The notes beneath the pieces are model-generated. The model worked only from the letters and a program-made list of their open reading frames with translations. It was not told the DNA's origin and did no database searches. A stretch of DNA of 64,000 bases from a phage. Location of the stretch: NCBI GenBank assembly GCA_024674815.1, contig GCA_024674815.1_4104.1; one strand, given 5' to 3'. Positions within the stretch are counted from its first letter, which is position 1, and every line of letters begins with the position of its first letter. This document shows, one piece after another, positions 1-64,000 of the stretch. Made by a program: the position numbers and the translations under genes.

Positions 1-133
1 CGGGCAGCTTCACGGGTAGCGTAGAATTTAGTAATCATGGTATACATCCTATTAGTTGAGTTAGTACTACAAGTTAGAGTCTATTATAAAGTACTATCTG
101 GGCAATGTCAAATAGTACTTTAAATGGATTCTA

Positions 134-457
134 TTACATATCTTTCTTACGTTTTACATCGTAGTATCGAACTGTTATTTCTTTGTTGATCTCTTCCTCG
201 ATGCGGTGAATAACTGTTTCTTTCGGGTTGAAACCTATAACGGTTTCTTTAATGATCTCCAAGCCCGTGTATTCGCCTTGTGTACCGTAACCGTAAGTAA
301 AGGTTTCATGTCCCAGGTCTTCCCAGCGGTCGCCAATTAATGCGGACACGTAGCAAGAGTGGTAAGTGTTACCGTTCCGATCAGTCCAGCGATTAACTTT
401 AATGTCAAAGGAGGTTACGATTTTCAGTTCTACTTTCTGGGTAAGGATCATAGTCAT
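134..457 (-). CDS. hypothetical small protein (107 aa)
   Basis: ATG ORF; promoter+leader-hairpin cassette directly upstream. Confidence 0.55.
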   Translation of the reverse strand: MTMILTQKVELKIVTSFDIKVNRWTDRNGNTYHSCYVSALIGDRWEDLGHETFTYGYGTQGEYTGLEIIKETVIGFNPKETVIHRIEEEINKEITVRYYDVKRKKDM

Positions 458-481
458 TTTTATTTCTCTCTCTTTGTTAGG

Positions 482-541
482 AGGGGAACCATTCCCCTCG
501 CTTGATGTAAACTATTATACAGTACTAAGATACTTTGTCAA
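482..541 (-). promoter_or_regulatory. PeSL-like cassette: sigma70-type promoter + leader stem-loop
   Basis: minus strand reads TTGACA-16nt-TGTATAAT then hairpin AGGGGAAUGGUUCCCCU before SD/ATG. Confidence 0.6.
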
Positions 542-544
542 TAC

Positions 545-727
545 TTATTTTTTGGAAAGTTTACGCATTAATTCTACGCTTTCTTGTGAACGTTTTGCTA
601 CCTGGCAAGCTGCATGGACAGTAAACATTTTTGTATAGTCTGACGCTTTGCCACCGAACCGAGCGGCACGTTCACGGGCACTTGGAACTAATACTATTTC
701 TTTCTTGCAGATAGTGCACTTAGCCAT
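545..727 (-). CDS. small Cys-containing (zinc-ribbon-like) protein, 60 aa
   Basis: internal ATG downstream of hairpin; track start is GTG inside cassette; CxxC motif. Confidence 0.45.
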   Translation of the reverse strand: MAKCTICKKEIVLVPSARERAARFGGKASDYTKMFTVHAACQVAKRSQESVELMRKLSKK

Positions 728-750
728 TTTTATTTCTCTCTCTTTGTTAG

Positions 751-812
751 GAGGGGAACCGTTTCCCCTCACTCGATGTAAACTATTATACAGTACTAAG
801 ATACTTTGTCAA
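751..812 (-). promoter_or_regulatory. PeSL-like cassette (near-identical copy of 482-541)
   Basis: ~85-bp direct repeat flanking CDS 545-727; TTGACA/TGTATAAT/GC hairpin. Confidence 0.6.
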
Positions 813-815
813 TAC

Positions 816-1091
816 TTAATTATTGTAAATGTCGTGAATAGTGATAAAGTTTTTACGACCGTAAACCTGCAAATCAATATCAATGTAGTGCTTATCAAGT
901 ACATCCTCGACGCTTAACGCGGTGTCGTGAATATCTTCGTAGAATTGAGGATCTACAATCTTGCTTAAGTCATCCGGCGTTAACTCATCGTTAAGCCGTT
1001 GAACCGCCTGGATATCTGCTTCACGTTTCCAGTCTTCCAGGTTAGTAGTCAGTACTTGTTCGATTTCGTTAGCTGTCAGTAGAATCCGCAT
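816..1091 (-). CDS. hypothetical protein (91 aa)
   Basis: ATG ORF, promoter at 1125-1152. Confidence 0.55.
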   Translation of the reverse strand: MRILLTANEIEQVLTTNLEDWKREADIQAVQRLNDELTPDDLSKIVDPQFYEDIHDTALSVEDVLDKHYIDIDLQVYGRKNFITIHDIYNN

Positions 1092-1124
1092 TTTAATGTT
1101 TCCTTATCAGTGGTTGATGTAAGT

Positions 1125-1152
1125 ATTATACTCTTTTACTTTCTATTGTCAA
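1125..1152 (-). promoter_or_regulatory. sigma70-type promoter
   Basis: TTGACA-16-TATAAT on minus strand. Confidence 0.5.
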
Positions 1153-1162
1153 ACTATTTTAT

Positions 1163-1234
1163 CAGGGGAGTTTTTCGTATGTCTTACTCCTGGACTACTT
1201 AACGGGGTTACTTGTTTCGTTCCCCGTCCTGATG
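1163..1234 (-). other. conserved ~70-nt structured leader element (copy 1 of 3)
   Basis: two GC stems; near-identical at 11985-12060, diverged copy ~8825-8885. Confidence 0.4.
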
Positions 1235-1240
1235 TAAAAC

Positions 1241-1268
1241 ATTATACTTTATTCTAAGTACAATGCAA
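1241..1268 (-). promoter_or_regulatory. sigma70-type promoter
   Basis: TTGCAT-16-TATAAT on minus strand. Confidence 0.45.
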
Positions 1269-1365
1269 GTACTTTTTAAAAATAGTTTTCAGTACTAGCC
1301 ACCAGCAAACAATAGATACATTTATGCACCCTGTGGGCTGATTTGTTTCTATGCGTATATAATAG

Positions 1366-1397
1366 CAAAGGGACTGACCGGAGTCAATCCCTTTTTC
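1366..1397 (-). terminator. hairpin terminator (family with UUCG-type loop)
   Basis: GGGAUUGAC-UCCG-GUCAGUCCC, fully paired only in minus transcript (G-U wobble); short T-run. Confidence 0.45.
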
Positions 1398-1405
1398 AAA
1401 TATTT

Positions 1406-1555
1406 TTAAACTTCTTTCGGGTTGCGATAGGTGATAGCGTTCGGGTACATTTGTTTAATGTTATTCCATGCCTGGTTAACATTATAACCACTTGAGCGAA
1501 TCAGTTGGTTACTACCGACACCTTGAAACACTACTTCGAATAAGAATTCTTTCAT
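1406..1555 (-). CDS. small hypothetical protein (49 aa)
   Basis: hand-translated ATG ORF below track threshold; start overlaps stop of upstream ORF. Confidence 0.35.
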   Translation of the reverse strand: MKEFLFEVVFQGVGSNQLIRSSGYNVNQAWNNIKQMYPNAITYRNPKEV

Positions 1556-1725
1556 GCTTTCACCTCGCTATCTGCTTTACCTTTACGCCAGGACATTACT
1601 AATTGTTCGCGTTGCCATAAGTCGAGTGATACAAAAAGTTTTGCGGTATCACTTTTAGGATACTCTCCAGTAGTACCTAACCGATAAAACAGATCTTTCA
1701 GTACTGATAATTCTACTTGAATCAT
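1552..1725 (-). CDS. small hypothetical protein (57 aa)
   Basis: hand-translated; ATGA overlap with downstream ORF. Confidence 0.35.
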   Translation of the reverse strand: MIQVELSVLKDLFYRLGTTGEYPKSDTAKLFVSLDLWQREQLVMSWRKGKADSEVKA

Positions 1726-1831
1726 TTTATTACTCCTGATTGCGTTAATACTTCTACTATTGCATGAATGATCATAAGTACAGCTAAAACAATAATCATC
1801 GGATTCATTTGCATAAGCTGTACTCCTTATA

Positions 1832-2044
1832 TTAATCTTTCAGCCAATGATCTTGAATGAATTTTTCACCGTATCCCTGTTTCATGGATTCTAACAGGCG
1901 TTCGCGGTGAGCGGCGGCATATTGCTCAGTACTATGCGTTACGCCAGGCTGATAACGTGATACCCCATCCGGTCCGATGTATTGTACATCCCACGGTTTA
2001 GCGTTAGTATCAGACCATTTACGAACGATTAGTTGACCTTGCAT
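1832..2044 (-). CDS. hypothetical protein (70 aa)
   Basis: ATG ORF; cassette upstream. Confidence 0.55.
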   Translation of the reverse strand: MQGQLIVRKWSDTNAKPWDVQYIGPDGVSRYQPGVTHSTEQYAAAHRERLLESMKQGYGEKFIQDHWLKD

Positions 2045-2061
2045 TTTTCTTTCCTCTCAGT

Positions 2062-2121
2062 GGGGAGAATCATTTCTCCCCTTCATGTAACTTATTATAC
2101 AGTACTAGATTATCTTGTCAA
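2062..2121 (-). promoter_or_regulatory. PeSL-like cassette
   Basis: TTGACA-16-TATAAT; hairpin GGGGAGAAAUGAUUCUCCCC. Confidence 0.6.
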
Positions 2122-2127
2122 TAGTTT

Positions 2128-2451
2128 TTATTCACCTTGTTTGAATTTAGTTTTCTCCATTGATTCCATGATTGCAACCAATACACCGTGGATCTCGCTT
2201 AACGCGGAATCACTAAAAGCATTAATGAATAGTCGATCATTCTCGCGAATATTTTTAATGTACTTTTCAGCAGTAGTTGCGAATTCATTCAACGGTAGAT
2301 CAAATGCTTTATCCCATGATGGATGGCGTAATTGTAACAGTACTGGATTATCACGATCACCAGGGGAAAACGTACCAGTGATGAAACATACGCCCGGAAT
2401 ACTTTCGAACTGGCAACGGACTTCCTTTGTGATAGTAGTATGAATGTACAT
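2128..2451 (-). CDS. hypothetical protein (107 aa)
   Basis: ATG ORF, 27 nt after upstream gene (co-transcribed). Confidence 0.55.
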   Translation of the reverse strand: MYIHTTITKEVRCQFESIPGVCFITGTFSPGDRDNPVLLQLRHPSWDKAFDLPLNEFATTAEKYIKNIRENDRLFINAFSDSALSEIHGVLVAIMESMEKTKFKQGE

Positions 2452-2478
2452 TTATTGTTATCCTCTATTAAATTAATA

Positions 2479-2673
2479 TTACAGTTTATGAATCAATTCT
2501 TTATCTAAGCGATAGCGTACATTATTAATAGTAACGGCATTGTTTTTAATGCTACGCTGTACAGGTCCACCAGCAATAACAAATGTTGCTTTATTACCCC
2601 GAACAATGATAGCACTTCCAGGATTACCGAAATCATCTTGTACTAAAATACTTGATAAGTTTTCCATTTTCAT
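2479..2673 (-). CDS. hypothetical protein (64 aa)
   Basis: ATG ORF; cassette upstream. Confidence 0.5.
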   Translation of the reverse strand: MKMENLSSILVQDDFGNPGSAIIVRGNKATFVIAGGPVQRSIKNNAVTINNVRYRLDKELIHKL

Positions 2674-2685
2674 TTCCTCTTAGTA

Positions 2686-2742
2686 GGGGAAGATGTTTCC
2701 CCTTGATGTAAGTACTATAACACTACTGAAAACTAAATGCAA
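2686..2742 (-). promoter_or_regulatory. PeSL-like cassette
   Basis: TTGCAT-16-TTATAG, hairpin GGGGAAACAUCUUCCCC. Confidence 0.5.
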
Positions 2743-2745
2743 GTA

Positions 2746-3102
2746 CTATGATAAAATCATGATAGGATATTCACTATCGATCAGTACCTCGAATCCGAAA
2801 CCTTCGTACCATTCTTTAAGATTAAAGGCGTTATCTTCTCCCGTATCGCATTCTAAAATGATACAATCTGAATCATCGGCGGCATCAATAAAGGCATTCA
2901 TTAATTCGTTACCTTCACCATTGCCCCGACTATCAGGATCAACATAAAGAGAATCAATAAACGCTACACGGTCATAATCAAGATCCGGTGCAATGATTCC
3001 ACGTTTCACAAACCAGTACTGCAATTGTGCTACTTTGCCCTGTACTTGATAGCCAGTGATCTCGCCATTGTCAGTAGTACGCGTGATATGTTGTATTCCC
3101 AT
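2746..3102 (-). CDS. GNAT-like acetyltransferase fold protein (118 aa)
   Basis: motif VDPDSRGNGEGNELM resembles GNAT motif A. Confidence 0.45.
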   Translation of the reverse strand: MGIQHITRTTDNGEITGYQVQGKVAQLQYWFVKRGIIAPDLDYDRVAFIDSLYVDPDSRGNGEGNELMNAFIDAADDSDCIILECDTGEDNAFNLKEWYEGFGFEVLIDSEYPIMILS

Positions 3103-3131
3103 GATTACTATCCTCAGTTAAGATATAAAAC

Positions 3132-3159
3132 ATTATACACTATCTTTCAGTACTGTCAA
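3132..3159 (-). promoter_or_regulatory. sigma70-type promoter
   Basis: TTGACA-16-TATAAT. Confidence 0.5.
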
Positions 3160-3165
3160 TACTTT

Positions 3166-3423
3166 TTATCTCATAGATCTATGCCAACAATTACGCGGAT
3201 CTCTTTTAAAAGTACTATCATGATCCTCCTGGCAAGTAATACAATACATGCACCCTATAACGGCCTGGCGTCGATTCTCAGGGATTTTATCGCCGCAGTC
3301 GAGGCAATGTACTAGTGATTCTCTTTGTGCGTTAATTTGCTTTCTAGCGTGGTTAACGGCTGCCTGAATCACTGCATGAATCTCGTCTTGTTCGGCCCCG
3401 TCTTTCGCGTATCCTACTGCCAT
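3166..3423 (-). CDS. TraR/DksA-family C4 zinc-finger protein (85 aa)
   Basis: CLDCG...x17...CMYCITCQ (CxxC-x17-CxxC). Confidence 0.6.
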   Translation of the reverse strand: MAVGYAKDGAEQDEIHAVIQAAVNHARKQINAQRESLVHCLDCGDKIPENRRQAVIGCMYCITCQEDHDSTFKRDPRNCWHRSMR

Positions 3424-3584
3424 TATTTTAACCTCATTATAAAAATACTATAGTACTGTAATGCTACAATAATACTACTAGTGCTAATCTTATTCAAACC
3501 ATATGATACTACATATCCACCAGCATTACCACGGATAGTAACTCCTTTGTACTGTCTATATAAATTCAACTGCGTATATTGCCT

Positions 3585-3657
3585 TTGATCAAGAATTGAT
3601 CAGAATTATACGCCTTATGCTAAATTGATCCAGTACTTTTTTGATCATTTATTGATC
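3585..3657. repeat. cluster of five TTGATC motifs (GATC-rich tract)
   Basis: 5 copies of TTGATC in 73 bp in an ORF-free leader. Confidence 0.5.
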
Positions 3658-3719
3658 GATATTATATAGTTACATTTGTGCACCCTATGGGTTAGTGACG
3701 TTCTCGTCTTGATGTAAGT

Positions 3720-3748
3720 ATTATGCCAGTACTGGATAATATTGTCAA
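3720..3748 (-). promoter_or_regulatory. sigma70-type promoter followed by conserved leader motif
   Basis: TTGACA-17-CATAAT; motif CACTAACCCAUAGGGUGC ~25 nt downstream. Confidence 0.5.
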
Positions 3749-3752
3749 TAGA

Positions 3753-3950
3753 TTATTTTAATTTTTTTCTGTCATTGATTAATGCTTTCAGTACTATACT
3801 AATAACTTGCAATGATTCATCAATGACAATGAAATTATTCTCTTTCATTAGATGATAGTTACCATTGATTGTATATTCTAACGAGTACTGTTTACGTTTA
3901 ATTTTTGATAATGTTTCTATTTGTTTTTGTACTGATTTCATGCTAATCAT
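3753..3950 (-). CDS. hypothetical protein (65 aa)
   Basis: track start is TTG; first ATG at 3950 used. Confidence 0.45.
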   Translation of the reverse strand: MISMKSVQKQIETLSKIKRKQYSLEYTINGNYHLMKENNFIVIDESLQVISIVLKALINDRKKLK

Positions 3951-4055
3951 TGTCAAACGTCCTGTAACGCATTCTAACGAGATAAACGGTTTAGTACTGG
4001 CATTGTATAGGGTAAATGATTAAAGCCCACCAGCGTTGACCAGTGGGCTATAATC

Positions 4056-4199
4056 TTACATCTTGCGGATAATCTTAACAGTATCTTTCACCGATTTACC
4101 GTCTTGCTGACATTGCTCGATCATCGCGTATTGTTCTGCGGTCAGATCCTCGCCAGTTTTTGCCAGTACTGCGTCGATGAATGAATCCAGTGCGATCAT
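4056..4199 (-). CDS. small hypothetical protein (47 aa)
   Basis: hand-translated ATG ORF; TTGACA-17-TATAAT promoter upstream. Confidence 0.35.
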   Translation of the reverse strand: MIALDSFIDAVLAKTGEDLTAEQYAMIEQCQQDGKSVKDTVKIIRKM

Positions 4200-4289
4200 T
4201 TTATTTCTCTCTTAGGTTAAGTTAACTACTGTTTATAAAACTTATTATACAGTACTATCAAACTATGTCAATAGTACTGGTAATATATT

Positions 4290-4469
4290 TTAGCGGTAGT
4301 CGTCGTATGCTTTATTCACCTGGCGAATATAACTTTCAAAGGCTTCGTCTACCGTTTCATACTCCCGAACATAATCACCATATGAAACTACATACATACC
4401 TTTTTGATCTTCAAACGTCATGATGATAGAATCCAGACCAACGATTTCAGTTTTTGCGATGATAGCCAT
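4290..4469 (-). CDS. small hypothetical protein (59 aa)
   Basis: hand-translated ATG ORF with upstream promoter. Confidence 0.4.
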   Translation of the reverse strand: MAIIAKTEIVGLDSIIMTFEDQKGMYVVSYGDYVREYETVDEAFESYIRQVNKAYDDYR

Positions 4470-4551
4470 TTTTAATTCCTTAATAGTGTAGTTGATAAAA
4501 GTTATTATGTCAGTACTATCAAACTATGTCAATAGTACTGTGATAATATTT

Positions 4552-4764
4552 TTAGTTAATGATAGTCAGTGTAAAATTGTAATCACCGCAGCGATATAGC
4601 ACGTTATTCCCAAATGTTCCAACTAATCGCACATCACACAAAACGCCGGTTTTTTCTTTTACTTCCTTGATACTTGTAACTCCTGTAATATCTTTATTAA
4701 AGTATTCATGATCTGAAAATAAAACTTGTTTTGCATTTTTTAATTTCGACCGGATATTAGCCAT
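4552..4764 (-). CDS. hypothetical protein (70 aa)
   Basis: ATG ORF; cassette upstream. Confidence 0.5.
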   Translation of the reverse strand: MANIRSKLKNAKQVLFSDHEYFNKDITGVTSIKEVKEKTGVLCDVRLVGTFGNNVLYRCGDYNFTLTIIN

Positions 4765-4784
4765 TTTGTTTTCTCTCTGTTAGT

Positions 4785-4844
4785 GGGGAGAATCATTTCT
4801 CCCCTTGATGTAAACTATTATACAGTACTATAATCTATTGTCAA
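4785..4844 (-). promoter_or_regulatory. PeSL-like cassette
   Basis: TTGACA-16-TATAAT; hairpin GGGGAGAAAUGAUUCUCCCC. Confidence 0.6.
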
Positions 4845-4859
4845 ACTATTTTTTTAATA

Positions 4860-5201
4860 TTATTCAAAATCTTCCGGTACTGACTGATAATCATCTTCAC
4901 CGTATGCACTTTCTAACCGCTCGCCAGTGTGATCATCAGTTAGTGAGTCATCCTCATAGTTCACGTCTACGCCAGTGATGTAAAACTGGCTATCGTCTGG
5001 ATCATTGAAATTAATTTTCTGTATGTTTACAATAACTGTATTGATACCCAGGACACTGCCATCAGCCGTTACAAAGTACTGATATTTTTCACAACCGCCT
5101 GAATTGAAACCGTAATTAATTTCGGCCCGACCATCATTTAAACGCAGTGCCTGGGCGATGATTTCATTTTCAAAGTTAGATTGAGCAATTGAGATAGTCA
5201 T
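4860..5201 (-). CDS. acidic hypothetical protein (113 aa)
   Basis: ATG ORF, D/E-rich. Confidence 0.55.
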   Translation of the reverse strand: MTISIAQSNFENEIIAQALRLNDGRAEINYGFNSGGCEKYQYFVTADGSVLGINTVIVNIQKINFNDPDDSQFYITGVDVNYEDDSLTDDHTGERLESAYGEDDYQSVPEDFE

Positions 5202-5221
5202 GATTTGTTTCCTTATTACCA

Positions 5222-5280
5222 GGGGAAACCGTTTCCCCTTTCGATGTAAAACATTATACGCTTATCAGGAAGTAATGCAA
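5222..5280 (-). promoter_or_regulatory. PeSL-like cassette
   Basis: TTGCAT-15-TATAAT; hairpin GGGGAAACGGUUUCCCC. Confidence 0.55.
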
Positions 5281-5283
5281 GTA

Positions 5284-5751
5284 CTATTTCACGTTAATTT
5301 CAAAGTACTGCTCTTTGATGTTTTCCTGTTGGTAAATCTCGTTTAATGCTTTAAGATCTAAAACCTGTTTACCTGCTGCCTGAATATACTTTTTAAGAGT
5401 CGCTAACAGCTTCTCAGGCGTGTTTGTAGTCTTACGTGTTGGGATCTTATCGTGCCCCATAGCGTAGTACTGCTTACGTGCTATAGTACTGATAACACTG
5501 CGGTACGGTTCCATGATCAGCTTGTCTGTGTATTCGTCGCTATCCCCAAACTTCATACCGTGGATCGCAAAGGTCATCATCATGCGGTCGTTATCGCGGA
5601 TATTGTGGGGGCAGTCGGCAAGCTCGCGAGTCAGTGACATAGTGATCCCCACGTCGCCACCCAGCGGTAAAGGTCGGGCGATAAAGAAACCGTTAGGGAA
5701 TACTTTCAGGAAGTTTTCTTGAACTGCTGCGACGAATTCGATGCTATTCAT
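5284..5751 (-). CDS. hypothetical protein (155 aa)
   Basis: ATG ORF. Confidence 0.6.
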   Translation of the reverse strand: MNSIEFVAAVQENFLKVFPNGFFIARPLPLGGDVGITMSLTRELADCPHNIRDNDRMMMTFAIHGMKFGDSDEYTDKLIMEPYRSVISTIARKQYYAMGHDKIPTRKTTNTPEKLLATLKKYIQAAGKQVLDLKALNEIYQQENIKEQYFEINVK

Positions 5752-5771
5752 AATTCATTTCCTTAATTAGT

Positions 5772-5831
5772 GGGGGAAGTTGTTTCCCCTCTCGATGTAA
5801 AACATTATACGCTTATTGAGATAGTTTGCAA
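5772..5831 (-). promoter_or_regulatory. PeSL-like cassette
   Basis: TTGCAA-16-TATAAT; hairpin. Confidence 0.55.
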
Positions 5832-5944
5832 GTACTTTCTACAAATACTTTTAAAATAGTTTTCAGTACTCAAACATTATACAATAGATACACTCCTGCA
5901 CCCTGTGGGCTAGTGAGCTATCTCTCAATGAATATATAATAGCA

Positions 5945-5975
5945 AACTGGCTGACCGAAGTCAACCACTTTTTCA
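5945..5975 (-). terminator. terminator hairpin with UUCG loop, TTGACT -35 embedded
   Basis: GGUUGAC-UUCG-GUCAGCC in minus transcript; TATTAT 17 nt downstream. Confidence 0.5.
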
Positions 5976-6110
5976 TTTATTTTTAGCTTTTAGAATCGCC
6001 GCCTTTCGCGTCATGCCTTGCTTGATGTACTCCTTTACTTTCGCTTTTTTAGCGTTTACCTTGTCTGCTTTCGTTTTAGGAGTACTGTAAATTATACCGT
6101 TAGGATTCAT
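5973..6110 (-). CDS. small basic protein (45 aa)
   Basis: hand-translated ATG ORF, Lys-rich. Confidence 0.3.
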   Translation of the reverse strand: MNPNGIIYSTPKTKADKVNAKKAKVKEYIKQGMTRKAAILKAKNK

Positions 6111-6196
6111 TTAAATCACCATAAAGAATAGATAGGTTACTAACAACGCCGCGATCAATGCACCGACCAGGGCCGAACTATAGTAAGCTAATGATT

Positions 6197-6349
6197 TCAT
6201 TTTTTAGCCTGAAAGTAATGTTTAATTTGAGCGGCGGTCAGTGCACAATTACGCAGGAAGTTTTCTGTATAACTTTTGCGAGTACTGAAAGAGAATTGAC
6301 CTTTGCCGTTACCGATAGTAACATCAAACCGAGCGTTGTATTGTTTCAT
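6197..6349 (-). CDS. small hypothetical protein (50 aa)
   Basis: ATG with AGGAGA SD; track start is an AUG inside the leader hairpin. Confidence 0.4.
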   Translation of the reverse strand: MKQYNARFDVTIGNGKGQFSFSTRKSYTENFLRNCALTAAQIKHYFQAKK

Positions 6350-6367
6350 TTTGATTCTCCTGTTATT

Positions 6368-6427
6368 GGGGAGAATCATTTCTCCCCTTCATGTAAACTA
6401 TTATACAGTACTAAAAACTAATTGCAA
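6368..6427 (-). promoter_or_regulatory. PeSL-like cassette
   Basis: TTGCAA-16-TATAAT; hairpin. Confidence 0.55.
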
Positions 6428-6430
6428 GTA

Positions 6431-6577
6431 TTATTTTTTAGATTTACGTAAACTTTCTACCATCTCAGGAGTAAGCCCCAGCGGGTAGGAAACCACTTCA
6501 TCCACAAAACGCAAAGGGAATACCCCATCTAAAGTTGAACGTGCTTTCTTATTAGTACTCTTTTTTGATGCTTTCAT
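6431..6577 (-). CDS. small hypothetical protein (48 aa)
   Basis: hand-translated ATG ORF; cassette upstream. Confidence 0.4.
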   Translation of the reverse strand: MKASKKSTNKKARSTLDGVFPLRFVDEVVSYPLGLTPEMVESLRKSKK

Positions 6578-6646
6578 TTCATATTCCTTAATTAGTGGGG
6601 AGAACTATTTCTCCACTTCATGTAAACTATTATACAGTACTAAAAA

Positions 6647-6856
6647 CTAATTGCAAGTATTATTTTCTAAAAAATGTTTGTATGCTGAATCAACAACTCT
6701 TTCGATAACATACGCTAACGGCACGTATCCAACTACATGACTACAATAAAAAGGACTACGATTAGAATCATCGTATGCAAATACTTTTTCAGGATCTGCA
6801 TCAATCACATACATATTAACCTTTAAGATGTCGATCTTATCCTGTACAGTAAGCAT
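6647..6856 (-). CDS. hypothetical protein (69 aa)
   Basis: ATG ORF. Confidence 0.5.
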   Translation of the reverse strand: MLTVQDKIDILKVNMYVIDADPEKVFAYDDSNRSPFYCSHVVGYVPLAYVIERVVDSAYKHFLENNTCN

Positions 6857-6861
6857 ATTAA

Positions 6862-7134
6862 TTAACCTTTTAAGTACTGGCTTAAGTAGTCTTTTTGATC
6901 TTCGGTGATTGCAGTCATCTTCCCTAGTACTGGATTAATGATATAATCCCCTGTAACGTCCAGTACAGCATTCTCAGGCTGTTTAACGGCAGGGGTAGCC
7001 ATAGCCATCGCCTGGACTTGTTCGACGCTGTAACGCTCATAAAGGCGGCATTCTTCCGGTGTTAACATAGCATCAATACGTTTCATTGGTTTAATGATGC
7101 TTTCAACTTCATTTAGTACTTGATTAACGTTCAT
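6862..7134 (-). CDS. hypothetical protein (90 aa)
   Basis: ATG ORF. Confidence 0.55.
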   Translation of the reverse strand: MNVNQVLNEVESIIKPMKRIDAMLTPEECRLYERYSVEQVQAMAMATPAVKQPENAVLDVTGDYIINPVLGKMTAITEDQKDYLSQYLKG

Positions 7135-7185
7135 GGTATAATCCCCAATATAAGCGGCCTAAATCGACCACTAACGATGATTTGA

Positions 7186-7455
7186 TCAATAGGTGTATGG
7201 TTGACGCTCAAACAATGATTGCACGTTGTACGCCCCGCTAATGGGCTTAGCTGGCAAATCAATTTTATATTGTTCACGCTTAAAGATAATAAAACGGCAA
7301 TTGTTTTTAACATCAAAATTGATTGAACGTTCCAGGAGTTTACCATCGTGCACAAATACAAGATAACCGCTTGCTACTTGTTTTGTAGTACTGGTTGCAA
7401 CCATAGACCGCCGAACATGTGTACCTGCATCGATTAAAGTACTGATATTTTTCAT
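7186..7455 (-). CDS. hypothetical protein (89 aa)
   Basis: ATG ORF; TTGACA-17-CATAAT promoter at ~7487-7515. Confidence 0.5.
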   Translation of the reverse strand: MKNISTLIDAGTHVRRSMVATSTTKQVASGYLVFVHDGKLLERSINFDVKNNCRFIIFKREQYKIDLPAKPISGAYNVQSLFERQPYTY

Positions 7456-7534
7456 TTTAGTTTCCTTAGTTGTCTTGATAAAATCTATTATGCCAGTACT
7501 ATCAAACTATGTCAATAGTACTGTGATAATATTT

Positions 7535-7678
7535 TTACTTACTTTTTGCTTTCTTGATTGCTTCCACCTGGTCGGCCCATTCTTTACCCCATACTTGTAA
7601 ATTATAATGGTACTGGCAAAGAGCAACGCCCCGCTTTAAACCCGTAATAGATTTCTGACCACATTGACAAGTTTTCAT
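7535..7678 (-). CDS. small Cys-rich protein (47 aa)
   Basis: hand-translated; C-x-C ... C-x2-H pattern. Confidence 0.4.
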   Translation of the reverse strand: MKTCQCGQKSITGLKRGVALCQYHYNLQVWGKEWADQVEAIKKAKSK

Positions 7679-7695
7679 ATTAGTTTCCTTGTAGT

Positions 7696-7756
7696 GGGGA
7701 GAACCATTTTCTCCCCTTGATGTAATGTATTATACTTTATTCGATTTACTTTGCAA
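7696..7756 (-). promoter_or_regulatory. PeSL-like cassette
   Basis: TTGCAA-16-TATAAT; hairpin GGGGAGAAAAUGGUUCUCCCC. Confidence 0.55.
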
Positions 7757-7765
7757 GTACTTTTT

Positions 7766-7993
7766 TTAATTTAATTCATCAAGGCAAAGGATACGCTCAA
7801 CGCCCAAATCAGTTAAACTAATCGACGGCACTTGATAGGTTTCAATGTATGCTACACTTGCCCACTGACCGAACTCATTAACGGCCCAGGTATTCATTGC
7901 ATTTTGCAATTCCGCACCTTCCTTGTTGGTAATGACTGCAACTACTTGTTCGTTGCCAGTAGTACCAGATACGCGAGTAATGATAATAGCCAT
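7766..7993 (-). CDS. hypothetical protein (75 aa)
   Basis: internal ATG downstream of cassette hairpin. Confidence 0.5.
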   Translation of the reverse strand: MAIIITRVSGTTGNEQVVAVITNKEGAELQNAMNTWAVNEFGQWASVAYIETYQVPSISLTDLGVERILCLDELN

Positions 7994-8230
7994 TGTTTTG
8001 ATTCCTTTGATTTGGAAGGAGAACCGTTTCCCCCTCTCGATGTAAAACATTATACGCTAATCTCTTAATCGTGCAAGTACTTTTTATTACTTTTTGCAAA
8101 ATACTTTAAACGCTCTCAATCGCGTTCTTACAGCCTTAACGCCACCAGCTAGGGCAATGCATCAGATAATCAGTTTAATGCGTTAGAATCGTTTCTAGGC
8201 GGTGCTGGTGGCATGGTAAACTATAAACAC

Positions 8231-8256
8231 AAAAAAGCCCACCGTTTAAGGTGGGC
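8231..8256 (-). terminator. intrinsic terminator
   Basis: GCCCACC-uuaaac-GGUGGGC then U6 in minus transcript. Confidence 0.6.
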
Positions 8257-8278
8257 TAGTGATTCAATACTTTAATTG

Positions 8279-8761
8279 TTATGCTTCAACTTTGCGATGA
8301 GCTTCGATCCATTCCTCGCGAGTCATACCGCTTTCTTTGATAGCGTCCAGTACTACCGCAATGCAGTTACCGCGTACAGGAATCAAATGTTCTTCACCGT
8401 TATCAAGTACTACAGTAACACGTTCTTGAATCCATTTTTTAGGTTTAGATTCCGGCTTATCTTCACCGTACTTAACCGCCAGGGCTTTATGTGCCATTTC
8501 AACAACCACTTCCAGATCCAATCCAGACACCGCCGCCTGGATACTTTCAATTGTTGCTTGCAGTTCGGCTTCACGGGCTTTTTTCTGTTCTTCCAGTTCT
8601 GCTACCTTTTTGGCTTGTAATTCTTTCGCTTCACTGTAAGCAATGTTAAAATTGTTGCGTACAGCTTTCATGGTATCGTTATCCAGGTCAGCCAGCAATT
8701 CAGCAGCAATAACAGTATCGTTTGAAATCAGTGCTTTCAGGAATGATTTTACATTAGCCAT
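8279..8761 (-). CDS. hypothetical coiled-coil protein (160 aa)
   Basis: ATG with GAGGA SD; track start is TTG. Confidence 0.6.
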   Translation of the reverse strand: MANVKSFLKALISNDTVIAAELLADLDNDTMKAVRNNFNIAYSEAKELQAKKVAELEEQKKAREAELQATIESIQAAVSGLDLEVVVEMAHKALAVKYGEDKPESKPKKWIQERVTVVLDNGEEHLIPVRGNCIAVVLDAIKESGMTREEWIEAHRKVEA

Positions 8762-8956
8762 TTTATAAATCCTCAATTAAAGTTTAGTTTACGTTTATTA
8801 GTGTATCAAAGTTTTATCGACGTGTCCAGTTTTTCGTTCGACTTACTGGCGGTCTACTTAGTGCTCCCCGTCTTGATGTAATACATTCTACGCCTTTTTG
8901 TGGTAATGTCAACTACTTTTTTAAAACTATTTTTAAAGTATGCAGTACTACAAAAC

Positions 8957-8982
8957 AAAAAAGCCCACTGTTTAAGGTGGGC
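8957..8982 (-). terminator. intrinsic terminator (copy of 8231-8256)
   Basis: same hairpin + U-run. Confidence 0.6.
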
Positions 8983-9000
8983 TAGTGATTCAGTACTATA

Positions 9001-9300
9001 TTATAAACAGTTAATTACTCCGGTGTGCGTTACTTTCTCAGTATCCATAACCGTGACCGATCCACGCTTAGTACTTGCATCATAATAAATTGTTGTGCTA
9101 CCGTTTTCGTCTTCTTCATGGAACGGCCCGTTTTTAAATGCTTCTGGCTGGATCTCTAAATCCTTTAAAACAATCTCGCCTGTACTTTCATTGGTCATCG
9201 CTACCGTGCACTGAATGAATTTTTCACTACTTACATCTAACGACGCATTAACAGCGAAAGAGGAAACAGATAAAGCCAGGGCGATGATTGCAATTTTCAT
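9001..9300 (-). CDS. secreted/periplasmic small protein (99 aa)
   Basis: N-terminal signal-peptide-like MKIAIIALALSVSSFA. Confidence 0.6.
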   Translation of the reverse strand: MKIAIIALALSVSSFAVNASLDVSSEKFIQCTVAMTNESTGEIVLKDLEIQPEAFKNGPFHEEDENGSTTIYYDASTKRGSVTVMDTEKVTHTGVINCL

Positions 9301-9320
9301 TTGATTATCCTTAGTTACCA

Positions 9321-9379
9321 GGGGAAACCGTTTCCCCTTGCGATGTAAAATATTATACAGTACTAAAAACTAATTGCAA
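9321..9379 (-). promoter_or_regulatory. PeSL-like cassette
   Basis: TTGCAA-16-TATAAT; hairpin. Confidence 0.55.
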
Positions 9380-9384
9380 GTACT

Positions 9385-9621
9385 TTATGATTTTTTATAA
9401 AACATTTCGGCAGTGATATTTTTACCCGTTGGTTGTACTTTATCCAGAATTTTTTGATGCCCTGGCCGTCCAAATGAATATGATCCGTAAACCGTAAACC
9501 AGTAGTTACCCTCAGTGTTTACATGTACAGCACAATAGGGAACGCCCCGCGATTCATCACCAATAAAGTGTGATACCGTTCCCGTTACATTAGCAGACGT
9601 TGATTTGATTTGTTCAAGCAT
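9385..9621 (-). CDS. hypothetical protein (78 aa)
   Basis: ATG ORF; cassette 9643-9694. Confidence 0.5.
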   Translation of the reverse strand: MLEQIKSTSANVTGTVSHFIGDESRGVPYCAVHVNTEGNYWFTVYGSYSFGRPGHQKILDKVQPTGKNITAEMFYKKS

Positions 9622-9728
9622 TTTCTTATTCCTTAGTTACCAGGGGAACCGCTCCCCTATGCAAAACATTATACGCGTTTAAAAACTATTAGCAAGTATT
9701 TTAATAAAAAGTATTTGAAAAATAGTTG

Positions 9729-9757
9729 TTGACAAGTGCATCCAGTACTGGCATAAT
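9729..9757 (+). promoter_or_regulatory. plus-strand sigma70-type promoter
   Basis: TTGACA-17-CATAAT on plus strand, no ORF downstream. Confidence 0.5.
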
Positions 9758-9763
9758 TACTAC

Positions 9764-9868
9764 ATCAAGACGAAACAGTCACTAACCCACCGGGTGCCGA
9801 GATCCGTCTATTAAATGATTCAGTACTGAAAAAGTAACGGGGAGTTATTATCTCCCCGCGTTGTTATT
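9764..9868 (+). ncRNA. candidate ~100-nt small RNA
   Basis: promoter 9729-9757, conserved CACUAACCCACCGGGUGC motif, hairpin+U-run terminator 9838-9870. Confidence 0.3.
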
Positions 9869-10085
9869 TGGTAAGGTATAAACAGAAGTCACCTTTATTT
9901 GCTACGCCGCCAGTGTAACGCGATGAATAGTTAGAAATATCTTGTACTTCTGCTATTACCAGTGTATCATCATTCATTTCGTCGCAGAAGCAAACGGCTG
10001 GATCTTTTACGCCGATATTGTCTGCATGTTCCCGCATAGATTTAACCAGTGCTTCCAGTTGAGAAAGAGTAGTGATATTAGCCAT
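9864..10085 (-). CDS. hypothetical protein (73 aa)
   Basis: ATG with GAGGA SD; cassette 10105-10163. Confidence 0.5.
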   Translation of the reverse strand: MANITTLSQLEALVKSMREHADNIGVKDPAVCFCDEMNDDTLVIAEVQDISNYSSRYTGGVANKGDFCLYLTK

Positions 10086-10169
10086 TTTATTTTCCTCATT
10101 ACCAGGGAGAACCATTTCTCCCCTTGATGTAAACTATTATACAGTACTAAAAACTAATTGCAAGTACTT

Positions 10170-10358
10170 TTAATTAAATTCCATAAAATCATTTTCAACG
10201 TGCACAACAATCTGATTATTTTTAAAGGACGCAGAAAACTCTATACAATCATAAACCGCTTTTTCTGTTACCAGACTATGAGCACCAATCGGATTAATTG
10301 GGGATTGAATTGTTTCAATCTCGTTACCTTGTTCATTAACGATTAAAATATTAAACAT
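10170..10358 (-). CDS. hypothetical protein (62 aa)
   Basis: ATG ORF. Confidence 0.45.
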   Translation of the reverse strand: MFNILIVNEQGNEIETIQSPINPIGAHSLVTEKAVYDCIEFSASFKNNQIVVHVENDFMEFN

Positions 10359-10397
10359 TGCCGTTACTCCTGGATAGTGTTAACTCGATATAAAGTA

Positions 10398-10580
10398 TTA
10401 TACGCCTTTATTGCTTAGTGTCCAGTGATCACGCATCATACGCCCCGCACGATCCCAGCTAGTAGGCATGGGTATGCCTTGCAATTCGTTAGGGGAGATC
10501 TCGACCTCGATCCCTACATCAATAACAGTCATTCCAGCTTTCGCAGCTTGCTCGCGGATAACCTCAGATAATGTTGTCAT
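10398..10580 (-). CDS. hypothetical protein (60 aa)
   Basis: ATG ORF. Confidence 0.45.
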   Translation of the reverse strand: MTTLSEVIREQAAKAGMTVIDVGIEVEISPNELQGIPMPTSWDRAGRMMRDHWTLSNKGV

Positions 10581-10654
10581 GATTAAAGCTCCTGGATAGT
10601 GTTAACTCGATATAAAGTATTATACAGTACTGAAAACTAATTGCAAGTACTTTT

Positions 10655-10915
10655 TCAATATTGTTTGTCGTTGTCTTCCTCGATGAATTGACCGACGAAA
10701 TGATCTACTTTCGCTTTGAGGCTTTTATAATCTTCTTCTACTTCCTTTAAACGTTCCTGGTAGTATTCCAGGGCTTGAATATACGCCGCCTCAGCAGTTT
10801 TTGCACGCATAGCTAAATTCATTCCACGCGTTTCATCAAATAGCCAATAACCATCGGTGCAATGACTGATAGATAATGATTTACTTAGTACTGTATAGGC
10901 AATTACTTTACTCAT
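10655..10915 (-). CDS. hypothetical protein (86 aa)
   Basis: ATG ORF. Confidence 0.5.
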   Translation of the reverse strand: MSKVIAYTVLSKSLSISHCTDGYWLFDETRGMNLAMRAKTAEAAYIQALEYYQERLKEVEEDYKSLKAKVDHFVGQFIEEDNDKQY

Positions 10916-10972
10916 TAGATAACCCTCAGTAAAGGCGGGAACTATTACCCGCCATTATCTCAGTACTGAATA

Positions 10973-11212
10973 TTACATTCCAACCATTGCAGCACGGATC
11001 GCAGTAGTGCTATACTTAAAGCCGTCCGGCGTTGTAGTAGTACCGTTGGCTTTTAATCTGCGGTACATACATTCCGCAGCAATATCTTTAGTTCTACTTT
11101 GTGCGATGCAACTTTGAGCAAGCCGATACAATGACTCACCGTTATTAATCCAAAGGCTTACATTCCAATGAGTTTTGTTTTTGTGTCCGTTGTAAGTTTT
11201 AGTACTAGCCAT
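10973..11212 (-). CDS. hypothetical protein, paralog A of 13014-13253 (79 aa)
   Basis: shared GHKNKTHWNVSLWINN and TPDGFKYSTTAIRAAMVGM termini. Confidence 0.55.
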   Translation of the reverse strand: MASTKTYNGHKNKTHWNVSLWINNGESLYRLAQSCIAQSRTKDIAAECMYRRLKANGTTTTPDGFKYSTTAIRAAMVGM

Positions 11213-11230
11213 TTTTAAATCCTCGTTTGA

Positions 11231-11290
11231 GCGGGGAACCACTCCCCGCCTCGATATAAAGTATTATACGCTTTTAAACTTAGTTTGCAA
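11231..11290 (-). promoter_or_regulatory. PeSL-like cassette
   Basis: TTGCAA-16-TATAAT; hairpin GCGGGGAGUGGUUCCCCGC. Confidence 0.55.
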
Positions 11291-11302
11291 GTACTTTTTA
11301 AA

Positions 11303-11914
11303 TTAATATTCGATTGATTCCACTACTCCATCAATAACATTGAATTGATATTCGTTACCCTCAATCAGTGCTGTAATGTTTTCAGTAGTGAATTGATCCT
11401 CATATGCATTCTCTAAATCACGGTACAACTTGCGGGATAATTCACGAATAGTTTCAGTGAGTAGTTCCTCAAGCTCATTAACTAACGTTTCTTGTTTTGC
11501 GGTTAAATCAGTGTAAGCCGATTCAATGTACCCGCTTACAGTATTCTCATGCGAGTAGTGGGAGTGCGAACGCTTTACACTCATCGCCAAATCATCTTCA
11601 TTCAGCAAGTGACGGATTGAGCGATACTTAGTTAATGCTCTTACCTTGCGTAAAAACTTCACTGCGTCAACGTGGTCAGTACTGATTGATGCACCGTCAC
11701 CCTGGGACCAAAAGCCACTGAATCGTAAATCAGCGTCAGTAATGCCATATTCCGGTAGTACTGTTTCTTTATAGTATTCAATTTCACTTTCAGAAAAATA
11801 ATCATCGTTTAAGTTTTTTTCACGTTCCCGAACCAGTTCGATAGCTGACGTTTGTTGTTCTGCGTTCAATTCAGAAAAAGCCATAACATAAGTAGTAGTA
11901 GTGATAGTTTTCAT
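11303..11914 (-). CDS. acidic hypothetical protein (203 aa)
   Basis: ATG ORF, D/E-rich. Confidence 0.6.
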   Translation of the reverse strand: MKTITTTTYVMAFSELNAEQQTSAIELVREREKNLNDDYFSESEIEYYKETVLPEYGITDADLRFSGFWSQGDGASISTDHVDAVKFLRKVRALTKYRSIRHLLNEDDLAMSVKRSHSHYSHENTVSGYIESAYTDLTAKQETLVNELEELLTETIRELSRKLYRDLENAYEDQFTTENITALIEGNEYQFNVIDGVVESIEY

Positions 11915-11984
11915 TTTGTAACCCTCATTCAGTAGTTGATGTAAGTATTATACGCTTTTAAAAACAATTGTCAAACTATTTTAT

Positions 11985-12060
11985 CAGGGGAGTTTTTCGT
12001 GTGCCTTACTCCTGGGCTACTTAATGGGGAGTTACTTATTTCGTTCCCCGTCCTGATGTA
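11985..12060 (-). other. conserved structured leader element (copy 3)
   Basis: near-identical to 1163-1234. Confidence 0.4.
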
Positions 12061-12139
12061 AAACATTATACGCCTTTAAACATAGTTTGCAAGTACTTTT
12101 TAAAAATAGTTTTCTGTACTGAATAGTAAAAAAAAAGTA

Positions 12140-12168
12140 TTGACAGCATTATCAAGTACTGGCATAAT
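12140..12168 (+). promoter_or_regulatory. plus-strand sigma70-type promoter
   Basis: TTGACA-17-CATAAT; conserved motif downstream. Confidence 0.5.
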
Positions 12169-12283
12169 ATACCCCATGACAACAGCTAACCCACCGGGTG
12201 CACAATTGTAACTGTAATAAACTACTTTTTCTATAGATACACTCCCGCACCCTATGGGCTACGGCTTATCTGCCAATGAATAC

Positions 12284-12312
12284 ATTATGCCAGTACTGAC
12301 AAAATAAGTCAA
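12284..12312 (-). promoter_or_regulatory. minus-strand promoter convergent with 12140-12168
   Basis: TTGACT-17-CATAAT; conserved motif downstream. Confidence 0.5.
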
Positions 12313-12342
12313 TACCGGCAATTGTAAAGATTTGTAAACTGC

Positions 12343-12573
12343 TTATACTGCAATCGCGTCCAGGCTGTAATAATAATAAGTGCCGTATTGGTGTACTTTA
12401 TTACCTTTTATTTCAGTACTGAATGAATCCGAACGGTTTGCATATGATGTTAATTTAAAGTACTTTGATTTGCTGATACGTTGCCATACACCACAGATCC
12501 GCTGTAAGTAAGTAGTTTTATTCGTGGTAGTATCTTTTACGGTTTTAACTTCAGTCATATACATATTAGTCAT
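12343..12573 (-). CDS. hypothetical protein (76 aa)
   Basis: ATG ORF; cassette 12595-12653. Confidence 0.5.
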   Translation of the reverse strand: MTNMYMTEVKTVKDTTTNKTTYLQRICGVWQRISKSKYFKLTSYANRSDSFSTEIKGNKVHQYGTYYYYSLDAIAV

Positions 12574-12660
12574 TTTTATTACTCCAGGTTATAGGCGGGA
12601 AGAGTTCCCGCTCTCGATGTAAAACATTATACGCCTTTAAACATAGTTTGCAAGTACTTT

Positions 12661-12927
12661 TTATTCAAGTACTGCAATCTTTTTAGTACGGTACACGGTC
12701 ACGCGGTTGCCCTTTCGGTCGAGCTTTATTTCTACCACTCGACGCGATACACTATCGGGACTTTTTAAGGCCGCTAACCAGTACTGTAATGATCTGGCGG
12801 TACTACGCTTTACAATGGCCCAACGTTTACCACGTTCCGATTGTACGCCCATATCTTTAAACGTTGCCCCGTCCTGGCGAGCGGCGATCCGAGCTTGTTC
12901 ACGCGTCGCAAAATACTTAATATTCAT
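12661..12927 (-). CDS. basic hypothetical protein (88 aa)
   Basis: internal ATG; track start is GTG in promoter. Confidence 0.45.
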   Translation of the reverse strand: MNIKYFATREQARIAARQDGATFKDMGVQSERGKRWAIVKRSTARSLQYWLAALKSPDSVSRRVVEIKLDRKGNRVTVYRTKKIAVLE

Positions 12928-13013
12928 GCTGTTGCCCTTATCGTTGGTGTATGAATAAAACACTATTATAAAGTACTATCGCAAAAAAATGATAGTACTT
13001 TAAATAAATTCTA

Positions 13014-13253
13014 TTACATTCCAACCATCGCCGCACGGATCGCAGTAGTGCTATATTTGAATCCGTCCGGTGTTTTATCTTGTCCAGTCTGTTCTAAAAA
13101 TAACATCATATGACGGGCCGCATCATTGCGATTAGTGCTATCGTTAATAAAGTCCTGGGCCAACCGGTATAATGATTCATCGTTATTAATCCAAAGGCTT
13201 ACATTCCAATGAGTTTTGTTTTTGTGACCTAAGAACATTTTTGATTTAGCCAT
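13014..13253 (-). CDS. hypothetical protein, paralog B of 10973-11212 (79 aa)
   Basis: conserved termini, variable middle; cassette 13273-13330. Confidence 0.55.
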   Translation of the reverse strand: MAKSKMFLGHKNKTHWNVSLWINNDESLYRLAQDFINDSTNRNDAARHMMLFLEQTGQDKTPDGFKYSTTAIRAAMVGM

Positions 13254-13345
13254 TTTTTAATCCTCTTATATAGTGGGGAACTATTCCCCACCTGATGTAA
13301 AACATTATACGCTTTTAAACTTAGTTTGCAAGTACTTTATTAAAC

Positions 13346-13708
13346 TTATTTGTAAATTTTGCCACTGTCAGCCCATACCAGGAAACGAGGCATATTATCC
13401 CATGCATCTTGTTTTAAGTTTAAGCCGTGCAATTCCTCAGTTGTTGCCATCCCTGGTACTGGCTTACTACACACCGCGAAATTTTCGCCCATGTACTGAT
13501 AAACCATCGTTAAATCATTTGAGATCATTACATGGATCATTGAATCAAGCATCAAAGTAGCGGCGTATTGTTCACGCTTAAGCGGCAACATTGCAATAAG
13601 TTCCCGATAAGCTGCAATGTGAATTTTTACAGTTTCAGCCGGAAGACCTTTCATCTCATCGCGGAAGTTTACCAGGTTAAGCATGATTTTATTGATTTGA
13701 GTCGCCAT
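13346..13708 (-). CDS. hypothetical protein (120 aa)
   Basis: internal ATG after cassette hairpin 13733-13749. Confidence 0.55.
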   Translation of the reverse strand: MATQINKIMLNLVNFRDEMKGLPAETVKIHIAAYRELIAMLPLKREQYAATLMLDSMIHVMISNDLTMVYQYMGENFAVCSKPVPGMATTEELHGLNLKQDAWDNMPRFLVWADSGKIYK

Positions 13709-13823
13709 CGTTTTAATCTCTCTTAATGTGTAGCGGGAAGTGTTCCCGCTCTCGATGTAAAACATTATACGCTTTTATCAGTACGGTGCAAGTACTTTCT
13801 ACAAATACTTTTAAAATAGTTTT

Positions 13824-13919
13824 CTTTCTATATAGGAGTACTATTATTCAGTACTGAATCAATCCAGGGGAACTATCTTTCTATATAGGAGTACTATTAT
13901 TCAGTACTGAATCAATCCA
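13824..13919. repeat. 2 x 43-bp direct repeat
   Basis: unit TCTTTCTATATAGGAGTACTATTATTCAGTACTGAATCAATCCA twice, 53-bp period. Confidence 0.6.
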
Positions 13920-14071
13920 CCAAATCACTACTACACCCCATAAAACGGCCTCAGACGCATTCTAACGCATTAATACACATAAGCTATACATTTGCACCAT
14001 TCCAATCATTCCAGGGCTTTACAGGCCGTTTAAACGCGTTAAATTATTTTCAATTATTTTGTTTTTAGGTA

Positions 14072-14099
14072 TTGACTTGATCCTGAAAAAGCGTATAAT
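14072..14099 (+). promoter_or_regulatory. plus-strand sigma70-type promoter
   Basis: TTGACT-16-TATAAT. Confidence 0.5.
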
Positions 14100-14103
14100 T
14101 ACT

Positions 14104-14165
14104 ACATAGACGCGAGAAAGCGGAAACCCCAGAGGGTGCGGAATTACGCCCAAAATTCAAGATAT
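14104..14165 (+). ncRNA. candidate small RNA A
   Basis: own promoter; shares GAGAAAG..GGGUGC..UUACGCCCAAAAUUCA with 14318-14380. Confidence 0.3.
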
Positions 14166-14287
14166 AAAAAAAGGATACACTCCCGCACCCTAGCAGGTAA
14201 ACGCACTTTCTCAGTACTGAAATATAGTACCATAGTCCGGCCCAGGATAGCAAGCAAATTAATTAAAACTTTTTTGCTTCCAGGGTA

Positions 14288-14315
14288 TTGCTTTATTTTT
14301 TCAGTACTGTATAAT
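14288..14315 (+). promoter_or_regulatory. plus-strand promoter
   Basis: TTGCTT-16-TATAAT. Confidence 0.45.
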
Positions 14316-14317
14316 AG

Positions 14318-14380
14318 TTCCATCAAGTCGAGAAAGACTCAAGCCCACCGGGTGCATAGTTACGCCCAAAATTCAGTACT
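14318..14380 (+). ncRNA. candidate small RNA B (paralog of A)
   Basis: conserved sequence blocks with 14104-14165. Confidence 0.3.
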
Positions 14381-14534
14381 GAAAAATTTTTAAAAATATC
14401 CGGCCAGGTCGTTGACATTGCCCCCAGTTTATAAGATAATGATTCCAGATTCAGAAAAATCTAACTACAGATACTGCGGGGAAACTATCCCCACGCGGTA
14501 GGGGAACTATTGGAAAAACAAAATAAAATTTTGA

Positions 14535-14680
14535 TTTAGCCGTCTATACTTCCAGACGTGTAACCATCTAGCCGTTTAGCCGTCTAGCCATCCAGCCATC
14601 CAGAAATCTAGCCGTTTAGCCGTCTAGATGGATAGCCATCTTTACTTCCAGACTTCTGGAGGGCTAGACATATCTACGTC
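14535..14680. repeat. iteron-like short direct/inverted repeat array
   Basis: repeated TAGCCGTCT/AGCCATCC units, palindrome CCATCTAGATGG, CTTCCAGAC x2. Confidence 0.5.
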
Positions 14681-15708
14681 CAAAATCCATCCAGGGTAAC
14701 TACACCCAAAATCCGTCAGTACTATACCATAGATCTATCTTTTGAAAGGGAGTATTCAGTACTGCCATCATAGCCCTCACTATGTTACCCTAGGAGGATG
14801 AAGACTATCATGTAGTACTGAATACTGTTAGAGGGAATCCACCAGCTTGTGCTGGTGGCATAATGCTTTAGATTAAAATCAGTACTGACACCATTCTGTT
14901 AATATCAGTACTGTTATTACAATTTTCATATGAGGTTCAAAAAGATGTACCACCACAGGAGGAACTATCTTTTCTGTACTGTCTCACGACAGGAGGTAGA
15001 GTAAATGAATTGTTCGCAGCAACTCATCTCTCTATGTAGAACATTATACAGTACTGAATCATAATGTCAATAACTTTCTTTCACCATTCAGTACTGATAT
15101 TCTTGAGAACTACCCGTCTACAAACATCATTATATCCCACAAATCATAAACGTCCCAACGTAAATTTCAACTTTCGAAGATCCAACTTTTATTTCATAGG
15201 TACTCCAAAATTTTTAGGATCGAGATTTAGGATGGAGTACTAACCAACTTTTTGCTGGAGCCTCAAGGGGTAATTGAATTTTACCCCGAAGGGTAAAAGG
15301 GTAATTGTAATTAAGGTGAAAGTAATAATTCAGTACTAATCATTGCGTGATTACTTTTGATTACATTTGATGTAATTTGCAAAATGGAAAAGGAGCTTGG
15401 AAACTACAAAGTACGGCAGACTTCCTCTGCCTACTTAGTGGCATATCAGTACTGAATCATTCACACACATTTCCGTGCATTCTTGAGCAATCTTGTCTAT
15501 ACTAATCAGTACTGAATCATATATAATCATTCTGTGATTCTACGGTGCTCATATAAATGTTTATATATGATTACTTATGACTACCTATGATTACGGGGTT
15601 TAGCCTGGGGAGAATCCTAGTGATCGCATTTGTCCAGGCTGAATTTTAACAATTCGCCTGTACATAAAGGTTGTTCACTAGGAGCTTCCCCTGTCTCTAT
15701 GTGTTTAA

Positions 15709-15900
15709 TTACTTTCTATATATAAGCATTAAGATATAGTAGTACTGATTATACTGTACATTCTCTTTAATATTATAAGGGTCTATAGCAATCTCGGTAC
15801 ATCTGTTAAATGCATATCTATTAAATGCCAGTGGAATTATAGATCTAATCCATACTTGTTCATTTTCTTTTAGTTTACTTATATAGAAGTTTTTATACAT
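15709..15900 (-). CDS. small tandem-paralog family protein S1 (63 aa)
   Basis: family: N-term M-x-(K/E)-(E/H)-(F/Y)-Y, hydrophobic C-term; tightly packed array. Confidence 0.55.
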   Translation of the reverse strand: MYKNFYISKLKENEQVWIRSIIPLAFNRYAFNRCTEIAIDPYNIKENVQYNQYYYILMLIYRK

Positions 15901-15915
15901 AGTATTCTCTATTAA

Positions 15916-16098
15916 TTAATATGATAGTACTAGTGTTAGTACTGAGCACAATTGTTCTTTATAGTTCTTATGGTATATAGAATCTTTTATGCACTCATTG
16001 AAGTGCCATAGGTATAATCTTGGGTCGCATTCTTTATATATTCTTACGGGGACGAATGTTAGTTTTCGTATATAGAATTCTTTATGTTCTTTATTCAT
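15916..16098 (-). CDS. small tandem-paralog family protein S2 (60 aa)
   Basis: MNKEHKEFY...; family member. Confidence 0.55.
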   Translation of the reverse strand: MNKEHKEFYIRKLTFVPVRIYKECDPRLYLWHFNECIKDSIYHKNYKEQLCSVLTLVLSY

Positions 16099-16099
16099 A

Positions 16100-16288
16100 T
16101 TAGTACCTGAATATAAGTAGGATTATGTTATAGTACTGGTTAGTACTGCAATGATTCTCTATACATCGATTAACAGTTATGGAATAGCTATATCTGGCGT
16201 AAGCATTATCCAGGGGGATTTTACATTGAGCACTTAGAGAAAGTACAGTAGGTAGTGTATTCAAATAGAAGTCTTTGTAATTATTCAT
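16100..16288 (-). CDS. small tandem-paralog family protein S3 (62 aa)
   Basis: ends ...LLIFRY; 1-nt spacing to S2. Confidence 0.55.
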   Translation of the reverse strand: MNNYKDFYLNTLPTVLSLSAQCKIPLDNAYARYSYSITVNRCIENHCSTNQYYNIILLIFRY

Positions 16289-16490
16289 ACAGGAATAGTA
16301 TACCTATGATGCCGGAGTACAGGTTAGTACTGTTACCATCTTCATTTGCGTTTAAAGTCATTTGAATACAATTATTGTAGCATACTCTGCCGAAAAATGT
16401 ATTAGTACTTAAAGGTGGAGTAGTCCTTAGAAACATTTGTTCTGAGGGGCTTATGTATTTGGAGTAGAATTCTTTATGTTCTTTATTCAT
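16281..16490 (-). CDS. small tandem-paralog family protein S4 (69 aa)
   Basis: MNKEHKEFY...; overlaps S3 start by 8 nt. Confidence 0.55.
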   Translation of the reverse strand: MNKEHKEFYSKYISPSEQMFLRTTPPLSTNTFFGRVCYNNCIQMTLNANEDGNSTNLYSGIIGILFLYE

Positions 16491-16495
16491 ATTAG

Positions 16496-35749: not shown

Positions 35750-36112
35750 TTATTTCCTCATACCCAAACGTTGGTGGATTTCAGAGATCTTTATATATAA
35801 TAGTACCACAAGGTGCAGTACTAAACAACATATAATTACGGCTAATACCAATGAACATATCATAAGACCGAAGGTTATTGTATTCAAAGAGGATGTGAAC
35901 AGTCCAATTATTAATACAATAAAACCAAAATTGAATACTGTACCCAACACAGTATATGCTGGACTATATCTCTTTTGGATTACATCATATATATTTGATA
36001 ATGGTCGCTTATGGAAGTACTTCCCAATGCACACGAATGCATTCAGTGAGAAGATAAATGTATACGCCATTACTAGTAATTGACCAACGAAAGATAATTC
36101 TATCCCATTCAT
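35750..36112 (-). CDS. small membrane protein, family member (120 aa)
   Basis: start at MNGIELSF (ATG abutting upstream stop). Confidence 0.5.
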   Translation of the reverse strand: MNGIELSFVGQLLVMAYTFIFSLNAFVCIGKYFHKRPLSNIYDVIQKRYSPAYTVLGTVFNFGFIVLIIGLFTSSLNTITFGLMICSLVLAVIICCLVLHLVVLLYIKISEIHQRLGMRK

Positions 36113-36113
36113 A

Positions 36114-36482
36114 CTAACCTCGTTTACGTTTTTTAATTGTACTGTGCATCTTTTCGAAATAGGGAACCAAAACATATTGAACAGTTTGCCAGATAACCAT
36201 TAGATTATGCACTGCACCACCAAGGATACCAAACACTAGAACAATAATTGCCATAATAGGATCACCGTCTACCATACCCCATTTAAAGATATGTAAAATC
36301 CAAGCAATGACTAGACAAAATAAACTAAGCCAATACGTAATGAAAAATCCGGCTTGTAATTCATAATCATCAGCAATTTCATCGTATACCGTTTCTAAAA
36401 ATGATACACAAAAGAATTTACCAATTATAACCACAGTACTAATAAACAGCATAGCAGTTAAGATAATAAGAGCAATTTCCAT
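36114..36482 (-). CDS. small membrane protein, family member (122 aa)
   Basis: hydrophobic helices; basic C-tail KKRKRG. Confidence 0.55.
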   Translation of the reverse strand: MEIALIILTAMLFISTVVIIGKFFCVSFLETVYDEIADDYELQAGFFITYWLSLFCLVIAWILHIFKWGMVDGDPIMAIIVLVFGILGGAVHNLMVIWQTVQYVLVPYFEKMHSTIKKRKRG

Positions 36483-36796
36483 TACATCCCTCGTTTACGC
36501 TTTTGATTGCGTCTAAATTCTGATAGTCCACGGCTAATCGGCGGCATCAGACTACATAAAAAAGTAACAGTTGTTGGTAGTAACATCAAGTCAATCATTG
36601 CAGTGTTATCTGGTGGATCAAAAACCAAAAAATACACACAAGAAACACTAATAATGGTTGAACCGATAAAAGGAATACAAAATTCTTTTATCTGTTTTTC
36701 AACATAATCAAACATCTTGAGTACAAATAAAAATCCAACCCAACACATAATGAAATAGAATGAATACAACGTGTAAATCAATGTTACTATATCCAT
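36482..36796 (-). CDS. small membrane protein, family member (104 aa)
   Basis: start/stop overlap with neighbours. Confidence 0.55.
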   Translation of the reverse strand: MDIVTLIYTLYSFYFIMCWVGFLFVLKMFDYVEKQIKEFCIPFIGSTIISVSCVYFLVFDPPDNTAMIDLMLLPTTVTFLCSLMPPISRGLSEFRRNQKRKRGM

Positions 36797-37134
36797 TAGT
36801 ACCTCGCATCAGGAACTTTAGCACGTAACTTATGAACGACTGGGAACAACAACAAACTTACATATGCAATAGTTGAACCCCAATAGAATACTAATACAAT
36901 TGGTTCACCATTAGAACGGAAACCTCTACTAATCATTGAGTAGTGAATAATAGGCATAATCATCGCCATACCAAACCATGCGTGTAATTTTAATTGCAGC
37001 ATGTTATCAGCGATGAATACTGAAATTGGTCGTTTAAAGAACCACATCAGAAAGTAGAATCCAGCACTAATAATATAGTACATGGTACTAACTTTCATAT
37101 ACCACGGCAGTAAATCAATAAAGTACTCCATCAT
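36796..37134 (-). CDS. small membrane protein, family member (112 aa)
   Basis: hydrophobic helices. Confidence 0.55.
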   Translation of the reverse strand: MMEYFIDLLPWYMKVSTMYYIISAGFYFLMWFFKRPISVFIADNMLQLKLHAWFGMAMIMPIIHYSMISRGFRSNGEPIVLVFYWGSTIAYVSLLLFPVVHKLRAKVPDARY

Positions 37135-37478
37135 TCCTCCGGTATCTTATTTCGAAGTTCAATCATAACACAACAAATTTTAATGGTCAATATAAAAGTT
37201 AAACATATCATCCCAAGTGTGCCGTAAACTGCGGAAAAAGCTGGTAGTACCTTTCCTGTGAGTGTTGCTACAATACATGCAATCAATGTTGATGCAAACA
37301 ACGATTGATTAATGGCAGAATTTATAAAATCTTCACCATTACGTTTATAGAATTGTCGTTTAAAATACCATCCTAGAAACATAACTACCCAAAATGATAC
37401 ATAAGTTGTTAGAATAATCCCTGCAAGTGAATGTGCAACTGGACTACTCCTTAAAAACTCAAGATAAGCTTCAAACAT
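37131..37478 (-). CDS. small membrane protein, family member (115 aa)
   Basis: C-term RNKIPEE motif. Confidence 0.55.
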   Translation of the reverse strand: MFEAYLEFLRSSPVAHSLAGIILTTYVSFWVVMFLGWYFKRQFYKRNGEDFINSAINQSLFASTLIACIVATLTGKVLPAFSAVYGTLGMICLTFILTIKICCVMIELRNKIPEE

Positions 37479-37816
37479 TAGAAGTCTCCGCGAATTTTAT
37501 CTCTACCATGAATAATGAGATGGATTAAGTATACAACTAACCAAATGAACAACCCAAAGAATACAATATATTGTGAGATTGAGTTCAAATGAGGATTAGC
37601 ACAATAAATTAAGTGTGCCATAAGACCAACAATTGCAAACAAACCTTGAACTAGTGTGTAAAGAACTAGTGATGAATTCCTTACTGGATACAGTTTAAAA
37701 ACAATTTTCTTTTTAAAATACCACAGTACTACAACCAGTGCATGATAAAAGAAAAAACCAAACAGATAAATCAAAGTAATACTAATCATTGTATCTGAAT
37801 TAAAAAACTCAAGCAT
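37478..37816 (-). CDS. small membrane protein, family member (112 aa)
   Basis: first gene of 7-gene membrane array. Confidence 0.55.
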   Translation of the reverse strand: MLEFFNSDTMISITLIYLFGFFFYHALVVVLWYFKKKIVFKLYPVRNSSLVLYTLVQGLFAIVGLMAHLIYCANPHLNSISQYIVFFGLFIWLVVYLIHLIIHGRDKIRGDF

Positions 37817-37881
37817 ATCGTATCTCCGGTGGTGAATATTAAGTTATAGTACTACACTATGGTAGTACTGTCAATATGGAA

Positions 37882-38652
37882 TTAAATTTTCTCAAGGAAC
37901 AAGTTTTCGCACTGCTCTTCCCAATCGTATGGGTTGTTGTTATATACTGCCGAAATCAACAGTGGCATACGCAGTGAAGGTGAACGAAGAGAATCTTCGT
38001 GCTTCAACATCCAGTTCAGAATTGCTTTACTACCATTACGGTTAATACCCTTAGATTCTAAAATGTTAGTCTGATTCATCACGTTCTCAATGTGAATCAT
38101 GATATCGCTTTTGGTCTGAATCTGTAAGTCAACGTATACAGAACGAGACATAAGAGCAGCATAGTGAGCAGACATTTTCGTTTTAGCTTTAGCATCTAAT
38201 GCTAAATCTTTGTTAGTGATGAATACGATACGACCGTTAAAATCAAAGCTGTTAGGGATACCGTTAGTGGTTAAGTACTTAGAGCTAGTCATGTAAGACA
38301 CAGTACGTTTACCGCTGTCCAGTACTGCTTTGAGCAGGTTCATACCGTCTTCTGAATCAAAGATGCTGTCCATATCATCCAGTACTAATACGTTAGTGCT
38401 GTGACGATTCTTGTACAGAACTTCGTACAGAGCCAGAGTAGTCATTTTACCACTGATGGTAGCTACGTTCCATTCTGCTGCGTCATGAGCTTTCTGGAGG
38501 CGTTTAGACAGGGTGTAAGTCTTACCAACACCAGGAGCACCACTGACAACCATACTTTTTACAGTACTGCTATCGTCGAGCAAACACTCAAGAGCAACCA
38601 TCATGGAGTTGAAGTTTTTCTGGATTTGAATGCTACGTGCTTCTCTGGTCAT
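37882..38652 (-). CDS. P-loop (AAA+-like) ATPase (256 aa)
   Basis: Walker A GAPGVGKT, Walker B VLVLDDMD. Confidence 0.65.
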   Translation of the reverse strand: MTREARSIQIQKNFNSMMVALECLLDDSSTVKSMVVSGAPGVGKTYTLSKRLQKAHDAAEWNVATISGKMTTLALYEVLYKNRHSTNVLVLDDMDSIFDSEDGMNLLKAVLDSGKRTVSYMTSSKYLTTNGIPNSFDFNGRIVFITNKDLALDAKAKTKMSAHYAALMSRSVYVDLQIQTKSDIMIHIENVMNQTNILESKGINRNGSKAILNWMLKHEDSLRSPSLRMPLLISAVYNNNPYDWEEQCENLFLEKI

Positions 38653-38687
38653 TTCGTTATCCTCATCAGTTGATGAAATAATTATAG

Positions 38688-38718
38688 CAAAAAGGGCCGA
38701 CCGAAGTCAACCCTTTTC
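38688..38718 (-). terminator. UUCG-loop terminator with embedded promoter -35
   Basis: GGGUUGAC-UUCG-GUCGGCCC + U-run; TTGAC in stem, TATAAT ~18 nt downstream. Confidence 0.5.
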
Positions 38719-38721
38719 TTG

Positions 38722-39843
38722 TTATTGTTTTACACCACCCCATTTTTCATAGATGGCAATAATTTTATCTATGTTGTTTGGTGTCGTAGTTTCAGTATAC
38801 CCATCCGGCATTTCACGTTTAGTTAAAATACCTTTTCCAAACAGTTTCTTGCATTCTTTTTCAGCTTGCTTACACTGTTCTACCGTTGGGAATAGATAAA
38901 AACATATTATTTCAACATTAAATACTGATTTACTATTTTGCTGGTAAACACGTTTCCCTTTTTGTTTTTCAATACCATATTTCAATGCAACGGGTAAACC
39001 ATTGTCTGAAATATTATTAATATAAGCATATTTCTGTGAAAGCCCAGCAGCAAGTGGATGTCCCTGACCCTTAAAAAAATTACTTGGTAGAATATCAAAC
39101 TCACCAAATTCAGGATCAATAATAGTTACTTTTGTTTTGTTATTAATATAATTAACTTTACTATAATCAAAATCAACATCAGTTCTTCTTTTTTTTGCTT
39201 CTTCAATGAATTGCTCTGTTGTTTTTTTTACGGTGCCACCACGCATTGGATGTCCACTACCACTCAAAAAATTACCAGGTGTAACTTCAAACTCACCAAA
39301 TTCAGGATCAATAATAGTTATTTTTGTATGATAATTAATATAATTAACTTTACTATAATCAAAATCAACATCAGTTCTTCTTTTTTTTGCTTCTTCAATG
39401 AATTGTTCAGTTGATGATGAGCGTGATTTTTTTTGTACCATTCTACCACGTGCAAAATGATTTATACCACTCAAAAAACTATTTGGTAGAATATCAAACT
39501 CACCAAATTCAGGATCAATAATAGTTATTTTCGTTTTAGCATTAATATAATTAACTTTACTATAATCAAAATCAATATCAGTTCTTCTTTCTTTCGCTAA
39601 AGAAATAAAGTGTTCTTTGGATTGTGTAAGTTTTTTTGATATTTTTTGTCTTCCACGCATAAGATGTCCACTACCACGTAGAAAACTATCTGGTGTAATA
39701 TCAAACTCACCAAATTCAGGATCAATAATAGTTACTTTTGTTTTGTTATTAATATAATTAACTTTACTATAATCAAAATCAACATCAGTTCTTCTTTTTT
39801 TTGCTTCTTCAATGAATTGTTCAGTTGTTTTTTTAGCACACAT
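38722..39843 (-). CDS. 4x ~65-aa repeat protein with C-terminal GIY-YIG/T5orf172-like region (373 aa)
   Basis: four tandem repeats ...FDYSKVNYIN-KTK-TIIDPEFGEF...; C-term assignment tentative. Confidence 0.5.
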   Translation of the reverse strand: MCAKKTTEQFIEEAKKRRTDVDFDYSKVNYINNKTKVTIIDPEFGEFDITPDSFLRGSGHLMRGRQKISKKLTQSKEHFISLAKERRTDIDFDYSKVNYINAKTKITIIDPEFGEFDILPNSFLSGINHFARGRMVQKKSRSSSTEQFIEEAKKRRTDVDFDYSKVNYINYHTKITIIDPEFGEFEVTPGNFLSGSGHPMRGGTVKKTTEQFIEEAKKRRTDVDFDYSKVNYINNKTKVTIIDPEFGEFDILPSNFFKGQGHPLAAGLSQKYAYINNISDNGLPVALKYGIEKQKGKRVYQQNSKSVFNVEIICFYLFPTVEQCKQAEKECKKLFGKGILTKREMPDGYTETTTPNNIDKIIAIYEKWGGVKQ

Positions 39844-40072
39844 TACTTAAAACTCCTTTCCAGTACTGAACCCGTCCAGCACCATTAATCTTAGCCTGAA
39901 TCTTATCTTTTTCAACAAGACCTTCTTTGTAATCGATGGAAGTATTATCGCACTTAATTACATCCAAGTCAAGTACTTCTTGTGTACTTAATGAAGTATT
40001 GTCTGCAATTTGTTGTAAAGTAATAATATCAGTACCGAAGAATTCTGCTAAACGTATAAAAGATAGTTTCAT
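39833..40072 (-). CDS. hypothetical protein (79 aa)
   Basis: ATG ORF. Confidence 0.5.
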   Translation of the reverse strand: MKLSFIRLAEFFGTDIITLQQIADNTSLSTQEVLDLDVIKCDNTSIDYKEGLVEKDKIQAKINGAGRVQYWKGVLSNVC

Positions 40073-40105
40073 GTATTACCTCTCGTTTCGATAAAATAAT
40101 TATAG

Positions 40106-40135
40106 CAAAAAGGGCTGACCGAAGTCAACCCTTTA
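40106..40135 (-). terminator. UUCG-loop terminator/promoter element
   Basis: conserved GGGCTGACCGAAGTCAACCC. Confidence 0.5.
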
Positions 40136-40137
40136 TG

Positions 40138-40497
40138 TTATTCTAATTCACTCATAGTAGTAATAGTTAAGCCCATTTCTTCTGCAATGTTGCATAACAG
40201 ACCAACTGCATTACGAAGAATATCAGTGTTGTCCACCGAGAATGATGAGTTTTCATTTACAGTTGAAGACTCAATGTAGTACTCAAAATAACGAGAAGTT
40301 GAACGCACAACTTTAACACCTTCATACTTCTGTAGTTCATAGTTGATACGCTCGATGAGTGAATCTTCCAGTACTCGATAGTCACCATTCATTCCACGTT
40401 TCCATCCATCAGCAGGACGGAAATAAAAAGTTTTTGTACGTTGAATTGTTGAGATTGTTAGTGGGTTGTATTCCGCGATTTCACTTAAAGATGCCAT
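40138..40497 (-). CDS. hypothetical protein (119 aa)
   Basis: ATG ORF; TTGACA-17-TATTAT promoter ~40515-40550. Confidence 0.55.
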   Translation of the reverse strand: MASLSEIAEYNPLTISTIQRTKTFYFRPADGWKRGMNGDYRVLEDSLIERINYELQKYEGVKVVRSTSRYFEYYIESSTVNENSSFSVDNTDILRNAVGLLCNIAEEMGLTITTMSELE

Positions 40498-40603
40498 GTT
40501 GTATTCCTCATTTGGTGATGTACATAATACAGAAAGATAGAACAGGTGTCAATGTTTATATCTCAAATATCCAAATACTTTGGTGTAGCACATACTACAT
40601 CAA

Positions 40604-40798
40604 CTAATCCTCGCTGAAGACAACAATAAGGAATGACACGAACAATGCCGCATAACAAGGAGCTATCTTCATGTACCACGGTACTTCATAATACCATGTA
40701 CCCAATTCATCCCACGAAAAGAGTATACTCAAACCGAAGCCGATTAGCGATAGTACAATAAAAGAAATCCAGAAACGCTTTGAATATACTAATAACAT
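40604..40798 (-). CDS. small membrane protein (64 aa)
   Basis: two hydrophobic segments. Confidence 0.45.
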   Translation of the reverse strand: MLLVYSKRFWISFIVLSLIGFGLSILFSWDELGTWYYEVPWYMKIAPCYAALFVSFLIVVFSED

Positions 40799-40836
40799 GT
40801 TATGTTCCTTTGTGTAACCGAAGTCAATCCTTTCCT

Positions 40837-41352
40837 TTAATAATTATTCATTTCATCTTTGATTTGTTCTTCAATTTCGTCGAACATATCAGTACTAGAT
40901 TCGTTCTTACTACTTACGTTCTGCATATCTTTAACGTACTGTGGACATTCAACATCAGTAAACTTATACCACGTAGGCTTCATCTGGAGCTTCTCAATCA
41001 AACGATCACGAGACATTTTAATCTCTGACTCCGATGGTACATAGTCATTACAAAACTCAGCAGGGAAGCCGCTAATGTCGTTTACTTCAGTGTTTTGAAT
41101 CTTCATACCACGACGCAGACATTCGTTGACAATATCAATATGACGCTTCTGTAAGTACAGTAACTTGTCGTAGAAAAATGTTACATGACCTGAACCTAAC
41201 AGATAAGTACTGTTAATTTTGAAATCACGTACACGCTTACGTGCTTGAACGTGTTTTTGTACAGCACCAAATACACGTGGGAGTTCACGATATTCAGCCA
41301 TCAGATGTTGGTCAGCAAGTTCTTTAACGTGTACTAAGTTAATGCGTGTCAT
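40837..41352 (-). CDS. denV: endonuclease V, pyrimidine-dimer DNA glycosylase (T4 DenV homolog) with C-terminal extension
   Basis: N-terminal ~130 aa recalled as near-colinear with T4 DenV (MTRINL...[21 protein letters not shown]...). Confidence 0.8.
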
Positions 41353-41387
41353 GTATTCATCCTCTCGTTTCGATGAAATGATTATAG

Positions 41388-41420
41388 CAAAAAGGGCCGA
41401 CTGAAGTCAACCCTTTTTTT
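41388..41420 (-). terminator. UUCG-like terminator/promoter element
   Basis: conserved hairpin; TTGACT-18-TATAAT upstream of denV. Confidence 0.5.
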
Positions 41421-41506
41421 CTTTCAATCAAACATAGTCTACCAGAATGTACCATGCGATGGTGATTAGAACAAAGAATCATACACTTCTTCATTGTTTA
41501 ATCCAT

Positions 41507-41776
41507 TTATTCAACAATCCCCAACTTCACAATCTCATACCCGTCCAGATAGCCGTAGGAACACTCAGGTGTTTCATAAGATGAACCATCATAGATGCCC
41601 TGGCATTGGCTTTTGGAATTCTCAAGCAATCGTTGCAGTACTGATACGTCATCAAGAACGTAATACAAGTTAGCATATAGGTCCGTTACAATACAGTACT
41701 CCAACATGTCAAATGTATCAATCGAAATTTCAACCTTAGCAAATCGTTTCTTTTCTTTATTATACAGTGCGTACAT
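41507..41776 (-). CDS. hypothetical protein (89 aa)
   Basis: internal ATG abutting upstream stop; longer track ORF overlaps neighbour. Confidence 0.4.
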   Translation of the reverse strand: MYALYNKEKKRFAKVEISIDTFDMLEYCIVTDLYANLYYVLDDVSVLQRLLENSKSQCQGIYDGSSYETPECSYGYLDGYEIVKLGIVE

Positions 41777-41777
41777 A

Positions 41778-42149
41778 TTAATCTCCATAATCAAGTTTAA
41801 CCAACTTACCACACAGATACCCAAAGTTTTCTGGCTTCGCATCTGAATAGAAGAAGTCAGTACTTAACTCTGAATTCAATGCTAAAGCACACAACTCCAC
41901 CCAAAATAAACCCCTATGTTGTACTGGATTACAACGTTTCTGTACAGTTACTAGTCCAGTACATGATGACCACAAAGTAGGACAGATACCACTACCACTA
42001 CGCTTGGAGTACTGCATCCACGAACGTTCATTGAGGTTAGCTATCATTCCTGTCAAGAATAACTTCCAGCTTTTGAAGGTTGGAATCTTGATAGCATAAT
42101 CCCCAATAAGGATAACAGTTCGTGTTGCACCTTTCAAATCTATATTCAT
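41778..42149 (-). CDS. hypothetical protein (123 aa)
   Basis: first ATG; track start is GTG. Confidence 0.4.
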   Translation of the reverse strand: MNIDLKGATRTVILIGDYAIKIPTFKSWKLFLTGMIANLNERSWMQYSKRSGSGICPTLWSSCTGLVTVQKRCNPVQHRGLFWVELCALALNSELSTDFFYSDAKPENFGYLCGKLVKLDYGD

Positions 42150-42157
42150 ATTTTTAA

Positions 42158-42409
42158 TTAGAAGAACACAAACCAAGTCCAGAATAAATTCCACACTACA
42201 AATAAAGACATAGTGGTTTTATGTACAATATCAGCAGTACTGGTCCATCCTCCACCGTGTCCTATTCCATTTATGAATAGAACTAAGAACAAGATACCAT
42301 TTACTACAATAGTACATAGTAAGTACACAAACACATTCCATGCAAGTTCAGGAGATACTAACGTAAATGGTAAAACAATTAGTAGTATTAGAACTAATAA
42401 AATTTTCAT
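42158..42409 (-). CDS. small membrane protein (83 aa)
   Basis: two hydrophobic helices. Confidence 0.5.
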   Translation of the reverse strand: MKILLVLILLIVLPFTLVSPELAWNVFVYLLCTIVVNGILFLVLFINGIGHGGGWTSTADIVHKTTMSLFVVWNLFWTWFVFF

Positions 42410-42625
42410 TTATCGCCTCACTTAATTAACGTGACAATTAGTACGAATCAGATTCCCAGTACTCGATTGCTTCTTTCAGCAATTCTTTAGCACGTTGTTT
42501 TGCAATGCGAGCGGGTAACAGATATGTGTACATTAACTGACGCTTCACTTCATTCAGTGAAAGCTGTTCATGGTACAGTGCATCCATCAGTCGATTACGA
42601 GTACGTAGTTTCATATAAGTTATCC

Positions 42626-43180
42626 TTATTTCAAAGAATCATAGTAAGCAGTGTCAAAGATTGGAGTCATAATAACATAGTCAATACGGTCAATGTAAGT
42701 TGAACTCCACATTTCTGGTTTGTCATAAAATTGACGCTCGCGTTCATTCATACGAGTCAGTACTTCTTCCAATTTACTACGTGAAGCCATCAATGTATTA
42801 CGCGATCCATAAGTGAAGTACTCAGTCCATTGATATTCATATTCAGTACTGATAGATTGAATAGTACCATCTTTGAAATGAGCTAATGCATAACCTTTCT
42901 CTACAAAGTTATCAGGTGGAAGAACACCATCTGGATTAGTTTTCAATGCTTTTTCTAACTTTTCTTTAATTTCAGTTAACGTGCATACTGAACGAATGTT
43001 CTTCAGGTTTGATACTTGAAAATCACTGTACTTTCCAAAGAAAAATACACGCCAATCTTTAGGTTCATTATCAGATACGGTAACATCAGGATGATGGGCG
43101 AGTAAACGAAGAAGGCCAGCTTTGTGACCGTTAATGTAGATTTCATGGATGTGGTTAGCAGTTTTCTTAAAAGTAATCAT
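42626..43180 (-). CDS. hypothetical protein (184 aa)
   Basis: ATG ORF. Confidence 0.6.
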   Translation of the reverse strand: MITFKKTANHIHEIYINGHKAGLLRLLAHHPDVTVSDNEPKDWRVFFFGKYSDFQVSNLKNIRSVCTLTEIKEKLEKALKTNPDGVLPPDNFVEKGYALAHFKDGTIQSISTEYEYQWTEYFTYGSRNTLMASRSKLEEVLTRMNERERQFYDKPEMWSSTYIDRIDYVIMTPIFDTAYYDSLK

Positions 43181-43256
43181 GGTAGTTCCTCGATTGTAGG
43201 GATGAGAAGTTCATCCCCTTGATAAGCATTATACAGTACTGAATGTGTTTGTCAAC

Positions 43257-43637
43257 TCAAAATAAATTCATTTCATGTGCGTATTGTGGTTCAAGATAAG
43301 ATAAGTTTTTGAAACTGTCTTTCAATTCCGCATCATCTACGTACACAGTACCAGGTACATTCCCCATAGTGAAGCCAACCCAAACAGTCATGTTTCCAGT
43401 TCCTAAGCGGGGCATTGATAGCGTCCCGTCAGGTGAAACATCAAACGCTACACTAAAGTCATCCGTTACAACTTCCGACCCATTTTCCAGAATAATACAA
43501 CCACGTTCTTTAAGCTTCTGAATGTGGATAGCAGCCTCTACAGCACGTTTAAAGTTATAATAAGACTCTTTATCCTCGAACATTGATTGTTTAACCAGAC
43601 GCTTGTTTAGCTCGGTTACTTTGTGCATTTGACGCAT
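43257..43637 (-). CDS. hypothetical protein (126 aa)
   Basis: ATG overlapping upstream stop; track start is GTG. Confidence 0.5.
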   Translation of the reverse strand: MRQMHKVTELNKRLVKQSMFEDKESYYNFKRAVEAAIHIQKLKERGCIILENGSEVVTDDFSVAFDVSPDGTLSMPRLGTGNMTVWVGFTMGNVPGTVYVDDAELKDSFKNLSYLEPQYAHEMNLF

Positions 43638-43891
43638 TACTTCAACTCCCACAGTTGTAGAATTTCATAAGAGCCTGGTGGTGCTGGATTGATAATCTCA
43701 GGGTATTCAGTACTGTTAGGATTACCACCAGCATTGAACTCAGCAAGTAATAATTCGAGTTCATTCCTATCATGTACAACAAACACGCAATATCCAGTTC
43801 CTTCTTCAAGAACTGTAGTTGACCCCGCACAATCCCATACGGTATCAATACATAATAATTCTTTAGTGTTTTTATTACGCAACGCAAACAT
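43637..43891 (-). CDS. hypothetical protein (84 aa)
   Basis: ATG ORF. Confidence 0.45.
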   Translation of the reverse strand: MFALRNKNTKELLCIDTVWDCAGSTTVLEEGTGYCVFVVHDRNELELLLAEFNAGGNPNSTEYPEIINPAPPGSYEILQLWELK

Positions 43892-43900
43892 ATATGTCTC

Positions 43901-44245
43901 CTATCGATTCGGCATATTCTTTCGTAGTCGCAAGAGAAATTCAACCACTGACCATGTTGTAATGAAGGCTATATAAGTTGCAAGGAATCCAGTAAGAATA
44001 AATGCAACCAGCGTACTACCATTTGGGGAATCAGTTTTAATGCCGATGACACCATCGGCTACAGTGAAACATGTAGCCATTAATGTGTAACCTACGTACA
44101 ACACAAAGAAAAACTCATTCTCCATTGAAGGATAGAAACGGTTAAACACTTTATAAAATTTAAAGTACAGTAGGATTATACCAACAAAGGCATAGAATGT
44201 AAACAGTGTTGTTATAATATATGAGATTAGGTTCAAATTATACAT
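43901..44245 (-). CDS. small membrane protein, family member (114 aa)
   Basis: C-term LRKNMPNR; same family as 35377-37816 array. Confidence 0.5.
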   Translation of the reverse strand: MYNLNLISYIITTLFTFYAFVGIILLYFKFYKVFNRFYPSMENEFFFVLYVGYTLMATCFTVADGVIGIKTDSPNGSTLVAFILTGFLATYIAFITTWSVVEFLLRLRKNMPNR

Positions 44246-44246
44246 A

Positions 44247-44588
44247 TCAACGCTCCGGTAGATTATCACGTAATGTTTTAATTCGATGATACATTTTCAT
44301 ACCAATATTACCAAAGATACCATATCCAAGTACTAAAATGTATGCAATAAGCATAGTAATAATTACTATAGTGCCAAAACTATAATGTACACTACTGATA
44401 CCCATTGTAGTTTCAACGATTATTTGAGAAACTGAAAGAATCAAAAGTACAACTACAATTGGATGATTTGGGTACATTCGGTTGAACAACGTTTTGTACT
44501 TAAAGAAGCACAGTACTCCACCGAATAAGAAGTACACAATGTAAATGCAAGCAACAGCATAGGCAAACATGTTAGTGTAATAAATCAT
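44247..44588 (-). CDS. small membrane protein, family member (113 aa)
   Basis: C-term LRDNLPER. Confidence 0.5.
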   Translation of the reverse strand: MIYYTNMFAYAVACIYIVYFLFGGVLCFFKYKTLFNRMYPNHPIVVVLLILSVSQIIVETTMGISSVHYSFGTIVIITMLIAYILVLGYGIFGNIGMKMYHRIKTLRDNLPER

Positions 44589-44597
44589 TACCAATCC

Positions 44598-44936
44598 TTA
44601 CTTTTCAGGGATATTAGAACGCCATATATCAATGCGATGAACTAGTCCAAAGAACAACCATACTGGAACGGCAGCTATCATAACAACAAATGAAAACCCA
44701 GTCAACACCGATACCAGATTTAATTCATCAGTACTATACCCACATATCAGTACTTCTAATATTCCCCACGTACATGCACAAAACATCAAGAATGAAATTG
44801 GGGCATCATAGTAGATACGTTCATATAAAGTAGTATATCGGAAGAATGCAATAATATAGCAAAACATATAATACACCCAAACCAAAGATACTACATAAAA
44901 TGATACTTTGTTTATTAATTCAAAATATTGTTCCAT
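44598..44936 (-). CDS. small membrane protein, family member (112 aa)
   Basis: C-term WRSNIPEK. Confidence 0.55.
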   Translation of the reverse strand: MEQYFELINKVSFYVVSLVWVYYMFCYIIAFFRYTTLYERIYYDAPISFLMFCACTWGILEVLICGYSTDELNLVSVLTGFSFVVMIAAVPVWLFFGLVHRIDIWRSNIPEK

Positions 44937-44938
44937 TT

Positions 44939-45220
44939 TTACCCCAATATATATTCAGAGAGTAATGTATTAGCTTCATCTTTGTTCTTAAGGTAATACA
45001 TGTAATATAGATTCGGTTCACCATCTTTAGTACTCAAATCAAAGTACTTTAAACTATGTACTTTCATAGTAAAAACAAATAATGACTTAAAACCAATCTC
45101 ACCGTACTTAATAAACAGTTCATCCAAATGAATGTAACTTTTTGATTTGGATAATTCTTTAACGTCTGCATCAATTTCAGATAAAAGATGCTTACCTATT
45201 AAGTTTTCAAATGAACGCAT
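44939..45220 (-). CDS. hypothetical protein (93 aa)
   Basis: ATG ORF. Confidence 0.5.
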   Translation of the reverse strand: MRSFENLIGKHLLSEIDADVKELSKSKSYIHLDELFIKYGEIGFKSLFVFTMKVHSLKYFDLSTKDGEPNLYYMYYLKNKDEANTLLSEYILG

Positions 45221-45281
45221 GATTTTATCCTTTACCGCAATTTTTATGGTTTATTAAGAATACACCAGAACATCAGTTCTG

Positions 45282-45923
45282 TCAATAAAAAACTGGATCT
45301 TCTTCAGTAATTGGTATTTCTCTACGCACATCACACGAAAGAGGATCAGTAATGAATACATTCCCATCTTTATCCATCATTACATTACTTGAATGAATGT
45401 CTGGTACAAAACGCCCGTGAAACTCTTTCATGATGTTAGCAGCGACCGTCGCAATAGCAATCTCTTCAGAATTACCACGCATATCATTCACTGAAGTAGC
45501 GTACTGACCAGCATGTGCATAAGAATATAAATCTCCAATTTTAGTACTAACAAAGTCATCATAATTATTTTTTTGTTTAATTATAGGATAGTACTTGTCC
45601 ATCTCATACCATCCAAAGTTTCCTTGTTCGTTGGCACTGTAGATCACTGGAAGAAACTTGGTTCCTGCGTTTTCAATGCAGTACTTTGCATAAGCACGAA
45701 AACCATCCCAGCGTGAAGTGGTTACTTTAAATGCACGTCCAGGATAGTTTTTATGTTCAACTACTACAGAGTACATCCCCATTCCAAGAAAAGTAAGTCC
45801 AGCAGCTTTAACTTGTGGAAAGATTACGCGTTCAGCATAAGGAATATCAAACTCCATCGCACAACGAGTTTTTGATGGACGCAAAATGTCAATTAAAGTT
45901 TTGAATATGTCTTGCTTAGTCAT
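45282..45923 (-). CDS. possible kinase-like fold protein (213 aa)
   Basis: DIHSSNVMMDKDGNVFITD resembles kinase/APH catalytic loop; ATG with GAGGA SD. Confidence 0.4.
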   Translation of the reverse strand: MTKQDIFKTLIDILRPSKTRCAMEFDIPYAERVIFPQVKAAGLTFLGMGMYSVVVEHKNYPGRAFKVTTSRWDGFRAYAKYCIENAGTKFLPVIYSANEQGNFGWYEMDKYYPIIKQKNNYDDFVSTKIGDLYSYAHAGQYATSVNDMRGNSEEIAIATVAANIMKEFHGRFVPDIHSSNVMMDKDGNVFITDPLSCDVRREIPITEEDPVFY

Positions 45924-45960
45924 TACTTTATCCTCTGTAGTTAATACCAACATCATAACA

Positions 45961-45988
45961 AAAAAGGCTGACCGAAGTCAACCCTTTT
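45961..45988 (-). terminator. UUCG-loop terminator/promoter element
   Basis: GGCTGACCGAAGTCAACC. Confidence 0.5.
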
Positions 45989-45992
45989 ATTA

Positions 45993-46412
45993 TCATTTAC
46001 AGTTTTCTATAACTATTGCACGTTTTAGTATTTTACTTTCATAAACATACTTAAGATGACCTTCTTCACGAATACGATTGAACACATATCCTAGTTTATC
46101 TTTTAGTACTGAAGCGGTATCAATGTCAAGATTAACTTCAACCCCTCCTGTTAATTTAACTTTATATGTAAATCTAAAAGCATCACCAGATTCAACCAAT
46201 GGGACTACTTGTTCATACGTATTCAACATAACTCGTTCATCATTAACTAAATTATATATTACTATATCACAAGTTTTTACCCCAATTTCCTCTAATGTAG
46301 GAGCATTATCTACTATAACATCTTTTACTGTATTTGCAACCTGTTTAGCATCTGCTGCATATACATTAAAACTAAAAAGTACTAAAATAATACTTAAAAA
46401 AATCTTTTTCAT
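45993..46412 (-). CDS. secreted protein (139 aa)
   Basis: signal peptide MKKIFLSIILVLFSFNVYA. Confidence 0.6.
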   Translation of the reverse strand: MKKIFLSIILVLFSFNVYAADAKQVANTVKDVIVDNAPTLEEIGVKTCDIVIYNLVNDERVMLNTYEQVVPLVESGDAFRFTYKVKLTGGVEVNLDIDTASVLKDKLGYVFNRIREEGHLKYVYESKILKRAIVIENCK

Positions 46413-46421
46413 TATATATCC

Positions 46422-46745
46422 TTATTTTATTTTACACGTCATATCGGGTTGTGCTTGTTTATTATTTTTAAACGGATTAGGTTTTTTATCTTTCTTTTTA
46501 TCTTTTAAAGGTTTTTTGTCTTCTTTTTTATCTTTATCTTTGTCTTTTTTATTTTTATCAGGTTCAGAGGGAGTATTACATTGTGCTGGGGGTTGATTAG
46601 TTGGAGTACAGCTATTGTCTGATGGGAGTATTACTTCTTTACAATTGTAAAATAGTAAACTTTTATTTGTGGTTAAATTATGAAAACGATAGTTACGTTC
46701 ATTATTATAATAAATTGTTTTAGTACTTTCAATGCCATTGCACAT
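46422..46745 (-). CDS. Cys-containing protein with K/D-rich tail (107 aa)
   Basis: KDKDKDKKEDKK low-complexity tail. Confidence 0.45.
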   Translation of the reverse strand: MCNGIESTKTIYYNNERNYRFHNLTTNKSLLFYNCKEVILPSDNSCTPTNQPPAQCNTPSEPDKNKKDKDKDKKEDKKPLKDKKKDKKPNPFKNNKQAQPDMTCKIK

Positions 46746-46755
46746 TGCTACTGAA

Positions 46756-47007
46756 TCACCGGAACTCTTTTTCTATTCCCATTACATCAGTCTTACGCTC
46801 AGATAGTATACCTGAAGTATATGAATCTTTGTTGTCAAACGCATTAAATCCAATAGTTCTGTCGGTGTCGTGTATTATTCCTTTTGTGTATGAGGTAGTA
46901 TAGAACTCCCCATTTCTGAAATCCTGCCTTGCTACGGAGCAATGATAATCTGCACCATAAGCAGTACTGGAAAATAATACAATTCCAAATATAATATATT
47001 TTTTCAT
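46756..47007 (-). CDS. secreted small protein (83 aa)
   Basis: internal ATG gives signal peptide MKKYIIFGIVLFSSTAYG; longer ORF overlaps terminator. Confidence 0.5.
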   Translation of the reverse strand: MKKYIIFGIVLFSSTAYGADYHCSVARQDFRNGEFYTTSYTKGIIHDTDRTIGFNAFDNKDSYTSGILSERKTDVMGIEKEFR

Positions 47008-47043
47008 TGTAATCCCTCTTCTTAATTCCTCTTTTGTATTTAC

Positions 47044-47073
47044 AAAAAAAGGCTGACCGAAGTCAACCTTTTG
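47044..47073 (-). terminator. UUCG-loop terminator
   Basis: GGCTGACCGAAGTCAACC. Confidence 0.5.
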
Positions 47074-47078
47074 TTTTA

Positions 47079-48356
47079 TCATTTACCGTATTTGCTCATG
47101 ATGTCCTTTTCCCAAGGAGTTACATTTCCATTTTCGTAATCACGGAAAGAGTCATCAAGTGTAGTCAATGCATAATCATATGCCTCACCGGATTCAACAT
47201 CAATATCAACAGCACCATTCACTACATCAGTCCACGCTTTTTGTAGTTTACGAGCGTTGTTACCAACTTTATCTTTAATCCAACTAAGATTTCGGTTTAT
47301 ACTCTTCTTATCAGCACCAGCTTTTTCACCAACATCTGCAACCCATTGCATTAATTTCTGTAGTTCGTTATGGGATTTTTCAGTCATTTGGCGGTCTTGT
47401 GACAGTTCAGCTTCCATGTCATCAATTTCTTCGTCTGAATGAACATCGTTCTGTTCTACTGCACCTTCTTCATCATCACGCATCAGATAACCATCTCGTG
47501 TAACCTTCTCACCATGATCAGCTTCATACTTTTTCATAGTATTGAATGCAGCATCCATTGCAGTTACAAAACGACTCTTTTCACCTTGTACATAAGATTT
47601 AAGTGCATCGTTAACTGCATCAGATACTAATTTAATCTTATCGTCTTTACCTTCCAGACGGTTTTCTAACTTAGCTAGTACATTCTTAACTTTTTGAGCA
47701 TTAGCACGGTCTTCTTTACCAATACTATCAAATGTTTTAAGTACGCTTTCAAGACTTACTTCCTCTTGTGCAGGCACATCACCTTGTTGCGTACCTTCAA
47801 GTGCACGCATTATAGTACTGAATACTTCAGTTGGTTCAGTACTGGTATTTCCACTCATTGCATCAAGCACAGCTTGTGCTTTGACTTTTAATTCTTCTTT
47901 AGGTACAGATTGCAATTCTTTCACAATACCTTGGATAAGTTGTGGTTTATTAGCAAAAATCTTACCTAACTTATCCGACAGTTCTTTGACAGGGTTAACC
48001 GCCTTTGGTGCTTCTTGTTTTGGTTCTTCTTTAGCAGGAGCAGATTTTTCTTTTTCTTCACGTTCCATATCAGCTAGGCGTTGTTTTTGTGTAGCATTAA
48101 GAAGTCCCAATGAATTAACATAACGTAGCTTTTCTAGCTCAGTCATGTTCTCAGTACTCTTAACTTCACCTGCTTCTGCGTTTGCTTTACCAGCTAGACC
48201 AGTTCCTTGGTTACGTGATCCACGTGAACCTTGACCTGCTTGATAACTATTTGGACGGCGGTTGCGTTCACTCCATTTATCAGAGTGACCAGCCATGTTA
48301 CCACCATTTTTATCAGTAAAATTACTTGGCATTTGATTTCTCTCCATAGATTTCAT
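47079..48356 (-). CDS. large Lys/Glu-rich protein with LxSLGLL motif (425 aa), late-expressed
   Basis: TATAAATA late-type promoter upstream; alternative starts at M4/M9. Confidence 0.55.
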   Translation of the reverse strand: MKSMERNQMPSNFTDKNGGNMAGHSDKWSERNRRPNSYQAGQGSRGSRNQGTGLAGKANAEAGEVKSTENMTELEKLRYVNSLGLLNATQKQRLADMEREEKEKSAPAKEEPKQEAPKAVNPVKELSDKLGKIFANKPQLIQGIVKELQSVPKEELKVKAQAVLDAMSGNTSTEPTEVFSTIMRALEGTQQGDVPAQEEVSLESVLKTFDSIGKEDRANAQKVKNVLAKLENRLEGKDDKIKLVSDAVNDALKSYVQGEKSRFVTAMDAAFNTMKKYEADHGEKVTRDGYLMRDDEEGAVEQNDVHSDEEIDDMEAELSQDRQMTEKSHNELQKLMQWVADVGEKAGADKKSINRNLSWIKDKVGNNARKLQKAWTDVVNGAVDIDVESGEAYDYALTTLDDSFRDYENGNVTPWEKDIMSKYGK

Positions 48357-48372
48357 TTTTTCTCTATGTCTA

Positions 48373-48380
48373 TATTTATA
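48373..48380 (-). promoter_or_regulatory. T4-type late promoter TATAAATA
   Basis: exact TATAAATA on minus strand ~17 nt upstream of ATG. Confidence 0.45.
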
Positions 48381-48387
48381 GTATAAA

Positions 48388-48418
48388 GAAAAGGCTGACC
48401 GAAGTCAACCTTATTTTG
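48388..48418 (-). terminator. UUCG-loop terminator
   Basis: GGCTGACCGAAGTCAACC. Confidence 0.5.
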
Positions 48419-48570
48419 TTACTTAGATTGTTCTTGTGCAGGTGGATTTACTTTTTGATCCACTACATAGAATACACCACCAACCAGTACTGCGGCGATG
48501 AGTGCAGCAACTACAAATTTCAAACCTTGCATATATGATACCTCAGTTATATTGAGAATTTATGATACAA

Positions 48571-48600
48571 CAAAGGGCTGACCTTAGTCAACCCCTTTTT
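48571..48600 (-). terminator. terminator hairpin (variant loop)
   Basis: GGGCTGACCttaGTCAACCCC. Confidence 0.45.
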
Positions 48601-48601
48601 A

Positions 48602-48985
48602 TTACTTCTTGAACTTATGTTTTTCACTTTCGATTGCATTCACGATTTCATCATGAATTTTACGAAGATTGTGAGTTTTCTTTAGAGATTCATGTAATGC
48701 ACGGAATGCAGAGTGTACAGTTGCTTTAAAGTGCTCTTTAGGAGTTACTTTAAGTTTCTCGATAATATCACGTACATAGATTGGGTGATCCTCAAACACA
48801 CGATTAAGCTCATGACCTAGTGATTCTAGGCTAAATGCTTTTTCACGGGATGGACGATCATGTGCAAGACTTTGGTCTGGTTTTAGAAGACCTAGTGAAT
48901 CTAGATACTTGTGCTTATGTGCATTGTCTAGACCAGAAATATCAACATCATGTGATGGATCTTTCTTATTCCATTTATCAACCAT
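48602..48985 (-). CDS. hypothetical protein with LDSLGLL motif (127 aa), late-expressed
   Basis: shares YxxSLGLL motif with 47079-48356; TATAAATA upstream. Confidence 0.55.
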   Translation of the reverse strand: MVDKWNKKDPSHDVDISGLDNAHKHKYLDSLGLLKPDQSLAHDRPSREKAFSLESLGHELNRVFEDHPIYVRDIIEKLKVTPKEHFKATVHSAFRALHESLKKTHNLRKIHDEIVNAIESEKHKFKK

Positions 48986-49021
48986 TTTTATAACTCCTAT
49001 AAGAGATAAATTTTACTATAA

Positions 49022-49029
49022 TATTTATA
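49022..49029 (-). promoter_or_regulatory. T4-type late promoter TATAAATA
   Basis: exact TATAAATA on minus strand, AGGAG SD before ATG. Confidence 0.45.
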
Positions 49030-49100
49030 GTTCCGTTGTCATTTATATCGAATGACATAAAACATTATATCATAATAAGAATGGTTGTCCCAAAGTTAAA

Positions 49101-49544
49101 TTAGTACTGATCAAGTTCAGATGTAAAAATGAATGCATCCATGTCTTCCAACGTAAGTTTTAAGTCTGGTACATACTTAAGAATAACGCACTCTGGCTTC
49201 TTAATAGCAGCTTGATAAGCAGCAATGGCAAGGGATTCCAACTGCTGTGCTGTATAATTTTTACGTTCTGCATTAAAAACTTTGTTTTTGATATCACCAC
49301 CTGGGAGTTTTTCAAACTCACGCATAACTGCGGTAAGAACATCGTCAGCAGTGTTACTATATACCCATTGGGGTAATTGCATTACATTATAAATCACACC
49401 ACTATCATCCATCAAAGAGATCCATTTGTACCCATCACTAGCACTGAACAAACGCCCTTTTAGTACTGTGTTATTAGTTAAATTTACAAATGCAAAAATA
49501 TCTTGTTCGTTAAGTTCAATACTATTAACATTTACCCAACTCAT
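49101..49544 (-). CDS. hypothetical protein (147 aa)
   Basis: first ATG; track start is TTG. Confidence 0.5.
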   Translation of the reverse strand: MSWVNVNSIELNEQDIFAFVNLTNNTVLKGRLFSASDGYKWISLMDDSGVIYNVMQLPQWVYSNTADDVLTAVMREFEKLPGGDIKNKVFNAERKNYTAQQLESLAIAAYQAAIKKPECVILKYVPDLKLTLEDMDAFIFTSELDQY

Positions 49545-49557
49545 TACGATTCCCCAT

Positions 49558-50130
49558 TCATAAATCACGAACAATATTCATTAAACACAATTTAGGTTTT
49601 ATAGCATTCAACACCCATATGCATTCTTTGTAAGTAGCTATTATATCATCTAAATGCTCAGTTACAATGCTTTCTTGAAAATATTCTTCATCATTGAGCT
49701 TTGCTAATTTAGTAACATCACACGTAGGCACTATAGGTCTGGATTTTACACCCATTCCATTATTGATATTAGTGAAATGTACAAAATGGTACTTCACAAC
49801 ACCTTTATCTAGATTTATTATACATGACAAATTTTCCAACTCAGTTAGTTTTTTATTACAAGTAACATTAATGAAACCAGCATTATAGGCTCTATAATCA
49901 TCTACTGATATCTCAAAATCATTACGTTCAAATATAAGTGAAATGAGTTGGTCCAGTGGTTTGACATTCATATATTTTAATGAATTTACGTATGATACTT
50001 CAATCTTAGATGAAATTATCTTTTTACTAAGTGCAGTTAATTCTTTGTTAGATTTAACTGTTAAAACAATAGGTTTAAACCTAGAACTTTTGTTCTTTTT
50101 TGATACTTTAAAACGACCTTTACGATTCAT
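49558..50130 (-). CDS. hypothetical protein (190 aa)
   Basis: ATG with GAGGA SD; track start is GTG. Confidence 0.55.
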   Translation of the reverse strand: MNRKGRFKVSKKNKSSRFKPIVLTVKSNKELTALSKKIISSKIEVSYVNSLKYMNVKPLDQLISLIFERNDFEISVDDYRAYNAGFINVTCNKKLTELENLSCIINLDKGVVKYHFVHFTNINNGMGVKSRPIVPTCDVTKLAKLNDEEYFQESIVTEHLDDIIATYKECIWVLNAIKPKLCLMNIVRDL

Positions 50131-50137
50131 AATTTCC

Positions 50138-50359
50138 TCAATTAATAATTTCACATTTAACGTGTGGTTTATATAGCATAATTAACCCATTTTTAAGTAC
50201 AATGATTGTTGCTCTGTTAGTAATCGAAACGTTTTTAATTATACTTTTTTTATATGTTTCAACATATTTCTCTTCATAATTTATACATTTAACATATTCT
50301 TTTTGTTTAGCACTTACAACAGTACTGAATAATATCAGTACAAGTACTATATATTTCAT
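50138..50359 (-). CDS. secreted small protein (73 aa)
   Basis: signal peptide MKYIVLVLILFSTVVSA. Confidence 0.5.
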   Translation of the reverse strand: MKYIVLVLILFSTVVSAKQKEYVKCINYEEKYVETYKKSIIKNVSITNRATIIVLKNGLIMLYKPHVKCEIIN

Positions 50360-50411
50360 TACTATACCTTATAAACAAAAAGGAATTCATTTAAGAATTC
50401 CTTTTTTACAA

Positions 50412-50705
50412 TCATTTATCTAACATACCATTGTGCAAACGTTCATATACTTCAGTTCGACGCAAATTCACAATATCTTCTGCGTATTTTAATGTAAATG
50501 CCCATGCTTTTGGATGTACGTTAAGCTTCATACGAATTCGATTTTTCATCAACTCTCCACTTAAACGAATAAATTCGTGTACACCACGACTACCGTATTC
50601 AGTAATTAAATCATTAATGTACATATCACGAAGAGTTTCATCTGCACATTCTTTAACCATTTCTACGTCAGCGACGATGCTTTCATTAACTGAAGTACTG
50701 ATCAT
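50412..50705 (-). CDS. hypothetical protein (97 aa)
   Basis: ATG ORF. Confidence 0.5.
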   Translation of the reverse strand: MISTSVNESIVADVEMVKECADETLRDMYINDLITEYGSRGVHEFIRLSGELMKNRIRMKLNVHPKAWAFTLKYAEDIVNLRRTEVYERLHNGMLDK

Positions 50706-50717
50706 TTTTAATTTACC

Positions 50718-50984
50718 TTATTTAAATTCGACTGTAATTTTATCACCTTCAACTACGAACTTACAGTTGTAGCGACGTGCCATATCCATGTACATATGCT
50801 CAGAGTACCAAGGAACATCAATAATCGGATGCTCTGCATATTGTAGAACTTCACGGTCGCCCACTGTAGTAATGATGAAAGGAATGTTCATCTCTCGTAA
50901 AAACAGTTCAGCACCAGGAGAACGATTAATAAATTCAGTATCATTACGTAAAGTAAATCCATTATATTGTAATTTAAGCTTCAT
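50718..50984 (-). CDS. hypothetical protein (88 aa)
   Basis: ATG ORF. Confidence 0.5.
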   Translation of the reverse strand: MKLKLQYNGFTLRNDTEFINRSPGAELFLREMNIPFIITTVGDREVLQYAEHPIIDVPWYSEHMYMDMARRYNCKFVVEGDKITVEFK

Positions 50985-50998
50985 ATGTTATCCTCTAT

Positions 50999-51343
50999 TC
51001 AATACCATTCTTTAAAACCATTAAGTTCGGCTACGTGAGTGATTATAACACATATAACATTCAGGTCAAGTATAATTTGATCATAATTTAATTTTATACG
51101 ATCATCATTATATGCTCTAAAAACTACATCGTAATCAAAGAAATTTGCGTTTTCATCATTCATTGAAACGATTCGGTATCTACGTCTTCCATCTGTATTG
51201 AATATAGTTAAACACTGTTGAAACTTTCTCATTAACTGTTTAGATAGGATATTATAATATTCAATATCTTTTTGTGAATTACGTGGGTCATCAGGAAAAT
51301 AGAATGAAACAAATTTCTTTAATTCTATTTGAGTTTTATCCAT
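50999..51343 (-). CDS. hypothetical protein (114 aa)
   Basis: ATG ORF. Confidence 0.5.
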   Translation of the reverse strand: MDKTQIELKKFVSFYFPDDPRNSQKDIEYYNILSKQLMRKFQQCLTIFNTDGRRRYRIVSMNDENANFFDYDVVFRAYNDDRIKLNYDQIILDLNVICVIITHVAELNGFKEWY

Positions 51344-51776
51344 ATATTACCTCATGTGTTTCTCTTTTACTTTGTCGGAACTCATCCTTTGCTTCCTTAA
51401 CTGACATGATACGAACTAATTTAGCACTACCGCAATAGTACTGAACCTGATTACGACCAATGTCTACATGGTGGTCTGGAACTTCATATACAGATATAGC
51501 AAACCCAGCACGATGCAATTTACCCAAGTCCATAGTGAAGAATCTGAACAAATCTTTCAAACTTTGACAGCCAAATACCCATCCACTTTTGATTGAATAG
51601 ATCCCATCCTCAGTTGGTTCAGGTTGGAATTGAGAAGGTGTAGTCATAAGCAAACGGTCAAATCCATTTTTAGTACTGTATCTAGTTGAATACCGTGCAA
51701 ACGGACCTACAGTTCGTGCAGGATCTAAGTTAGGTTCAATGTAACTAAATTTAAGTTCAAAACGATATACATACAT
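51336..51776 (-). CDS. hypothetical protein (146 aa)
   Basis: ATG ORF; terminator/promoter element upstream. Confidence 0.55.
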   Translation of the reverse strand: MYVYRFELKFSYIEPNLDPARTVGPFARYSTRYSTKNGFDRLLMTTPSQFQPEPTEDGIYSIKSGWVFGCQSLKDLFRFFTMDLGKLHRAGFAISVYEVPDHHVDIGRNQVQYYCGSAKLVRIMSVKEAKDEFRQSKRETHEVIYG

Positions 51777-51812
51777 AATTAAAATCCTCTAATTTATTAA
51801 GAGAATTATAAC

Positions 51813-51840
51813 AAAAAAGGCTGACCGAAGTCAACCTTTG
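51813..51840 (-). terminator. UUCG-loop terminator/promoter element
   Basis: GGCTGACCGAAGTCAACC. Confidence 0.5.
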
Positions 51841-52022
51841 TTTTGAAGTTCTTGAACTAATTGTCGTACTTCGTTAATATTTTTACACTGCTTTACAGTG
51901 AAGTAATCATACTTACGACCATAGGTTCTTGGGTCATCACCTTCCATATACTGCTGCACATCAAAGATTTGTAAGTAGGGATGCTGCATAACACGAATAT
52001 TATCACTTTGATAAATCAACAT
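51831..52022 (-). CDS. small hypothetical protein (63 aa)
   Basis: first ATG; stop inside terminator hairpin. Confidence 0.35.
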   Translation of the reverse strand: MLIYQSDNIRVMQHPYLQIFDVQQYMEGDDPRTYGRKYDYFTVKQCKNINEVRQLVQELQNKG

Positions 52023-52026
52023 AATA

Positions 52027-52377
52027 TCAATCCTTATATTTACACAAGCCACCAAAACTAGTTTCTTTAGCACCACGACGCATCATAACTAATTTAGCAT
52101 ATTGTGTGCCATTACTATCTTCATATACATCTACTTCAATAAACGCTAAGAAGTTAGGGTCTGTGTCGTTAGAAAACTCAGTGAAGCTAATGTCGCCTAC
52201 TGTATGCTCTTTAACAAACGTATATGATTGTCCATCAATATATACAATATCTCGATCGTCACTATCACCTTGATAGATATGTTTAATATTACCATCTGTA
52301 CAAACTAAACCTTCCAATGGTTCAGCATATGACAATCCACACATTAACATACATACAAAAAATAAAATAATTTTCAT
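52027..52377 (-). CDS. secreted protein (116 aa)
   Basis: signal peptide MKIILFFVCMLMCGLSYA. Confidence 0.55.
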   Translation of the reverse strand: MKIILFFVCMLMCGLSYAEPLEGLVCTDGNIKHIYQGDSDDRDIVYIDGQSYTFVKEHTVGDISFTEFSNDTDPNFLAFIEVDVYEDSNGTQYAKLVMMRRGAKETSFGGLCKYKD

Positions 52378-52379
52378 GA

Positions 52380-52757
52380 TTATTTTCCTCCAACGTTAAG
52401 TGATTTCTTGTACTGATATTCTTTATAAGTACTATACCATATATCACCAACGTAAATCAAGTACCACGTAGCAGGATAAAGAGCCAATCCAGTACTGATG
52501 TATACGAACTTTTGGTCAAGGACATCAAATACATACAGAAGGAAAGTTACTCCCATAATGCAAGAACAAATTAACCACAAGTTATAAGCAATCGAATCGC
52601 AAGCAAAAATAGAATCAAGCTTAGAAATTAGGACATATTTGTTTGTTAAAATGAAATGAATTACTGCAACTAAACAATATCCTGCCATAAAAATAGAAAT
52701 TAAAAAAGACAGAATAATTGGAATATTCAACAACAAAAGTAAAATAGTGTTTACCAT
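52380..52757 (-). CDS. membrane protein (125 aa)
   Basis: multiple hydrophobic helices. Confidence 0.5.
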   Translation of the reverse strand: MVNTILLLLLNIPIILSFLISIFMAGYCLVAVIHFILTNKYVLISKLDSIFACDSIAYNLWLICSCIMGVTFLLYVFDVLDQKFVYISTGLALYPATWYLIYVGDIWYSTYKEYQYKKSLNVGGK

Positions 52758-52768
52758 TTTTTTAAGTC

Positions 52769-53128
52769 CTATATTTCACAGTGTAAGTTCAATTTATCTA
52801 TATCTAGGTCACGGCGTACCGATGAGTCCAAGTAAATTACTATATAGATATCACCATTACCAGTTCTTGGGTCTACAATTAATATTACGTTTGCTAATGT
52901 ACCAGAATCATCTCTATAAGTCGAGATTTTTTTATTACCGATAATACTTTCTACTTTAAAACGATAAATCACACCATCAACAACTATATTTTTACCATTT
53001 CTAGGGTCGTTAGTCAATACATGCCACGTTCCCTTAGTACTACGACAATATGTTTCTGCTGCTGCACCATAACTAAAACATGAAAATAATGCACACACAA
53101 GTGCTATTAATTTTATATAACTCTTCAT
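52769..53128 (-). CDS. secreted protein (119 aa)
   Basis: signal peptide MKSYIKLIALVCALFSCFSYGAAA. Confidence 0.55.
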   Translation of the reverse strand: MKSYIKLIALVCALFSCFSYGAAAETYCRSTKGTWHVLTNDPRNGKNIVVDGVIYRFKVESIIGNKKISTYRDDSGTLANVILIVDPRTGNGDIYIVIYLDSSVRRDLDIDKLNLHCEI

Positions 53129-53206
53129 AACAAACCTCTAACGAGAAATACTTCTGTACTATATATATGTACAGAAGTATTTAATACTATAGAGATATTT
53201 TCACTG

Positions 53207-53533
53207 TTACATCTTATTCGTGAACTTGAATTTGATAATATCAATCCAAATTTTAACATTTCCTGCAAATAGTGCTTTGATTAGCCACATAATTGCAACA
53301 AAGTTCTCAACTAAATCCAAAGTTTTAACTACTGCACCGAGTGGGAAGATAAAACTCAAAATCCATACAATTACTGAAACCACAACGACTGTATAGAAAA
53401 TACGCACAATCGGTGAATCAAGCATAAACAACTCAGAGAACTCTTTTTTATCATTATCATCAGTAATAAAGCATTCGTAAACCAGAAGCCAAATCAGAAT
53501 TAAAGACGGAATTGAAATTAGTACTGATAGCAT
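53207..53533 (-). CDS. membrane protein (108 aa)
   Basis: hydrophobic helices. Confidence 0.5.
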   Translation of the reverse strand: MLSVLISIPSLILIWLLVYECFITDDNDKKEFSELFMLDSPIVRIFYTVVVVSVIVWILSFIFPLGAVVKTLDLVENFVAIMWLIKALFAGNVKIWIDIIKFKFTNKM

Positions 53534-53591
53534 ATTTTTTTACCTCAAGTTTAAGTGTTAAGTTTCAGACTACAGGAACCATTATACAGTA

Positions 53592-53834
53592 CTACGAACG
53601 TTTGTCAACATTTGTTTCTTCAATAAGCATAAGATAACTTAACACGAAGAGTAATACCGAAATAATATCAATAACTGTAAAGCTCACTGGAATGATAATA
53701 GACACCAGTACTAATGCCACGTTTAGCAAGAATACAGTAGTGAGATCTACCATCGTTCGCCTAGTGGCTAATGCCACTAGTGTAGGATAGAACATAAACA
53801 ATAGTGCAACAACAAAACTTAGTACTAGATACAT
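53592..53834 (-). CDS. membrane protein (80 aa)
   Basis: two hydrophobic helices. Confidence 0.45.
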   Translation of the reverse strand: MYLVLSFVVALLFMFYPTLVALATRRTMVDLTTVFLLNVALVLVSIIIPVSFTVIDIISVLLFVLSYLMLIEETNVDKRS

Positions 53835-54487
53835 TTCTTTTTCACCTTAATAAAATTATAACACAAAACCACATCAACATCTGGCTCATCATACAAGTAC
53901 TCAAAACGTTCTTTACTTCGTTTAGTACCGATATACTCACCATTCTTATGCCAACGCCATCCACCATCCTTTGGTTGTTCAGACTTCAGTACTGGGTGAT
54001 AGCACAGGACAATTTCTTCTGGACCTTCAATTAGGTTCTTGTACTTATTCATAATCTGTTCAAGCGTATCTGCTACACCATAAGATGGATGCATAAGATA
54101 AGACTCAGGACGTGGACGTCCACTTGGTAGAATATCATCAGTACTATTAAAGATAGCACGGAAGTCTTCAGATGTGTATAGACTTCCATCTTCATGGATC
54201 ATTGGGTATTCATCCACGACATCGTAATCAGTGAAGTGTTCAATTGCATGTGCAGGTCGATAACCTGCAAGGATACCTGCATGTTTAGTCTGGACAATAG
54301 TCATAACAGATGTATTGTTGTTTACATTTGGATCATGAATTTCAGCCCAAAACGGATGATTTGGATCAAAAGTTGCATTTACCAATGTACACTCACCAAT
54401 GTAGTCAAACATAGTTTCCTTGAAGTTTAAAGAAACTCCACGTAATGCCCAGTCAGGTGAAGTGATGAAATTAAGATTAACTAACAT
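53825..54487 (-). CDS. hypothetical protein (220 aa)
   Basis: first ATG; track start is TTG. Confidence 0.55.
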   Translation of the reverse strand: MLVNLNFITSPDWALRGVSLNFKETMFDYIGECTLVNATFDPNHPFWAEIHDPNVNNNTSVMTIVQTKHAGILAGYRPAHAIEHFTDYDVVDEYPMIHEDGSLYTSEDFRAIFNSTDDILPSGRPRPESYLMHPSYGVADTLEQIMNKYKNLIEGPEEIVLCYHPVLKSEQPKDGGWRWHKNGEYIGTKRSKERFEYLYDEPDVDVVLCYNFIKVKKKCI

Positions 54488-54519
54488 AAGTATCCTCAGA
54501 TGCAATTTTTTTGATGTGG

Positions 54520-54735
54520 TTATTGTATCAAAGATGTATCGATTTGTACAACATTTATTGTAACTATTTCGTACATATAGTCAGGTGCATTGAACTCAGC
54601 ATACCACTCAATGATCTCACAAGCAGCATCAACTTGGTTGTTCGCATTAACACGTCTTGCATAGGTACTAGACATTTTATATCTACCATTTACATACACG
54701 TTATATACACCATGACACCACCACATCTTAGTCAT
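54520..54735 (-). CDS. hypothetical protein (71 aa)
   Basis: ATG ORF. Confidence 0.4.
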   Translation of the reverse strand: MTKMWWCHGVYNVYVNGRYKMSSTYARRVNANNQVDAACEIIEWYAEFNAPDYMYEIVTINVVQIDTSLIQ

Positions 54736-54946
54736 TTATACTAGGCCATACTTTATATTGTAAGTTCTGGTATTGAAATTTACCAATTTCATTTTTCTTA
54801 CGGAATGATTCATCTACTTGAATTTCCGCATCGTACTGACCATCAGCCTGTACAACGTACTTAAATTCTTCTACGTGTGAAAAACGTTGACCTTCACCTT
54901 CTGGTTTATAGACTTGTACTAAACCTTCAACTAGATATAAATTCAT
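54728..54946 (-). CDS. hypothetical protein (72 aa)
   Basis: ATG ORF. Confidence 0.4.
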   Translation of the reverse strand: MNLYLVEGLVQVYKPEGEGQRFSHVEEFKYVVQADGQYDAEIQVDESFRKKNEIGKFQYQNLQYKVWPSIND

Positions 54947-54949
54947 TTA

Positions 54950-55171
54950 TCATTCCTCATCACTTTCAGTTAGCATAATGCTATGTACAGTTTCCACATA
55001 GCGGTGTGTTTTAGGTGTGTTATACTTTGTAATTTCATCAAACAATTTAAACAGTGCATCTACTTCACTAAGAGCACGAATGAATACATCCATCTTGGTG
55101 ACTACTCTGGAAAACCCGCGTATGTTATTAAATTCAGAGACGTGTTCATACACAACATAGTATCTATTCAT
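54950..55171 (-). CDS. hypothetical protein (73 aa)
   Basis: ATG ORF. Confidence 0.4.
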   Translation of the reverse strand: MNRYYVVYEHVSEFNNIRGFSRVVTKMDVFIRALSEVDALFKLFDEITKYNTPKTHRYVETVHSIMLTESDEE

Positions 55172-55686
55172 ATATTAAAAAGTTCCATGAATTCATTGAA
55201 TAAAGAAGTTCTAATGCACATAACAAATTCAAAATCAACATCTATGGTGTCAAGTAGTTTGAACAACTTTGGTACTAATGGATCATTCACCTCAAAGTTA
55301 TGAATCAAACTTTGTTGAAACACATTTTCTTCAGTACTATAATCAATAACAAAATATTCAGCAATACCAGGTGGTGTATAAACATCATATAAAATATGGC
55401 GGTGATGATTTGTTTTAGAACTAGGGGAATATATAAGTTCTATTTCATAAGATTTATCAGCACTGCGTGCGTAACAAACAATATCAGTACTCGTTATTTC
55501 TGAACCATCACTTCTCTCTGAAAAACAAACATCAGCATAGCGTTTTCCAGAGAGATTCAAAAGGTCATGAGTTGTTTTACCATAACAGAAATCAGTTTCA
55601 ATGCGTATCACATCTTGATATTCAATTGGTCTTGTATCGCGGCGTTCACGATTAAACACTAATTTCAACAACTCATTAATATCCAT
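55168..55686 (-). CDS. hypothetical protein (172 aa)
   Basis: ATG ORF. Confidence 0.55.
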   Translation of the reverse strand: MDINELLKLVFNRERRDTRPIEYQDVIRIETDFCYGKTTHDLLNLSGKRYADVCFSERSDGSEITSTDIVCYARSADKSYEIELIYSPSSKTNHHRHILYDVYTPPGIAEYFVIDYSTEENVFQQSLIHNFEVNDPLVPKLFKLLDTIDVDFEFVMCIRTSLFNEFMELFNI

Positions 55687-55886
55687 TATTTCGCCTCGAT
55701 AACCTTAAGGTTAACAAAATCACCTTTTACTTTCATGCATTTGAATTCAGTGCGAGTTTCATCCCCACTATCGCGAGGCCAATGAGTGGCAGAGTAGCAC
55801 TGGTCTGGTGTTTTATATACACCTTCACCAATAGTACGAGTGATTTCACCATTGGTGAGAACTACTGCGAGATATAAAGTAAACAT
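55686..55886 (-). CDS. small hypothetical protein (66 aa)
   Basis: first ATG; track start is TTG. Confidence 0.35.
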   Translation of the reverse strand: MFTLYLAVVLTNGEITRTIGEGVYKTPDQCYSATHWPRDSGDETRTEFKCMKVKGDFVNLKVIEAK

Positions 55887-56039
55887 GATATTCGCCTTAG
55901 AATAATTTATTAATAATAATAGCACCCAACGCAAGAACTGCAATAATTACAGATACCCACATTACTGCATTCACTGTACCAGTAAGTTCTTTATCAAACT
56001 CCCTGCACTTCTTGCGGTAATCTTCCCACTCTTTGTTAT

Positions 56040-56255
56040 TCACACTGCCACTCCTAATAGGTCGGTAGCTTTCTTGAGTACTACGTCAATGGTTTCCAGT
56101 ACTGCACCTTTGTGTTCAATTGATACAATATTATTATAAGTATCAAGGTCCAAGTACTCCATATATTCAGTTTTGAATACACGAACATCAGTACTAGTGA
56201 TTTTAATATCACAACCTTTATCCCAAATAACCTGCATCATTTCATTGGTAGTCAT
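56040..56255 (-). CDS. hypothetical protein (71 aa)
   Basis: ATG ORF. Confidence 0.4.
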   Translation of the reverse strand: MTTNEMMQVIWDKGCDIKITSTDVRVFKTEYMEYLDLDTYNNIVSIEHKGAVLETIDVVLKKATDLLGVAV

Positions 56256-56530
56256 TATTCAACCTTATCATAAACAAGTTTGTGTGTGCTTAGTACTTTG
56301 TTGTGATGTCCAGGGCATTCATATACATACAATCGCTCCTGTCGTTTTTCCCAACCACCACAGATACGACCTGATTGTGTACATACCTCATACTCGTTAA
56401 TAAAAGACTTACCTGTGAATGTACAATCCTGACGAACTAAGTCTTTTGCACTAAACCTGCCGTCATCATTACATGCTGTAAGAAACATTGTACAGAATAC
56501 AAAGACAACTGTCAATAGTTTTTTAATCAT
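56255..56530 (-). CDS. putative lipoprotein (91 aa)
   Basis: MIKKLLTVVFVFCTMFLTAC lipobox-like. Confidence 0.5.
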   Translation of the reverse strand: MIKKLLTVVFVFCTMFLTACNDDGRFSAKDLVRQDCTFTGKSFINEYEVCTQSGRICGGWEKRQERLYVYECPGHHNKVLSTHKLVYDKVE

Positions 56531-56895
56531 TGAACATCACCCCAACGGAAGCCATTCATATAATTCAAATTCACCTCAACGAGTTCATGTGTTTTTGTAC
56601 ACCAAATTGATAGAGTTTTTGTAACATCACCAGGTGAACTTTCATACTTCACACAATACCCTTCAATGCGAAGAGTTTTGTTAGTCCAATGTTGCCACTC
56701 AATCCAAATTTCATTAGGATAATAAACCATATCTTCCTTGAACCTATGGTATTGATCCATCGGTAAGTGACCTTCAACTTCAATTACTTCAGCACTTCGA
56801 ACAAGTTTGTCAAGCTTGTACTTTATCTCAGCAAGATATTCTTCATCATTCAGACGAGTTAATAAATCTGCTGCACGTGTTGTATCAAGGCTCAT
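56527..56895 (-). CDS. hypothetical protein (122 aa)
   Basis: ATG ORF. Confidence 0.5.
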   Translation of the reverse strand: MSLDTTRAADLLTRLNDEEYLAEIKYKLDKLVRSAEVIEVEGHLPMDQYHRFKEDMVYYPNEIWIEWQHWTNKTLRIEGYCVKYESSPGDVTKTLSIWCTKTHELVEVNLNYMNGFRWGDVQ

Positions 56896-56897
56896 TG

Positions 56898-57143
56898 TTA
56901 TTCTCCATGAATTACGGAAGTGTTGATTCGTGTTTTACCGCTAGTGTATCCAGTACTTGTATTTGCATTAGGACAGTACACAGTGTATAAAGTCGCACCA
57001 GCACCATCTTGTTGCATACGATAAATCTTACACCCTGCTTCTTTTAATTCAGCAGGTAGAACAAAATCACTTGTACGTTCTTTGGTAGAAGCATCACATG
57101 CAGTGAGTAGAAATGCGACGAGTACTGCTACAATGTATTTCAT
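56898..57143 (-). CDS. putative lipoprotein (81 aa)
   Basis: MKYIVAVLVAFLLTAC lipobox. Confidence 0.5.
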   Translation of the reverse strand: MKYIVAVLVAFLLTACDASTKERTSDFVLPAELKEAGCKIYRMQQDGAGATLYTVYCPNANTSTGYTSGKTRINTSVIHGE

Positions 57144-57451
57144 TAACGAACCTCCACTTCTTGAGAAAGAGCATGAGTCAGTGCATTTGAATTCGAACCA
57201 TTCATTTCACGCTGACATACAAACATAATGGCATCTTGTACTGAACCTGCGATTTCATACTCACGACCTTCTGGATCAGTTACCAGATGTTCAACGATAC
57301 AACCACCTCTCAGTACAGAAGCACCAGTACTTACACTAATTTTGTAACCTAAGAAATCAAACTGCATACATGCGTCAGTAGGTTTCATCCAATGACCGCT
57401 GTTTTGATTCAAATCGATGATTACAAAACCTTGAGTGTTAGTTTGAAACAT
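57143..57451 (-). CDS. hypothetical protein (102 aa)
   Basis: ATG ORF. Confidence 0.5.
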   Translation of the reverse strand: MFQTNTQGFVIIDLNQNSGHWMKPTDACMQFDFLGYKISVSTGASVLRGGCIVEHLVTDPEGREYEIAGSVQDAIMFVCQREMNGSNSNALTHALSQEVEVR

Positions 57452-57570
57452 AGTTAATTCCTCATTTAATTTAAAAGGGCGGGAACGCAGTGACGAGTAC
57501 GATTATGCTGTCTTTCCTTTCACTGCATTCCCTTTTATATAAAACATAATACTGCTATTATTCAGTACTG

Positions 57571-57864
57571 TCAATCGATATAAGTACCTTTTTTAACATC
57601 ACAGACTTCTTCCATCCAATGTGGATTTTCGTTTTTATCAGTGAAGATTTGTTCTGCTTCTTCTTTTGTTTCAGCTAGGACAATACGATCCCCTTCATCC
57701 AAATCACGGATACGATACACTTTCAGTTCTTGTTTCTTCTCAAGAATATTACACAGTTCACGTGCTTTTTCTTCATCGCACTTCCCTTCATTAGCATAAA
57801 ACCAAATTGCTTTTTTAATAAGGTCACGTTCTTCTTTAGAAAAAGACATAATATTTCCTATCAT
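57571..57864 (-). CDS. hypothetical protein (97 aa)
   Basis: ATG ORF. Confidence 0.5.
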   Translation of the reverse strand: MIGNIMSFSKEERDLIKKAIWFYANEGKCDEEKARELCNILEKKQELKVYRIRDLDEGDRIVLAETKEEAEQIFTDKNENPHWMEEVCDVKKGTYID

Positions 57865-58018
57865 TTGTTAAAGTGGATTTCGTTTGATATAAACATTATA
57901 CAGTACTGATATCTTATGTCAAGTATTAATCACCAAAAATCATCAGATACCCAAACCAACCCACACAGACGACTAAGCTAACAATACCAAAGACAATCTC
58001 TAAAGTCATGTTGTATCC

Positions 58019-58237
58019 TTAATCAACGATTTTATATTCACGATGACCATAGAATCCAGCCTCAAGGATGCGATTACCATCAGCATCTTCCAAATCCCAC
58101 CCACGGGATGTTTCGGCAATAATAGTCATGATGTGACCTCTTGGGAAAATTCCACTCATGGTGGATACATCTTCAAGTAATTGAACTTTCTTACCAACAT
58201 TGGAATTCGGTTTAAACATTTTATGGCCCTTATTCAT
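58019..58237 (-). CDS. hypothetical protein (72 aa)
   Basis: ATG ORF. Confidence 0.45.
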   Translation of the reverse strand: MNKGHKMFKPNSNVGKKVQLLEDVSTMSGIFPRGHIMTIIAETSRGWDLEDADGNRILEAGFYGHREYKIVD

Positions 58238-58412
58238 TGATCACATCAAGTACTTTATCCAGCTTTTTACCAATGCTTTCCTTTGGTTTCTCACCATTCT
58301 GGAATACATTAGTACTGCAATACTCAGGACGCGTATTAGGAAACTTCTCGTTCATCCAGGAGTGACCGTAAACACCCAGCATGATGCCAACGATAAGAAT
58401 GATAATTTGCAT
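58230..58412 (-). CDS. small membrane protein (60 aa)
   Basis: N-terminal hydrophobic helix; 8-nt overlap with downstream gene. Confidence 0.3.
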   Translation of the reverse strand: MQIIILIVGIMLGVYGHSWMNEKFPNTRPEYCSTNVFQNGEKPKESIGKKLDKVLDVINE

Positions 58413-58427
58413 GATAATTTCCTCTGA

Positions 58428-59216
58428 TTAAATGTTAGTAGTATAGTACTTGATTTCGTTTTGAATTGCAAGTTCTATTTGTTTATTGAAAAGAATTCCA
58501 AACTCTTTGATTGATTCACAATCGAATTCAATAGAAAAAGTATACTCTGGTACACGTACATTGTCAATACCCAAATACTCTTTTATGTAAATTTTAATGA
58601 GTTCACATAGTGCAGTACTAAGACATTGAATTTCAAAATGTTTTGCACCTTTGTCAAAATACTTGAATGCATCAATATCACCCACAATAAAACTATTCTT
58701 TAATGTAGTGAATAGGTTCTCAGGAAACACGGTAATAGGTGACATTGATTTAAGAATGTATGTATCTTTGGCATTCTTAATGTACTCAATGAAGCAGTAG
58801 TTAACGTCAGGCTCGATTGAACGATCCGCGTTATGATACCAGTGTTTAAACTCACTGTATTCAGCAAACTTATGCTGGCGTAATGCGTTACAATCTTCAC
58901 ACAGTGCAGTCATGTTCTCTTTATCATTACCGCCCTGAAGACAGTCCAGTACATTATGGTCTAACGTCATGCGTACAAGGCGTTTCCCTTTAAGTACATA
59001 AGGTCTGAATTTATAACGATCTTTAGTACTGTGCTTGTGTAAAGTGAATACTACATTAGATTCACCGCAACAATCACATTTAAAGCCATCACGTGACATT
59101 ACATGAATGAGTTTTCGAGTATTTGGACCAAACTCTGATTTGGTAATGTTACCTACAATTTCTGATGGTTGGTAATATTTTGAATTCCGTCGAATCAGTT
59201 CATCTATAGTGCTCAT
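58428..59216 (-). CDS. HNH endonuclease (262 aa)
   Basis: CDCCG...LDHNV...GGND..ENMTALCEDCNALR (HNH motif). Confidence 0.6.
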   Translation of the reverse strand: MSTIDELIRRNSKYYQPSEIVGNITKSEFGPNTRKLIHVMSRDGFKCDCCGESNVVFTLHKHSTKDRYKFRPYVLKGKRLVRMTLDHNVLDCLQGGNDKENMTALCEDCNALRQHKFAEYSEFKHWYHNADRSIEPDVNYCFIEYIKNAKDTYILKSMSPITVFPENLFTTLKNSFIVGDIDAFKYFDKGAKHFEIQCLSTALCELIKIYIKEYLGIDNVRVPEYTFSIEFDCESIKEFGILFNKQIELAIQNEIKYYTTNI

Positions 59217-59217
59217 T

Positions 59218-59448
59218 TTACATTAATCCTTCTATGCTACAACCAATAAGTACTTTTTTCACTTCAATAACTCGTACCAAATAGAATCCATTTGAAAAGT
59301 TAAAACTATACATTTGTACTAAGGCATCTGCTTCAGATTTCGCACGGATACATGATAGATAAATTTCACGTATATCACCATCCAACGATACTTGTTTCTC
59401 TGCATTGATGACAATAGAACGAATCTCAAAACGAACGCCATAACTCAT
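59218..59448 (-). CDS. hypothetical protein (76 aa)
   Basis: ATG ORF. Confidence 0.4.
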   Translation of the reverse strand: MSYGVRFEIRSIVINAEKQVSLDGDIREIYLSCIRAKSEADALVQMYSFNFSNGFYLVRVIEVKKVLIGCSIEGLM

Positions 59449-59654
59449 TGAGTTTGTCCTACAATAAGCTTTGTGTTAGTATTACTATTGTAACACCACA
59501 TTTGTTCTTTACTAACTGTAATCCAAATATCTTTGTTTACTTGTTCGTATGTACTATCACGTACTGCTATGCATTGATTCATGGAATTCATTGGGGTTAT
59601 TTGTACACCGGAATTAACAGAGAAAGCGACTACTAAAAAGATTACTGAATTCAT
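59445..59654 (-). CDS. secreted small protein (69 aa)
   Basis: signal-peptide-like MNSVIFLVVAFSVNSG. Confidence 0.45.
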   Translation of the reverse strand: MNSVIFLVVAFSVNSGVQITPMNSMNQCIAVRDSTYEQVNKDIWITVSKEQMWCYNSNTNTKLIVGQTQ

Positions 59655-59714
59655 TTGATATTCCTTAATGGTTAATCATCCATCTCTTCGAGATGTCTGT
59701 TCGCTTCTAATACT

Positions 59715-59745
59715 ACGTATTCTACGCGAATGATTAATAACTGTC
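59715..59745 (-). promoter_or_regulatory. sigma70-type promoter
   Basis: TTGACA-17-TAGAAT on minus strand. Confidence 0.4.
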
Positions 59746-60271
59746 AAGGACTTTTAATATTGACGGGATTTGAGGAAGGGATTTTTCTTCCCCCCACAAG
59801 GAGGGAAATTTGACGCTGATGGTATCAGAGCTATTGCATTGAAGATTACTCATAAAGAGTGCGAAAGCGGGTCATCCTGTTTCTCTCTACTTCAGTTTCA
59901 TATGACGGTCTACACTTTTAAACATAGTGTATCTTCATTAAGTATCTATGCAATCAAATACTTAATGTGAGTACTCAAATTTTGGACGCAACTTTCCTGT
60001 ACAAAATTCGATAACTCTCCCTTAGATAATTCGTAAGGTGTTATCCTTATATGTCTATCAAGGAACCACCAGCTATCCTAACGTGGTTCTTTATACAGCC
60101 GCATTGCCGTGAGGGGTTCAAACTATGCCCACATCTAACGGGTTTCTTTTGCTGTTCGCACTGTCGGACTGCTCAACTGCCCTCTACGTTTTCGAGTGGA
60201 TCAGGTACATGAATATCATGCCAACAGAATTGTACAAGATAATTATATCACAAACTTTTACTTCATCCCAT

Positions 60272-60297
60272 AAAAAAAGGTTGGCATAAGCCAACCC
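60272..60297 (-). terminator. intrinsic terminator after sigma-factor gene
   Basis: GGUUGGCuuauGCCAACC + U7 in minus transcript. Confidence 0.55.
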
Positions 60298-60304
60298 TTG
60301 TTCT

Positions 60305-61270
60305 TTAGAAATCTTCGTATTCGTACCCTTTTGCAAGTACTAACTTCTTAAGCTTTTGCATAGCTTCACTGTACTTTCGATGTATTGATGAACGGGATTT
60401 AACATATTTTCCATTATCATCAACAAAACCATTATCAGCAATCTCACGAAGCGTTTCAGGTTCATATTCACCTAGACCATGAACACGCTGGATAATCTCA
60501 CGTTCTTTAGTACTCAATTCGTTGGTCAGTTCATTGATAGCATAACGCAAAGGTGCACGGATACTATCAACATTGAGGTTAAAATCAGAAGCAGGTGAAT
60601 GAATAATGTCACCTAATGTACCATCTGTAACACCGTCTAATGGTGCATCCAGCGAAGTGTATTCGCTTTGAAATAACAAACAATTATTAACATGCTGAAT
60701 CTCAATCCCAGTACCCTCTGAGATTATTTCAGGAGTTGGGCGAACACCATGTTTACGCATATATTCCTGACAGAATCTTTTTACTTTGATCTTATGAACA
60801 CTCATATAACGTGGGAAGTGTACCATATAGTTAGCGTCAGAACTTTCGTTATAGACTGTCATGTAAATACTAGAAGAAGCATAGGTAATGAACTTAACAT
60901 TCTTATTAAGATCAAAGGTTTTTAGTGCTCTCATGAACCCCTCAACACCATATGAAATCTTATCTTCAAATGGGATATAACAAGTACATTTACTTGCTAC
61001 ATCAATAATCAGTCCATAATTGTAACGAACTAACAGTTCAGTGTTTTTCTTTACATTGATACCAGCTTGAATATCACGAATTAGATCTTCATTGGAAACA
61101 TTTGGTGGTCGCTTAAGTGTAATATTATATTTGAAACTGCTTTGTACTTTACCTTCATTATCATCTTTATCTTCAACGAAATCTAAGGCTTCTAGTGTGT
61201 TGACTTCTTCATTAGCAAAACATTCATCCAGAACTTCTTCGGCAATTGTATTTAAATCAAGCTTTTTCAC
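60305..61270 (-). CDS. sigma-70 family RNA polymerase sigma factor (321 aa)
   Basis: region 2 (FITYAS...VHFPRYM), 3 (GVRPTPEI), 4 (EREIIQRVHGL...ETLREIA); GTG start with AGGAGA SD. Confidence 0.65.
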   Translation of the reverse strand: MKKLDLNTIAEEVLDECFANEEVNTLEALDFVEDKDDNEGKVQSSFKYNITLKRPPNVSNEDLIRDIQAGINVKKNTELLVRYNYGLIIDVASKCTCYIPFEDKISYGVEGFMRALKTFDLNKNVKFITYASSSIYMTVYNESSDANYMVHFPRYMSVHKIKVKRFCQEYMRKHGVRPTPEIISEGTGIEIQHVNNCLLFQSEYTSLDAPLDGVTDGTLGDIIHSPASDFNLNVDSIRAPLRYAINELTNELSTKEREIIQRVHGLGEYEPETLREIADNGFVDDNGKYVKSRSSIHRKYSEAMQKLKKLVLAKGYEYEDF

Positions 61271-61291
61271 TTACATCTCCTAATGACGAAA

Positions 61292-61789
61292 TCAAAATCG
61301 ATATACATTAATATTATCATCTGTGAAGCAATCATGGTTGTGCACATCCATGAAAGTACTAAACACTTTATCATATAAAGTTGTATGTTCTTCATGAATA
61401 GCAGCATCTAGCATGTATTCTCCACCACTTCCCATAAAGAAAGTGTAGTCTTCATGTAGGTATTCAAGTTTTTTAATAAACTTTCCTTTAGTTAAAATCA
61501 TATGAATAACATAATCTTTAGAAAGAAGCACACAATGGCAACTTAACTTTCTGTCAGGTATAACTGGTACTTTATTAATTAACCAATCCAGTACTTTATC
61601 AATTTCACTTACTACCCCACTAGCACTGAATAAACGGTCATGTACATATAAAGTTTTTTGATTAACAACTCCATATTGATATTTTGGTCTTAGTGGGAAA
61701 AAACCAAATAAGTTTCGTGGTATAGTTGACGTAACTCTAGAATCGGTAATCAATAAATTTAATCGTTTATCAATATAAACAGTTGTCAT
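61292..61789 (-). CDS. hypothetical protein (165 aa)
   Basis: ATG ORF. Confidence 0.55.
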   Translation of the reverse strand: MTTVYIDKRLNLLITDSRVTSTIPRNLFGFFPLRPKYQYGVVNQKTLYVHDRLFSASGVVSEIDKVLDWLINKVPVIPDRKLSCHCVLLSKDYVIHMILTKGKFIKKLEYLHEDYTFFMGSGGEYMLDAAIHEEHTTLYDKVFSTFMDVHNHDCFTDDNINVYRF

Positions 61790-61790
61790 A

Positions 61791-62210
61791 TTAAACCTTA
61801 TCTAAGAATTTATCGTATATATAAAATTCTTTATCGGTGAATACATTAATTCTAGTATCGAATCTTTGCATCGTGTTCATATACAATGAACTTTTTAAAT
61901 AAAAATACAAAGCAACAAATTCTGATATATGCATATTCTTTTTATTGTTACATAAATTCTTTAGCATTTTGATGCTATCAAATTCTTCTTTATCAAATCT
62001 GTACTGGTAAAAATTATATCTATTGAACTGGCACTCATAGATACGAAGTGCCATTATATCAATACATGCTTGCGATTTACAGTACTTATTCAATACGTCA
62101 TAATCACCCGTACATAATGCTACAAAGATTTTATGTGCAAGTGTAGCTTTTCCTTCAATCGTATGATAACCAAAGAACTTAATGATTAAGTACTGAAGAA
62201 ATCTAAACAT
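61791..62210 (-). CDS. hypothetical protein (139 aa)
   Basis: ATG ORF. Confidence 0.55.
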   Translation of the reverse strand: MFRFLQYLIIKFFGYHTIEGKATLAHKIFVALCTGDYDVLNKYCKSQACIDIMALRIYECQFNRYNFYQYRFDKEEFDSIKMLKNLCNNKKNMHISEFVALYFYLKSSLYMNTMQRFDTRINVFTDKEFYIYDKFLDKV

Positions 62211-62215
62211 TTTAT

Positions 62216-62476
62216 TTAGAATTTCTCCGAAATTACAAGTGTATCATCATAATCATCAGCAATATCATGAAGAACTTTTAAGTTACTTTCACCAGAAACG
62301 CTTTTTACTTCGTTCAAAAGATAGTTTAGATCAACTTTAGTTACTTTTTCTGAATCAAACACACAGAAAGTTAATTCAGCGTTTGGACAGATCTTCTTCA
62401 GATTATCAGCAACCACTTGTTTGAAGTTGAAAGATGGGGAAGCAACTAGGTTAACTGCAACGAGAATAGATTTCAT
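62216..62476 (-). CDS. hypothetical protein (86 aa)
   Basis: ATG ORF. Confidence 0.5.
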   Translation of the reverse strand: MKSILVAVNLVASPSFNFKQVVADNLKKICPNAELTFCVFDSEKVTKVDLNYLLNEVKSVSGESNLKVLHDIADDYDDTLVISEKF

Positions 62477-62550
62477 AATGTTTTCCTTTCTAGCTGATAA
62501 TTAAATTAGGAGCACATTGTACTCCATATTATTTGTTATGTCAAATACTT

Positions 62551-62802
62551 TTAGATACCAAGTGCAGTAGATAACTCTTTACGTTTGTTATATGAATCAG
62601 ATTCAATCTTACTTTTCTTGTTGAAAAGGGATTCGATATCCTTATAGATTGCTTCGATAGATTTAGTTACTACCCATTCTGATTCTTGAAGCATACCTTG
62701 GAGTCGTGCGTACTCAACTTTGATAGTACTGCGAAGTTCTTCACAAACTTCTTCATTCTTAATTAGTGCAGCACTAAGTTCTTTGACCGTATCGATGTTC
62801 AT
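62551..62802 (-). CDS. hypothetical protein (83 aa)
   Basis: ATG ORF. Confidence 0.5.
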   Translation of the reverse strand: MNIDTVKELSAALIKNEEVCEELRSTIKVEYARLQGMLQESEWVVTKSIEAIYKDIESLFNKKSKIESDSYNKRKELSTALGI

Positions 62803-62861
62803 AAGTTCCTTACTCTAATTTGTTTTTAACAAAATAATTATATATAACATACTAAATTATG

Positions 62862-63287
62862 TCAAGTATTTTTAGTACCTTCTTCTGCCATTTTTGTGAT
62901 ATACCAATTAAGTACTGATTTGTGTACCATAAAAAATGTGAATGCAAATATAGCAATAGCTGCTGATGTAACACTATTAGATAATGACCCAAGTTGGATG
63001 TTAGTACCTAAAATAACAATAAATGGATACAACACAATCAATCTACTGTAAGGTTCGTCTCCAGTATCACGGAGAAATCCAAGCCTTTCATGATCCGTAT
63101 CCATAGTGACAATTGGACAGAACATAAGTGCAGACATAAGAGCAATACCAATTTGTGCTACATTGGAAATTGTAAACCACAAAGGATTTAAACCATATGA
63201 AATATTATTTTCTGTACAGTAGTAACCAAACGAATTGAATGCACAAACTAAAAATACAAAAATACAAATCTTATTATAGCCTCTCAT
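62862..63287 (-). CDS. membrane protein (141 aa)
   Basis: multiple hydrophobic helices. Confidence 0.5.
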   Translation of the reverse strand: MRGYNKICIFVFLVCAFNSFGYYCTENNISYGLNPLWFTISNVAQIGIALMSALMFCPIVTMDTDHERLGFLRDTGDEPYSRLIVLYPFIVILGTNIQLGSLSNSVTSAAIAIFAFTFFMVHKSVLNWYITKMAEEGTKNT

Positions 63288-63706
63288 TTGTTTAGTTCCG
63301 TTAATTTTCGTTTAACTTCTAGATCATGAAACTCATCGGCATATGAGTTTTGAACAGTTCTGATGTATTCCAACATAACAAACATAGTTCCACATACCCA
63401 TAGATATGTATAGTAATCAAATACAAATGCATATAACATGCACGGTAATAAAATGAAAGTGTAAACAAAACTATATCGTGTAGTTCCAAATACTTTCAGA
63501 TATAACAAACGTCGATAATCACGGGCAAATGTATTGATGCACACTGAAAATGTAATTAATGTATACCATGAAATACCCTGAATTAAACCTGAAACATTTA
63601 CAAGTTTATGTTCATCGGAAAACCCCAGTGCATTTAGCACTGGAGCCATAACCCAACCAATAATACTAATAAGAAAAAGATATTTTGCATTACTTAGTGT
63701 GAACAT
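63284..63706 (-). CDS. membrane protein (140 aa)
   Basis: multiple hydrophobic helices. Confidence 0.5.
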   Translation of the reverse strand: MFTLSNAKYLFLISIIGWVMAPVLNALGFSDEHKLVNVSGLIQGISWYTLITFSVCINTFARDYRRLLYLKVFGTTRYSFVYTFILLPCMLYAFVFDYYTYLWVCGTMFVMLEYIRTVQNSYADEFHDLEVKRKLTELNK

Positions 63707-63707
63707 A

Positions 63708-63968
63708 TTACTTTAGTCCCCATGCTTTTTTGATTGCATCAACAGAGTTTTGGTCCACTACTTCCTTTTTTTCTGATGTAGTTTGAAGTTTATTAATTAC
63801 ATATTCCTTTGCATCTTTTTCTATCATAAATTTACCATCAACCAACACACCAAAAACTTTAGAATTTCGGGCTGGATATGGATTAATTTCATCAAGAGTA
63901 CGGACTTTCTTATCAACTATAATGGCTTTGATGTAACCAGTTTCAAGTACTGTTGTAATCACAGTCAT
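63708..63968 (-). CDS. hypothetical protein (86 aa)
   Basis: ATG ORF. Confidence 0.45.
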   Translation of the reverse strand: MTVITTVLETGYIKAIIVDKKVRTLDEINPYPARNSKVFGVLVDGKFMIEKDAKEYVINKLQTTSEKKEVVDQNSVDAIKKAWGLK

Positions 63969-64000
63969 TTCAATTGCAACTGGTGAATCTTCCCAATACG

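Follow-up and report, generated by a model that had tools for sequence, protein, structure and literature searches.

The closest described counterparts of the locus analyzed here include the lambda OOP and PR' 6S RNAs, which are short and non-coding, run from a strong phage promoter to an intrinsic terminator, and are oriented convergently to a protein gene. Both are single-copy; OOP acts by an extended antisense overlap, and PR' provides the platform on which Q is loaded. The HK022 put and lambda/P22 nut sites form nascent-RNA hairpins just 3' of strong early promoters. The put RNA consists of two hairpins and renders polymerase resistant to termination without protein factors, and nut- and rrn-type antitermination sites carry a boxA (CGCUCUUA or UGCUCUUUAACAA) beside a hairpin. 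Stem-loops at the 5' end can act as RNA stabilizers, as in the Escherichia coli ompA 5' UTR and in the polypurine stabilizer of phage SP82 in Bacillus, and Hfq-dependent sRNAs end in a terminator hairpin with a long, unbroken U tail. T4-type phages contain PeSL (promoter-early stem-loop) cassettes, small repeated units that join an early promoter of the strong sigma-70 type to a stem-loop terminator and are concentrated among the ORFan genes of plastic early regions (Arbiol et al. 2010, PMC2839356; Comeau et al. 2014, PMC4122927). RNA-seq of the jumbo phage PA5oct revealed that ORF-free regions of its long terminal repeat are highly transcribed, giving non-coding RNAs of 236-451 nt (Lood et al. 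2020, PMC7318152).

We analyzed a 64,000-nt stretch of phage DNA (the window; contig GCA_024674815.1_4104.1 of GenBank assembly GCA_024674815.1), which belongs to an Asteriusvirus (121Q/PBECO4-like) jumbo coliphage. The unit of interest occupies positions 9729-9870 of the plus strand, within a direct terminal repeat of ~21 kb that is made up of tiny early genes. The direct terminal repeat of phage fEgEco12 measures 20,993 bp (PMC13070987), and positions 1-700 of that genome map to 15435-14736 of the window, which puts the genome end at ~15435. An earlier note, made from the letters of the window, had proposed that positions 9729-9870 form a promoter-to-terminator unit with no ORF and a candidate small RNA as its product. 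The promoter that it named is present: the -35 hexamer TTGACA (9729-9734) and the -10 hexamer CATAAT (9752-9757) match the consensus at 11 of 12 positions across a 17-bp spacer. Within this spacer (9744-9751) lie an extended -10 TG (9749-9750) and the motif AGTACT (9744-9749), which is genome-wide (267 occurrences in the window versus 22.8 expected). The DNA upstream of the promoter is A/T-rich, as for the strong sigma-70-like promoters of PeSL cassettes. Promoter geometry predicts transcription to start at 9764, the A of cAUC, 7 nt 3' of the -10 hexamer, and the cAU context is common to ~80 related units. The predicted RNA runs from 9764 to ~9866-9870 (~103-107 nt, or ~105 nt), with a leader of 21 nt 5' of the hairpin that we term H2.

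The hairpin and U-rich tail at 9838-9870 are likewise as the note described them and constitute a bidirectional intrinsic terminator, which is annotated in phages G17 and Muenster. Its hairpin, CGGGGAG-UUAUUAU-CUCCCCG at 9838-9858, has a stem of 7-8 bp with six G-C pairs and begins 40 nt after H2, matching the position in other terminated units. The tail reads CGUUGUUAUUU on the plus strand and UACUUUUUCA on the minus strand. As the plus-strand U tract is interrupted, termination on this strand may be leaky, and the long uninterrupted U tail of Hfq-dependent sRNAs is absent from it. The same hairpin is the predicted terminator of the convergent minus-strand gene at 9864-10115, a double use that the note had foreseen and that agrees with the minus-strand tail and with the G17 annotation. 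As the gene ends at 9864, the unit RNA overlaps the convergent gene in the terminator plus no more than 7 coding nucleotides. We found no ORF of at least 30 aa on either strand between 9622 and 9863, again as claimed, and the sole AUG of the predicted RNA opens a frame of four codons.

Comparison with orthologues revealed that the -35 and -10 hexamers, H2, and the terminator hairpin are kept in 10 of 10 cases, including Klebsiella phages at ~71% identity. TTGACA is invariant among them (K64-1 and Muenster included), and the -10 reads YATAAT throughout. The stem of the 5' hairpin, H1, is AGC/GCU in the Klebsiella-phage orthologues, and the terminator stem shows compensatory changes. The unit is kept in full across the range from Asteriusvirus to Alcyoneusvirus. 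In phage EJP2 the sequence 5' of the -35 hexamer is completely replaced, with the divergence breaking exactly at the hexamer and the promoter itself kept. The unit scores 34.7 bits (E = 3e-8) against a covariance model of the family described below; because of this score and the elements kept in all 10 orthologues, we regard it as more than a chance arrangement. Judged from its sequence, it is a real, deeply conserved promoter-to-terminator unit, and it should give rise to a ~105-base structured non-coding RNA, for which "candidate" sRNA remains the right term.

The transcribed part contains two hairpins and a conserved single-stranded element. H1 (GAC-GAAACA-GUC, 9769-9780) has a stem of only 3 bp and is joined to H2 by the linker ACUA. 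In the family as a whole H1 consists of a 3-5-bp stem with a purine-rich loop of 4-9 nt and ends 2-4 nt before H2. A position-restricted shuffle test covered 36 distinct long leaders: all 36 have a hairpin of at least 3 bp at the H1 position (13.1 expected), and 27 have one of at least 4 bp (4.2 expected). The stem varies in sequence yet stays paired (23 stem types), and all four of its helix pairs show double changes in an alignment that was itself fitted to the covariance model. The H1 covariation score is 0.366, compared with 0.130 in shuffles (0 of 500 reach 0.366) and at most 0.044 when the pairing partner is slid. A structure-agnostic approach (MAFFT and RNAalifold) recovered H2 alone because the lengths of the H1 loop and linker differ, and it was superseded by the shuffle test and the covariance-model alignment. 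H2 (ACCC-ACC-GGGU followed by GC) corresponds to ACCCACCGGGTGC at 9785-9797 and matches the family signature RCCC-AYN-GGGU-GC exactly. Its CCC/GGG core is invariant in 90 distinct copies; its outer pair, counted in the same model-fitted alignment, is divided between A-U (44 copies) and G-U (42). In two copies the innermost C-G pair becomes U-A. Across the family helices 58 G·U pairs stand against 5 A·C, and the transcribed (sense) strand is therefore the one that folds.

A purine-rich 5-nt spacer (CGAGA) and a conserved box follow H2 at 9798-9811. The box (9803-9811) reads UCCGUCUAU, a minor variant of UGUAUCUAU, and starts 5 nt 3' of the GC of H2; column composition gives the pattern U-S-Y-R-U-C-Y-A-U, with the minority CCG variant found here present in ~25% of copies. 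We considered a pseudoknot or long-range pairing of the leader or H1 loop with the box (AGAUA/UAUCU, AGACG/CGUCU, AUAGA/UCUAU). Such pairings are suggestive singly, but family-wide box-leader pairing is null (4.80 versus 4.77 ± 0.10 for permuted partners). An unpaired box fits a single-stranded recognition sequence. A micro-ORF in the box (NUG-UAU-CUA-UAG with an SD-like GGAGG) was rejected, as its start and frame are unconserved, the SD abuts the start, and both are absent from 9729-9870. A leaderless peptide from a 5' AUG was also discarded: an AUG start occurs in a minority of copies, and the frames differ. The "conserved motif" that the earlier note had placed in the transcribed part resolves into two repeated motifs, CTAACCCACCGGGTGC at 9782-9797 (five matches in the window versus 0.10 expected) and the palindrome TTCAGTACTGAA at 9819-9830 (six copies versus 0.02 expected); AGUACUG is conserved at the palindrome position in most terminated relatives. 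Short BLAST searches of the window returned no specific antisense target of the RNA, the matches being mostly to the ubiquitous palindrome. For the RNA of this unit RNAfold favors a different helix around H2 (AGACG/CGUCU), and the folding z-score of the whole RNA is only -1.7.

The unit belongs to a family of ~100 cassettes in RaK2-like phages, with 103 covariance-model matches across the window and 16 further loci taken together, all of them in early or terminal-repeat regions. Each cassette combines a near-consensus sigma-70 promoter with the variable-stem H1, the almost invariant H2, and the single-stranded box. The unit at 9729-9870 has the promoter, H1, H2, the box, and a terminal-repeat location, and thus all the features of a class defined by the present analysis. 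The H1-H2-box cassette is present in all RaK2-like jumbo phages examined, whose hosts represent at least six genera (Escherichia, Klebsiella, Salmonella, Cronobacter, Pectobacterium, Erwinia, Yersinia). Approximately 80 family promoters match the consensus at 10-12 of 12 positions with 17-bp spacers, the RNA module always lies 13-22 nt after the predicted start, and the motif is never found away from a promoter or inverted relative to one. About a quarter of the cassettes, 9729-9870 among them, oppose the early genes and possess a bidirectional terminator 39-41 nt after H2. This stand-alone class comprises ~18 distinct terminated units with predicted RNAs of 90-106 nt; in phages with gene annotation they oppose early genes, and two to three are kept in every annotated lineage. 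The remaining cassettes lie before promoters or genes or form convergent pairs. In the gene-linked class, some units are located 37-78 nt upstream of a standard promoter, and others lead straight into an SD-ATG (L023:12616, for example, or the unit near 3680 of the window, before a dksA-like gene).

Within the window, 9729-9870 is one of nine paralogous cassettes spread over 1.3-14.4 kb; the covariance model finds nine matches between 1 and 15 kb and no credible one between 15 and 64 kb. The minus-strand unit at 1306-1387 (promoter 1387-1359, RNA module 1352-1306, 39.4 bits) shares the orientation of the genes and is followed by a standard early promoter. The closest paralogue (3660-3748, minus strand, 42.5 bits, 74% identity over 99 nt) lies upstream of a DksA/TraR-like gene (3166-3423). 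In the minus-strand unit at 5878-5964 (65.2 bits) the -35 hexamer is inside the terminator hairpin of the upstream gene; in several paralogues (1394-1359, 5967-5936) it falls within the terminator loop. A convergent pair at 12140-12312 consists of a plus-strand promoter at 12140 with its module at 12176-12221 (28.9 bits) and a minus-strand promoter at 12312 with its module at 12277-12227 (55.1 bits). Three diverged units, 14108-14159(+), 14215-14165(-), and 14325-14375(+), with 15.7, 16.4, and 22.0 bits, cluster at 14072-14375, ~1.1-1.3 kb from the physical genome end. The genes that flank the units are ORFans. The earlier note had called the plus strand otherwise silent, which does not hold, as similar plus-strand units begin at 12140, 14072, and ~14290; besides these, it had overlooked the multi-copy family and the occurrence of the same 5' module before promoters and genes. 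Its central proposal of a non-coding unit gains in silico support from the promoter kept in 10 of 10 orthologues, two hairpins with covariation or conservation, ~18 relatives of the same geometry, and the lack of an ORF.

The H1-H2-box RNA cassette is apparently undescribed. We found no account of it in the literature on RaK2, Asteriusvirus, phAPEC6, fENko-Kae01, and fEgEco12. Searches of 8-12 kb and 1-16 kb against Rfam 15, including its CRISPR direct-repeat families, returned nothing at the nine units even at E ≤ 10, and ARAGORN found no tRNA or tmRNA. A loose likeness to type I-F repeats, seen by eye, had suggested a CRISPR-repeat mimic, an idea dropped given the lack of an Rfam CRISPR direct-repeat match at the units. 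Mimicry of a host RNA was rejected too: bacterial genome contigs (596 Gb) gave five H2-box matches in unrelated MAGs, single-copy and at most 23 bits, which is chance level. The cassettes resemble PeSLs in being small, repeated, and situated among early ORFans, and some (1394-1359, 5967-5936) likewise overlap the -35 with a terminator hairpin. However, PeSLs are described as promoter plus terminator, and a conserved transcribed H1/H2/box module is not described there; moreover, in 9729-9870 the stem-loop lies 3' of the promoter, closes the ~105-nt RNA, and serves the convergent gene. The adjacent GGGG...CCCC stem-loop of a PeSL ends transcription that comes from the upstream side, and PeSLs mediate recombination or mini-circle formation between copies; for the present cassettes such exchange is suggested only by the EJP2 sequence, which diverges just 5' of the -35 hexamer. 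PA5oct is a related jumbo phage that also makes non-coding RNAs from its terminal repeat, but these are longer, and homology to its ncRNA001 was rejected (H1-H2-box module absent, best model score 6.6 bits). Like 5' stabilizers, the cassettes have a hairpin placed within 2-5 nt of the RNA 5' end, and in many of them a purine-rich, SD-like run (GGAGG/GGGAG) comes next; stabilizers need neither a second invariant hairpin nor a box, and the CGAGA spacer of 9729-9870 is not SD-like.

We propose that the unit is an early, self-contained one whose RNA serves as a protein-recognition module, with 9729-9870 as its stand-alone sRNA form, and we put the probability of this reading at roughly 50%. Host sigma-70 RNA polymerase would start at ~9764 from the near-consensus extended -10 promoter and produce a non-coding RNA of ~105 nt, ended at the bidirectional terminator common to the convergent gene. 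H1 may protect the 5' end of this RNA, and H2 together with the box would be a sequence-specific RNA recognition site for a phage or host protein. Gene-linked copies would place this site at the 5' end of early mRNAs, and terminated, gene-opposing copies such as 9729-9870 would supply it on a small RNA, free and abundant, that serves as a decoy, a titrator, or an effector in its own right. Elsewhere the same 5' element is found ahead of promoters and genes, so this RNA may function as a 5' module and not only as a classical trans-acting sRNA. Against the proposal stand the 3-bp stem of H1, the competing AGACG/CGUCU helix, the modest z-score, and the interrupted U tract, and the fixed promoter-adjacent position would also suit an element acting on the transcribing polymerase or on DNA. 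A bolder version, which we hold to be possible but doubtful, is that of a new class of phage RNA made in the first minutes from ~18 of the strongest promoters of each virion genome (both repeats counted), in which H2 and the box capture or reprogram a host machine and the stand-alone copies are decoy or effector sRNAs conserved in all RaK2-like jumbo phages. RNA polymerase, a ribonuclease, and an RNA-sensing defense protein are the host machines considered for such capture.

The module may instead be a cis-acting, promoter-proximal leader that modifies its own transcription complex, in the manner of HK022 put or lambda nut/N, or through a hairpin-stabilized pause that loads a factor. Polymerase would become resistant to early-region terminators, and gene-opposing copies would cause antisense read-through across early genes. 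The constant distance of 13-22 nt from the start, two adjacent hairpins directly after a strong promoter, gene-oriented units that reach promoters or genes without an intervening terminator, and -35 hexamers embedded in the terminator of the upstream gene, which resets the 5' end, all accord with such a leader. The sequence GGGUGC-N5-UG is compatible by eye with a loose G(-10)Y(-1)G(+1) pause consensus, one too weak to count as evidence. We nevertheless consider this explanation unlikely, as about a quarter of the units have a good terminator at a fixed 39-41 nt and nothing to express beyond it, in which they differ from put and nut sites. In addition, there is no demonstrable sequence similarity to put or nut, no boxA (CGCUCUUA or UGCUCUUUAACAA) was found in 9764-9837 or in the family consensus, and H1 loops vary within one genome, so that H1 cannot be the boxB of a single protein. 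Function might also reside in the DNA, with the RNA as a by-product, if the cassette were a PeSL-like mobile promoter/terminator module providing homology by which ORFan genes are shuffled, or if H2 and the box formed an operator for a repressor that silences these promoters. The ORFan-rich early block is full of repeated promoter/stem-loop cassettes, PeSLs pair strong sigma-70 promoters with GGGG...CCCC stem-loops (PMC2839356, PMC4122927), the break point of the EJP2 rearrangement coincides exactly with the -35 hexamer, and H2 is palindromic (ACCC-N3-GGGT). Yet H1 covariation and the excess of G·U over A·C point to selection on the sense transcript, the outer A or G of H2 is always opposite U, which is neutral in RNA and asymmetric as a DNA palindrome, and the motif keeps to its promoter in one orientation; we judge a DNA-level role improbable.

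Antisense control as by lambda OOP, or a functionless, decayed inverted copy of the unit near 3680 beside the terminator of the minus-strand gene, would explain why the hairpin is that gene's terminator, why the unit shares 74% identity with a paralogue in inverted orientation, and why its RNA and the convergent mRNA would overlap at the 3' end of the latter. This is very improbable for a unit that persists between Asteriusvirus and Alcyoneusvirus, its promoter invariant and its changes in H1 and the terminator compensatory, and that has two to three terminated, gene-opposing counterparts in every annotated lineage. The overlap with the convergent gene is minimal, unlike the long one of OOP, and in contrast to the single-copy OOP and PR' RNAs the cassette occurs in ~9 copies per repeat that share a structured 5' module. 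Least probable of all, in our estimate, is a role in origin-dependent replication, in which the short transcripts would act as primers or form R-loops. The model would be T4 oriF/oriG (a promoter followed by a DNA-unwinding element), and the G-clusters of the cassettes (GGGUGCGGGAG in many copies) would nucleate the pairing of RNA with DNA, with AT-rich sequence lying beyond. In favor of this, RaK2-like phages are distantly related to T4, the units function in both orientations without needing a gene, and the multiple copies are followed by AT-rich DNA. Nine units per repeat, however, far exceed the handful of known T4 origins, 9729-9870 has few G-clusters (CGAGA), and the fixed terminator geometry and gene-leader contexts would be left unexplained.

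RaK2-like phages (121Q, PBECO4, RaK2, K64-1, GAP32, CBB, and relatives) are therapy candidates whose early program is almost entirely uncharacterized. What the present locus brings to light is a conserved, structured RNA whose covariation support is strong and which lies, in about nine copies per repeat, behind the best sigma-70 promoters of the genome. Should it prove to be a decoy for a protein or a leader that modifies polymerase, it would represent a new host-takeover device, and its short invariant motif offers a handle for pull-downs, Northern blots, and mutagenesis. For annotation, the units mark transcription-unit boundaries in regions labeled only "hypothetical protein"; in some records, for example SD-6_S16, short ORFs have been called across them.

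The earlier note had proposed a promoter-to-terminator unit for a ∼100-nt sRNA candidate on the plus strand of the window, and we find each of its parts in place. TTGACA (9729–9734) and CATAAT (9752–9757) flank a 17-bp spacer and form a promoter with 11/12 consensus matches and an extended -10 TG. Transcription is expected to start at A 9764 and to produce an RNA of ∼103–107 nt. The proposed hairpin (CGGGGAG/CUCCCCG, 9838–9858) is followed by CGUUGUUAUUU. Its suggested second role, ending the convergent 83-aa gene (9864–10115, minus strand), agrees with the better U tract on the minus strand and with a terminator annotated there in phage G17. The next gene has its minus-strand promoter (9695–9668) back-to-back with that of the unit, 33 bp apart. 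As claimed, no ORF of at least 30 aa is found on either strand in 9622–9863; a 54-aa “hypothetical protein” annotated across the unit in Salmonella phage SD-6_S16 (30–194, minus strand of its locus, ∼9669–9833 in the window) is thus probably an over-call. The motif described as conserved corresponds to a shared core, CTAACCCACCGGGTGC, with five matches in the window versus 0.10 expected. The unit is real, and as far as sequence analysis reaches the sRNA reading is supported.

A megablast search with window 9300–10300 returned 42 phage records, 36 of them near full length (85–97% identity), all from jumbo Escherichia or Salmonella phages of the genus Asteriusvirus (WPEC5, G17, PBECO4, 121Q, and others) in which the region is a series of small minus-strand genes annotated “hypothetical protein.” Lower-stringency BLAST located an orthologous unit in Klebsiella phages K64-1, RaK2, and Muenster (∼71% identity), and the core alone in Salmonella phage Munch, Klebsiella phage fENko-Kae01, and Erwinia phage Hallingskeid. 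We aligned ten orthologues. The -35 hexamer is invariant, the -10 hexamer reads YATAAT, and the terminator stem has compensatory changes. A 5′ hairpin (H1) retains its stem while its loop drifts (GAAACA, GAGAUA, AAAACA, GAUACA, GAGAAA), with AGC/GCU substituting for the stem in the Klebsiella phages, and a second hairpin (H2) is invariant save for the third loop base (C or A). In EJP2 unrelated sequence precedes the -35 hexamer, and the unit is nonetheless intact.

The unit belongs to a family. Repeat finding matched 9718–9816 to an inverted copy at 3661–3759 (74% identity), and a looser pattern yielded seven copies in the window, all with a strong promoter, a 13–22-nt leader, [AG]CCCA[CT]NGGGTGC, five mostly purine bases, and TGTATCTAT or a close variant. 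A covariance model made from 12 equal-length units gave 103 matches. With the model the window has nine units (1306–14375) and nothing credible in its 15–64-kb part; the focal copy (9767–9817, 34.7 bits, E = 3e-8) ranks fifth of the nine. Muenster and Munch hold eight copies each, and a pattern scan of IMG/VR adds RaK2, 121Q, GAP32, CBB, Yersinia-phage-sized genomes, and a 109-kb metagenomic contig, the pooled loci comprising 85 distinct sequences, ∼80 of them genuine units. A promoter could be called in 80 of 83 distinct units (67 of these score 10–11/12). The spacer is nearly always 17 bp, many promoters have an extended -10 (TGnTATTAT or TGGCATAAT, for example), and transcription is predicted to begin at the A of cAU. 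The ∼21 standard early cassettes of the window differ, having TTGCAA, a 16-bp spacer, TATAAT, and a 5′ UTR hairpin (GGGGAGAA...UUCUCCCC).

H2 has the form RCCC-AYN-GGGU, with its CCC/GGG pairs invariant in 90 distinct copies, an outer pair split between A-U (44 copies) and G-U (42), and, in two copies, an innermost U-A in place of C-G. H1 precedes H2, downstream of the start site. Each of the 36 distinct long leaders has a stem of at least 3 bp ending 2–4 nt before H2 (leader shuffling predicts 13.1), and 27 have one of at least 4 bp (4.2 predicted). H1 comes in 23 stem types (e.g. UGGC/GCCG, GCCG/CGGC, ACCAC/GUGGU, AGCA/UGCU, GAC/GUC), with purine-rich loops (AGAUAA, AGAACAA, GAGAAA, and GAAACA among them). 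In the covariance-model alignment both partners vary at each of the four H1 pairs, pairing is kept in 93% of cells, and the covariation score is 0.366 compared with 0.130 ± 0.009 after shuffling (0/500 reach 0.366) and at most 0.044 with partners slid; because this alignment was fitted to the model, the leader shuffle test is the more independent evidence for H1. The helices contain 58 G·U versus 5 A·C, and the folding strand is therefore the transcribed strand. Short leaders (14–15 nt, AUAGAAACAAnCUA) keep an A-rich stretch and form at most a 3-bp UAG/CUA helix abutting H2. The single-stranded box that follows H2 is conserved in sequence (GC-RRARR-U-[G/C][U/C][A/G]-U-C-Y-A-U), and its pairing with the leader is not above chance (4.80 versus 4.77 ± 0.10 for permuted partners). 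The focal copy combines a 3-bp H1 (GAC/GUC) with an exact H2 and a minority box, UCCGUCUAU. In the RNAfold prediction for 9764–9872, H2 and the terminator are retained, an AGACG/CGUCU helix around H2 is favored over H1, and the z-score is only -1.7.

What comes after H2 assigns the units to three classes. In ∼18 distinct terminated units the terminator hairpin begins 39–41 nt after H2 (40 nt in the focal unit, which belongs here), giving predicted RNAs of 90–106 nt; in annotated phages these units oppose early genes and share a bidirectional terminator with the convergent gene. Gene-linked units point the same way as the genes and either have a standard early promoter 37–78 nt downstream or run straight into SD-ATG (L023:12616, in a related phage). 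A minus-strand paralogue of the focal unit (3660–3748) lies ∼240 nt upstream of an 85-aa DksA/TraR C4 zinc-finger early protein gene (3166–3423, minus strand; Pfam E = 3.7e-9, PHROG 54) and starts the ∼290-nt untranslated stretch preceding it. In several gene-linked units the terminator loop of the preceding gene contains the -35 hexamer (1394–1359 and 5967–5936, minus strand); there the T tract of the terminator leads into the extended -10 (GGGATTGACTCCGGTCAGTCCCTTTGCTATTAT), a very compact overlap. The third class is a convergent pair, one per genome (12140–12312 in the window). In Munch (∼7110–7140 of locus L005), fENko-Kae01, Hallingskeid, and two metagenomic relatives (loci L004, L006, L008, and L023), the two convergent units are separated by a near-consensus Fur box (GATAATGATAATCATT); the Asteriusvirus pair has none.

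At the sequence level, these comparisons establish a conserved near-consensus promoter, selection on sense-strand RNA structure, and a modular cassette with a subfamily of fixed promoter-to-terminator geometry. That the cassette is a genuine, structured ncRNA and is expressed has, in our estimate, a probability of about 0.8. Host polymerase would transcribe the focal unit immediately upon DNA entry into an RNA of ∼105 nt, whose H1, 2–5 nt from the 5′ end, resembles known 5′ stabilizers. H2 with the box has an invariant sequence, does not pair with the remainder of the RNA, and is found only on the RNA strand; it is best read as a putative protein recognition site. The predicted transcripts have this one site at the head of early mRNAs or of free small RNAs, depending on the locus, and we thus favor, tentatively, a scheme in which gene-linked copies would be targets and terminated copies, the focal one included, decoys or independent effectors. 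The specific reading of protein recognition with decoys is by itself less likely than not; for the ncRNA cassette and this scheme taken jointly we see roughly even odds.

The cassette looks like the promoter-proximal hairpin sites put and nut and works like the short phage promoter-to-terminator RNAs lambda OOP and PR′ 6S; the likeness is one of looks or working only, and membership is not established for any of them. A put/nut-like or pause-loading leader acting on its own polymerase is unlikely. An OOP-like antisense RNA or decayed copy is very improbable, and a T4-type R-loop origin primer slightly more so. The nearest described system is the PeSL cassette of T4-type phages, a strong sigma-70 promoter plus GGGG...CCCC stem-loop among ORFans that mediates modular shuffling (PMC2839356, PMC4122927). 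The flanking proteins are ORFans, and the promoter-in-terminator arrangement and, closely, the standard early cassettes fit that description, of which the transcribed H1-H2-box module is not part; a DNA-level module, for PeSL-like recombination or as an operator, seems improbable. The H2-box pattern has five matches in 596 Gb of bacterial and archaeal genomes, all in unrelated MAGs at 23 bits or less, and we therefore reject a copied host RNA. No Rfam family matches any window unit, and no tRNA or tmRNA gene was found; weak sub-threshold Rfam hits to the Phe/Trp leaders at 8229–8283 and 8955–8990 (minus strand) are simply matches to near-identical strong terminators (AGCCCACC-UUAAAC-GGUGGGCU, then U6). 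The module is missing from the terminal-repeat ncRNA that RNA-seq defined in the related phage PA5oct, papers on CBB, phAPEC6, fEgEco12, fENko-Kae01, and PA5oct describe promoters and repeats and not the cassette, and a search of the literature for the motif string turned up no relevant paper. With no description found there or in Rfam, the cassette appears new, and this covarying RNA family of RaK2-like jumbo phages is of more interest than the single unit.

The first 700 positions of fEgEco12 map to window 15435–14736 (98% identity). Since the ends and a 20,993-bp direct terminal repeat of that phage were confirmed by restriction digests (PMC13070987), window 1–15.4 kb, a block of tiny early genes, represents the outer terminal repeat, reading toward the physical end; in Muenster and fENko-Kae01 the units likewise lie inside annotated terminal repeats (∼20 kb). 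The left end of fEgEco12 falls at ∼15415–15435, and its terminal sequence holds a hairpin, GGCAGAGGAAGTCTGCC. Tandem 8-bp units (T[CT]TAGCC[GA], 14535–14650) lie ∼0.8–0.9 kb from this end, downstream of a plus-strand promoter (14412–14440). The window contains 15 copies of the E. coli Chi sequence, GCTGGTGG, versus 0.69 expected (1299, 2567, 3517, 4027, 8142, 8204, 14839, 14851, 20831, 28096, 28351, 28609, 32100, 43725, and 60066), including an inverted pair at 14839–14858, ∼600 bp from the genome end; the sequence often falls within promoter spacers in relatives, and it may provide RecBCD protection for entering linear DNA.

The standard early cassettes (461–13824, e.g. 9299–9396 and 10083–10180; repeats D1–D3) precede almost every small minus-strand gene in the order TTGCAA-16-TATAAT, 5′ UTR hairpin (GGGGAGAA...TTCTCCCC), and SD. 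Approximately eight tandem plus-strand family genes at 21700–30000, with a conserved MLPFGRM... N terminus, each have their own TATAAT promoter and a GCCAGTACTTGATACTGGC hairpin upstream. The 12-bp palindrome TTCAGTACTGAA, at 9819–9830 in the focal copy, occurs six times in the window versus 0.02 expected (9819, 12412, 13847, 13900, 14372, and 21100), two copies lying within a 53-bp direct repeat (13830–13915). AGTACT is found 267 times versus 22.8 expected (e.g. 9744–9749 and 9822–9827), immediately preceding the -35 as well as the -10 hexamer of standard early promoters (AAAGTACTTGCAA...CAGTACTGTATAAT), and makes terminator stems in GAP32, CBB, and Yersinia-type relatives (CAGTACTGG...CCAGTACT); it resembles a genome-wide motif for protein binding or related to restriction.

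Follow-up and report, generated by a model that had tools for sequence, protein, structure and literature searches.

An earlier note on the DNA analyzed here (hereafter the window, a stretch of 64,000 nucleotides from a phage, to which all positions refer) described two promoters that face each other at 12140-12312 and proposed that their overlapping transcripts form an antisense or transcriptional-interference switch. We asked whether these promoters form a genuine pair, what they would transcribe, and whether their arrangement is that of a switch.

Judged by sequence identity, the window derives from a jumbo coliphage of the PBECO4/121Q type, an Asteriusvirus; over the 800 bp that surround the pair, it was 98-99% identical to Asteriusvirus genomes such as fEgEco12, BF17, slurp01, PBECO4 and 121Q. 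The pair falls within a direct terminal repeat of approximately 21 kb. The annotation of phage vB_Ec-M-J places the matching stretch in a direct terminal repeat of 21.5 kb, and the terminal repeat of fEgEco12 is 20,993 bp long according to PhageTerm, with which restriction digests agree (PMC13070987). When these records were mapped onto the window, the repeat ended at approximately 15.44 kb, and records with the right-hand repeat copy were continuous across this position. Two small ORFs on the minus strand, 11303-11914 and 12343-12573, flank the pair and leave a gap of 430 bp between them. The gene at 11303-11914 (minus strand), which lies downstream of the pair, is preceded by its own two promoters, at 12092 and 11974, and no terminator was seen after the upstream ORF 12343-12573 in the sequence or in the terminator scan. 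Searches of Pfam and PHROGs with seven neighbouring early proteins returned matches only to families of unknown function.

The plus-strand promoter (12140-12168) comprises TTGACA, a 17-nt spacer and TGgCATAAT, and scored 11/12 with a TG upstream of the -10 element. The minus-strand promoter (12312-12284) comprises TTGACT, a 17-nt spacer and TGgCATAAT, and scored 10/12, again with the TG. Both promoters have the same AGTACTGG-CATAAT architecture. Further, the spacer of the plus-strand promoter contains AGTACT(G) at 12155-12161 and that of the minus-strand promoter contains CAGTACTG at 12291-12298. Promoter-like matches are common in this AT-rich region (22 vs 15.2 +/- 4.2 in shuffles), and the promoter scan alone was therefore not significant. 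That the pair is non-random follows from its inverted repeat, its conservation among orthologues and its distance to matches of a covariance model, which is described below. An inverted repeat of 35 nt (12137-12171 and 12281-12315) is formed by the two promoters. Both -35 elements, both -10 elements and both AGTACT(G) boxes were kept in 8 of 8 Asteriusvirus orthologues, among which the transcribed leaders between the conserved promoters had been exchanged, and each promoter lies at the family-typical distance 5' of a covariance-model match (B' and B). Thus, the scan, the inverted repeat, the orthologues and the model matches all bore out the facing promoters of the earlier note.

The transcripts are predicted to start at A12176 (plus strand) and A12277 (minus strand), and the predicted RNAs are complementary over approximately 102 nt, as had been claimed, provided that neither ends earlier. 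Neither predicted transcript opens a reading frame, and the terminator scan detected no terminator-like site within 12140-12312, between or just after the promoters. An A9 tract at 12129-12137, just upstream of the -35 element of the plus-strand promoter, resembles an UP element on the plus strand. On the minus strand the same tract is a U9 run that follows a weak A/U-rich hairpin and is a possible weak stop for the minus-strand transcript; the fold of 12122-12172 (minus strand) reached -5.7 kcal/mol, no better than shuffles, and the length of the tract differs among orthologues.

Between the promoters, the box CCCAnnGGGTGC occurs once per strand, at 12190-12201 (plus) and 12258-12247 (minus). 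The two motif copies that the earlier note had placed here hold both for these boxes and for the AGTACT(G) in the two spacers. The pairing of GGGTGC (12196-12201) with GCACCC (12247-12252) within one transcript, which had also been proposed, was present in the minimum-free-energy folds of both predicted transcripts. The plus-strand transcript folded at -28.7 kcal/mol (z = -4.5); the minus-strand transcript folded at -38.5 kcal/mol (z = -3.5) and formed an interrupted helix of approximately 35 bp.

The box led to a repeated family. At up to two mismatches, CCCAnnGGGTGC matched the window 9 times (0.69 expected). We made a gapless alignment of 16 equal-length copies, which was hence not fitted to any structure, and built the covariance model from it. 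With all filters off, the model found exactly 9 copies in the window (E <= 0.007; next match E = 0.18), all of them within the terminal repeat, at positions 1,310 to 14,371. Applied to the window together with related loci, it returned 81 matches, 74 of them distinct, from Rak2-like phages of Escherichia, Klebsiella, Cronobacter, Pectobacterium, Salmonella and Erwinia. The copies of phage CBB lie at 1.0-20.9 kb of its 22.5-kb repeat.

In all 49 true copies first collected, a promoter scoring 8-12/12 precedes the unit, its -10 element ending 20-30 nt before the box, and CAU stands at the expected start position. The transcribed part begins with a 5' hairpin of 3-5 bp (H1), the purine-rich loop of which spans 4-9 nt (6-8 nt in most copies); loop types include AGAUAA, AGAACAA, GCGAAA and GAGAAA. 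A spacer of 3-4 nt, the box, six variable nt and six nt of the form N-Y-R-Y-Y-Y follow H1. The box is invariant (CCCAYAGGGUGC); after the 6-nt loop, the pyrimidine-rich strand pairs back to it, mostly by G-U pairs (H3). A shorter A/C-rich leader without a clear H1 was present in 12 of the 49 copies, including the plus-strand unit of the pair.

This plus-strand unit, B, is predicted to give an RNA at 12176-12217 that belongs to the short-leader class and consists of CAUGACAACAGCUAA, the box CCCACCGGGUGC (12190-12201), the loop ACAAUU and GUAACU. Its covariance-model match (12175-12217, plus strand; 22 bits, E = 4e-4) is weak, and in the window phage it lacks H1. Its leader takes the long form with a hairpin GAC-GAGAAA-GUC in WPEC3 and EJP2. 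Among the leaders exchanged at the orthologous pairs, the version in 121Q, A4 and TH47 can likewise form an H1, AUUG-AAACGAA-CAAU. The minus-strand unit, B', has its predicted RNA at 12231-12278 and consists of (C)AU, H1 (UGGC-AGAUAA-GCCG), UAG, the box CCCAUAGGGUGC (12258-12247), the loop GGGAGU, GUAUCU and AUAG; its model match reached 53.2 bits (E = 1.8e-12). By BLAST, the part of B' from the promoter to GUAUC was 79-88% identical in RaK2 and K64-1 (Klebsiella), GAP32 (Cronobacter), CBB (Pectobacterium), Munch (Salmonella) and Hallingskeid (Erwinia). In RaK2, the counterpart of this unit runs straight into AGTAC(T/A)G and a gene promoter, as does window paralogue E. Sequence comparison thus indicates that the minus-strand unit is old and that the plus-strand unit was inserted only in Asteriusvirus. 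Pairing of the H1 loop (AGAUA) with the 3' strand (UAUCU) as a pseudoknot fits the B' subfamily and is the minimum-energy fold of the single sequence; on inspection of the collected copies, it failed as a general feature for the AGAACAA and GCGAAA loop classes.

The other seven copies in the window vary in what surrounds them. Paralogue A (9729-9875, plus strand; 37.9 bits) comprises the promoter, the unit, AGTACTG and an intrinsic terminator with a hairpin at 9839-9862 and a T-rich tail (-13.5 kcal/mol). By its layout, it is the clearest candidate for a free-standing small-RNA gene, with a predicted RNA of approximately 100 nt that is antisense to its neighbours and faces no gene. Paralogues F (14072-14155, plus strand; 25.1 bits) and F' (14166-14253, minus strand, box CCUGCUAGGGUGC; a partial match, E = 0.007) are the left and right members of a second convergent pair with a gap of 45 nt. 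In F', H3 is followed by a terminator-like U7, and the terminator scan reported a site at 14191-14172. This second pair (14072-14253) and the first have 19 identical nt in common (GATACACTCCCGCACCCTA). Downstream of paralogue G (14288-14371, plus strand; 31.9 bits) lie AGTACTG and, at 14412, a promoter on the same strand. In paralogue E (5882-5964, minus strand; 60.4 bits), the -35 element lies within the terminator hairpin (UUCG loop) of the gene upstream, and AGTACTG and a gene promoter follow the unit. Paralogue C (3664-3748, minus strand; 32.1 bits) has a promoter of the AGTACTGGCATAAT type and an H1 of GACG-AGAA-CGUC, and paralogue D (1310-1387, minus strand; 34.9 bits) is of the short-leader class with a terminator-embedded -35 element.

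Promoter-like hexamers are common in AT-rich DNA and some GenBank records annotate ORFs of 30-38 aa here, which would be expected if the locus were a chance promoter-like sequence or a small protein gene (minus-strand ORF 12152-12250). Against this stand the E-values of the two model matches given above and a pattern of conservation that consists of hairpin covariation and an invariant 12-mer and is not codon-like, and we regard this explanation as extremely improbable. The coding reading of the 32-38-aa ORFs was rejected: the ORF 12152-12250 has a GTG start and no ribosome-binding site, and a 7-nt indel and the leader swaps among orthologues break the frame.

We examined conservation at the level of RNA pairing. 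In the 16-sequence alignment, all four H1 pairs vary on both sides and 96.9% of the cells were paired; 0 of 500 shuffles reached this pairing or covariation. Over the 74 distinct copies, 94.7% of H1 was paired, with 100 compensatory cells, and the family contains at least 15 different H1 stems. A hairpin of at least 3 bp was present in 37 of 37 long-leader units, compared with 51% of shuffled leaders. H3 was 89-90% paired, compared with 35-64% when the partner was slid; it varies between U and C opposite G and between A and G opposite U, and about half of its pairs are G-U. Because such pairs would be mismatches on the opposite strand or in DNA, the selection on H3 would act on RNA. A further stem, H2 (RCCC-loop-GGGU), was 98% paired with a loop of 3 or 4 nt and variable sequence, and one CCU/AGG double change in CBB preserves an H2 pair. 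H2 and H3 use the same GGG and are thus mutually exclusive alternatives. Since the 5' strand of H3 and the stem of H2 are almost invariant, the support for these two helices consists of one-sided changes and the single compensatory change. Single-sequence folds of the 47-55-nt units were no more stable than shuffles (z = -1.2 to +0.3); non-significant folding energies of single sequences are common for small motifs. We conclude that the pair very probably consists of two copies of a transcribed, structured RNA family.

In principle, the 12-nt box could be conserved for a role at the DNA level, such as recombination or protein binding. We considered a recombination cassette in which promoter and box are homology patches and the RNA itself has no function. 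This explanation would account for units that are repeated amid small orphan genes, for leaders swapped between a conserved promoter and box at orthologous loci, and for the -35 element within the terminator hairpin of the upstream gene in many units, which is the idea behind the PeSL (promoter-early stem-loop) cassettes of T4-type phages (Arbiol et al. 2010, PMC2839356; Comeau et al. 2014, PMC4122927). It leaves unexplained why H1 shows compensatory changes and why the G-U pairing of H3 is strand-specific, as well as the fixed distance from start to box and the fixed 45- and 63-nt gaps of the convergent pairs described below, and we consider it rather improbable.

In concept, PeSL cassettes are the closest known system. 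Like the units, they are repeated composite regulatory cassettes among small orphan early genes, have near-consensus sigma-70 promoters with AT-rich upstream tracts (here the A9 tract at 12129-12137) and show signs of module exchange, seen here in the leaders swapped between conserved promoter and box. They also have an adjacent GC-rich terminator stem-loop, which in the jumbo-phage units often contains the -35 element; window units D and E have the stem-loop GGGGTTGACTTCGGTyrGCCCCTTTTG, as do many copies in the relatives, and the two promoters of the pair lack it. In contrast to the units, PeSL are defined by promoter plus terminator and have no sequence similarity to the unit, and no conserved transcribed motif, covarying 5' hairpin, invariant 12-nt box or fixed-gap convergence has been described for them. 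Further, the promoters of this pair differ in being of the AGTACTGG-CATAAT type without an embedded terminator.

Convergent arrangements recurred within the family: 23 of 63 distinct units are in convergent pairs and 40 are unpaired. The gap from box to box in the 12 distinct pairs is 45 nt (seven pairs), 63 nt (four) or 56 nt (one), and the seven 45-nt pairs are spread over Asteriusvirus, CBB and two uncultivated relatives. The centres of the pairs could not be aligned, and the start-to-start distance ranged from 101 to 127 nt; thus it is the spacing of the boxes that is kept constant, and not that of the promoters. These comparisons indicate that the convergent pair is a selected, recurrent architecture. 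Both promoters and both boxes of the window pair were kept in the eight Asteriusvirus orthologues. An AGTACT palindrome is central in three 45-nt pairs (CBB 20840, L014 3549 and L040 3714); in the window pair, ACTACT, one mismatch from this palindrome, is at the centre of the 45-nt gap (12221-12226). The 56- and 63-nt pairs have a Fur-box-like ATGATAATCATT at the centre. As a separate observation, AGTACT was approximately 12-fold in excess genome-wide.

The variable dinucleotides inside the two boxes did not covary among the orthologues, and the GGGTGC/GCACCC stem is therefore a by-product of inverting an invariant box. No more than about half of the pairs have perfectly matching box loops. 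On both grounds, we rejected this long-range stem as a selected structure, and the pairing described in the earlier note comes down to the opposite orientation of two invariant boxes.

We then weighed the switch itself, in which one promoter would oppose the other and set the expression of gene 11303-11914. Systems with this geometry are familiar: in phage 186 pR/pL, P22 Pant/Psar (sar RNA) and E. coli SdsR/RyeA, promoters 60-150 bp apart face each other and give overlapping complementary transcripts. The two promoters of such a system differ in strength and regulation, and one or both of its transcripts serve as an mRNA or a defined regulator. The present pair resembles them in its overlapping facing promoters, and interference by collision or RNA pairing would be expected here as well. 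Consistent with a switch, the two promoters are strong and lie approximately 102 bp apart; the minus-strand unit is co-oriented with the genes and the plus-strand unit opposed to them, and the CBB pairs also lie between co-directional genes; and the inverted plus-strand unit is an insertion relative to RaK2 and window unit E. However, both arms are copies of one, mostly single, unit, with the same promoter design, and neither starts a gene. The shared AGTACTGG-CATAAT architecture points to joint regulation of the two promoters, since one regulator would act alike on both, and not to the antagonistic control that a switch would require. Further, the downstream gene owns the promoters at 12092 and 11974, nearly two-thirds of the family (40/63) is unpaired, and covariation is absent from the variable bases of the two boxes. 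The convergent geometry thus stood and recurs in 12 distinct pairs, but a unique switch did not, given nine copies in the window and a clade family of more than 70, mostly single, copies; we consider a dedicated switch unlikely.

The inverted arrangement could also matter in RNA that reads through from neighbouring genes. The two inverted units would fold into a long, interrupted helix of approximately 100 nt, at which RNase III would cleave or the polymerase would be blocked, a possibility for the pairs only; RNase III sites between the early genes of T7 are the model for such a processing hairpin. The interrupted helix in the minus-strand RNA (-38.5 kcal/mol) and the position of pairs between co-directional early genes, with no terminator after gene 12343-12573, point in this direction. 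This explanation gives no reason for a strong promoter on each arm or for the commoner single units, and a perfect box-loop match is limited to about half of the pairs. We regard such a processing or insulator hairpin as very improbable.

What follows a unit bears on the nature of its transcript. An intrinsic terminator was found 57-88 nt after the box in 8 of 63 units, including window unit A, a U run directly after H3 in five, and a strong same-strand promoter in nine; 18 units had none of these downstream features at the thresholds used. Units B and B' have their own promoters, no ORF and no terminator that we could find. The terminator-ended units and those that face no gene argue that short RNAs are the end products and that the units are not mRNA leaders.

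This distinction applies to a cis-acting antitermination leader that would read through early terminators in the manner of lambda nut or HK022 put. The nut (boxA/boxB) and put sites are small promoter-proximal RNA hairpins downstream of early promoters. The units are likewise promoter-proximal elements of small hairpins, and their purine-rich H1 loops (GCGAAA, GAGAAA, AGAUAA) recall those of boxB; in addition, a same-strand gene promoter and a gene follow nine units. The likeness to HK022 put is by description only, and nothing was annotated as put in the 6-kb HK022 region. In contrast to nut, the units are directed away from genes or toward one another, and some are self-terminated: window units A, B, F and G (4 of 9) oppose the minus-strand genes that dominate the repeat, A, B and F face no gene, and G is followed by a same-strand promoter. 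One-third of the units are convergent and would collide, and those with their own strong terminator resemble end products. Moreover, no boxA-like sequence was found in or near the units, and such sequences were not enriched (58 vs 50.3 expected). An antitermination leader is accordingly quite improbable.

Non-coding RNAs have been reported from the terminal repeat of another jumbo phage. In PA5oct, a more distant Pseudomonas phage that has been placed in the Rak2-like clade, RNA-seq detected ncRNA001 and ncRNA002, which lie in the terminal repeat and account for 2-5% of phage reads (PMC7318152). The likeness consists in highly transcribed non-coding RNAs in a long terminal repeat. The PA5oct RNAs differ in that they are 236-451 nt long and annotated without known promoters. 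On inspection, ncRNA001 had no CCCAYAGGGTGC box or other similarity, and we rejected it as a relative.

Searches outside the clade gave a uniform picture. In exact-word scans of IMG/VR, true units occurred only on Rak2-like contigs of 100-380 kb. The box or 15-mer matches outside these contigs were chance matches without promoter and H3 and served as a negative control; in 35 of 67 IMG/VR box matches, which were chance matches, the best promoter at the right distance scored no more than 7/12. Rfam 15 at the gathering score had no match in the 64-kb window. At E <= 10, five weak unrelated Rfam matches were returned for 9600-14600, none on a unit RNA; IS102 at 12275-12516 (minus strand; E = 1.6, far under the gathering score) touches the start and promoter of B'. 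ARAGORN found no tRNA or tmRNA genes in the window. The conserved H1 16-mer CATTGGCAGATAAGCC, considered as a possible mimic or target of the host, gave scattered single chance-like matches to unrelated taxa in 185,579 bacterial and archaeal GTDB genomes, with no cluster in Enterobacterales among the matches listed. The motif is not described in the literature searched on CBB, fEgEco12, phAPEC6, PA5oct, PeSLs and jumbo phages generally; the papers on those phages report RpoD-like promoters and terminal repeats. The unit appears to be a previously undescribed RNA motif family within repeated early regulatory cassettes of Rak2-like phages.

On balance, we favor the explanation that the locus consists of two tail-to-tail copies of a repeated small transcription unit from the early region in the terminal repeats. 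Host sigma-70 RNA polymerase would fire all unit promoters right after DNA entry, each yielding a short non-coding RNA of approximately 50-150 nt that starts with the protective hairpin H1. Where two units are paired, the polymerases would collide or meet the long hairpin of the two inverted boxes. Each unit would then limit the transcript length of the other and block read-through between neighbouring early genes, and the 3' parts of the two RNAs would be complementary. Since no terminator follows ORF 12343-12573, the pair would stop read-through from the upstream early gene, and the downstream gene 11303-11914 would depend on its own promoters at 12092 and 11974. We put forward this mutual limitation tentatively, as a possible mechanism for the pair.

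The invariant box would most likely be a specific protein-binding site on an abundant early RNA. A more speculative reading, to which we give little credence, joins these elements. Approximately 18 copies per packaged genome (9 per terminal repeat) would make this RNA one of the most abundant in the first minutes after infection, and its box hairpin would act as a decoy or sponge, or as a handle for a phage protein, and the pairs would make RNA of defined length or dsRNA. Candidate host targets would be an RNA chaperone, a ribonuclease or a defence sensor, and the fixed 45- and 63-nt gaps with their central palindromes (AGTACT, Fur-box-like) would work without terminators. If true, the decoy or sponge reading together with the AGTACT excess would amount to a new RNA-based layer of host takeover in jumbo phages.

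To our knowledge, Rak2-like jumbo phages, which are candidates for phage therapy, have genomes of approximately 350 kb in which about 80% of the genes lack a known function, and we know of no transcriptome for them; they are almost unexplored at the RNA level. If expression is confirmed, the covariance model could serve in the annotation of these genomes, where automatic pipelines call spurious 30-aa ORFs over the units, and the recurrent fixed-gap convergent arrangement would lend itself to the study of transcriptional interference between promoters that are identical and strong. The units would then constitute a clade-wide, multi-copy RNA motif, supported by covariation and tied to the strongest early promoters, and a testable candidate early non-coding RNA for host takeover or the organisation of early transcription.

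The palindrome AGTACT was counted 267 times in the 64-kb window; base and dinucleotide content would predict about 22 occurrences, and a third-order Markov model about 100. Further, CAGTACTG occurred 56 times (0.8 expected). The word was found in both coding and non-coding DNA (for example, at 12155-12160, 12292-12297, 9744, 9822, 14303 and 14375), and its density was approximately twofold higher in the first 24 kb. In many early promoters, AGTACT was located in the spacer immediately 5' of the -10 element (AGTACTGGCATAAT, CAGTACTGTATAAT), and it was also joined to the -35 element as AGTACTTGCAA. When we examined the units, the repeated elements comprising a promoter and a short structured RNA, AGTACT was present within 25 nt past H3, their G-U-rich hairpin, in 39 of the 64. 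AGTACT may be bound by a phage protein, may be a target of modification or may act as a self-marking word.

Another recurrent arrangement was a hairpin terminator with a UUCG-type loop that encloses the -35 element of the next promoter and whose T-rich tail extends into the -10 element (GGGATTGACTCCGGTCAGTCCCTTTGCTATTAT; window 1395-1359 and 5968-5936, both minus strand). Many copies were detected in the related-phage loci L008, L013-L015 and L018. The terminator with its embedded -35 element forms a compact terminator-promoter composite, as in the promoter-early stem-loop (PeSL) cassettes of T4-type phages.

A second repeat family, with at least 10 copies, was observed on the minus strand at 9301-15086 (for example, 12575-12663, 13253-13341 and 11212-11300). 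Its order was an early-gene promoter (TTGCAA-16-TATAAT), GTTTTACATC, a GC-rich hairpin of the type GGGGAAC...GTTCCCC, and a ribosome-binding site with the start codon. The hairpin is conserved and precedes nearly all early genes as part of their 5' untranslated regions, where it may act as a stabiliser or operator. Two of the small early proteins (DUF7249 / phrog_871; 10973-11242 and 13014-13253, minus strand) were paralogous, and their genes plus upstream promoter regions constituted a segmental duplication of ~190 bp with 79-89% identity. Hypothetical proteins of 30-38 aa are annotated across the non-coding units and promoters (window 12066-12182, 12152-12250 and 11971-12066, minus strand) in several GenBank records of related phages. 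These 30-38-aa annotations are probably spurious.

A perfect 44-nt direct repeat was detected at 13823-13866 and 13876-13919 (period, 53 bp), in the interval that separates the last early gene on the minus strand from the second convergent pair of units (14072-14253). Each copy of the repeat contained AGTACT twice. Further, a 1.3-kb ORF-poor stretch contained an array with an 8-bp period and 11 register-shifted copies (TCTAGCCG / TTTAGCCG / TCCAGCCA ...; 14535-14670). This array may be linked to packaging, replication or DNA entry; the inferred terminal-repeat end lies ~0.8-0.9 kb away.

A Fur-box-like palindrome was absent from the convergent pairs of the window. In related phages, convergent pairs with gaps of 56 or 63 nt possessed such a palindrome, (A)ATGATAATCATT or ATGAGAATCATT, at their centre (L009 8050-8136, L018 6060-6139, L028 1248-1334, L040 996-1083 and L047 3082-3168). 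These palindromes agreed at 14-15 of 19 positions with the Escherichia coli Fur consensus. This resemblance raises the possibility that an iron regulator of the host binds between the paired units.

Follow-up and report, generated by a model that had tools for sequence, protein, structure and literature searches.

Results

A gene-free region in a jumbo phage genome

We have analyzed a stretch of phage DNA of 64,000 nucleotides (hereafter the window) that includes a 1.9 kb region without genes. The source is an Asteriusvirus, a Rak2-like Escherichia coli jumbo phage of 350 kb (the 121Q/PBECO4/G17 group), and Asteriusvirus genomes match the window at 94–98% identity. A first reading as a chimallivirus (nucleus-forming, Goslar-like, with its own RNA polymerases) was dropped once the comparisons gave a Rak2-like Asteriusvirus. 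Sharanji, which is nearly identical to its relative G17, has a gene for a sigma factor that is thought to serve the host polymerase. The features found in and around the region are the following (promoters as -35 hexamer, spacer length and -10 hexamer; scores against the sigma-70 consensus).

13709-15435, untranslated leader at the genome end
13764-13791, minus strand, probable promoter of the first terminal-repeat gene (g01), TTGCAC-16-TATAAT, from reading of the sequence
13823-13919, no strand, 53-bp tandem duplication with two 44-nt cores (13823-13866 and 13876-13919) that are 100% identical
14072-14099, plus strand, promoter P1, TTGACT-16-TATAAT, 11/12, reading toward the genome end into unit A
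14100-14222, no strand, unit A, conserved inverted-repeat module, covariance-model hit of 103.7 bits
14224-14253, minus strand, weak promoter facing unit A, TTGCTA-18-TACTAT, read by eye
14288-14315, plus strand, promoter P2, TTGCTT-16-TATAAT, read by eye, preceding unit B
14288-14380, plus strand, P2 with unit B, a truncated unit A paralogue (from the repeat families)
14412-14440, plus strand, promoter P3, TTGACA-17-GATAAT, 11/12
14412-14525, plus strand, P3 followed by a hairpin and the conserved motif CGCGGTAGGGGAACTATTGGAAAAA, preceding the array
14535-14680, no strand, 8-bp array of ~17 units, consensus TCTAGCCR/TCCAGCCA, 755-900 bp from the DNA end
14839-14858, no strand, inverted pair of exact Chi octamers, CCACCAGC-ttgt-GCTGGTGG
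14880-14913, minus strand, terminator-like hairpin of two CAGTACTG palindromes, ~150 nt downstream of the inward promoter
15043-15070, minus strand, perfect sigma-70 consensus promoter, TTGACA-16-TATAAT, 12/12, reading inward
15193-15260, no strand, conserved block C (GGTACTCCAAAATTTTTAGGATCGAGATTTAGGATGGAGTACT), from comparison with relatives
15267-15371, no strand, GGGGTAA/TTACCCC hairpin, GGGTAA repeats and 10-bp TGATTACWTT repeats, inward of the cut
15409-15441, no strand, terminal palindrome AAGTACGGCAGA-cttcc-TCTGCCTACTT, holding the virion DNA end at 15435/15436
15436-15708, unique DNA
15442-15708, no strand, unique-side flank, running to the stop codon of the first unique gene

The initial annotation had described the region as free of credible ORFs, and this description holds, the candidate ORFs being disrupted in relatives. 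Of five close relatives, four have a 1-nt indel in the longest (14136-14393, 85 aa, GTG start), and in phages A4 and 121Q a frameshift and stop codons disrupt an ATG ORF at 15064-15243 (59 aa). There are zero CDS in this gap in the annotations of A4, 121Q and G17, the last with one putative terminator only, and most other records show no feature there. No Rfam 15 family matched the window at gathering score, the hits in 13600-15800 being at chance level (E of 0.7 or more), and ARAGORN found no tRNA or tmRNA. The left edge is probably 13709, since g01, the gene next to the region, has its most likely start at 13708. A 363-nt version of g01 is annotated in JP4, vB_Ec-M-J, BF17, A4 and 121Q; a 139-aa version, starting at 13765, would overlap the TATAAT hexamer.

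The DNA end in related phages

Judged by alignment with its relatives, the phage carries a direct terminal repeat (DTR) of ~21 kb and the region is the boundary of this DTR, positions 1-15435 of the window being the inner part of one copy and everything from 15436 onward unique DNA. Four Asteriusvirus records (G17, fEgEco12, vB_Ec-M-J and BF17) have their end at the same base, 15435/15436. The terminal copies of G17 are 20,668 bp long and 100% identical, their last base aligns to position 15435, and when both ends of G17 were compared the identity ceased exactly at the base matching this position. The records of fEgEco12, vB_Ec-M-J and BF17 begin at the base equivalent to the end position in the window. 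The closest record starting at the end base is BAU.Micro_ELP-22, 98.3% identical across the region. The termini of fEgEco12 were determined by PhageTerm plus restriction digests, the repeat of G17 was derived from read coverage, and that of Sharanji, by PhageTerm, is 20,668 bp, the same length as in G17. These data put the virion DNA end inside the region, at 15435/15436 (PMC13070987, PMC11895373), so that the boundary coincides with virion ends determined experimentally in relatives. The position of the end in the window is placed by homology, since reads and virion DNA come from these relatives.

The cut falls at the foot of the terminal palindrome (fold z = -3.96) and immediately before TAGTGG (TAGYG), which stays on the excluded side. 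Motif comparison located N/TAGYG, the slash marking the cut, at both DTR boundaries in three genera (Asteriusvirus, CBB and fENko-Kae01), and GAP32, Kaldavass, RaK2 and phiKp_21 have homologous junctions. As the motif faces outward at the other boundary too, one recognition event, used in mirror orientation, may make both ends. The published descriptions of Rak2-like DTRs that were consulted give lengths and coordinates only, with no cut motif, palindrome, array or unit A modules.

Promoters reading toward and away from the end

The region had been credited with two plus-strand promoters, each followed by a paralogous unit, and we have found both pairs, P1 leading into unit A and P2 into unit B. 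Promoter-like hexamers appear at the place equivalent to P1 in eight other phages. The weak minus-strand promoter faces unit A, so that the module would be convergently transcribed. Its homologue in CBB (TTGACA-18-TACTAT) scores 10/12, and its context is conserved in CBB, GAP32, XbC2 and Kaldavass.

The 12/12 promoter on the minus strand had been overlooked in the initial annotation. Conserved in A4, 121Q, G17 and JP4, it is the one nearest the terminus of the 15 near-consensus minus-strand sites in the repeat part of the window. Near-consensus promoters number 38 (4.8 expected), with none in 15.4-38 kb. All 15 sites read inward, and for this reason the 15435 end probably enters first, as in T7, which is a guess from promoter direction. 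In PA5oct, a relative, the terminal repeat is transcribed early and two abundant non-coding RNAs are made there.

Repeats and palindromes

All the repeats listed in the initial annotation are present and non-random. The direct repeats given as two copies of 43 bp are two identical 44-nt copies with a period of 53 bp. G17 appears to be single-copy here (alignment break at 13855/13890), which suggests that the duplication is a recent product of slippage. The array of short repeats reported at 14535-14680 was recovered by TRF with period 8 and 11.4 copies at 14537-14627, and continues in degenerate form to ~14680. It is found at equal distance from the end in CBB, XbC2 and BF, and its copy number shifts by 8 or 16 bp, i.e., by whole units, among Asteriusviruses. 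Similar 8-bp arrays are located near the record ends of T5-like phages (of Vibrio and Aeromonas) and of T7-like phages. Repeat analysis also confirmed the TGATTAC and GGGTAA reiterations. The unique-side flank has CAGTACTGAATCA at 15447 and 15507, TGATTAC repeats at 15558-15594 and an invariant block at 15580-15619.

The palindrome said to abound in the region is there in many copies and its longer forms are locally enriched, but the AGTACT core is not specific to the region. We counted three copies of the exact 12-mer TTCAGTACTGAA, eight of TCAGTACTGA, 12 of CAGTACTG and 19 of AGTACT. In a region that makes up 3% of the window fall 8 of the 16 copies of TCAGTACTGA and five of the six of CAGTACTGAATCA. 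AGTACT occurs 267 times over the whole window against ~22 expected (~12-fold), and its density is 9.5 per kb in the region against ~11 per kb in other intergenic DNA of the repeat. As a hallmark of the region it was therefore rejected, the enrichment being window-wide. Only ~12 of the 267 copies stand in the promoter context TTGACA-N8-CAGTACTGnYATAAT.

Units A and B

Unit A has a small hairpin (CGC-GAGAAA-GCG, 14111-14122) and long arms at 14133-14141 (AGGGTGCGG) and 14183-14191 (CCGCACCCT); its minus strand has a terminator-like hairpin with a run of seven Ts (14191 to 14165). The fold gave z = -3.1 and the covariation score was 0.351, compared with 0.182 for shuffles and ~0.09 for slid controls. 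Further unit A modules lie inside the repeat at 9729-9870 and 12140-12312. Unit B, ~78% identical to unit A over 46 nt as counted from the sequence, keeps the hairpin and the 5' arm, lacks the 3' arm, and gave no significant full-length match to the covariance model. A kissing interaction between GAGAAA and TTTCTC loops was considered and abandoned, the two being better explained as mirror halves of one palindromic module.

A pattern scan of IMG/VR for unit A returned 55 loci, of which 52 were rescanned with the model, CBB and GAP32 having been set aside. Only four jumbo contigs of ~355-366 kb scored among the 52; the remaining pattern loci, without model score, were discarded as chance matches.

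Conserved leader blocks and Chi sites

That the repeats should be conserved in related phages had been put forward as a test of their relevance, and the main blocks are indeed kept across genera. The promoter-flanked inverted repeat (units A and B), the 8-bp array and the GGTACTCCAAAATTT block appear in the same order, collinear and at similar distances from the end, in at least five genera. Block C is 97-99% conserved within the genus and 82-93% identical in Munch, Kae01, XbC2, Kaldavass and GAP32, always near ends. The P3 block (fold z = -2.6) matches Munch and RaK2, and its CGCGGTAGGGGAACTATTGGAAAAA motif is visible in CBB, XbC2, BF, GAP32 and Kaldavass.

The plus-strand Chi octamer GCTGGTGG (14851-14858) is 577 bp from the end, on the strand that ends 3' there. 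Following the orientation rule for Chi, which is established knowledge of RecBCD, its sequence is correctly oriented for an enzyme entering at the 15435 end. Chi copies number 15 against ~0.5 expected, with orientations that suit each end. The pair is kept in G17, 121Q, JP4, Munch and Kae01 and lost in A4, and the leaders of CBB, BF and RaK2 have no Chi, which indicates that it is not essential.

Discussion

A probable packaging terminus with an early-control leader

Our verdict is that the region is a packaging terminus together with an early-control leader, ordinary in kind and with some details not described before. The gene-free 1.9 kb is very probably the physical end of the packaged genome plus its untranslated leader, as the homologous ends suggest. 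The cut at 15435/15436 would be made by the terminase on concatemers, and both the flanking TGATTAC, CAGTACTGAATCA and GGGTAA repeats and the 8-bp array, 0.75-0.9 kb inside the end, are candidate protein-loading sites for packaging or ejection. Once the DNA is injected, transcription by host RNA polymerase would begin at the perfect promoter, which lies 365 bp inside the end, and at the next 14. At the Chi site, 0.58 kb inside, RecBCD would cease degrading and begin to load RecA, by which the end might be protected and recombination between the two repeat copies favoured. Units A and B, as promoter-flanked inverted repeats, could be the source of short transcripts that converge, or could stop transcription coming from either side; of all the steps in this explanation, the function of these units is the least certain.

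For these units there is another explanation, in which the region mainly yields small non-coding RNAs. We consider it possible, if rather less than probable, that the transcripts of units A and B and of P3 are a family of trans-acting phage small RNAs, directed for instance to host transcripts or to defence, and that their adjacency to the terminus is incidental. Near-consensus promoters lie directly upstream of the units in every genus, and the structure of unit A is conserved with compensatory changes. Asteriusvirus and Munch, genomes with ~29% ANI (fEgEco12 paper), share 96% identity over the first 52 nt. The unit is present in one to three copies per genome and in Rak2-like phages only, and the abundant non-coding RNAs in the terminal repeat of PA5oct are a precedent. 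Nevertheless, no Rfam family matches, the plus-strand unit has no clear terminator after it, and the loops vary greatly in both length and sequence. Neither strand forms a better helix than the other, G-U cells being fewer than A-C cells (20 vs 39) on the promoter strand, and the convergent promoters suggest a role in cis.

The initial annotation had proposed a replication origin or a packaging/regulatory site. The packaging and regulatory half of this proposal stands, given the mapped end and the sigma-70 promoters; the origin half does not. We regard as unlikely that the region is an origin, either of the T4 style, in which a promoter transcript would form an R-loop at the A+T-rich loop of unit A or B and serve as leading-strand primer, or of the iteron type at the 8-bp array, a reading that would be compatible with a terminus. 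The cumulative G-C curve has a local minimum at 15206, the sole origin-like signal, and the GC skew flips at 15.5-16 kb with gene direction unchanged. The minimum is ambiguous, falling as it does at the repeat boundary and at a compositionally unusual gene array; that the skew change falls at this array counts against an origin. The A+T-rich stretches that follow strong promoters are non-discriminating for an R-loop origin, Rak2-like phages carry a T4-like replisome, and DNA ends near Chi could start recombination-dependent replication. Against these points, DnaA boxes (TTWTNCACA) number zero in 13709-15708 and seven in the whole window. The supposed iterons do not behave as origin elements, since a period of 8 bp does not keep helical phase and strains differ in copy number by whole units. 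Helically phased iterons of ~17-22 bp beside an initiator gene were not found in the region, nor is an initiator gene evident next door, where the genes are small and carry hypothetical annotations. Arrays of the same sequence near the record ends of unrelated T5-like and T7-like phages tie the array to termini and not to a shared initiator, and unit A modules also exist elsewhere in the repeat. IHF and Fur boxes of note were likewise absent from 13709-15708. Fur-box-like repeats were seen in the unit loops of RaK2, Munch and BF, and in T5.

It is very unlikely that the leader is a T5-type injection stop signal, i.e., a pause site for a repeat that enters from the far end as a first-step-transfer segment: the architecture is like that of T5 Repeat Region 3, in a phage with small repeat genes transcribed toward the far end, and the array has relatives in T5-like Vibrio and Aeromonas phages, but T5 itself lacks an array common to the region, the T5-like Vibrio phages have theirs near the record start and not at the far repeat boundary, and we know of no two-step injection in Rak2-like phages. 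Missing too are the paired DnaA boxes that, according to a preprint, all T5-like phages have in large inverted repeats.

Returning to the packaging terminus, our more speculative proposal, which we put forward with considerable doubt, is that the TAGCCRTC-type array is a terminus-proximal cis signal common to three unrelated groups of terminal-repeat phages (Rak2-like jumbo myoviruses, T5-like Vibrio/Aeromonas siphoviruses and T7-like podoviruses), acting through a common host factor or DNA structure in ejection or packaging, and that the unit A palindromes are an undescribed, convergently transcribed family specific to Rak2-like phages. The conserved leader blocks, the bias in Chi and this cross-family array offer leads, testable at little cost, on how the end is protected and how the DNA enters. 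How concatemers are cut and repeats of 10-20 kb regenerated is poorly understood in long-repeat phages (T5, SPO1, jumbo phages), and the mirror-oriented N/TAGYG beside a palindrome in several genera offers a concrete target for terminase biochemistry. The cut motif would also be useful for engineering therapeutic-candidate phages, and correct placement of the end settles genome orientation for many arbitrarily permuted Asteriusvirus records.

Comparison with known termini

The DTR boundaries of other Rak2-like phages (fEgEco12, G17, Sharanji, vB_Ec-M-J, CBB and fENko-Kae01) are of the same kind, with repeats of ~20-22 kb, and in CBB, Kae01, XbC2, BF and Munch the boundary position is homologous to that of the window. 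Phages rich in Chi that use or evade RecBCD have been described among phage genomes in general (Bobay et al., 2013, PMC3784561) and among lambdoid phages (PMC12315714). To judge from these, the likeness is a strong over-representation of the exact E. coli Chi, oriented toward DNA ends. As a difference, the phage here is a virulent jumbo phage, with Chi concentrated in the terminal repeat and often intergenic.

Like T5 Repeat Region 3, an untranslated 1.2 kb at the repeat boundary with dense repeats and palindromes and an overrun of ~270 bp into unique DNA, the region is an untranslated, repeat-rich block that straddles a terminal-repeat boundary, extends to a similar length into unique DNA and is more conserved than the neighbouring genes. 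Unlike the T5 region, to which no sequence similarity was detected, it lacks DnaA-box pairs, and the T5 genes read toward the first-entering end, opposite to the arrangement proposed here. The T7 concatemer junction has a terminal repeat flanked by short-repeat arrays, a hairpin intermediate and early host-polymerase promoters at the leading end. It shares with our region the short-period arrays beside the repeat end, the palindrome at the cut and the strong inward host promoters. The T7 repeat is 160 bp against 21 kb here, and the units of the T7 arrays (CCTAAAG) differ in sequence. In the T7-like phages PGT2 and KPV811, an array whose 8-bp unit is nearly identical to ours lies 40-140 bp from the ends.

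A gene-free region at a physical genome end

About 35 Escherichia and Salmonella jumbo-phage genomes of the genus Asteriusvirus, Rak2-like myoviruses of ~350 kb that include PBECO4, 121Q, G17, JP4 and fEgEco12, matched the full-length 1.9-kb query (13790–15705) at 94–98% identity. Small minus-strand genes flank the homologous gap in every relative. The careful annotations of G17, A4 and 121Q have no CDS in the gap, and automatic annotations of relatives fill it with "hypothetical proteins" of 30–70 aa. The initial annotation had seen no credible ORF here, and the two candidates bear this out: a 1-nt indel breaks the 85-aa ORF in all but one of five close relatives, and in A4 and 121Q the 59-aa ORF has a frameshift and stops. 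The repeats, promoters, arrays and palindromes that it listed were all found again in the sequence, and the observation is real.

A sensitive search located the region ~21 kb from one end of Asteriusvirus records of 366–384 kb, and matched parts of it to the first 1 kb of GenBank entries for other jumbo phages with mapped ends. The two ends of the G17 record have 20,668 bp in common at 100% identity, and its last base aligns to window 15435. The records of fEgEco12, vB_Ec-M-J and BF17 start exactly at the base matching 15435 (5'-AGTAGGCAGAGGAAGTCTGCC, minus strand). The fEgEco12 repeat measures 20,993 bp, with termini determined by PhageTerm and restriction digests in agreement (fEgEco12 paper); the G17 repeat has been published as a coverage doubling, and that of Sharanji is 20,668 bp by PhageTerm. 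From these record ends and repeats, window 1–15435 is part of a direct terminal repeat and the sequence from 15436 onward is unique. Judging by these alignments, the region is the untranslated leader of one physical genome end plus ~270 bp of unique flank. Of the readings offered initially, a packaging or regulatory site agrees with the mapped DNA ends of relatives; we take the region as a packaging end with a regulatory leader rather than a demonstrated origin, so that the first interpretation was half right.

The cut site

Boundary sequences, written from inside the repeat outward (slash, cut)
Window boundary, Asteriusvirus: ...GCCTACT/TAGTGGCATATCAGTACTG
Window boundary, CBB: ...ACGGATA/TAGCGGAAGGGG
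Window boundary, fENko-Kae01: ...GAAGATA/TAGCGGAAGGGG
Other boundary (far repeat end), G17 and fEgEco12: ...GTAACCT/TAGCGACTTC
Other boundary, CBB: ...TAACGCT/TAGCGAGGCA
Other boundary, fENko-Kae01: ...CATGCCT/TAGCCACCCG

These ends come from different laboratories and methods, and they agree in placing the cut, at either boundary of the repeat, directly 5' of a TAGYG that faces outward, from which we infer that the terminase recognises this motif. In GAP32, Kaldavass, RaK2 and phiKp_21 the homologous junction is internal to permuted records. At the window boundary, an imperfect 11-bp palindrome (15409–15436; fold z = -3.96) has the cut in its final base pair, and Munch and fENko-Kae01 have a perfect 8-bp palindrome at the equivalent position. 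A4 and 121Q keep a core of ~45 bp at the cut site with diverged flanks on both sides.

Conserved leader architecture

Short blocks of the leader are collinear with Munch, fENko-Kae01, Yersinia Eneladusviruses, CBB, XbC2, BF, GAP32 and Kaldavass; the first three have ~23–29% ANI to fEgEco12 (fEgEco12 paper). Within Asteriusvirus the leader is at least as conserved as the start of the adjacent gene.

Leader blocks, with identity and, for the other phages, distance to the genome end
14095–14171: unit A, a promoter-plus-hairpin module; 84–96%; 1.0–1.07 kb
14484–14656: 8-bp array block; 68–80%; 0.66–0.73 kb
15193–15260: block C, a conserved stretch; 82–93%; 0.05–0.13 kb

The 8-bp array contains ~17 units of TCTAGCCR/TCCAGCCA, 755–900 bp from the end, and Asteriusvirus strains show array indels of exactly 8 or 16 bp. 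Arrays of a nearly identical unit lie 40–140 bp from the record end in the T7-like PGT2 and KPV811, within the first 0.05–0.86 kb of the record in eight T5-like Vibrio phages, and also occur in Aeromonas T5-like phages. Because several of the T7- and T5-like records are possibly permuted and the Vibrio phages mutually related, the association of the array with genome ends across phage groups is suggestive, short of proof. None of the DnaA, Fur and IHF patterns accounts for the unit.

In copies of the type of unit A and its paralogue unit B, a sigma-70-type promoter is accompanied by a small hairpin, its loop GAGAAA or GCGAAA, and by a long inverted repeat (CCCAnnGGGTGCGG ... CCGCACCCnnTGGG) around a variable loop of 40–80 nt; unit B is a truncated half-copy. 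A covariance model of unit A had hits in all Rak2-like loci examined, one to three in each, and also in four jumbo IMG/VR contigs, with none in the remaining 48 IMG/VR pattern matches rescanned. Base pairing in unit A is supported, with 78% of alignment cells paired against 67% in shuffles, and a covariation score of 0.351 against 0.182 in shuffles and ~0.09 in slid controls. The count of G-U versus A-C did not favour the promoter strand, and units A and B had no match in Rfam. The module is a palindrome in itself. In CBB another promoter points at it from the opposite side, as one probably does in GAP32, XbC2 and Kaldavass, judged by homology. Two further modules of this type occupy intergenic gaps of the repeat:

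12140–12312: one inverted repeat between two convergent near-consensus promoters
9729–9870: antisense promoter ending at a two-way terminator

We read units A and B as convergently transcribed palindromic modules, which could yield short RNAs or stop transcription in both directions, or do both; the abundant non-coding RNAs reported from the PA5oct terminal repeat are a precedent. In RaK2, Munch and BF the unit A homologues have loops with AATGAGAATCATTATCATT-type sequences resembling a Fur box, and such sequences also occur in T5 (T5 positions 9470–9640), in direct repeat C of its Repeat Region 3; the Asteriusvirus leader has none of this type.

Promoters, Chi and short palindromes

The window has 38 near-consensus sigma-70 sites against 4.8 in shuffles. 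Fifteen are on the minus strand inside the repeat, the outermost (15070..15043) being a perfect consensus; from 15.4 to 38 kb the window has no near-consensus site. Perfect or near-perfect TTGACA-16/17-TATAAT is enriched ~8-fold over shuffles, dense in window 1–15070, with an abrupt stop at the repeat boundary (compared with 15436–38000). This layout fits a host-polymerase early module, such as CBB and PA5oct are reported to have.

With 15 copies in the window where ~0.5 would be expected, the E. coli Chi octamer is enriched ~30-fold; eight of these copies fall in the repeat, six of them between genes. In the G17 repeat (1–20668), 9 of 10 copies face the far genome end; one copy, in an inverted pair at 14839–14858, faces the end at 15435. 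This pair is kept in 121Q, G17, JP4, Munch and fENko-Kae01 and lost in A4. By the established orientation rule of RecBCD for Chi, both DNA ends would meet Chi within 0.6–1.4 kb. Chi copies are also co-oriented with transcription.

Enrichment of AGTACT is a property of the whole window (267 copies, where base composition predicts ~22). In the region it is about as dense as in other intergenic DNA of the repeat, where genes and spacers both carry copies (3.4/kb genic, ~11/kb intergenic). Two longer palindromes are concentrated in the region, TCAGTACTGA (8 of 16 window copies) and CAGTACTGAATCA (5 of 6). AGTACT flanks weakly prefer C before and G after, and only ~12 window copies lie within sigma-70-type promoter spacers.

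The origin reading and neighbouring DNA

Cumulative G-C reaches a local minimum at 15206 and the GC skew switches sign at 15.5–16 kb, as a replication origin might produce. Genes keep their direction across this switch, and the segment of positive skew consists of ~60-aa genes in tandem with an unusual composition. The region has neither DnaA boxes nor helically phased iterons, so the origin proposed initially is rated possible but unsupported.

The neighbouring array (15709–20500) comprises ~25 tightly packed tandem minus-strand ORFs of ~60 aa, with a C-rich and A-rich coding strand, a plus-strand GC skew of +0.2, opposite in sign to that of the minus-strand genes of the repeat, and no near-consensus sigma-70 promoter. 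A tandem repeat with 3.8 copies of a 207-bp unit (77% matches) is found at 39074–39834.

Comparison with known systems

Packaging ends with regulatory leaders are a known kind of feature, and annotations of relatives already mark the position of this one. For the motif at the cut, the palindromic modules with their promoters, the way Chi is arranged and the 8-bp array shared between phage families, there is apparently no published description. The closest functional analogue is Repeat Region 3 of T5: both are untranslated, lie astride the repeat boundary with ~270 bp of overrun, and are better conserved than the genes nearby, although the T5 region has DnaA boxes, which ours lacks, and no sequence similarity to it. 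The T7 concatemer junction is known to combine arrays of short repeats with a hairpin where the DNA is cut and host promoters that read inward, and by analogy the region described here would have the same three elements.

Follow-up and report, generated by a model that had tools for sequence, protein, structure and literature searches.

A probable T5orf172-class homing endonuclease gene with zinc-ligand-free repeats in a shared slot of a jumbo coliphage genome

Genes and promoter elements of the locus

The window, i.e. the whole 64,000-nucleotide stretch of phage DNA analysed here, derives from an Asteriusvirus-like jumbo coliphage. All features of the locus lie on the minus strand. In reading direction, these are a stem-loop/promoter element at 40099-40133, identified by repeat search and folding; a gene of 79 amino acids at 39833-40072 (phrog_34150); a T5orf172-class nuclease-like gene of 373 amino acids at 38722-39843 (phrog_681); another copy of the element at 38681-38715; and a gene for a P-loop/AAA-type ATPase of 256 amino acids at 37882-38652 (phrog_1250). 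The spacer between the nuclease gene and the ATPase gene downstream of it is 69 nt. At the other end, the stop end of the 79-aa gene overlaps the start of the nuclease gene by 11 nt, and the Shine-Dalgarno sequence of the nuclease gene (AAGGAG, 39853-39858, 9 nt before the ATG) is embedded in the 3' end of the 79-aa gene. As set out below, the nuclease gene occupies a slot, with the 79-aa gene, matched in 29 phage records, as its upstream border and the element at 38681-38715 as its downstream border.

The two elements are copies of a 35-bp sequence, AAGGGTTGACTTCGGTCRGCCCTTTTTGCTATAAT, for which 0 copies are expected by chance. Each includes TTGACT-18-TATAAT, with a hairpin between the -35 TTGACT and the -10 TATAAT; it folds at -18 kcal/mol (z = -4.5 for one copy and -6.0 for the other), and the hairpin of the downstream copy occupies 38690-38713. 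A simple terminator scan did not flag these intergenic hairpins, although they are strong by folding, and the annotation of phage G17 calls the hairpin equivalent to 38681-38715 a terminator. The terminator/promoter elements that the first-pass annotation placed on either side of the repeat gene and the ATPase gene are thus real repeats, and the upstream copy precedes the 79-aa ORF, not the repeat gene itself. The element at 40099-40133 is likely the promoter of a transcript comprising the 79-aa gene and the nuclease gene, and the latter is most likely transcribed from there and terminated at the next copy. The ATPase gene is predicted to have its own promoter within 38681-38715, downstream of the hairpin that probably ends the nuclease transcript. 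Such an arrangement resembles the PeSL elements of T4-type phages, in which, as Arbiol and colleagues reportedly described in 2010, a hairpin separates the -35 box of a sigma-70-type promoter from its -10 box. Like PeSLs, the element is repeated, is intergenic and borders small gene cassettes that vary between related phages; unlike them, it occurs in another phage group and has a different sequence, and its promoter/terminator role is predicted. Ordinary homologous recombination between the repeated elements that bound the cassette could also add or remove it with no nuclease involved.

Repeat array and C-terminal domain of the 373-aa protein

The first-pass annotation had described four tandem repeats of about 65 residues followed by a C-terminal region, and this architecture is confirmed. 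Tandem Repeats Finder reports one array in the gene, at 39074-39834, with a period of 207 nt, 3.8 copies, 77% matches and a score of 874. The RRTD motif starts at residues 17, 86, 155 and 219, giving spacings of 69, 69 and 64 residues. The array comprises four units of 62 residues (5-66, 74-135, 143-204 and 207-268; 39040-39831), which share 76-87% nucleotide identity and 65-81% amino-acid identity in pairwise comparison, far above chance. Within the window, no paralogs of the gene were found. The full-length protein matches phrog_681 ('endonuclease', E = 1e-59) and has 4758 homologs in a sequence search. Scanned in full against Pfam and NCBIfam, the protein had no meaningful match; hits to EF-hand_12, Peptidase_C58, trimeth_pyl and others were spurious low-complexity matches and were set aside. 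The PHROG label 'HNH endonuclease' (phrog_559) covers the repeat region alone (residues 3-199), and the protein has no HNH motif or domain; an HNH identity was therefore rejected.

The homologs of the repeats bear precomputed PF05265 (DUF723) and PF14311 (DUF4379) assignments, although the Pfam scan gave no PF05265 match for the 373-aa protein of the window. An HMM built from the four units aligned 663 units in 129 proteins, and the column statistics of these units reveal what the window repeats have lost. Position 37 is Cys in 515 units and Asp in 148; position 40 is His in 509, Tyr in 102 and Phe in 36; and position 50 is His in 607 and Phe in 47. At the conserved columns the window units bear D, F, F and H. 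The ligands of the C-x2-H ... C-x2-C pattern are missing in all four units and are replaced by D, F, H and R/G/A. Two more conserved histidines, at positions 14 and 50, are R and F. Judged by this alignment, the window repeats belong to the DUF723/DUF4379 zinc-finger repeat family, with every predicted zinc ligand substituted.

Since every predicted ligand is lost, DNA binding is not to be assumed. However, about 22% of the 663 units, spread over many proteins, are of the zinc-less type, and its good conservation favours a functional variant. An AlphaFold2 (AF2) model of two repeats has a pLDDT of 88, each unit comprising a helix, a β-hairpin and a short helix; the PDB search returned no solved structure resembling it. 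We infer that the zinc-less repeats bind DNA and that the array of the window reads an extended site.

The C-terminal domain, about 110 residues long (265-373; 38725-39051), follows the repeats. The AF2 model of residues 260-373 has a pLDDT of 91.9 and adopts a GIY-YIG fold (β-hairpin, helix, strand, helix). Its closest structures are SLX1 GIY-YIG nucleases, and the I-TevI catalytic domain (1ln0) is among the structures compared with it. At the sequence level, the domain is divergent: neither the whole protein (E<=1) nor the isolated domain (E<=10) matches Pfam T5orf172 (PF10544), MUG113 (PF13455) or GIY-YIG. Sequence searches of the PDB with the protein and with two C-terminal profiles (A1 and A2) gave nothing meaningful (McrB N-domain, E = 0.37; poxvirus F1L; TUP1). 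Among aligned family members, 31/60 and 30/60 match Pfam MUG113 and T5orf172, with best E values of 1e-6 and 5.7e-6, respectively. At 50% identity, the family is represented by about 950 sequences, and of the 150 listed nearly all have the domain at the C-terminus. By tblastn, 248 phage records, phi92-like phages such as muut among them, contain the domain, and most come from other phage groups; ICP1 tcgB, a 'putative homing endonuclease', is matched with E = 2e-15 and 40.6% identity over 97% coverage. The residues invariant over 60 sequences are all kept in the window copy (Y274, K288-x-G290, R298, E328, D347-G348 and E351). They supply the active-site-type residues, i.e. a tyrosine in strand 1, [YF]-G in strand 2, an arginine in helix 1 and later acidic residues, which we take to have the catalytic roles of their counterparts in GIY-YIG enzymes. 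The fold, the Pfam matches of the family and the ICP1 homology support its assignment as a divergent T5orf172/MUG113 nuclease domain, in line with the T5orf172/GIY-YIG likeness suggested earlier. The protein would accordingly be expected to act as a nuclease with a target site of its own.

Slot content in relatives and the neighbouring ATPase gene

The nuclease gene is not a constant feature of the locus. The slot is empty in four Salmonella phages (SD-15_S21, SD-6_S16, SD-1_S14 and SD-2_S15); for example, the ATPase gene of SD-15_S21 comes directly after the 79-aa gene, with the matched segments 69 nt apart, while this spacing is 1181 to 2529 nt in occupied slots. The occupant in phAPEC6 and slurp01 encodes a T5orf172 protein of 628 aa whose N-terminus differs. 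A protein of this type is frameshifted in E9.1 (449+193 aa), and WPEC5 holds fragments. G17 and SHEFM2K have unrelated phrog_9084 'homing endonuclease' genes in the slot. In SP27, both the nuclease gene and the 79-aa gene are deleted. The nuclease allele of the window was not found in deposited phages, the best match being Turkey3, with 78% nucleotide identity, in an adjacent slot.

The junctions of the slot are exact. Four different nuclease ORFs of two nuclease types begin at the same ATG after AAAGGAGTTTTAAGTA and all stop 5-10 nt before AAAAGGGTTGACTTCGG; in the window, the insert spans ~38718-39842, and the left and right junctions are identical for the four ORFs. The Shine-Dalgarno sequence AAGGAG is used by all four alternative occupants and is also kept in the empty-slot phages. 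These alignments identify the nuclease ORF alone as the probable mobile unit. The 79-aa ORF was considered as a part of it because SP27 lacks both genes, and was rejected, since it occurs in 29 records, empty-slot phages included. The gene of the window may still be mobile.

Directly downstream lies the Walker A/B ATPase noted in the first-pass annotation. The Walker A (GAPGVGKT) and Walker B (VLVLDDMD) motifs are read from the translation. Pfam support is weak: AAA (PF00004) is matched with 23.5 bits against a cut-off of 21.2, and AAA_16 and AAA_22 fall below their cut-offs. The protein matches phrog_1250 with E = 9e-104. A PDB sequence search for its identity gave marginal P-loop matches to mS29, Cdc6 and RFC1 (E at least 0.09), which were discarded. 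The gene is at the same position in 24/24 full-length relatives, whatever the slot contains and also where it is empty, and its family reaches phages well beyond this phage group. A mobile nuclease-type module had been proposed for the gene pair; the empty, refilled and decayed slots agree with this for the nuclease gene, but the ATPase is not a member of the module. Conservation in all relatives, which would speak against mobility, is found for the ATPase gene and not for the nuclease gene.

The ATPase gene shows a local peak of divergence. Window and G17 share 97-99.8% identity over ~25 kb, yet only 90.2% within this gene. Its sequence differs at 1-3 of 771 nt from those of three phages with a T5orf172-type occupant, and at 33-73 nt from those of the remaining relatives. 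The alleles are mosaic, with breakpoints that fall within the gene. Divergence is highest in the part distal to the slot, unlike the prediction of a simple co-conversion gradient. Moreover, the phages with the ATPase allele of the window bear another T5orf172 allele, whose C-terminal domain is about 80% identical at the nucleotide level, so linkage between the nuclease gene of the window and its ATPase allele is not simple. Taken on the sequence comparisons, the ATPase is a conserved resident neighbour and not a partner of the nuclease; their association is better explained by linkage, possibly through flanking-marker co-conversion, than by a shared function. Its annotation should not tie it to a defence or nuclease system.

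A proposed free-standing homing endonuclease gene and alternative readings

The reading that best accommodates these features, to which we give a probability of roughly 0.75, takes 38722-39843 for a T5orf172-class homing endonuclease gene (HEG) of the free-standing kind. The four N-terminal repeats of ~62 residues, each folding independently, would read an extended DNA site, and the C-terminal GIY-YIG-fold domain would cleave nearby DNA in co-infecting relatives that lack the gene. Repair off the HEG-carrying genome would then copy the ORF and variable lengths of its flanks into the cut genome. The ORF itself occupies a fixed slot bordered by the 79-aa gene and the ATPase gene and borrows the ribosome-binding site of the former.

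The T4 Seg proteins are free-standing GIY-YIG homing endonucleases, and I-TevI is likewise of the GIY-YIG type. As in these proteins, a GIY-YIG-fold nuclease is joined to a separate DNA-binding region in the window protein. The gene also resembles the T4 Seg genes in being an intergenic, ORF-only insertion between conserved genes, present or absent among related phages, for which flanking-marker co-conversion is expected. The structurally closest nucleases, SLX1/HIGLE (7wme, 6seh and 7cq2), share 11-15% sequence identity with the domain; they are structure-specific nucleases of eukaryotic DNA repair that carry a RING/PHD partner domain, and their biology is unrelated to that of the window protein.

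The closest described systems are T5orf172 HEGs of ICP1, T5-like and other phages in which CapR/DUF723/DUF4379 DNA-binding domains are repeated (Barth, Dunham & Seed 2023, PMC10448857). The window protein shares with them the C-terminal T5orf172 domain and the N-terminal tandem DUF723/DUF4379/CapR-type repeats, 'beads on a string'; its gene likewise adjoins conserved genes at boundaries of genetic exchange and has degenerate intragenic nucleotide repeats. It differs in three respects. First, the carrier is an Asteriusvirus-like jumbo coliphage, and the words 'jumbo' and 'Asteriusvirus' are absent from the main text of PMC10448857. Second, the repeats lack zinc ligands, whereas the domains in that work are treated as zinc fingers. 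Third, the nuclease domain is too divergent to match Pfam T5orf172 by itself. The family of a T5orf172/GIY-YIG nuclease with a string of DNA-binding repeats is already known, and the zinc-less repeats and the shared docking slot are two modest twists on it.

An unlikely alternative, though the strongest, is that the protein derives from a HEG but has been domesticated as a sequence-specific weapon or regulator for the phage, excluding co-infecting relatives, cutting a satellite or host target (cf. ICP1 Odn) or acting in repression (cf. PLE CapR). T5orf172 nucleases and repeat domains have been so co-opted in ICP1/PLE (PMC10448857), and the window ORF is intact with all invariant residues, while the E9.1 and WPEC5 copies have decayed; it is also predicted to be co-transcribed with a conserved gene whose ribosome-binding site it uses. 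Against this, the slot is dispensable, being empty in four phages and filled with unrelated nuclease genes in others, a pattern that points to selfish turnover more than to a conserved role, and neither a satellite-like nor a host-like target was identified. Less probable still is an inactive remnant, a neutral fossil with repeats that neither fold nor bind, moved passively by recombination between the stem-loop/promoter elements. All four repeats are without any zinc ligand, 35-bp direct repeats flank the cassette, SP27 resembles a deletion between them and relatives have decayed copies; however, the 373-codon ORF is uninterrupted, zinc-less units are frequent and well conserved, AF2 folds the repeats confidently and the invariant nuclease residues are all present. 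Finally, the pairing of a DNA-binding or nuclease repeat protein with an ATPase motor, as the first-pass annotation had also suggested, is highly improbable: the genes are adjacent on the same strand and the ATPase allele is near-identical in three phages with a T5orf172-type occupant, but a hairpin and promoter separate the two genes, the ATPase is retained beside empty slots and unrelated nucleases, and both families reach beyond this phage group, that of the ATPase well outside it and that of the nuclease domain in most of its records.

For the homing endonuclease reading, the main value of the analysis is in annotation. The database copy of the 373-aa protein is named merely 'hypothetical protein', and its counterparts in related phages go by 'DUF4379 domain-containing protein', 'HNH endonuclease' or 'exonuclease ABC C subunit', or are likewise hypothetical; the protein can now be named a T5orf172-class homing endonuclease-like gene product. 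More tentatively, the Cys-free repeats may be a metal-independent DUF723/DUF4379 descendant that still binds DNA unit by unit, and the slot may be a dedicated docking site for nuclease genes. If so, the array would be a naturally reshuffled, zinc-free 'beads-on-a-string' recognition array. The window repeats themselves show that a widespread DNA-binding module can lose all of its zinc ligands and yet stay conserved. A docking slot of this kind would give its occupants a common ribosome-binding site and start codon upstream and a common hairpin/promoter downstream, between which nuclease genes of two catalytic types would displace each other ORF for ORF. The locus forms a natural series, from the empty slot through four different intact occupants to one frameshifted and one fragmented copy, that could serve to study how rival homing endonucleases displace one another at a single site.

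The repeat gene and its C-terminal domain

The window matches the Asteriusvirus-type jumbo coliphages 121Q, PBECO4, phAPEC6, slurp01, G17 and E9.1 at 90–99% nucleotide identity; the genomes of these relatives span 320–385 kb. From ~34.6 kb on, all window genes lie on the minus strand, and the switches of coding strand at ~16 kb and ~34 kb coincide with sign changes in the GC skew. The repeat gene (38722–39843, −) encodes a 373-aa protein, and the sole identical protein in NCBI is 'TPA: hypothetical protein NV753_001633 [Escherichia coli]', from a 293-kb contig. Tandem Repeats Finder detects a single array at 39074–39834 (period 207 nt, 3.8 copies, 77% matches, score 874), and an RRTD motif recurs at residues 17, 86, 155 and 219. 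The four 62-aa units are 76–87% identical to one another in DNA and 65–81% in protein. The gene coordinates, the four tandem repeats and the neighbouring Walker A/B ATPase described in the first-pass annotation are thus borne out by the ORFs, the repeat search, the RRTD spacing and the ATPase motifs.

The repeat protein has 4758 homologs at E ≤ 1e-3, whose precomputed domains are PF05265 (DUF723) and, mostly, PF14311 (DUF4379). Searching with an HMM of the window's four units yields 663 units in 129 of the collected proteins, mostly 4–7 per protein. By column counts the usual unit reads IIC-P-E-H-G-E-F...H-L-x-G-x-G-C-P-x-C with C/H/C/C ligands; in the window these positions are occupied by D, F, H and R/G/A, and two other conserved histidines are also changed (H to R at position 14 and H to F at position 50). 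Aspartate occupies the first ligand position in ~22% of the sampled units, which argues that the Zn-less unit is a recurrent, conserved variant rather than one-off decay. Complete loss of the Zn ligands within a conserved repeat array is a new, if modest, point. The AlphaFold2 model of two units (pLDDT 88) lays out each unit as an 11-residue helix, an extended segment, a β-hairpin and a short helix.

The phrog_681 'endonuclease' profile matches the whole 373-aa protein end to end (E 1e-59), and the Pfam models T5orf172, MUG113 and GIY-YIG give no direct match to it. The last ~110 residues, aligned with those of nine homologs, were searched against 1.84 billion representative proteins, giving 952 matches at E ≤ 1e-3; the domain is C-terminal in almost every one of the 150 matches listed, which are proteins of ~100–590 aa. 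An alignment of 60 sequences shows no variation at Y, K-x-G, R, E and D-G-x-x-E, and the window copy keeps all of them (Y274, K288, G290, R298, E328, D347, G348 and E351). Scanned singly, 31 of the 60 members match MUG113 (best E 1e-6) and 30 match T5orf172 (best E 5.7e-6), and the AlphaFold2 model from this alignment (pLDDT 91.9) has a β-β-α-β-α core. By tblastn the domain is found in 248 of 50,697 phage records; among the matches are ICP1 'tcgB: putative homing endonuclease' (40.6% identity, E 2e-15), phi92-like phages (e.g. muut) and RaK2-like jumbo phages. The Pfam matches, the predicted fold and the ICP1 relative bear out the earlier guess of a T5orf172/GIY-YIG-like C-terminus, and the domain is a divergent member that, scanned alone, escapes the Pfam model.

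Contents and junctions of the slot

The 79-aa gene (39833–40072, −), conserved in relatives and found in 29 phage records, and the ATPase gene (37882–38652, −; 256 aa) border a slot whose contents differ among relatives. The slot is empty in Salmonella phages SD-15_S21, SD-6_S16, SD-1_S14 and SD-2_S15, where the two matches lie 68–69 nt apart. In phAPEC6 and slurp01 it encodes a 628-aa protein with a related C-terminal domain (77% amino-acid and ~80% nucleotide identity) and a different N-terminal region; E9.1 carries that gene in frameshifted form (449 + 193 aa), and WPEC5 scrambled fragments. The slot proteins of G17 (372 aa) and SHEFM2K (474 aa) both match phrog_9084/phrog_559 'homing endonuclease' and have a common C-terminal domain, unlike that of the window, which we tentatively read from its sequence motifs as PD-(D/E)xK/Vsr-like. 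Turkey3 has two unrelated genes in the slot; PBECO4, UB, 121Q, A4, TH47 and Ecwhy_1 show other spacings between the two borders, and SP27 is missing both the nuclease gene and the 79-aa gene. By nucleotide comparison the window's nuclease allele is in no deposited phage, and the nearest allele, a 432-aa gene of Turkey3 (78% nucleotide identity), lies one slot further, between the 79-aa gene and denV.

This second variable position (40138–40798) holds 119-aa and 64-aa genes in the window. In WPEC5 and Turkey3 (L005 4622–6409, L008 5000–6298) a close relative of the window nuclease replaces them, the WPEC5 copy being split into three ORFs. The adjoining gene (40837–41352, −), so annotated in relatives, encodes a T4 endonuclease V (DenV)-type pyrimidine-dimer glycosylase; its end is truncated or altered in phAPEC6 and SHEFM2K (435 versus 516 nt).

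The junctions were aligned for the window, three other occupied slots (phAPEC6, G17 and SHEFM2K) and the empty site. The sequence of the empty site is ...AAAGGAGTTTTAAGTAA|AAAAAGGGTTGACTTCGGTCGGCCC.... In all four occupied slots, the nuclease ORF begins at one position, its ATG either sharing a base with the TAA or directly following it (GTAATG or GTAAATG); it uses the AAGGAG (39853–39858 in the window) that the 3′ end of the 79-aa gene supplies, and it ends 5–10 nt ahead of AAAAGGGTTGAC. Given the common start and these stops, the inserted DNA in the window (~38718–39842) is essentially the ORF alone. Nuclease genes of two catalytic types appear to have been replaced ORF for ORF at one common start codon, which is also new and modest.

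We consider the repeat gene to be a T5orf172-class free-standing homing endonuclease gene in a hot-spot slot, with a probability of roughly three in four. That its protein binds DNA, cuts at a target site and homes is putative; that the protein is a domesticated nuclease or a regulator seems unlikely.

Flanking elements and the ATPase gene

Five minus-strand copies of a 35-bp element, AAGGGTTGACTTCGGTCRGCCCTTTTTGCTATAAT, occur in the window (38681–38715, 40099–40133, 41381–41415, 45952–45986 and 51805–51839), with 0 expected by chance. The element is intergenic and contains TTGACT-18 nt-TATAAT, with TG ahead of TATAAT. Between the TTGACT −35 box and the TG-TATAAT −10 box sits an RNA hairpin (−18 kcal/mol, z −4.5 and −6.0), then a U run; equivalent hairpins are annotated as terminators in G17. 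The promoter and terminator elements noted in the first-pass annotation are present at both flanks. With promoter boxes and hairpin combined, a transcription unit likely runs from the promoter at 40099–40133 through the 79-aa and nuclease genes to the hairpin at ~38690–38713, and the promoter half of the 38681–38715 copy likely serves the ATPase. In empty-slot phages the 79-aa frame continues through the hairpin to form a 267-nt CDS (88 codons), annotated in SD-15_S21 (L009 2501–2767); once a nuclease gene is inserted, the frame ends in that gene's first codons. The element resembles the PeSL elements known from T4-type phages, and the small gene cassettes that it borders vary from relative to relative.

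The 35-bp element offers a nuclease-independent path to cassette gain and loss, and the gap in SP27 resembles a deletion between two of its copies. Both points favour an inactive remnant that recombination between copies of the element carries about, but the recurrence and conservation of the Zn-less repeat speak against one-off decay, and we regard this explanation as improbable.

The ATPase has Walker A (GAPGVGKT) and Walker B (VLVLDD) motifs, weak AAA-type Pfam matches and a strong match to phrog_1250. Its family comprises 187 homologs, with Salmonella phage SE_PL/7t3 and EJP2 among the carriers, and no solved structure close to the family was found. Of 27 matching phage records, 24 have the complete gene (90.5–99.9% identity) whatever the slot holds, empty slots included, so the earlier proposal of a two-gene module of repeat protein and ATPase is very improbable, and the ATPase is a conserved neighbour unrelated to the nuclease gene.

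Between ~30 and 55 kb, most 500-nt windows are 97–99.8% identical to G17, versus 90.2% at 38001–38500, inside the ATPase gene. Over its 771 nt, the gene differs from that of the window at 1 position in E9.1, 3 in phAPEC6, 33 in 121Q, 48 in SD-15_S21, 54 in both WPEC5 and Turkey3, 57 in G17, 71 in SP27 and 73 in SHEFM2K; the changes are mostly synonymous (0–13 amino-acid differences). The alleles are mosaic with breakpoints within the gene: 121Q resembles G17 up to about nt 565 and the window beyond it; SD-15_S21 equals the window over nt 481–690 and differs elsewhere. This dip and mosaicism would fit nuclease genes at recombination boundaries with co-converted flanks, but the signal is not clean; the divergence peak is distal to the slot, and phages with the window's ATPase allele carry a different T5orf172 allele. 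The densest substitution cluster lies at nt ~540–616 (residues ~180–205), and its being a nuclease recognition or immunity site is speculation.

Identity to G17 also drops at 47001–48000 (83–85% versus a 97–99% background), with a ~300-nt indel near 47424–47444; this drop falls in an ORF (47079–48356, −) that encodes a 425-aa acidic low-complexity protein and is not a nuclease gene. At 25–28 kb the identity declines to 80–88% with gaps, which suggests paralog reshuffling; the surrounding block (~23000–34000, +) corresponds to a ~380-aa paralog family annotated 'DNA condensation protein' in G17, one member bearing a COG5184/ATS1 note. A tandem array at 35377–37816 (−) comprises seven small genes (104–141 aa) for apparently multi-pass membrane proteins, at least some of them paralogous. 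One extra 342-nt paralog separates the final gene of this array from the ATPase gene in 121Q, SP27 and G17, and is absent from the window, E9.1, phAPEC6 and WPEC5.

Relation to described T5orf172 genes

T5orf172 homing endonuclease genes have been reported in ICP1, T5-like and other phages (Barth, Dunham and Seed 2023, PMC10448857). In that study, 87% had at least one CapR/DUF723/DUF4379 Zn-finger domain, often repeated as 'beads on a string', their DNA repeats recombine, and they adjoin conserved genes at boundaries of genetic exchange; the words 'jumbo' and 'Asteriusvirus' are absent from its main text. The repeat gene fits this description, and is a further example of an already described T5orf172 homing endonuclease architecture.

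Follow-up and report, generated by a model that had tools for sequence, protein, structure and literature searches.

The promoter-early stem-loops (PeSLs) of T4-like phages are the closest described systems to the element reported here. In RB49 and phi1, lacZ fusions showed that whole PeSL sequences act as promoters and that a PeSL stem-loop acts as a terminator; of the five subclasses described, one has its stem-loop over the -35 (Arbiol et al. 2010, PMC2839356). Mini-circles formed from PeSLs, and indels bounded by them, have been documented. For the PeSLs of nt-1 and KVP40, the consensus is a stem of the form A3-4 G3-loop-C3 T3-4 with a -35 of TTGYVH (Comeau et al. 2014, PMC4122927). In the supplement on Pectobacterium phage CBB, the sequence GGGTTGACTTCGGTCAGCCCTTT appears as the terminators Torf515, Torf518 and Torf520 (-16.8 kcal/mol, ARNold-based; Buttimer et al. 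2017, PMC5259590). The element described below is a regulatory cassette of the known PeSL kind, and the idea is not new.

Our analysis covered a window of 64,000 nt, the whole stretch of phage DNA analysed, which is 97-99% identical to Asteriusvirus genomes. By this sequence comparison its source is an Asteriusvirus jumbo coliphage of the 121Q/PBECO4/phAPEC6 group. The original prediction held that at least ten near-identical copies of a hairpin element fit the gene orientation. We found exactly ten: the pattern CTGACCGAAGTCAACC with up to two mismatches matched ten times, on the plus strand only (0.01 expected by chance), and the looser pattern TTGACNNNNGTCRRCC with one mismatch returned the same ten sites and nothing else in the window (0.52 expected). 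All copies share one orientation and each lies in an intergenic gap between minus-strand genes (10/10). The CTGACCGAAGTCAACC positions fall 6-9 nt inside the starts first predicted, which included the A-run. Eight copies lie in 38688-51840 and the remaining two at 1374 and 5951. Their surroundings are arrays of small minus-strand hypothetical genes, and the RCC1-like paralogue array (~16-34 kb of the window) contains none of the ten. A second cassette family has 21 copies across 1-16 kb. An Rfam covariance-model search of the window gave no family at its gathering score.

Read along the minus strand, the element runs A-run, GGGTTGAC, UUCG loop, GUCAGCCC, U-run, TGn, TATAAT, a leader of ~22 nt, GAGG and ATG. 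The signal takes up ~45 bases, the whole regulatory cassette ~65-70 nt. The ten copies are as follows.

1359..1394, minus strand: copy 1 (match at 1374); stem 1367-1394, 12 bp including an A-U extension (one A-U pair more than the others have), loop UCCG, -19.5 kcal/mol; -35 TTGACT 1387-1382, 17-nt spacer, TG + TATTAT 1364-1359; 275-nt leader containing a second promoter.
5936..5967, minus strand: copy 2 (5951); stem 5948-5967, outer pair altered on both sides from G-C to U-A, -14.6 kcal/mol; -35 5964-5959, 17-nt spacer, TG + TATTAT 5941-5936; leader of 196 nt that shares homology with the copy 1 leader.
38681..38718, minus strand: copy 3 (38697); stem 38689-38718, 13 bp with two U.G pairs, beginning 3 nt past the upstream stop codon, -18.0 kcal/mol; -35 38710-38705, 18-nt spacer, TG + TATAAT 38686-38681; predicted promoter of a 256-aa AAA-like ORF (37882-38652).
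40099..40134, minus strand: copy 4 (40115); stem 40109-40134, -18.3 kcal/mol; -35 40128-40123, 18-nt spacer, TG + TATAAT 40104-40099; predicted promoter of a 79-aa ORF (39833-40072).
41381..41418, minus strand: copy 5 (41397); stem 41389-41418, loop UUCA, two U.G pairs, -17.4 kcal/mol; -35 41410-41405, 18-nt spacer, TG + TATAAT 41386-41381; predicted promoter of denV (pyrimidine-dimer glycosylase, 40837-41352).
45952..45988, minus strand: copy 6 (45968); stem 45961-45988, -15.4 kcal/mol; -35 45981-45976, 18-nt spacer, TG + TATGAT 45957-45952; predicted promoter of a protein-kinase homologue (SD-backed ATG 45923).
47039..47072, minus strand: copy 7 (47053); stem 47047-47072, 7-U run, -15.2 kcal/mol; -35 present, -10 poor (TGTAAA, or TGTAAATA).
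48380..48412, minus strand: copy 8 (48395); stem 48391-48412, -12.4 kcal/mol; -35 48408-48403, 17-nt spacer, TATACT 48385-48380, overlapped by the T4-type late motif TATAAATA; a 425-aa virion structural gene lies downstream.
48562..48597, minus strand: copy 9 (48578); stem 48572-48597, loop UAAG, -18.3 kcal/mol; -35 48591-48586, 18-nt spacer, TATCAT 48567-48562; predicted promoter of a 37-aa ORF.
51805..51839, minus strand: copy 10 (51821); stem 51816-51839, -14.1 kcal/mol; -35 51834-51829, 18-nt spacer, TG + TATAAT 51810-51805; predicted promoter of a 146-aa ORF (51336-51776).

The gene context of these copies is regular. The upstream stop codon precedes the stem by 3-11 nt in seven of the ten and lies inside the -35 in one more, copy 10, where the TGA within TTGACT ends the upstream ORF. 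An ATG preceded by a Shine-Dalgarno (SD) sequence follows the stem at 34-39 nt in 8/10 copies, counting for copy 6 the SD-backed ATG at 45923 and not the first in-frame ATG. Genes after two copies carry a virion structural annotation, and late expression would be expected of such genes.

In the sense (minus-strand) RNA the ten copies fold into hairpins of 8-13 bp (-12.4 to -19.5 kcal/mol), with z-scores of -3.7 to -6.4 against dinucleotide shuffles, whereas the plus-strand RNA carries a C.A mismatch in the stem and folds at -6.5 to -16.1 kcal/mol. This bears out the predicted strand asymmetry. The UUCG tetraloop that had been assigned to the family is found in seven copies and is replaced by UCCG, UUCA and UAAG in one copy each. 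A U-rich tract follows the G+C-rich hairpin at once, after a stop codon, as in an intrinsic terminator. The U-run is 4-7 nt long and is followed by GCU, and given this short run and the GC after it termination may be partial. A simple terminator scan flagged only two of the eight copies in its range (48395 and 51821).

The same bases have the makings of a promoter. In all ten copies, and not just in several as had first been proposed, the 5′ arm of the hairpin reads TTGACT. The -10 hexamer is an exact TATAAT in four; five others have a 5/6 match and 47053 has the poor TGTAAA. The spacer between -35 and -10 measures 17-18 nt in 9/10 copies, mostly 18 nt as opposed to the optimal 17, and the TG of an extended -10 occurs in seven. 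One could argue that the element is a terminator only, with TTGACT and TATAAT arising by coincidence in an A+T-rich genome. This is how the CBB annotation has it, the sequence standing among the terminators and not among the promoter entries in the supplement passages retrieved, and promoter-like hexamer pairs in the region as a whole are indeed at chance level (95 found against 90 expected). Coincidence would nevertheless have to explain TTGACT in every copy, a -10 of at least 5/6 match at 17-18 nt in nine and the TG in seven, as well as SD and ATG at a fixed 34-39 nt. The 18-nt core, moreover, has 66 distinct copies across phage contigs in IMG/VR, and 59 of these hold a -10-like hexamer at 16-19 nt. 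A terminator, besides, does not need its stem to spell TTGAC. We regard this explanation as very improbable.

The opposite view, that these are strong early promoters only, alike through recent duplication or gene conversion and with an incidental, non-terminating hairpin and U-run, would account for the near-consensus promoter features. It would also account for the leader that orthologous and paralogous copies share down to the ribosome-binding site, as copying of the whole cassette predicts. It does not account for the 3′ arm, which lies in the spacer, where sigma-70 needs no specific sequence, and is always complementary to the -35. The -35 bases are invariant and their partners on the 3′ arm vary between A and G only, exchanging U-A for U.G. 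Because the -35 pairs vary on this arm alone, promoter function would be what constrains the 5′ arm and RNA pairing what constrains the 3′ arm. When 19 copies and variants are aligned, pairing holds in 97.6% of cells, and four outer pairs are altered on both sides; such double changes occur both within the window (1374, 5951) and across phages. With the -35 invariant, its partners limited to A and G and the outer pairs covarying, promoter and RNA hairpin both look selected at the sequence level. Copy 47053, in addition, retains its hairpin and 7-U run despite a decayed -10, and the window contains a second class of promoters that lacks such a hairpin. A promoter without terminator function is very improbable on these grounds. 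As its -10 is poor, 47053 itself probably just terminates, or else serves as a late-type start.

An unbiased IMG/VR scan with the pattern A3-N3-TTGAC-N12-T4-N3-TATAAT yielded 76 distinct sequences, ten of which have a perfect 8-bp stem with a 4-nt loop (1.0 expected; maximum of 5 in 1000 shuffles). The outer triplets of these ten covary (GGG/CCC, CCC/GGG, GAC/GTC, TAC/GTA, CGC/GCG). This bears on a further explanation, in which TTGAC-N4-GTCAA over the -35 would be a DNA operator bound by a dimeric phage or host regulator that shuts early promoters. Operators typically look like this, with a palindrome centred on the -35 that recurs at many promoters of a single class of genes. The commonest form, GTCAG, is however an imperfect palindrome as DNA, yet forms a U.G pair in the sense RNA, as in 15 of the 19 aligned sequences at that position. 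In other phages the outer GGG/CCC becomes CCC/GGG or GAC/GTC with pairing kept, as would suit an RNA structure but not a fixed protein contact; the A-run and U-run at either side and the UNCG loops are features of terminators. The core sequence occurs in phages of very different hosts, one of them Gram-positive, and these would need a common regulator. An operator appears very improbable to us.

We consider it probable, from sequence features, that the cassette is an intrinsic terminator of the upstream gene fused with a sigma-70-type promoter of the downstream gene. Every prediction that this original proposal makes at the sequence level is borne out, namely position, hairpin with U-run, promoter features and pairing-preserving variation. 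From the anatomy, folding, position, conservation and covariation, all of which are directly seen, we infer termination and initiation to proceed as follows. Each cassette occupies the space between two co-oriented genes. RNA polymerase arriving from the upstream gene would transcribe the A-run, the G+C-clamped hairpin with its C(UUCG)G tetraloop and the U-run. Intrinsic termination would come a few bases beyond the stop codon, so that the upstream mRNA would end in a stable 3′ hairpin. In double-stranded DNA the same bases would act as a strong sigma-70-type promoter, with the A-run and GGG at the position of a proximal UP element, the hairpin 5′ arm as -35 TTGACT, the U-run within the 17-18 nt spacer and then TGn-TATAAT. 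The new transcript would start ~7 nt after the -10, so that it would lack the hairpin and carry a leader of ~22 nt with the GAGG ribosome-binding site. In the arrays of small early or accessory ORFs, the outcome would be a chain of genes that are insulated from one another and have a promoter each. A literature search found no RNA-end data for any Asteriusvirus.

As a side effect of such a terminator-promoter fusion, scattered near-identical cassettes might serve as homology patches for the exchange or loss of gene cassettes, as for PeSLs. The region varies between relatives through several indels and replacements, and the boundaries can be placed directly. Four of the 18 distinct ones lie within 28 nt of a hairpin centre (38717, 41428, 47072 and 48558; 11-28 nt), so that four of the eight local copies have a mosaic or indel boundary. 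Homology to 121Q and PBECO4 stops at 38717 at copy 3, an indel boundary lies at 41428 at copy 5, and at copy 7, position 47072 is exactly where identity to 121Q, PBECO4 and EC22.5-2 falls from 98-99% to 77%. In phage UB, the 37-aa ORF together with copy 48395 is swapped for a 257-aa gene, and homology stops just 3′ of the copy 9 stem. Copies 48578 and 48395 are 183 bp apart. The slot beside 38697 is filled differently in the phages 121Q, PBECO4 and phAPEC6, by genes with an endonuclease or exonuclease annotation. Several of the variable cassettes carry an endonuclease annotation, and endonuclease genes insert between genes in any case.

Recombination might even be the main role, the elements being portable homology patches for swapping gene cassettes, often with endonuclease genes. 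The transcription signals would then make an inserted cassette self-sufficient, and this reading is compatible with the terminator-promoter explanation and does not exclude it. The four breakpoints, the replacement in UB and the variable nuclease-annotated genes speak for it, as do the documented PeSL mini-circles and PeSL-bounded indels and the occurrence of this cassette between unrelated flanks in six or more lineages of phages. The breakpoint excess, however, has P ~5e-4 against a uniform null and P ~0.06-0.12, which is not significant, once breakpoints are limited to gene junctions, and no event here has elements at both ends. Identity across lineages could also be convergence, since little freedom remains once the -35 is TTGAC, the tetraloop is the most stable one, C(UUCG)G, and the stem has a G/C clamp. 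The breakpoints at four of the eight local copies are suggestive of cassette exchange but not decisive, and a primary role in recombination is possible though unlikely. A wider and more doubtful proposal is that the cassette of A-run, GGGTTGAC-UUCG-GUCAGCCC, U-run and TGn-TATAAT, often with a ATCGAAAC-type leader, is one horizontally mobile module among unrelated virulent phages, a joint or landing pad for gene-cassette exchange that frequently carries free-standing endonuclease genes. Its carriers are Asteriusvirus, Mimasvirus, RaK2-like jumbo phages, KVP40-like and Aeromonas T4-likes, Vequintavirinae and the Gram-positive Brochothrix phage A9. If true, such mobility would exceed the within-lineage shuffling described for PeSLs.

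Among known elements, the C(UUCG)G intercistronic hairpins of T4 were reportedly described by Tuerk et al. in 1988 as RNA stability elements. They share with our element a very stable UUCG tetraloop closed by C-G and a place in phage gene gaps, but are not described as carrying a promoter -35. Bidirectional intrinsic terminators likewise have an A-run and a T-run that give a U-run after the hairpin on either strand; here, however, the plus strand has the C.A mismatch and no plus-strand genes converge on the sites, and the A-run is more likely to act as UP-like promoter DNA. The CBB sequence is identical and has one copy upstream of denV, as copy 41397 here, but in the supplement parts retrieved it figures only as a terminator, and its dual nature seems not to have been noted by the annotators.

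The likeness to the RB49/phi1 PeSLs (PMC2839356) goes further. Both have a near-consensus sigma-70-type promoter with an A/T-rich stretch upstream (here the A-run directly before the -35), a stable stem-loop in or beside the promoter with G.U pairs in the stem, and a position between the stop codon of a small gene and the next SD and ATG. Both are repeated many times, here in variable regions where small genes of unknown function abound. The RB49/phi1 PeSLs are also found near indels between close relatives, which the four boundaries in the present window may parallel. In RB49/phi1, however, Gn-loop-Cn stems predominate, and the usual place of the stem is over the -10 or between it and the -35, whereas the present element has the -35 as 5′ arm in every copy, a UNCG-type loop, an 18-nt spacer and an extended -10. 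Promoter, terminator and mini-circle activities were measured in RB49/phi1 only. The nt-1/KVP40-type PeSLs belong to another phage family and another host. The element fits their stem and -35 consensus, and AAAAAGGGTTGACTACGGTCAGCCCTTT is present in an intergenic gap of KVP40; a 42-nt query found 5-9 matching places in each of the KVP40-group genomes, with 81-90% identity. Judging from the stated consensus and from the KVP40 sequence, the register would be that of the published nt-1 PeSLs. PeSLs were defined in T4-like myoviruses, and because Asteriusvirus is not classified in Straboviridae the PeSL family concept needs extending, though KVP40 has the same sequence.

A search of the window with CTGACCGAAGTCAACC, allowing up to two mismatches, returned ten sites, every one of them on the plus strand, where 0.01 would be expected by chance, and a looser pattern search gave the identical ten sites and no extra one. 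The ten copies of the original prediction are thereby confirmed, including two (1374 and 5951) that lie beyond the 38688-51840 range assigned to the family.

Copies of the element, by core start (plus-strand match to CTGACCGAAGTCAACC; the element itself is read on the minus strand)
1374, plus: copy 1
5951, plus: copy 2
38697, plus: copy 3
40115, plus: copy 4
41397, plus: copy 5
45968, plus: copy 6
47053, plus: copy 7
48395, plus: copy 8
48578, plus: copy 9
51821, plus: copy 10

Between 38,000 and 52,000 the window is 97-99% identical to the Asteriusvirus jumbo coliphages E9.1, phAPEC6, slurp01, 121Q, PBECO4 and UB (~350 kb apiece). By GC skew and ORF map the genes of 1-16 kb and 34-64 kb are on the minus strand, and the plus-strand block at ~16-34 kb corresponds to an array of RCC1-like paralogues in 121Q. 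Read on the minus strand, a typical copy consists of a stop codon, 3-11 nt, AAAAA, GGGTTGAC, TTCG, GTCAGCCC, TTTTT, GC, TATAAT, ~7 nt and a ~22-nt leader with GAGG, followed by ATG. The hexamer TTGACT, expected within the stem of several copies, was found in all ten, where it forms the 5′ arm and the first loop base. Of the TATAAT proposed some 17-18 nt downstream, four copies have the exact hexamer and five a 5/6 match, these nine with spacers of 17-18 nt, and copy 47053 has a poor TGTAAA; in seven copies a TG, as in an extended -10, stands before the hexamer. The A-run and GGG occupy what we take to be the proximal UP-element subsite of E. coli promoters (Estrem et al.). UP-like elements ahead of RpoD-type promoters were described in phage CBB by its authors (PMC5259590). 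The distance from stem to ATG is 34-39 nt in eight copies, and the leaders of copies 1374 and 5951 are longer (275 and 196 nt, respectively).

At copy 51821 the stop codon of the upstream ORF (51831-52076; gp191 in 121Q) is the TGA within the -35 TTGACT (51829-51834), so that these bases serve at once in the reading frame, the hairpin arm and the promoter. At copy 45968 we took the ATG at 45923, preceded by the Shine-Dalgarno (SD) sequence AGAGGA, as the downstream start. The longest ORF of this protein-kinase homologue, as annotated in 121Q and PBECO4, starts at 45956, inside the -10 region of the copy; the ATG at 45923 agrees with the shorter annotation in phAPEC6 and, of the two, is the one that fits the predicted transcript. 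At copy 48395 the weak -10 coincides in part with a T4-type late-promoter motif without mismatch, TATAAATA (48380-48390, minus strand), upstream of a 425-aa gene annotated as 'virion structural protein' in relatives, and TGTAAATA occupies the -10 position of copy 47053 (47035-47045, minus strand). Early-type and late-type starts may share one terminator at these two copies; the late-promoter motif by itself carries no significance in A+T-rich DNA such as the window (30-41% G+C in 2-kb windows).

The built-in terminator scan recovered two of the eight copies within 38688-51840, since the scan assigns the A-U extension to the stem and is left with too few T, and folding was therefore used as the basis instead. 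The sense RNAs form stems of 8-13 bp, counting the A-U extension, with energies of -12.4 to -19.5 kcal/mol (z -3.7 to -6.4), whereas the antisense RNAs carry a C.A mismatch opposite the sense U.G and reach only -6.5 to -16.1 kcal/mol, in agreement with the suggestion that only the minus-strand transcript pairs fully. C(UUCG)G, closing pair and loop together, is a classic extra-stable tetraloop; UCCG, UUCA and UAAG occur as loop variants among the copies. Copy 1374 has an additional A-U pair inserted in both arms, copy 5951 has an outer G-C pair replaced by U-A through changes in both arms, and copies 38697 and 41397 show A to G facing U. We aligned the ten copies with those of KVP40, Aeromonas avDM6, Cronobacter CR3 and GAP32 and with five metagenomic variants; 97.6% of cells in these 19 sequences are paired, the five variants having been chosen because they pair. 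Both partners have changed in four of the outer pairs, and the pairs with TTGAC bases vary on the 3′ side only (U.G to U-A and the reverse), as expected if sigma-70 contact fixes the 5′ arm and RNA pairing the 3′ arm.

An unbiased scan of IMG/VR, with A3, TTGAC, T4 and TATAAT fixed and the stem left free, returned 76 distinct sequences. In ten of these the arms pair perfectly over 8 bp around a 4-nt loop in the same register, against 1.0 expected when the 3′ arms are dealt among the sequences (maximum of 5 in 1000 shuffles), and their outer triplets include GGG/CCC, CCC/GGG, GAC/GTC, TAC/GTA and CGC/GCG. That the element is a promoter only, with the hairpin a by-product of promoter copying, is quite unlikely in view of the paired changes in the window, the alignment and the IMG/VR scan. 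A role as terminator only is highly improbable given that the promoter half persists, a -10-like hexamer standing at 16-19 nt in 59 of 66 distinct IMG/VR copies of GGTTGACTTCGGTCRRCC. Copy 47053 presents the converse case, with a decayed -10 and an intact hairpin and 7-U run. Both halves, promoter and hairpin, look to be under selection, and an operator acting at the DNA level we consider very unlikely. As judged from its sequence, the element is probably a dual-use terminator and promoter, which upholds the original interpretation: RNA polymerase would stop in the U-run, and sigma-70 holoenzyme would initiate ~7 nt beyond the -10.

Three further candidates were rejected. A promoter of the N4 hairpin type, read by a phage RNA polymerase, does not fit a sequence that is a textbook sigma-70 promoter with extended -10. 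A host origin or REP-like element was dismissed because a search of 5,426 complete E. coli genomes with the 42-nt element gave no match at E<=1, and a MITE-like mobile element because no terminal repeats exist apart from the hairpin and every copy is placed alike with respect to the neighbouring stop and start codons. An Rfam scan of the whole window gave no match to any family.

The 42-nt version of the element has matches in 315 phage records. In the six matched phages that we inspected the element is intergenic, with a gene downstream and unrelated upstream flanks.

Phages matched in the 42-nt search
Asteriusvirus genomes: 7-11 places apiece
RaK2-like Klebsiella phages: up to 14 places
GAP32 and CBB: matched
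Erwinia and Salmonella jumbo phages: matched
KVP40, nt-1 and related Vibrio phages: 5-9 places, 81-90% identity
Aeromonas T4-like phages and the Vequintavirinae member CR3: matched

One of two readings of this shared sequence in unrelated phages is convergence, as the constraints leave very little freedom. With the -35 TTGAC obliged to serve as 5′ arm, the 3′ arm becomes GTCA(A/G); the closing base is supplied by the C of TTGAC, and the most stable tetraloop, C(UUCG)G, begins with the T of TTGACT. A G/C clamp and A/U runs complete both terminator and UP-like tract. IMG/VR variants with other clamps and loops indicate that independent solutions exist. The other reading, transfer between lineages, is rather unlikely as a general mechanism; in its favor, several lineages have common leader bases that the constraints do not explain, for example ATCGAAACGA after the -10 in copies 40115 and 41397, KVP40, CR3 and several jumbo contigs. 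If transfer rather than convergence were responsible, the element would point to a common means of exchanging genes among virulent phages of unrelated lineages. Brochothrix phage A9 (loci L145 and L149; 127,065 bp; Gram-positive host) has two copies of GGGGTTGACTTCGGTCAGCCCTTTTGTTATTAT with the -35-in-stem design of the window and a 17-nt spacer, either a striking convergence or a distant transfer.

Comparison of 34-56 kb of the window with six relatives yielded 18 distinct homology or indel boundaries, four of them 11-28 nt from a hairpin centre.

Boundaries near copies of the element (window positions)
38717: edge of a slot whose gene content differs among the window, 121Q, PBECO4 and phAPEC6
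41428: near the hairpin centre
47072: identity to 121Q, PBECO4 and EC22.5-2 falls from 98-99% to 77%
48558: UB homology spans the stem of copy 48578, followed by a 257-aa gene

In UB the 257-aa gene takes the place of a 37-aa ORF and copy 48395. The excess of breakpoints at elements has P ~5e-4 under a uniform null and P 0.06-0.12 when boundaries are placed at gene junctions generally; the association is lost under the latter, and recombination is therefore not claimed as shown. The positions are consistent with shuffling of the type ascribed to PeSLs, the promoter-early stem-loop cassettes of T4-like phages, and a role in recombination, additional to the dual function and not exclusive of it, is a tentative possibility. 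The slot immediately upstream of copy 38697 (38722-39843; with counterparts in L001-L004 and L006) varies in gene content from relative to relative.

Gene content of the slot at copy 38697
Window: 373-aa ORF
121Q: 93-aa ORF and 487-aa 'endonuclease'
PBECO4: 60-aa ORF and 379-aa 'endonuclease'
phAPEC6 and slurp01: 628-aa 'exonuclease ABC C subunit'

The 3′ part of the 373-aa ORF (38722-39167) is common to the window and phAPEC6. Pfam found no nuclease or endonuclease domain in the 373-aa ORF, so that the label 'homing endonuclease slot' depends on the annotations of relatives. The ORF at 47079-48356 ('virion structural protein') shows internal length changes of ~250-300 bp against relatives at 47389-47442 and 47770-47792 (52 bp in the window vs 310 bp in 121Q and PBECO4), and at the 3′ end its identity to the relatives is only 77%; by this comparison it is a hypervariable structural gene between two elements.

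The small-gene arrays contain other repeats. A second, more abundant intergenic cassette occurs in 21 copies at 500-15100 on the minus strand.

Examples of the 21-copy cassette
9299-9396, minus
6347-6444, minus
13722-13824, minus

Its order is AAAAAGTACTTGCA, ~17 nt, (G)TATAAT, GTTTTACATCGAG, a hairpin of GGGGAA...TTCCCC type, SD and ATG. The hairpin covaries (-8 to -16 kcal/mol), lies in the predicted 5′ UTR and is without a U-run; the cassette looks like a promoter with a stem-loop that would stabilise the 5′ end or act in regulation, and is similar to the Gn-loop-Cn PeSLs of RB49/phi1. Copies 1374 and 5951 begin a ~215-nt repeat (1100-1420 and 5680-5995, minus strand; 79% identical) that contains the hairpin-promoter, conserved AGCCCACAGGGTGCA, TGTATCTATTGT and AGTACTGAAAACTATTTT, and a second promoter of the 21-copy family with a GGGG..CCCC hairpin ahead of the gene. 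The motif (A/G)CCCA(C/T)AGGGTG also follows the same hairpin-promoter in phage contigs L123, L140 and L139 and recurs at 3659, 12226 and 14164 (repeat family D9); candidate roles for the motif are leader RNA, processing site and protein-binding site. At 14535-14670 about nine or more imperfect 8-nt tandem units of TCTAGCCG or TCCAGCCA type (family D5) lie in a small-gene array and are probably a coding repeat.

A complete gene boundary is held in ~70 nt (terminator, UP-like tract, -35, spacer, extended -10, leader and RBS), and using the same bases twice would be how a giant phage compacts it. Such elements offer ready-made transcription-unit boundaries for annotating largely 'hypothetical' genomes, favoring for example the shorter kinase start, and, for phage engineering, an insulated promoter part of small size. 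Their architecture is that published as PeSL, a small intergenic cassette in which a strong sigma-70-type promoter is joined to a stem-loop that ends transcription from upstream, which is abundant in hyperplastic regions of T4-like genomes and has five subclasses by stem-loop position, -35 overlap among them (PMC2839356). In RB49/phi1 a PeSL stem-loop lowered lacZ read-through to much the same extent as rrnB T1 did, and whole PeSLs were promoters so strong that most clones gained -35 or -10 mutations (PMC2839356). The published stem consensus for nt-1/KVP40 is A3-4 G3-loop-C3 T3-4 with a -35 of TTGYVH (PMC4122927), which fits the window element. The identical sequence is listed in passages of the CBB supplement as terminators Torf515, Torf518 and Torf520 (-16.8 kcal/mol) and is absent from the promoter entries in those passages (PMC5259590). 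Our literature search found neither a PeSL or dual-element description nor a transcriptome for Asteriusvirus or RaK2-like phages. Already known are the PeSL kind, the listing of the sequence as a terminator in the related phage CBB, and its presence in KVP40, where PeSLs have been described; our analysis would carry the PeSL concept beyond T4-like phages into the jumbo phages of the RaK2/121Q group, where the sequence was apparently annotated as terminator only.
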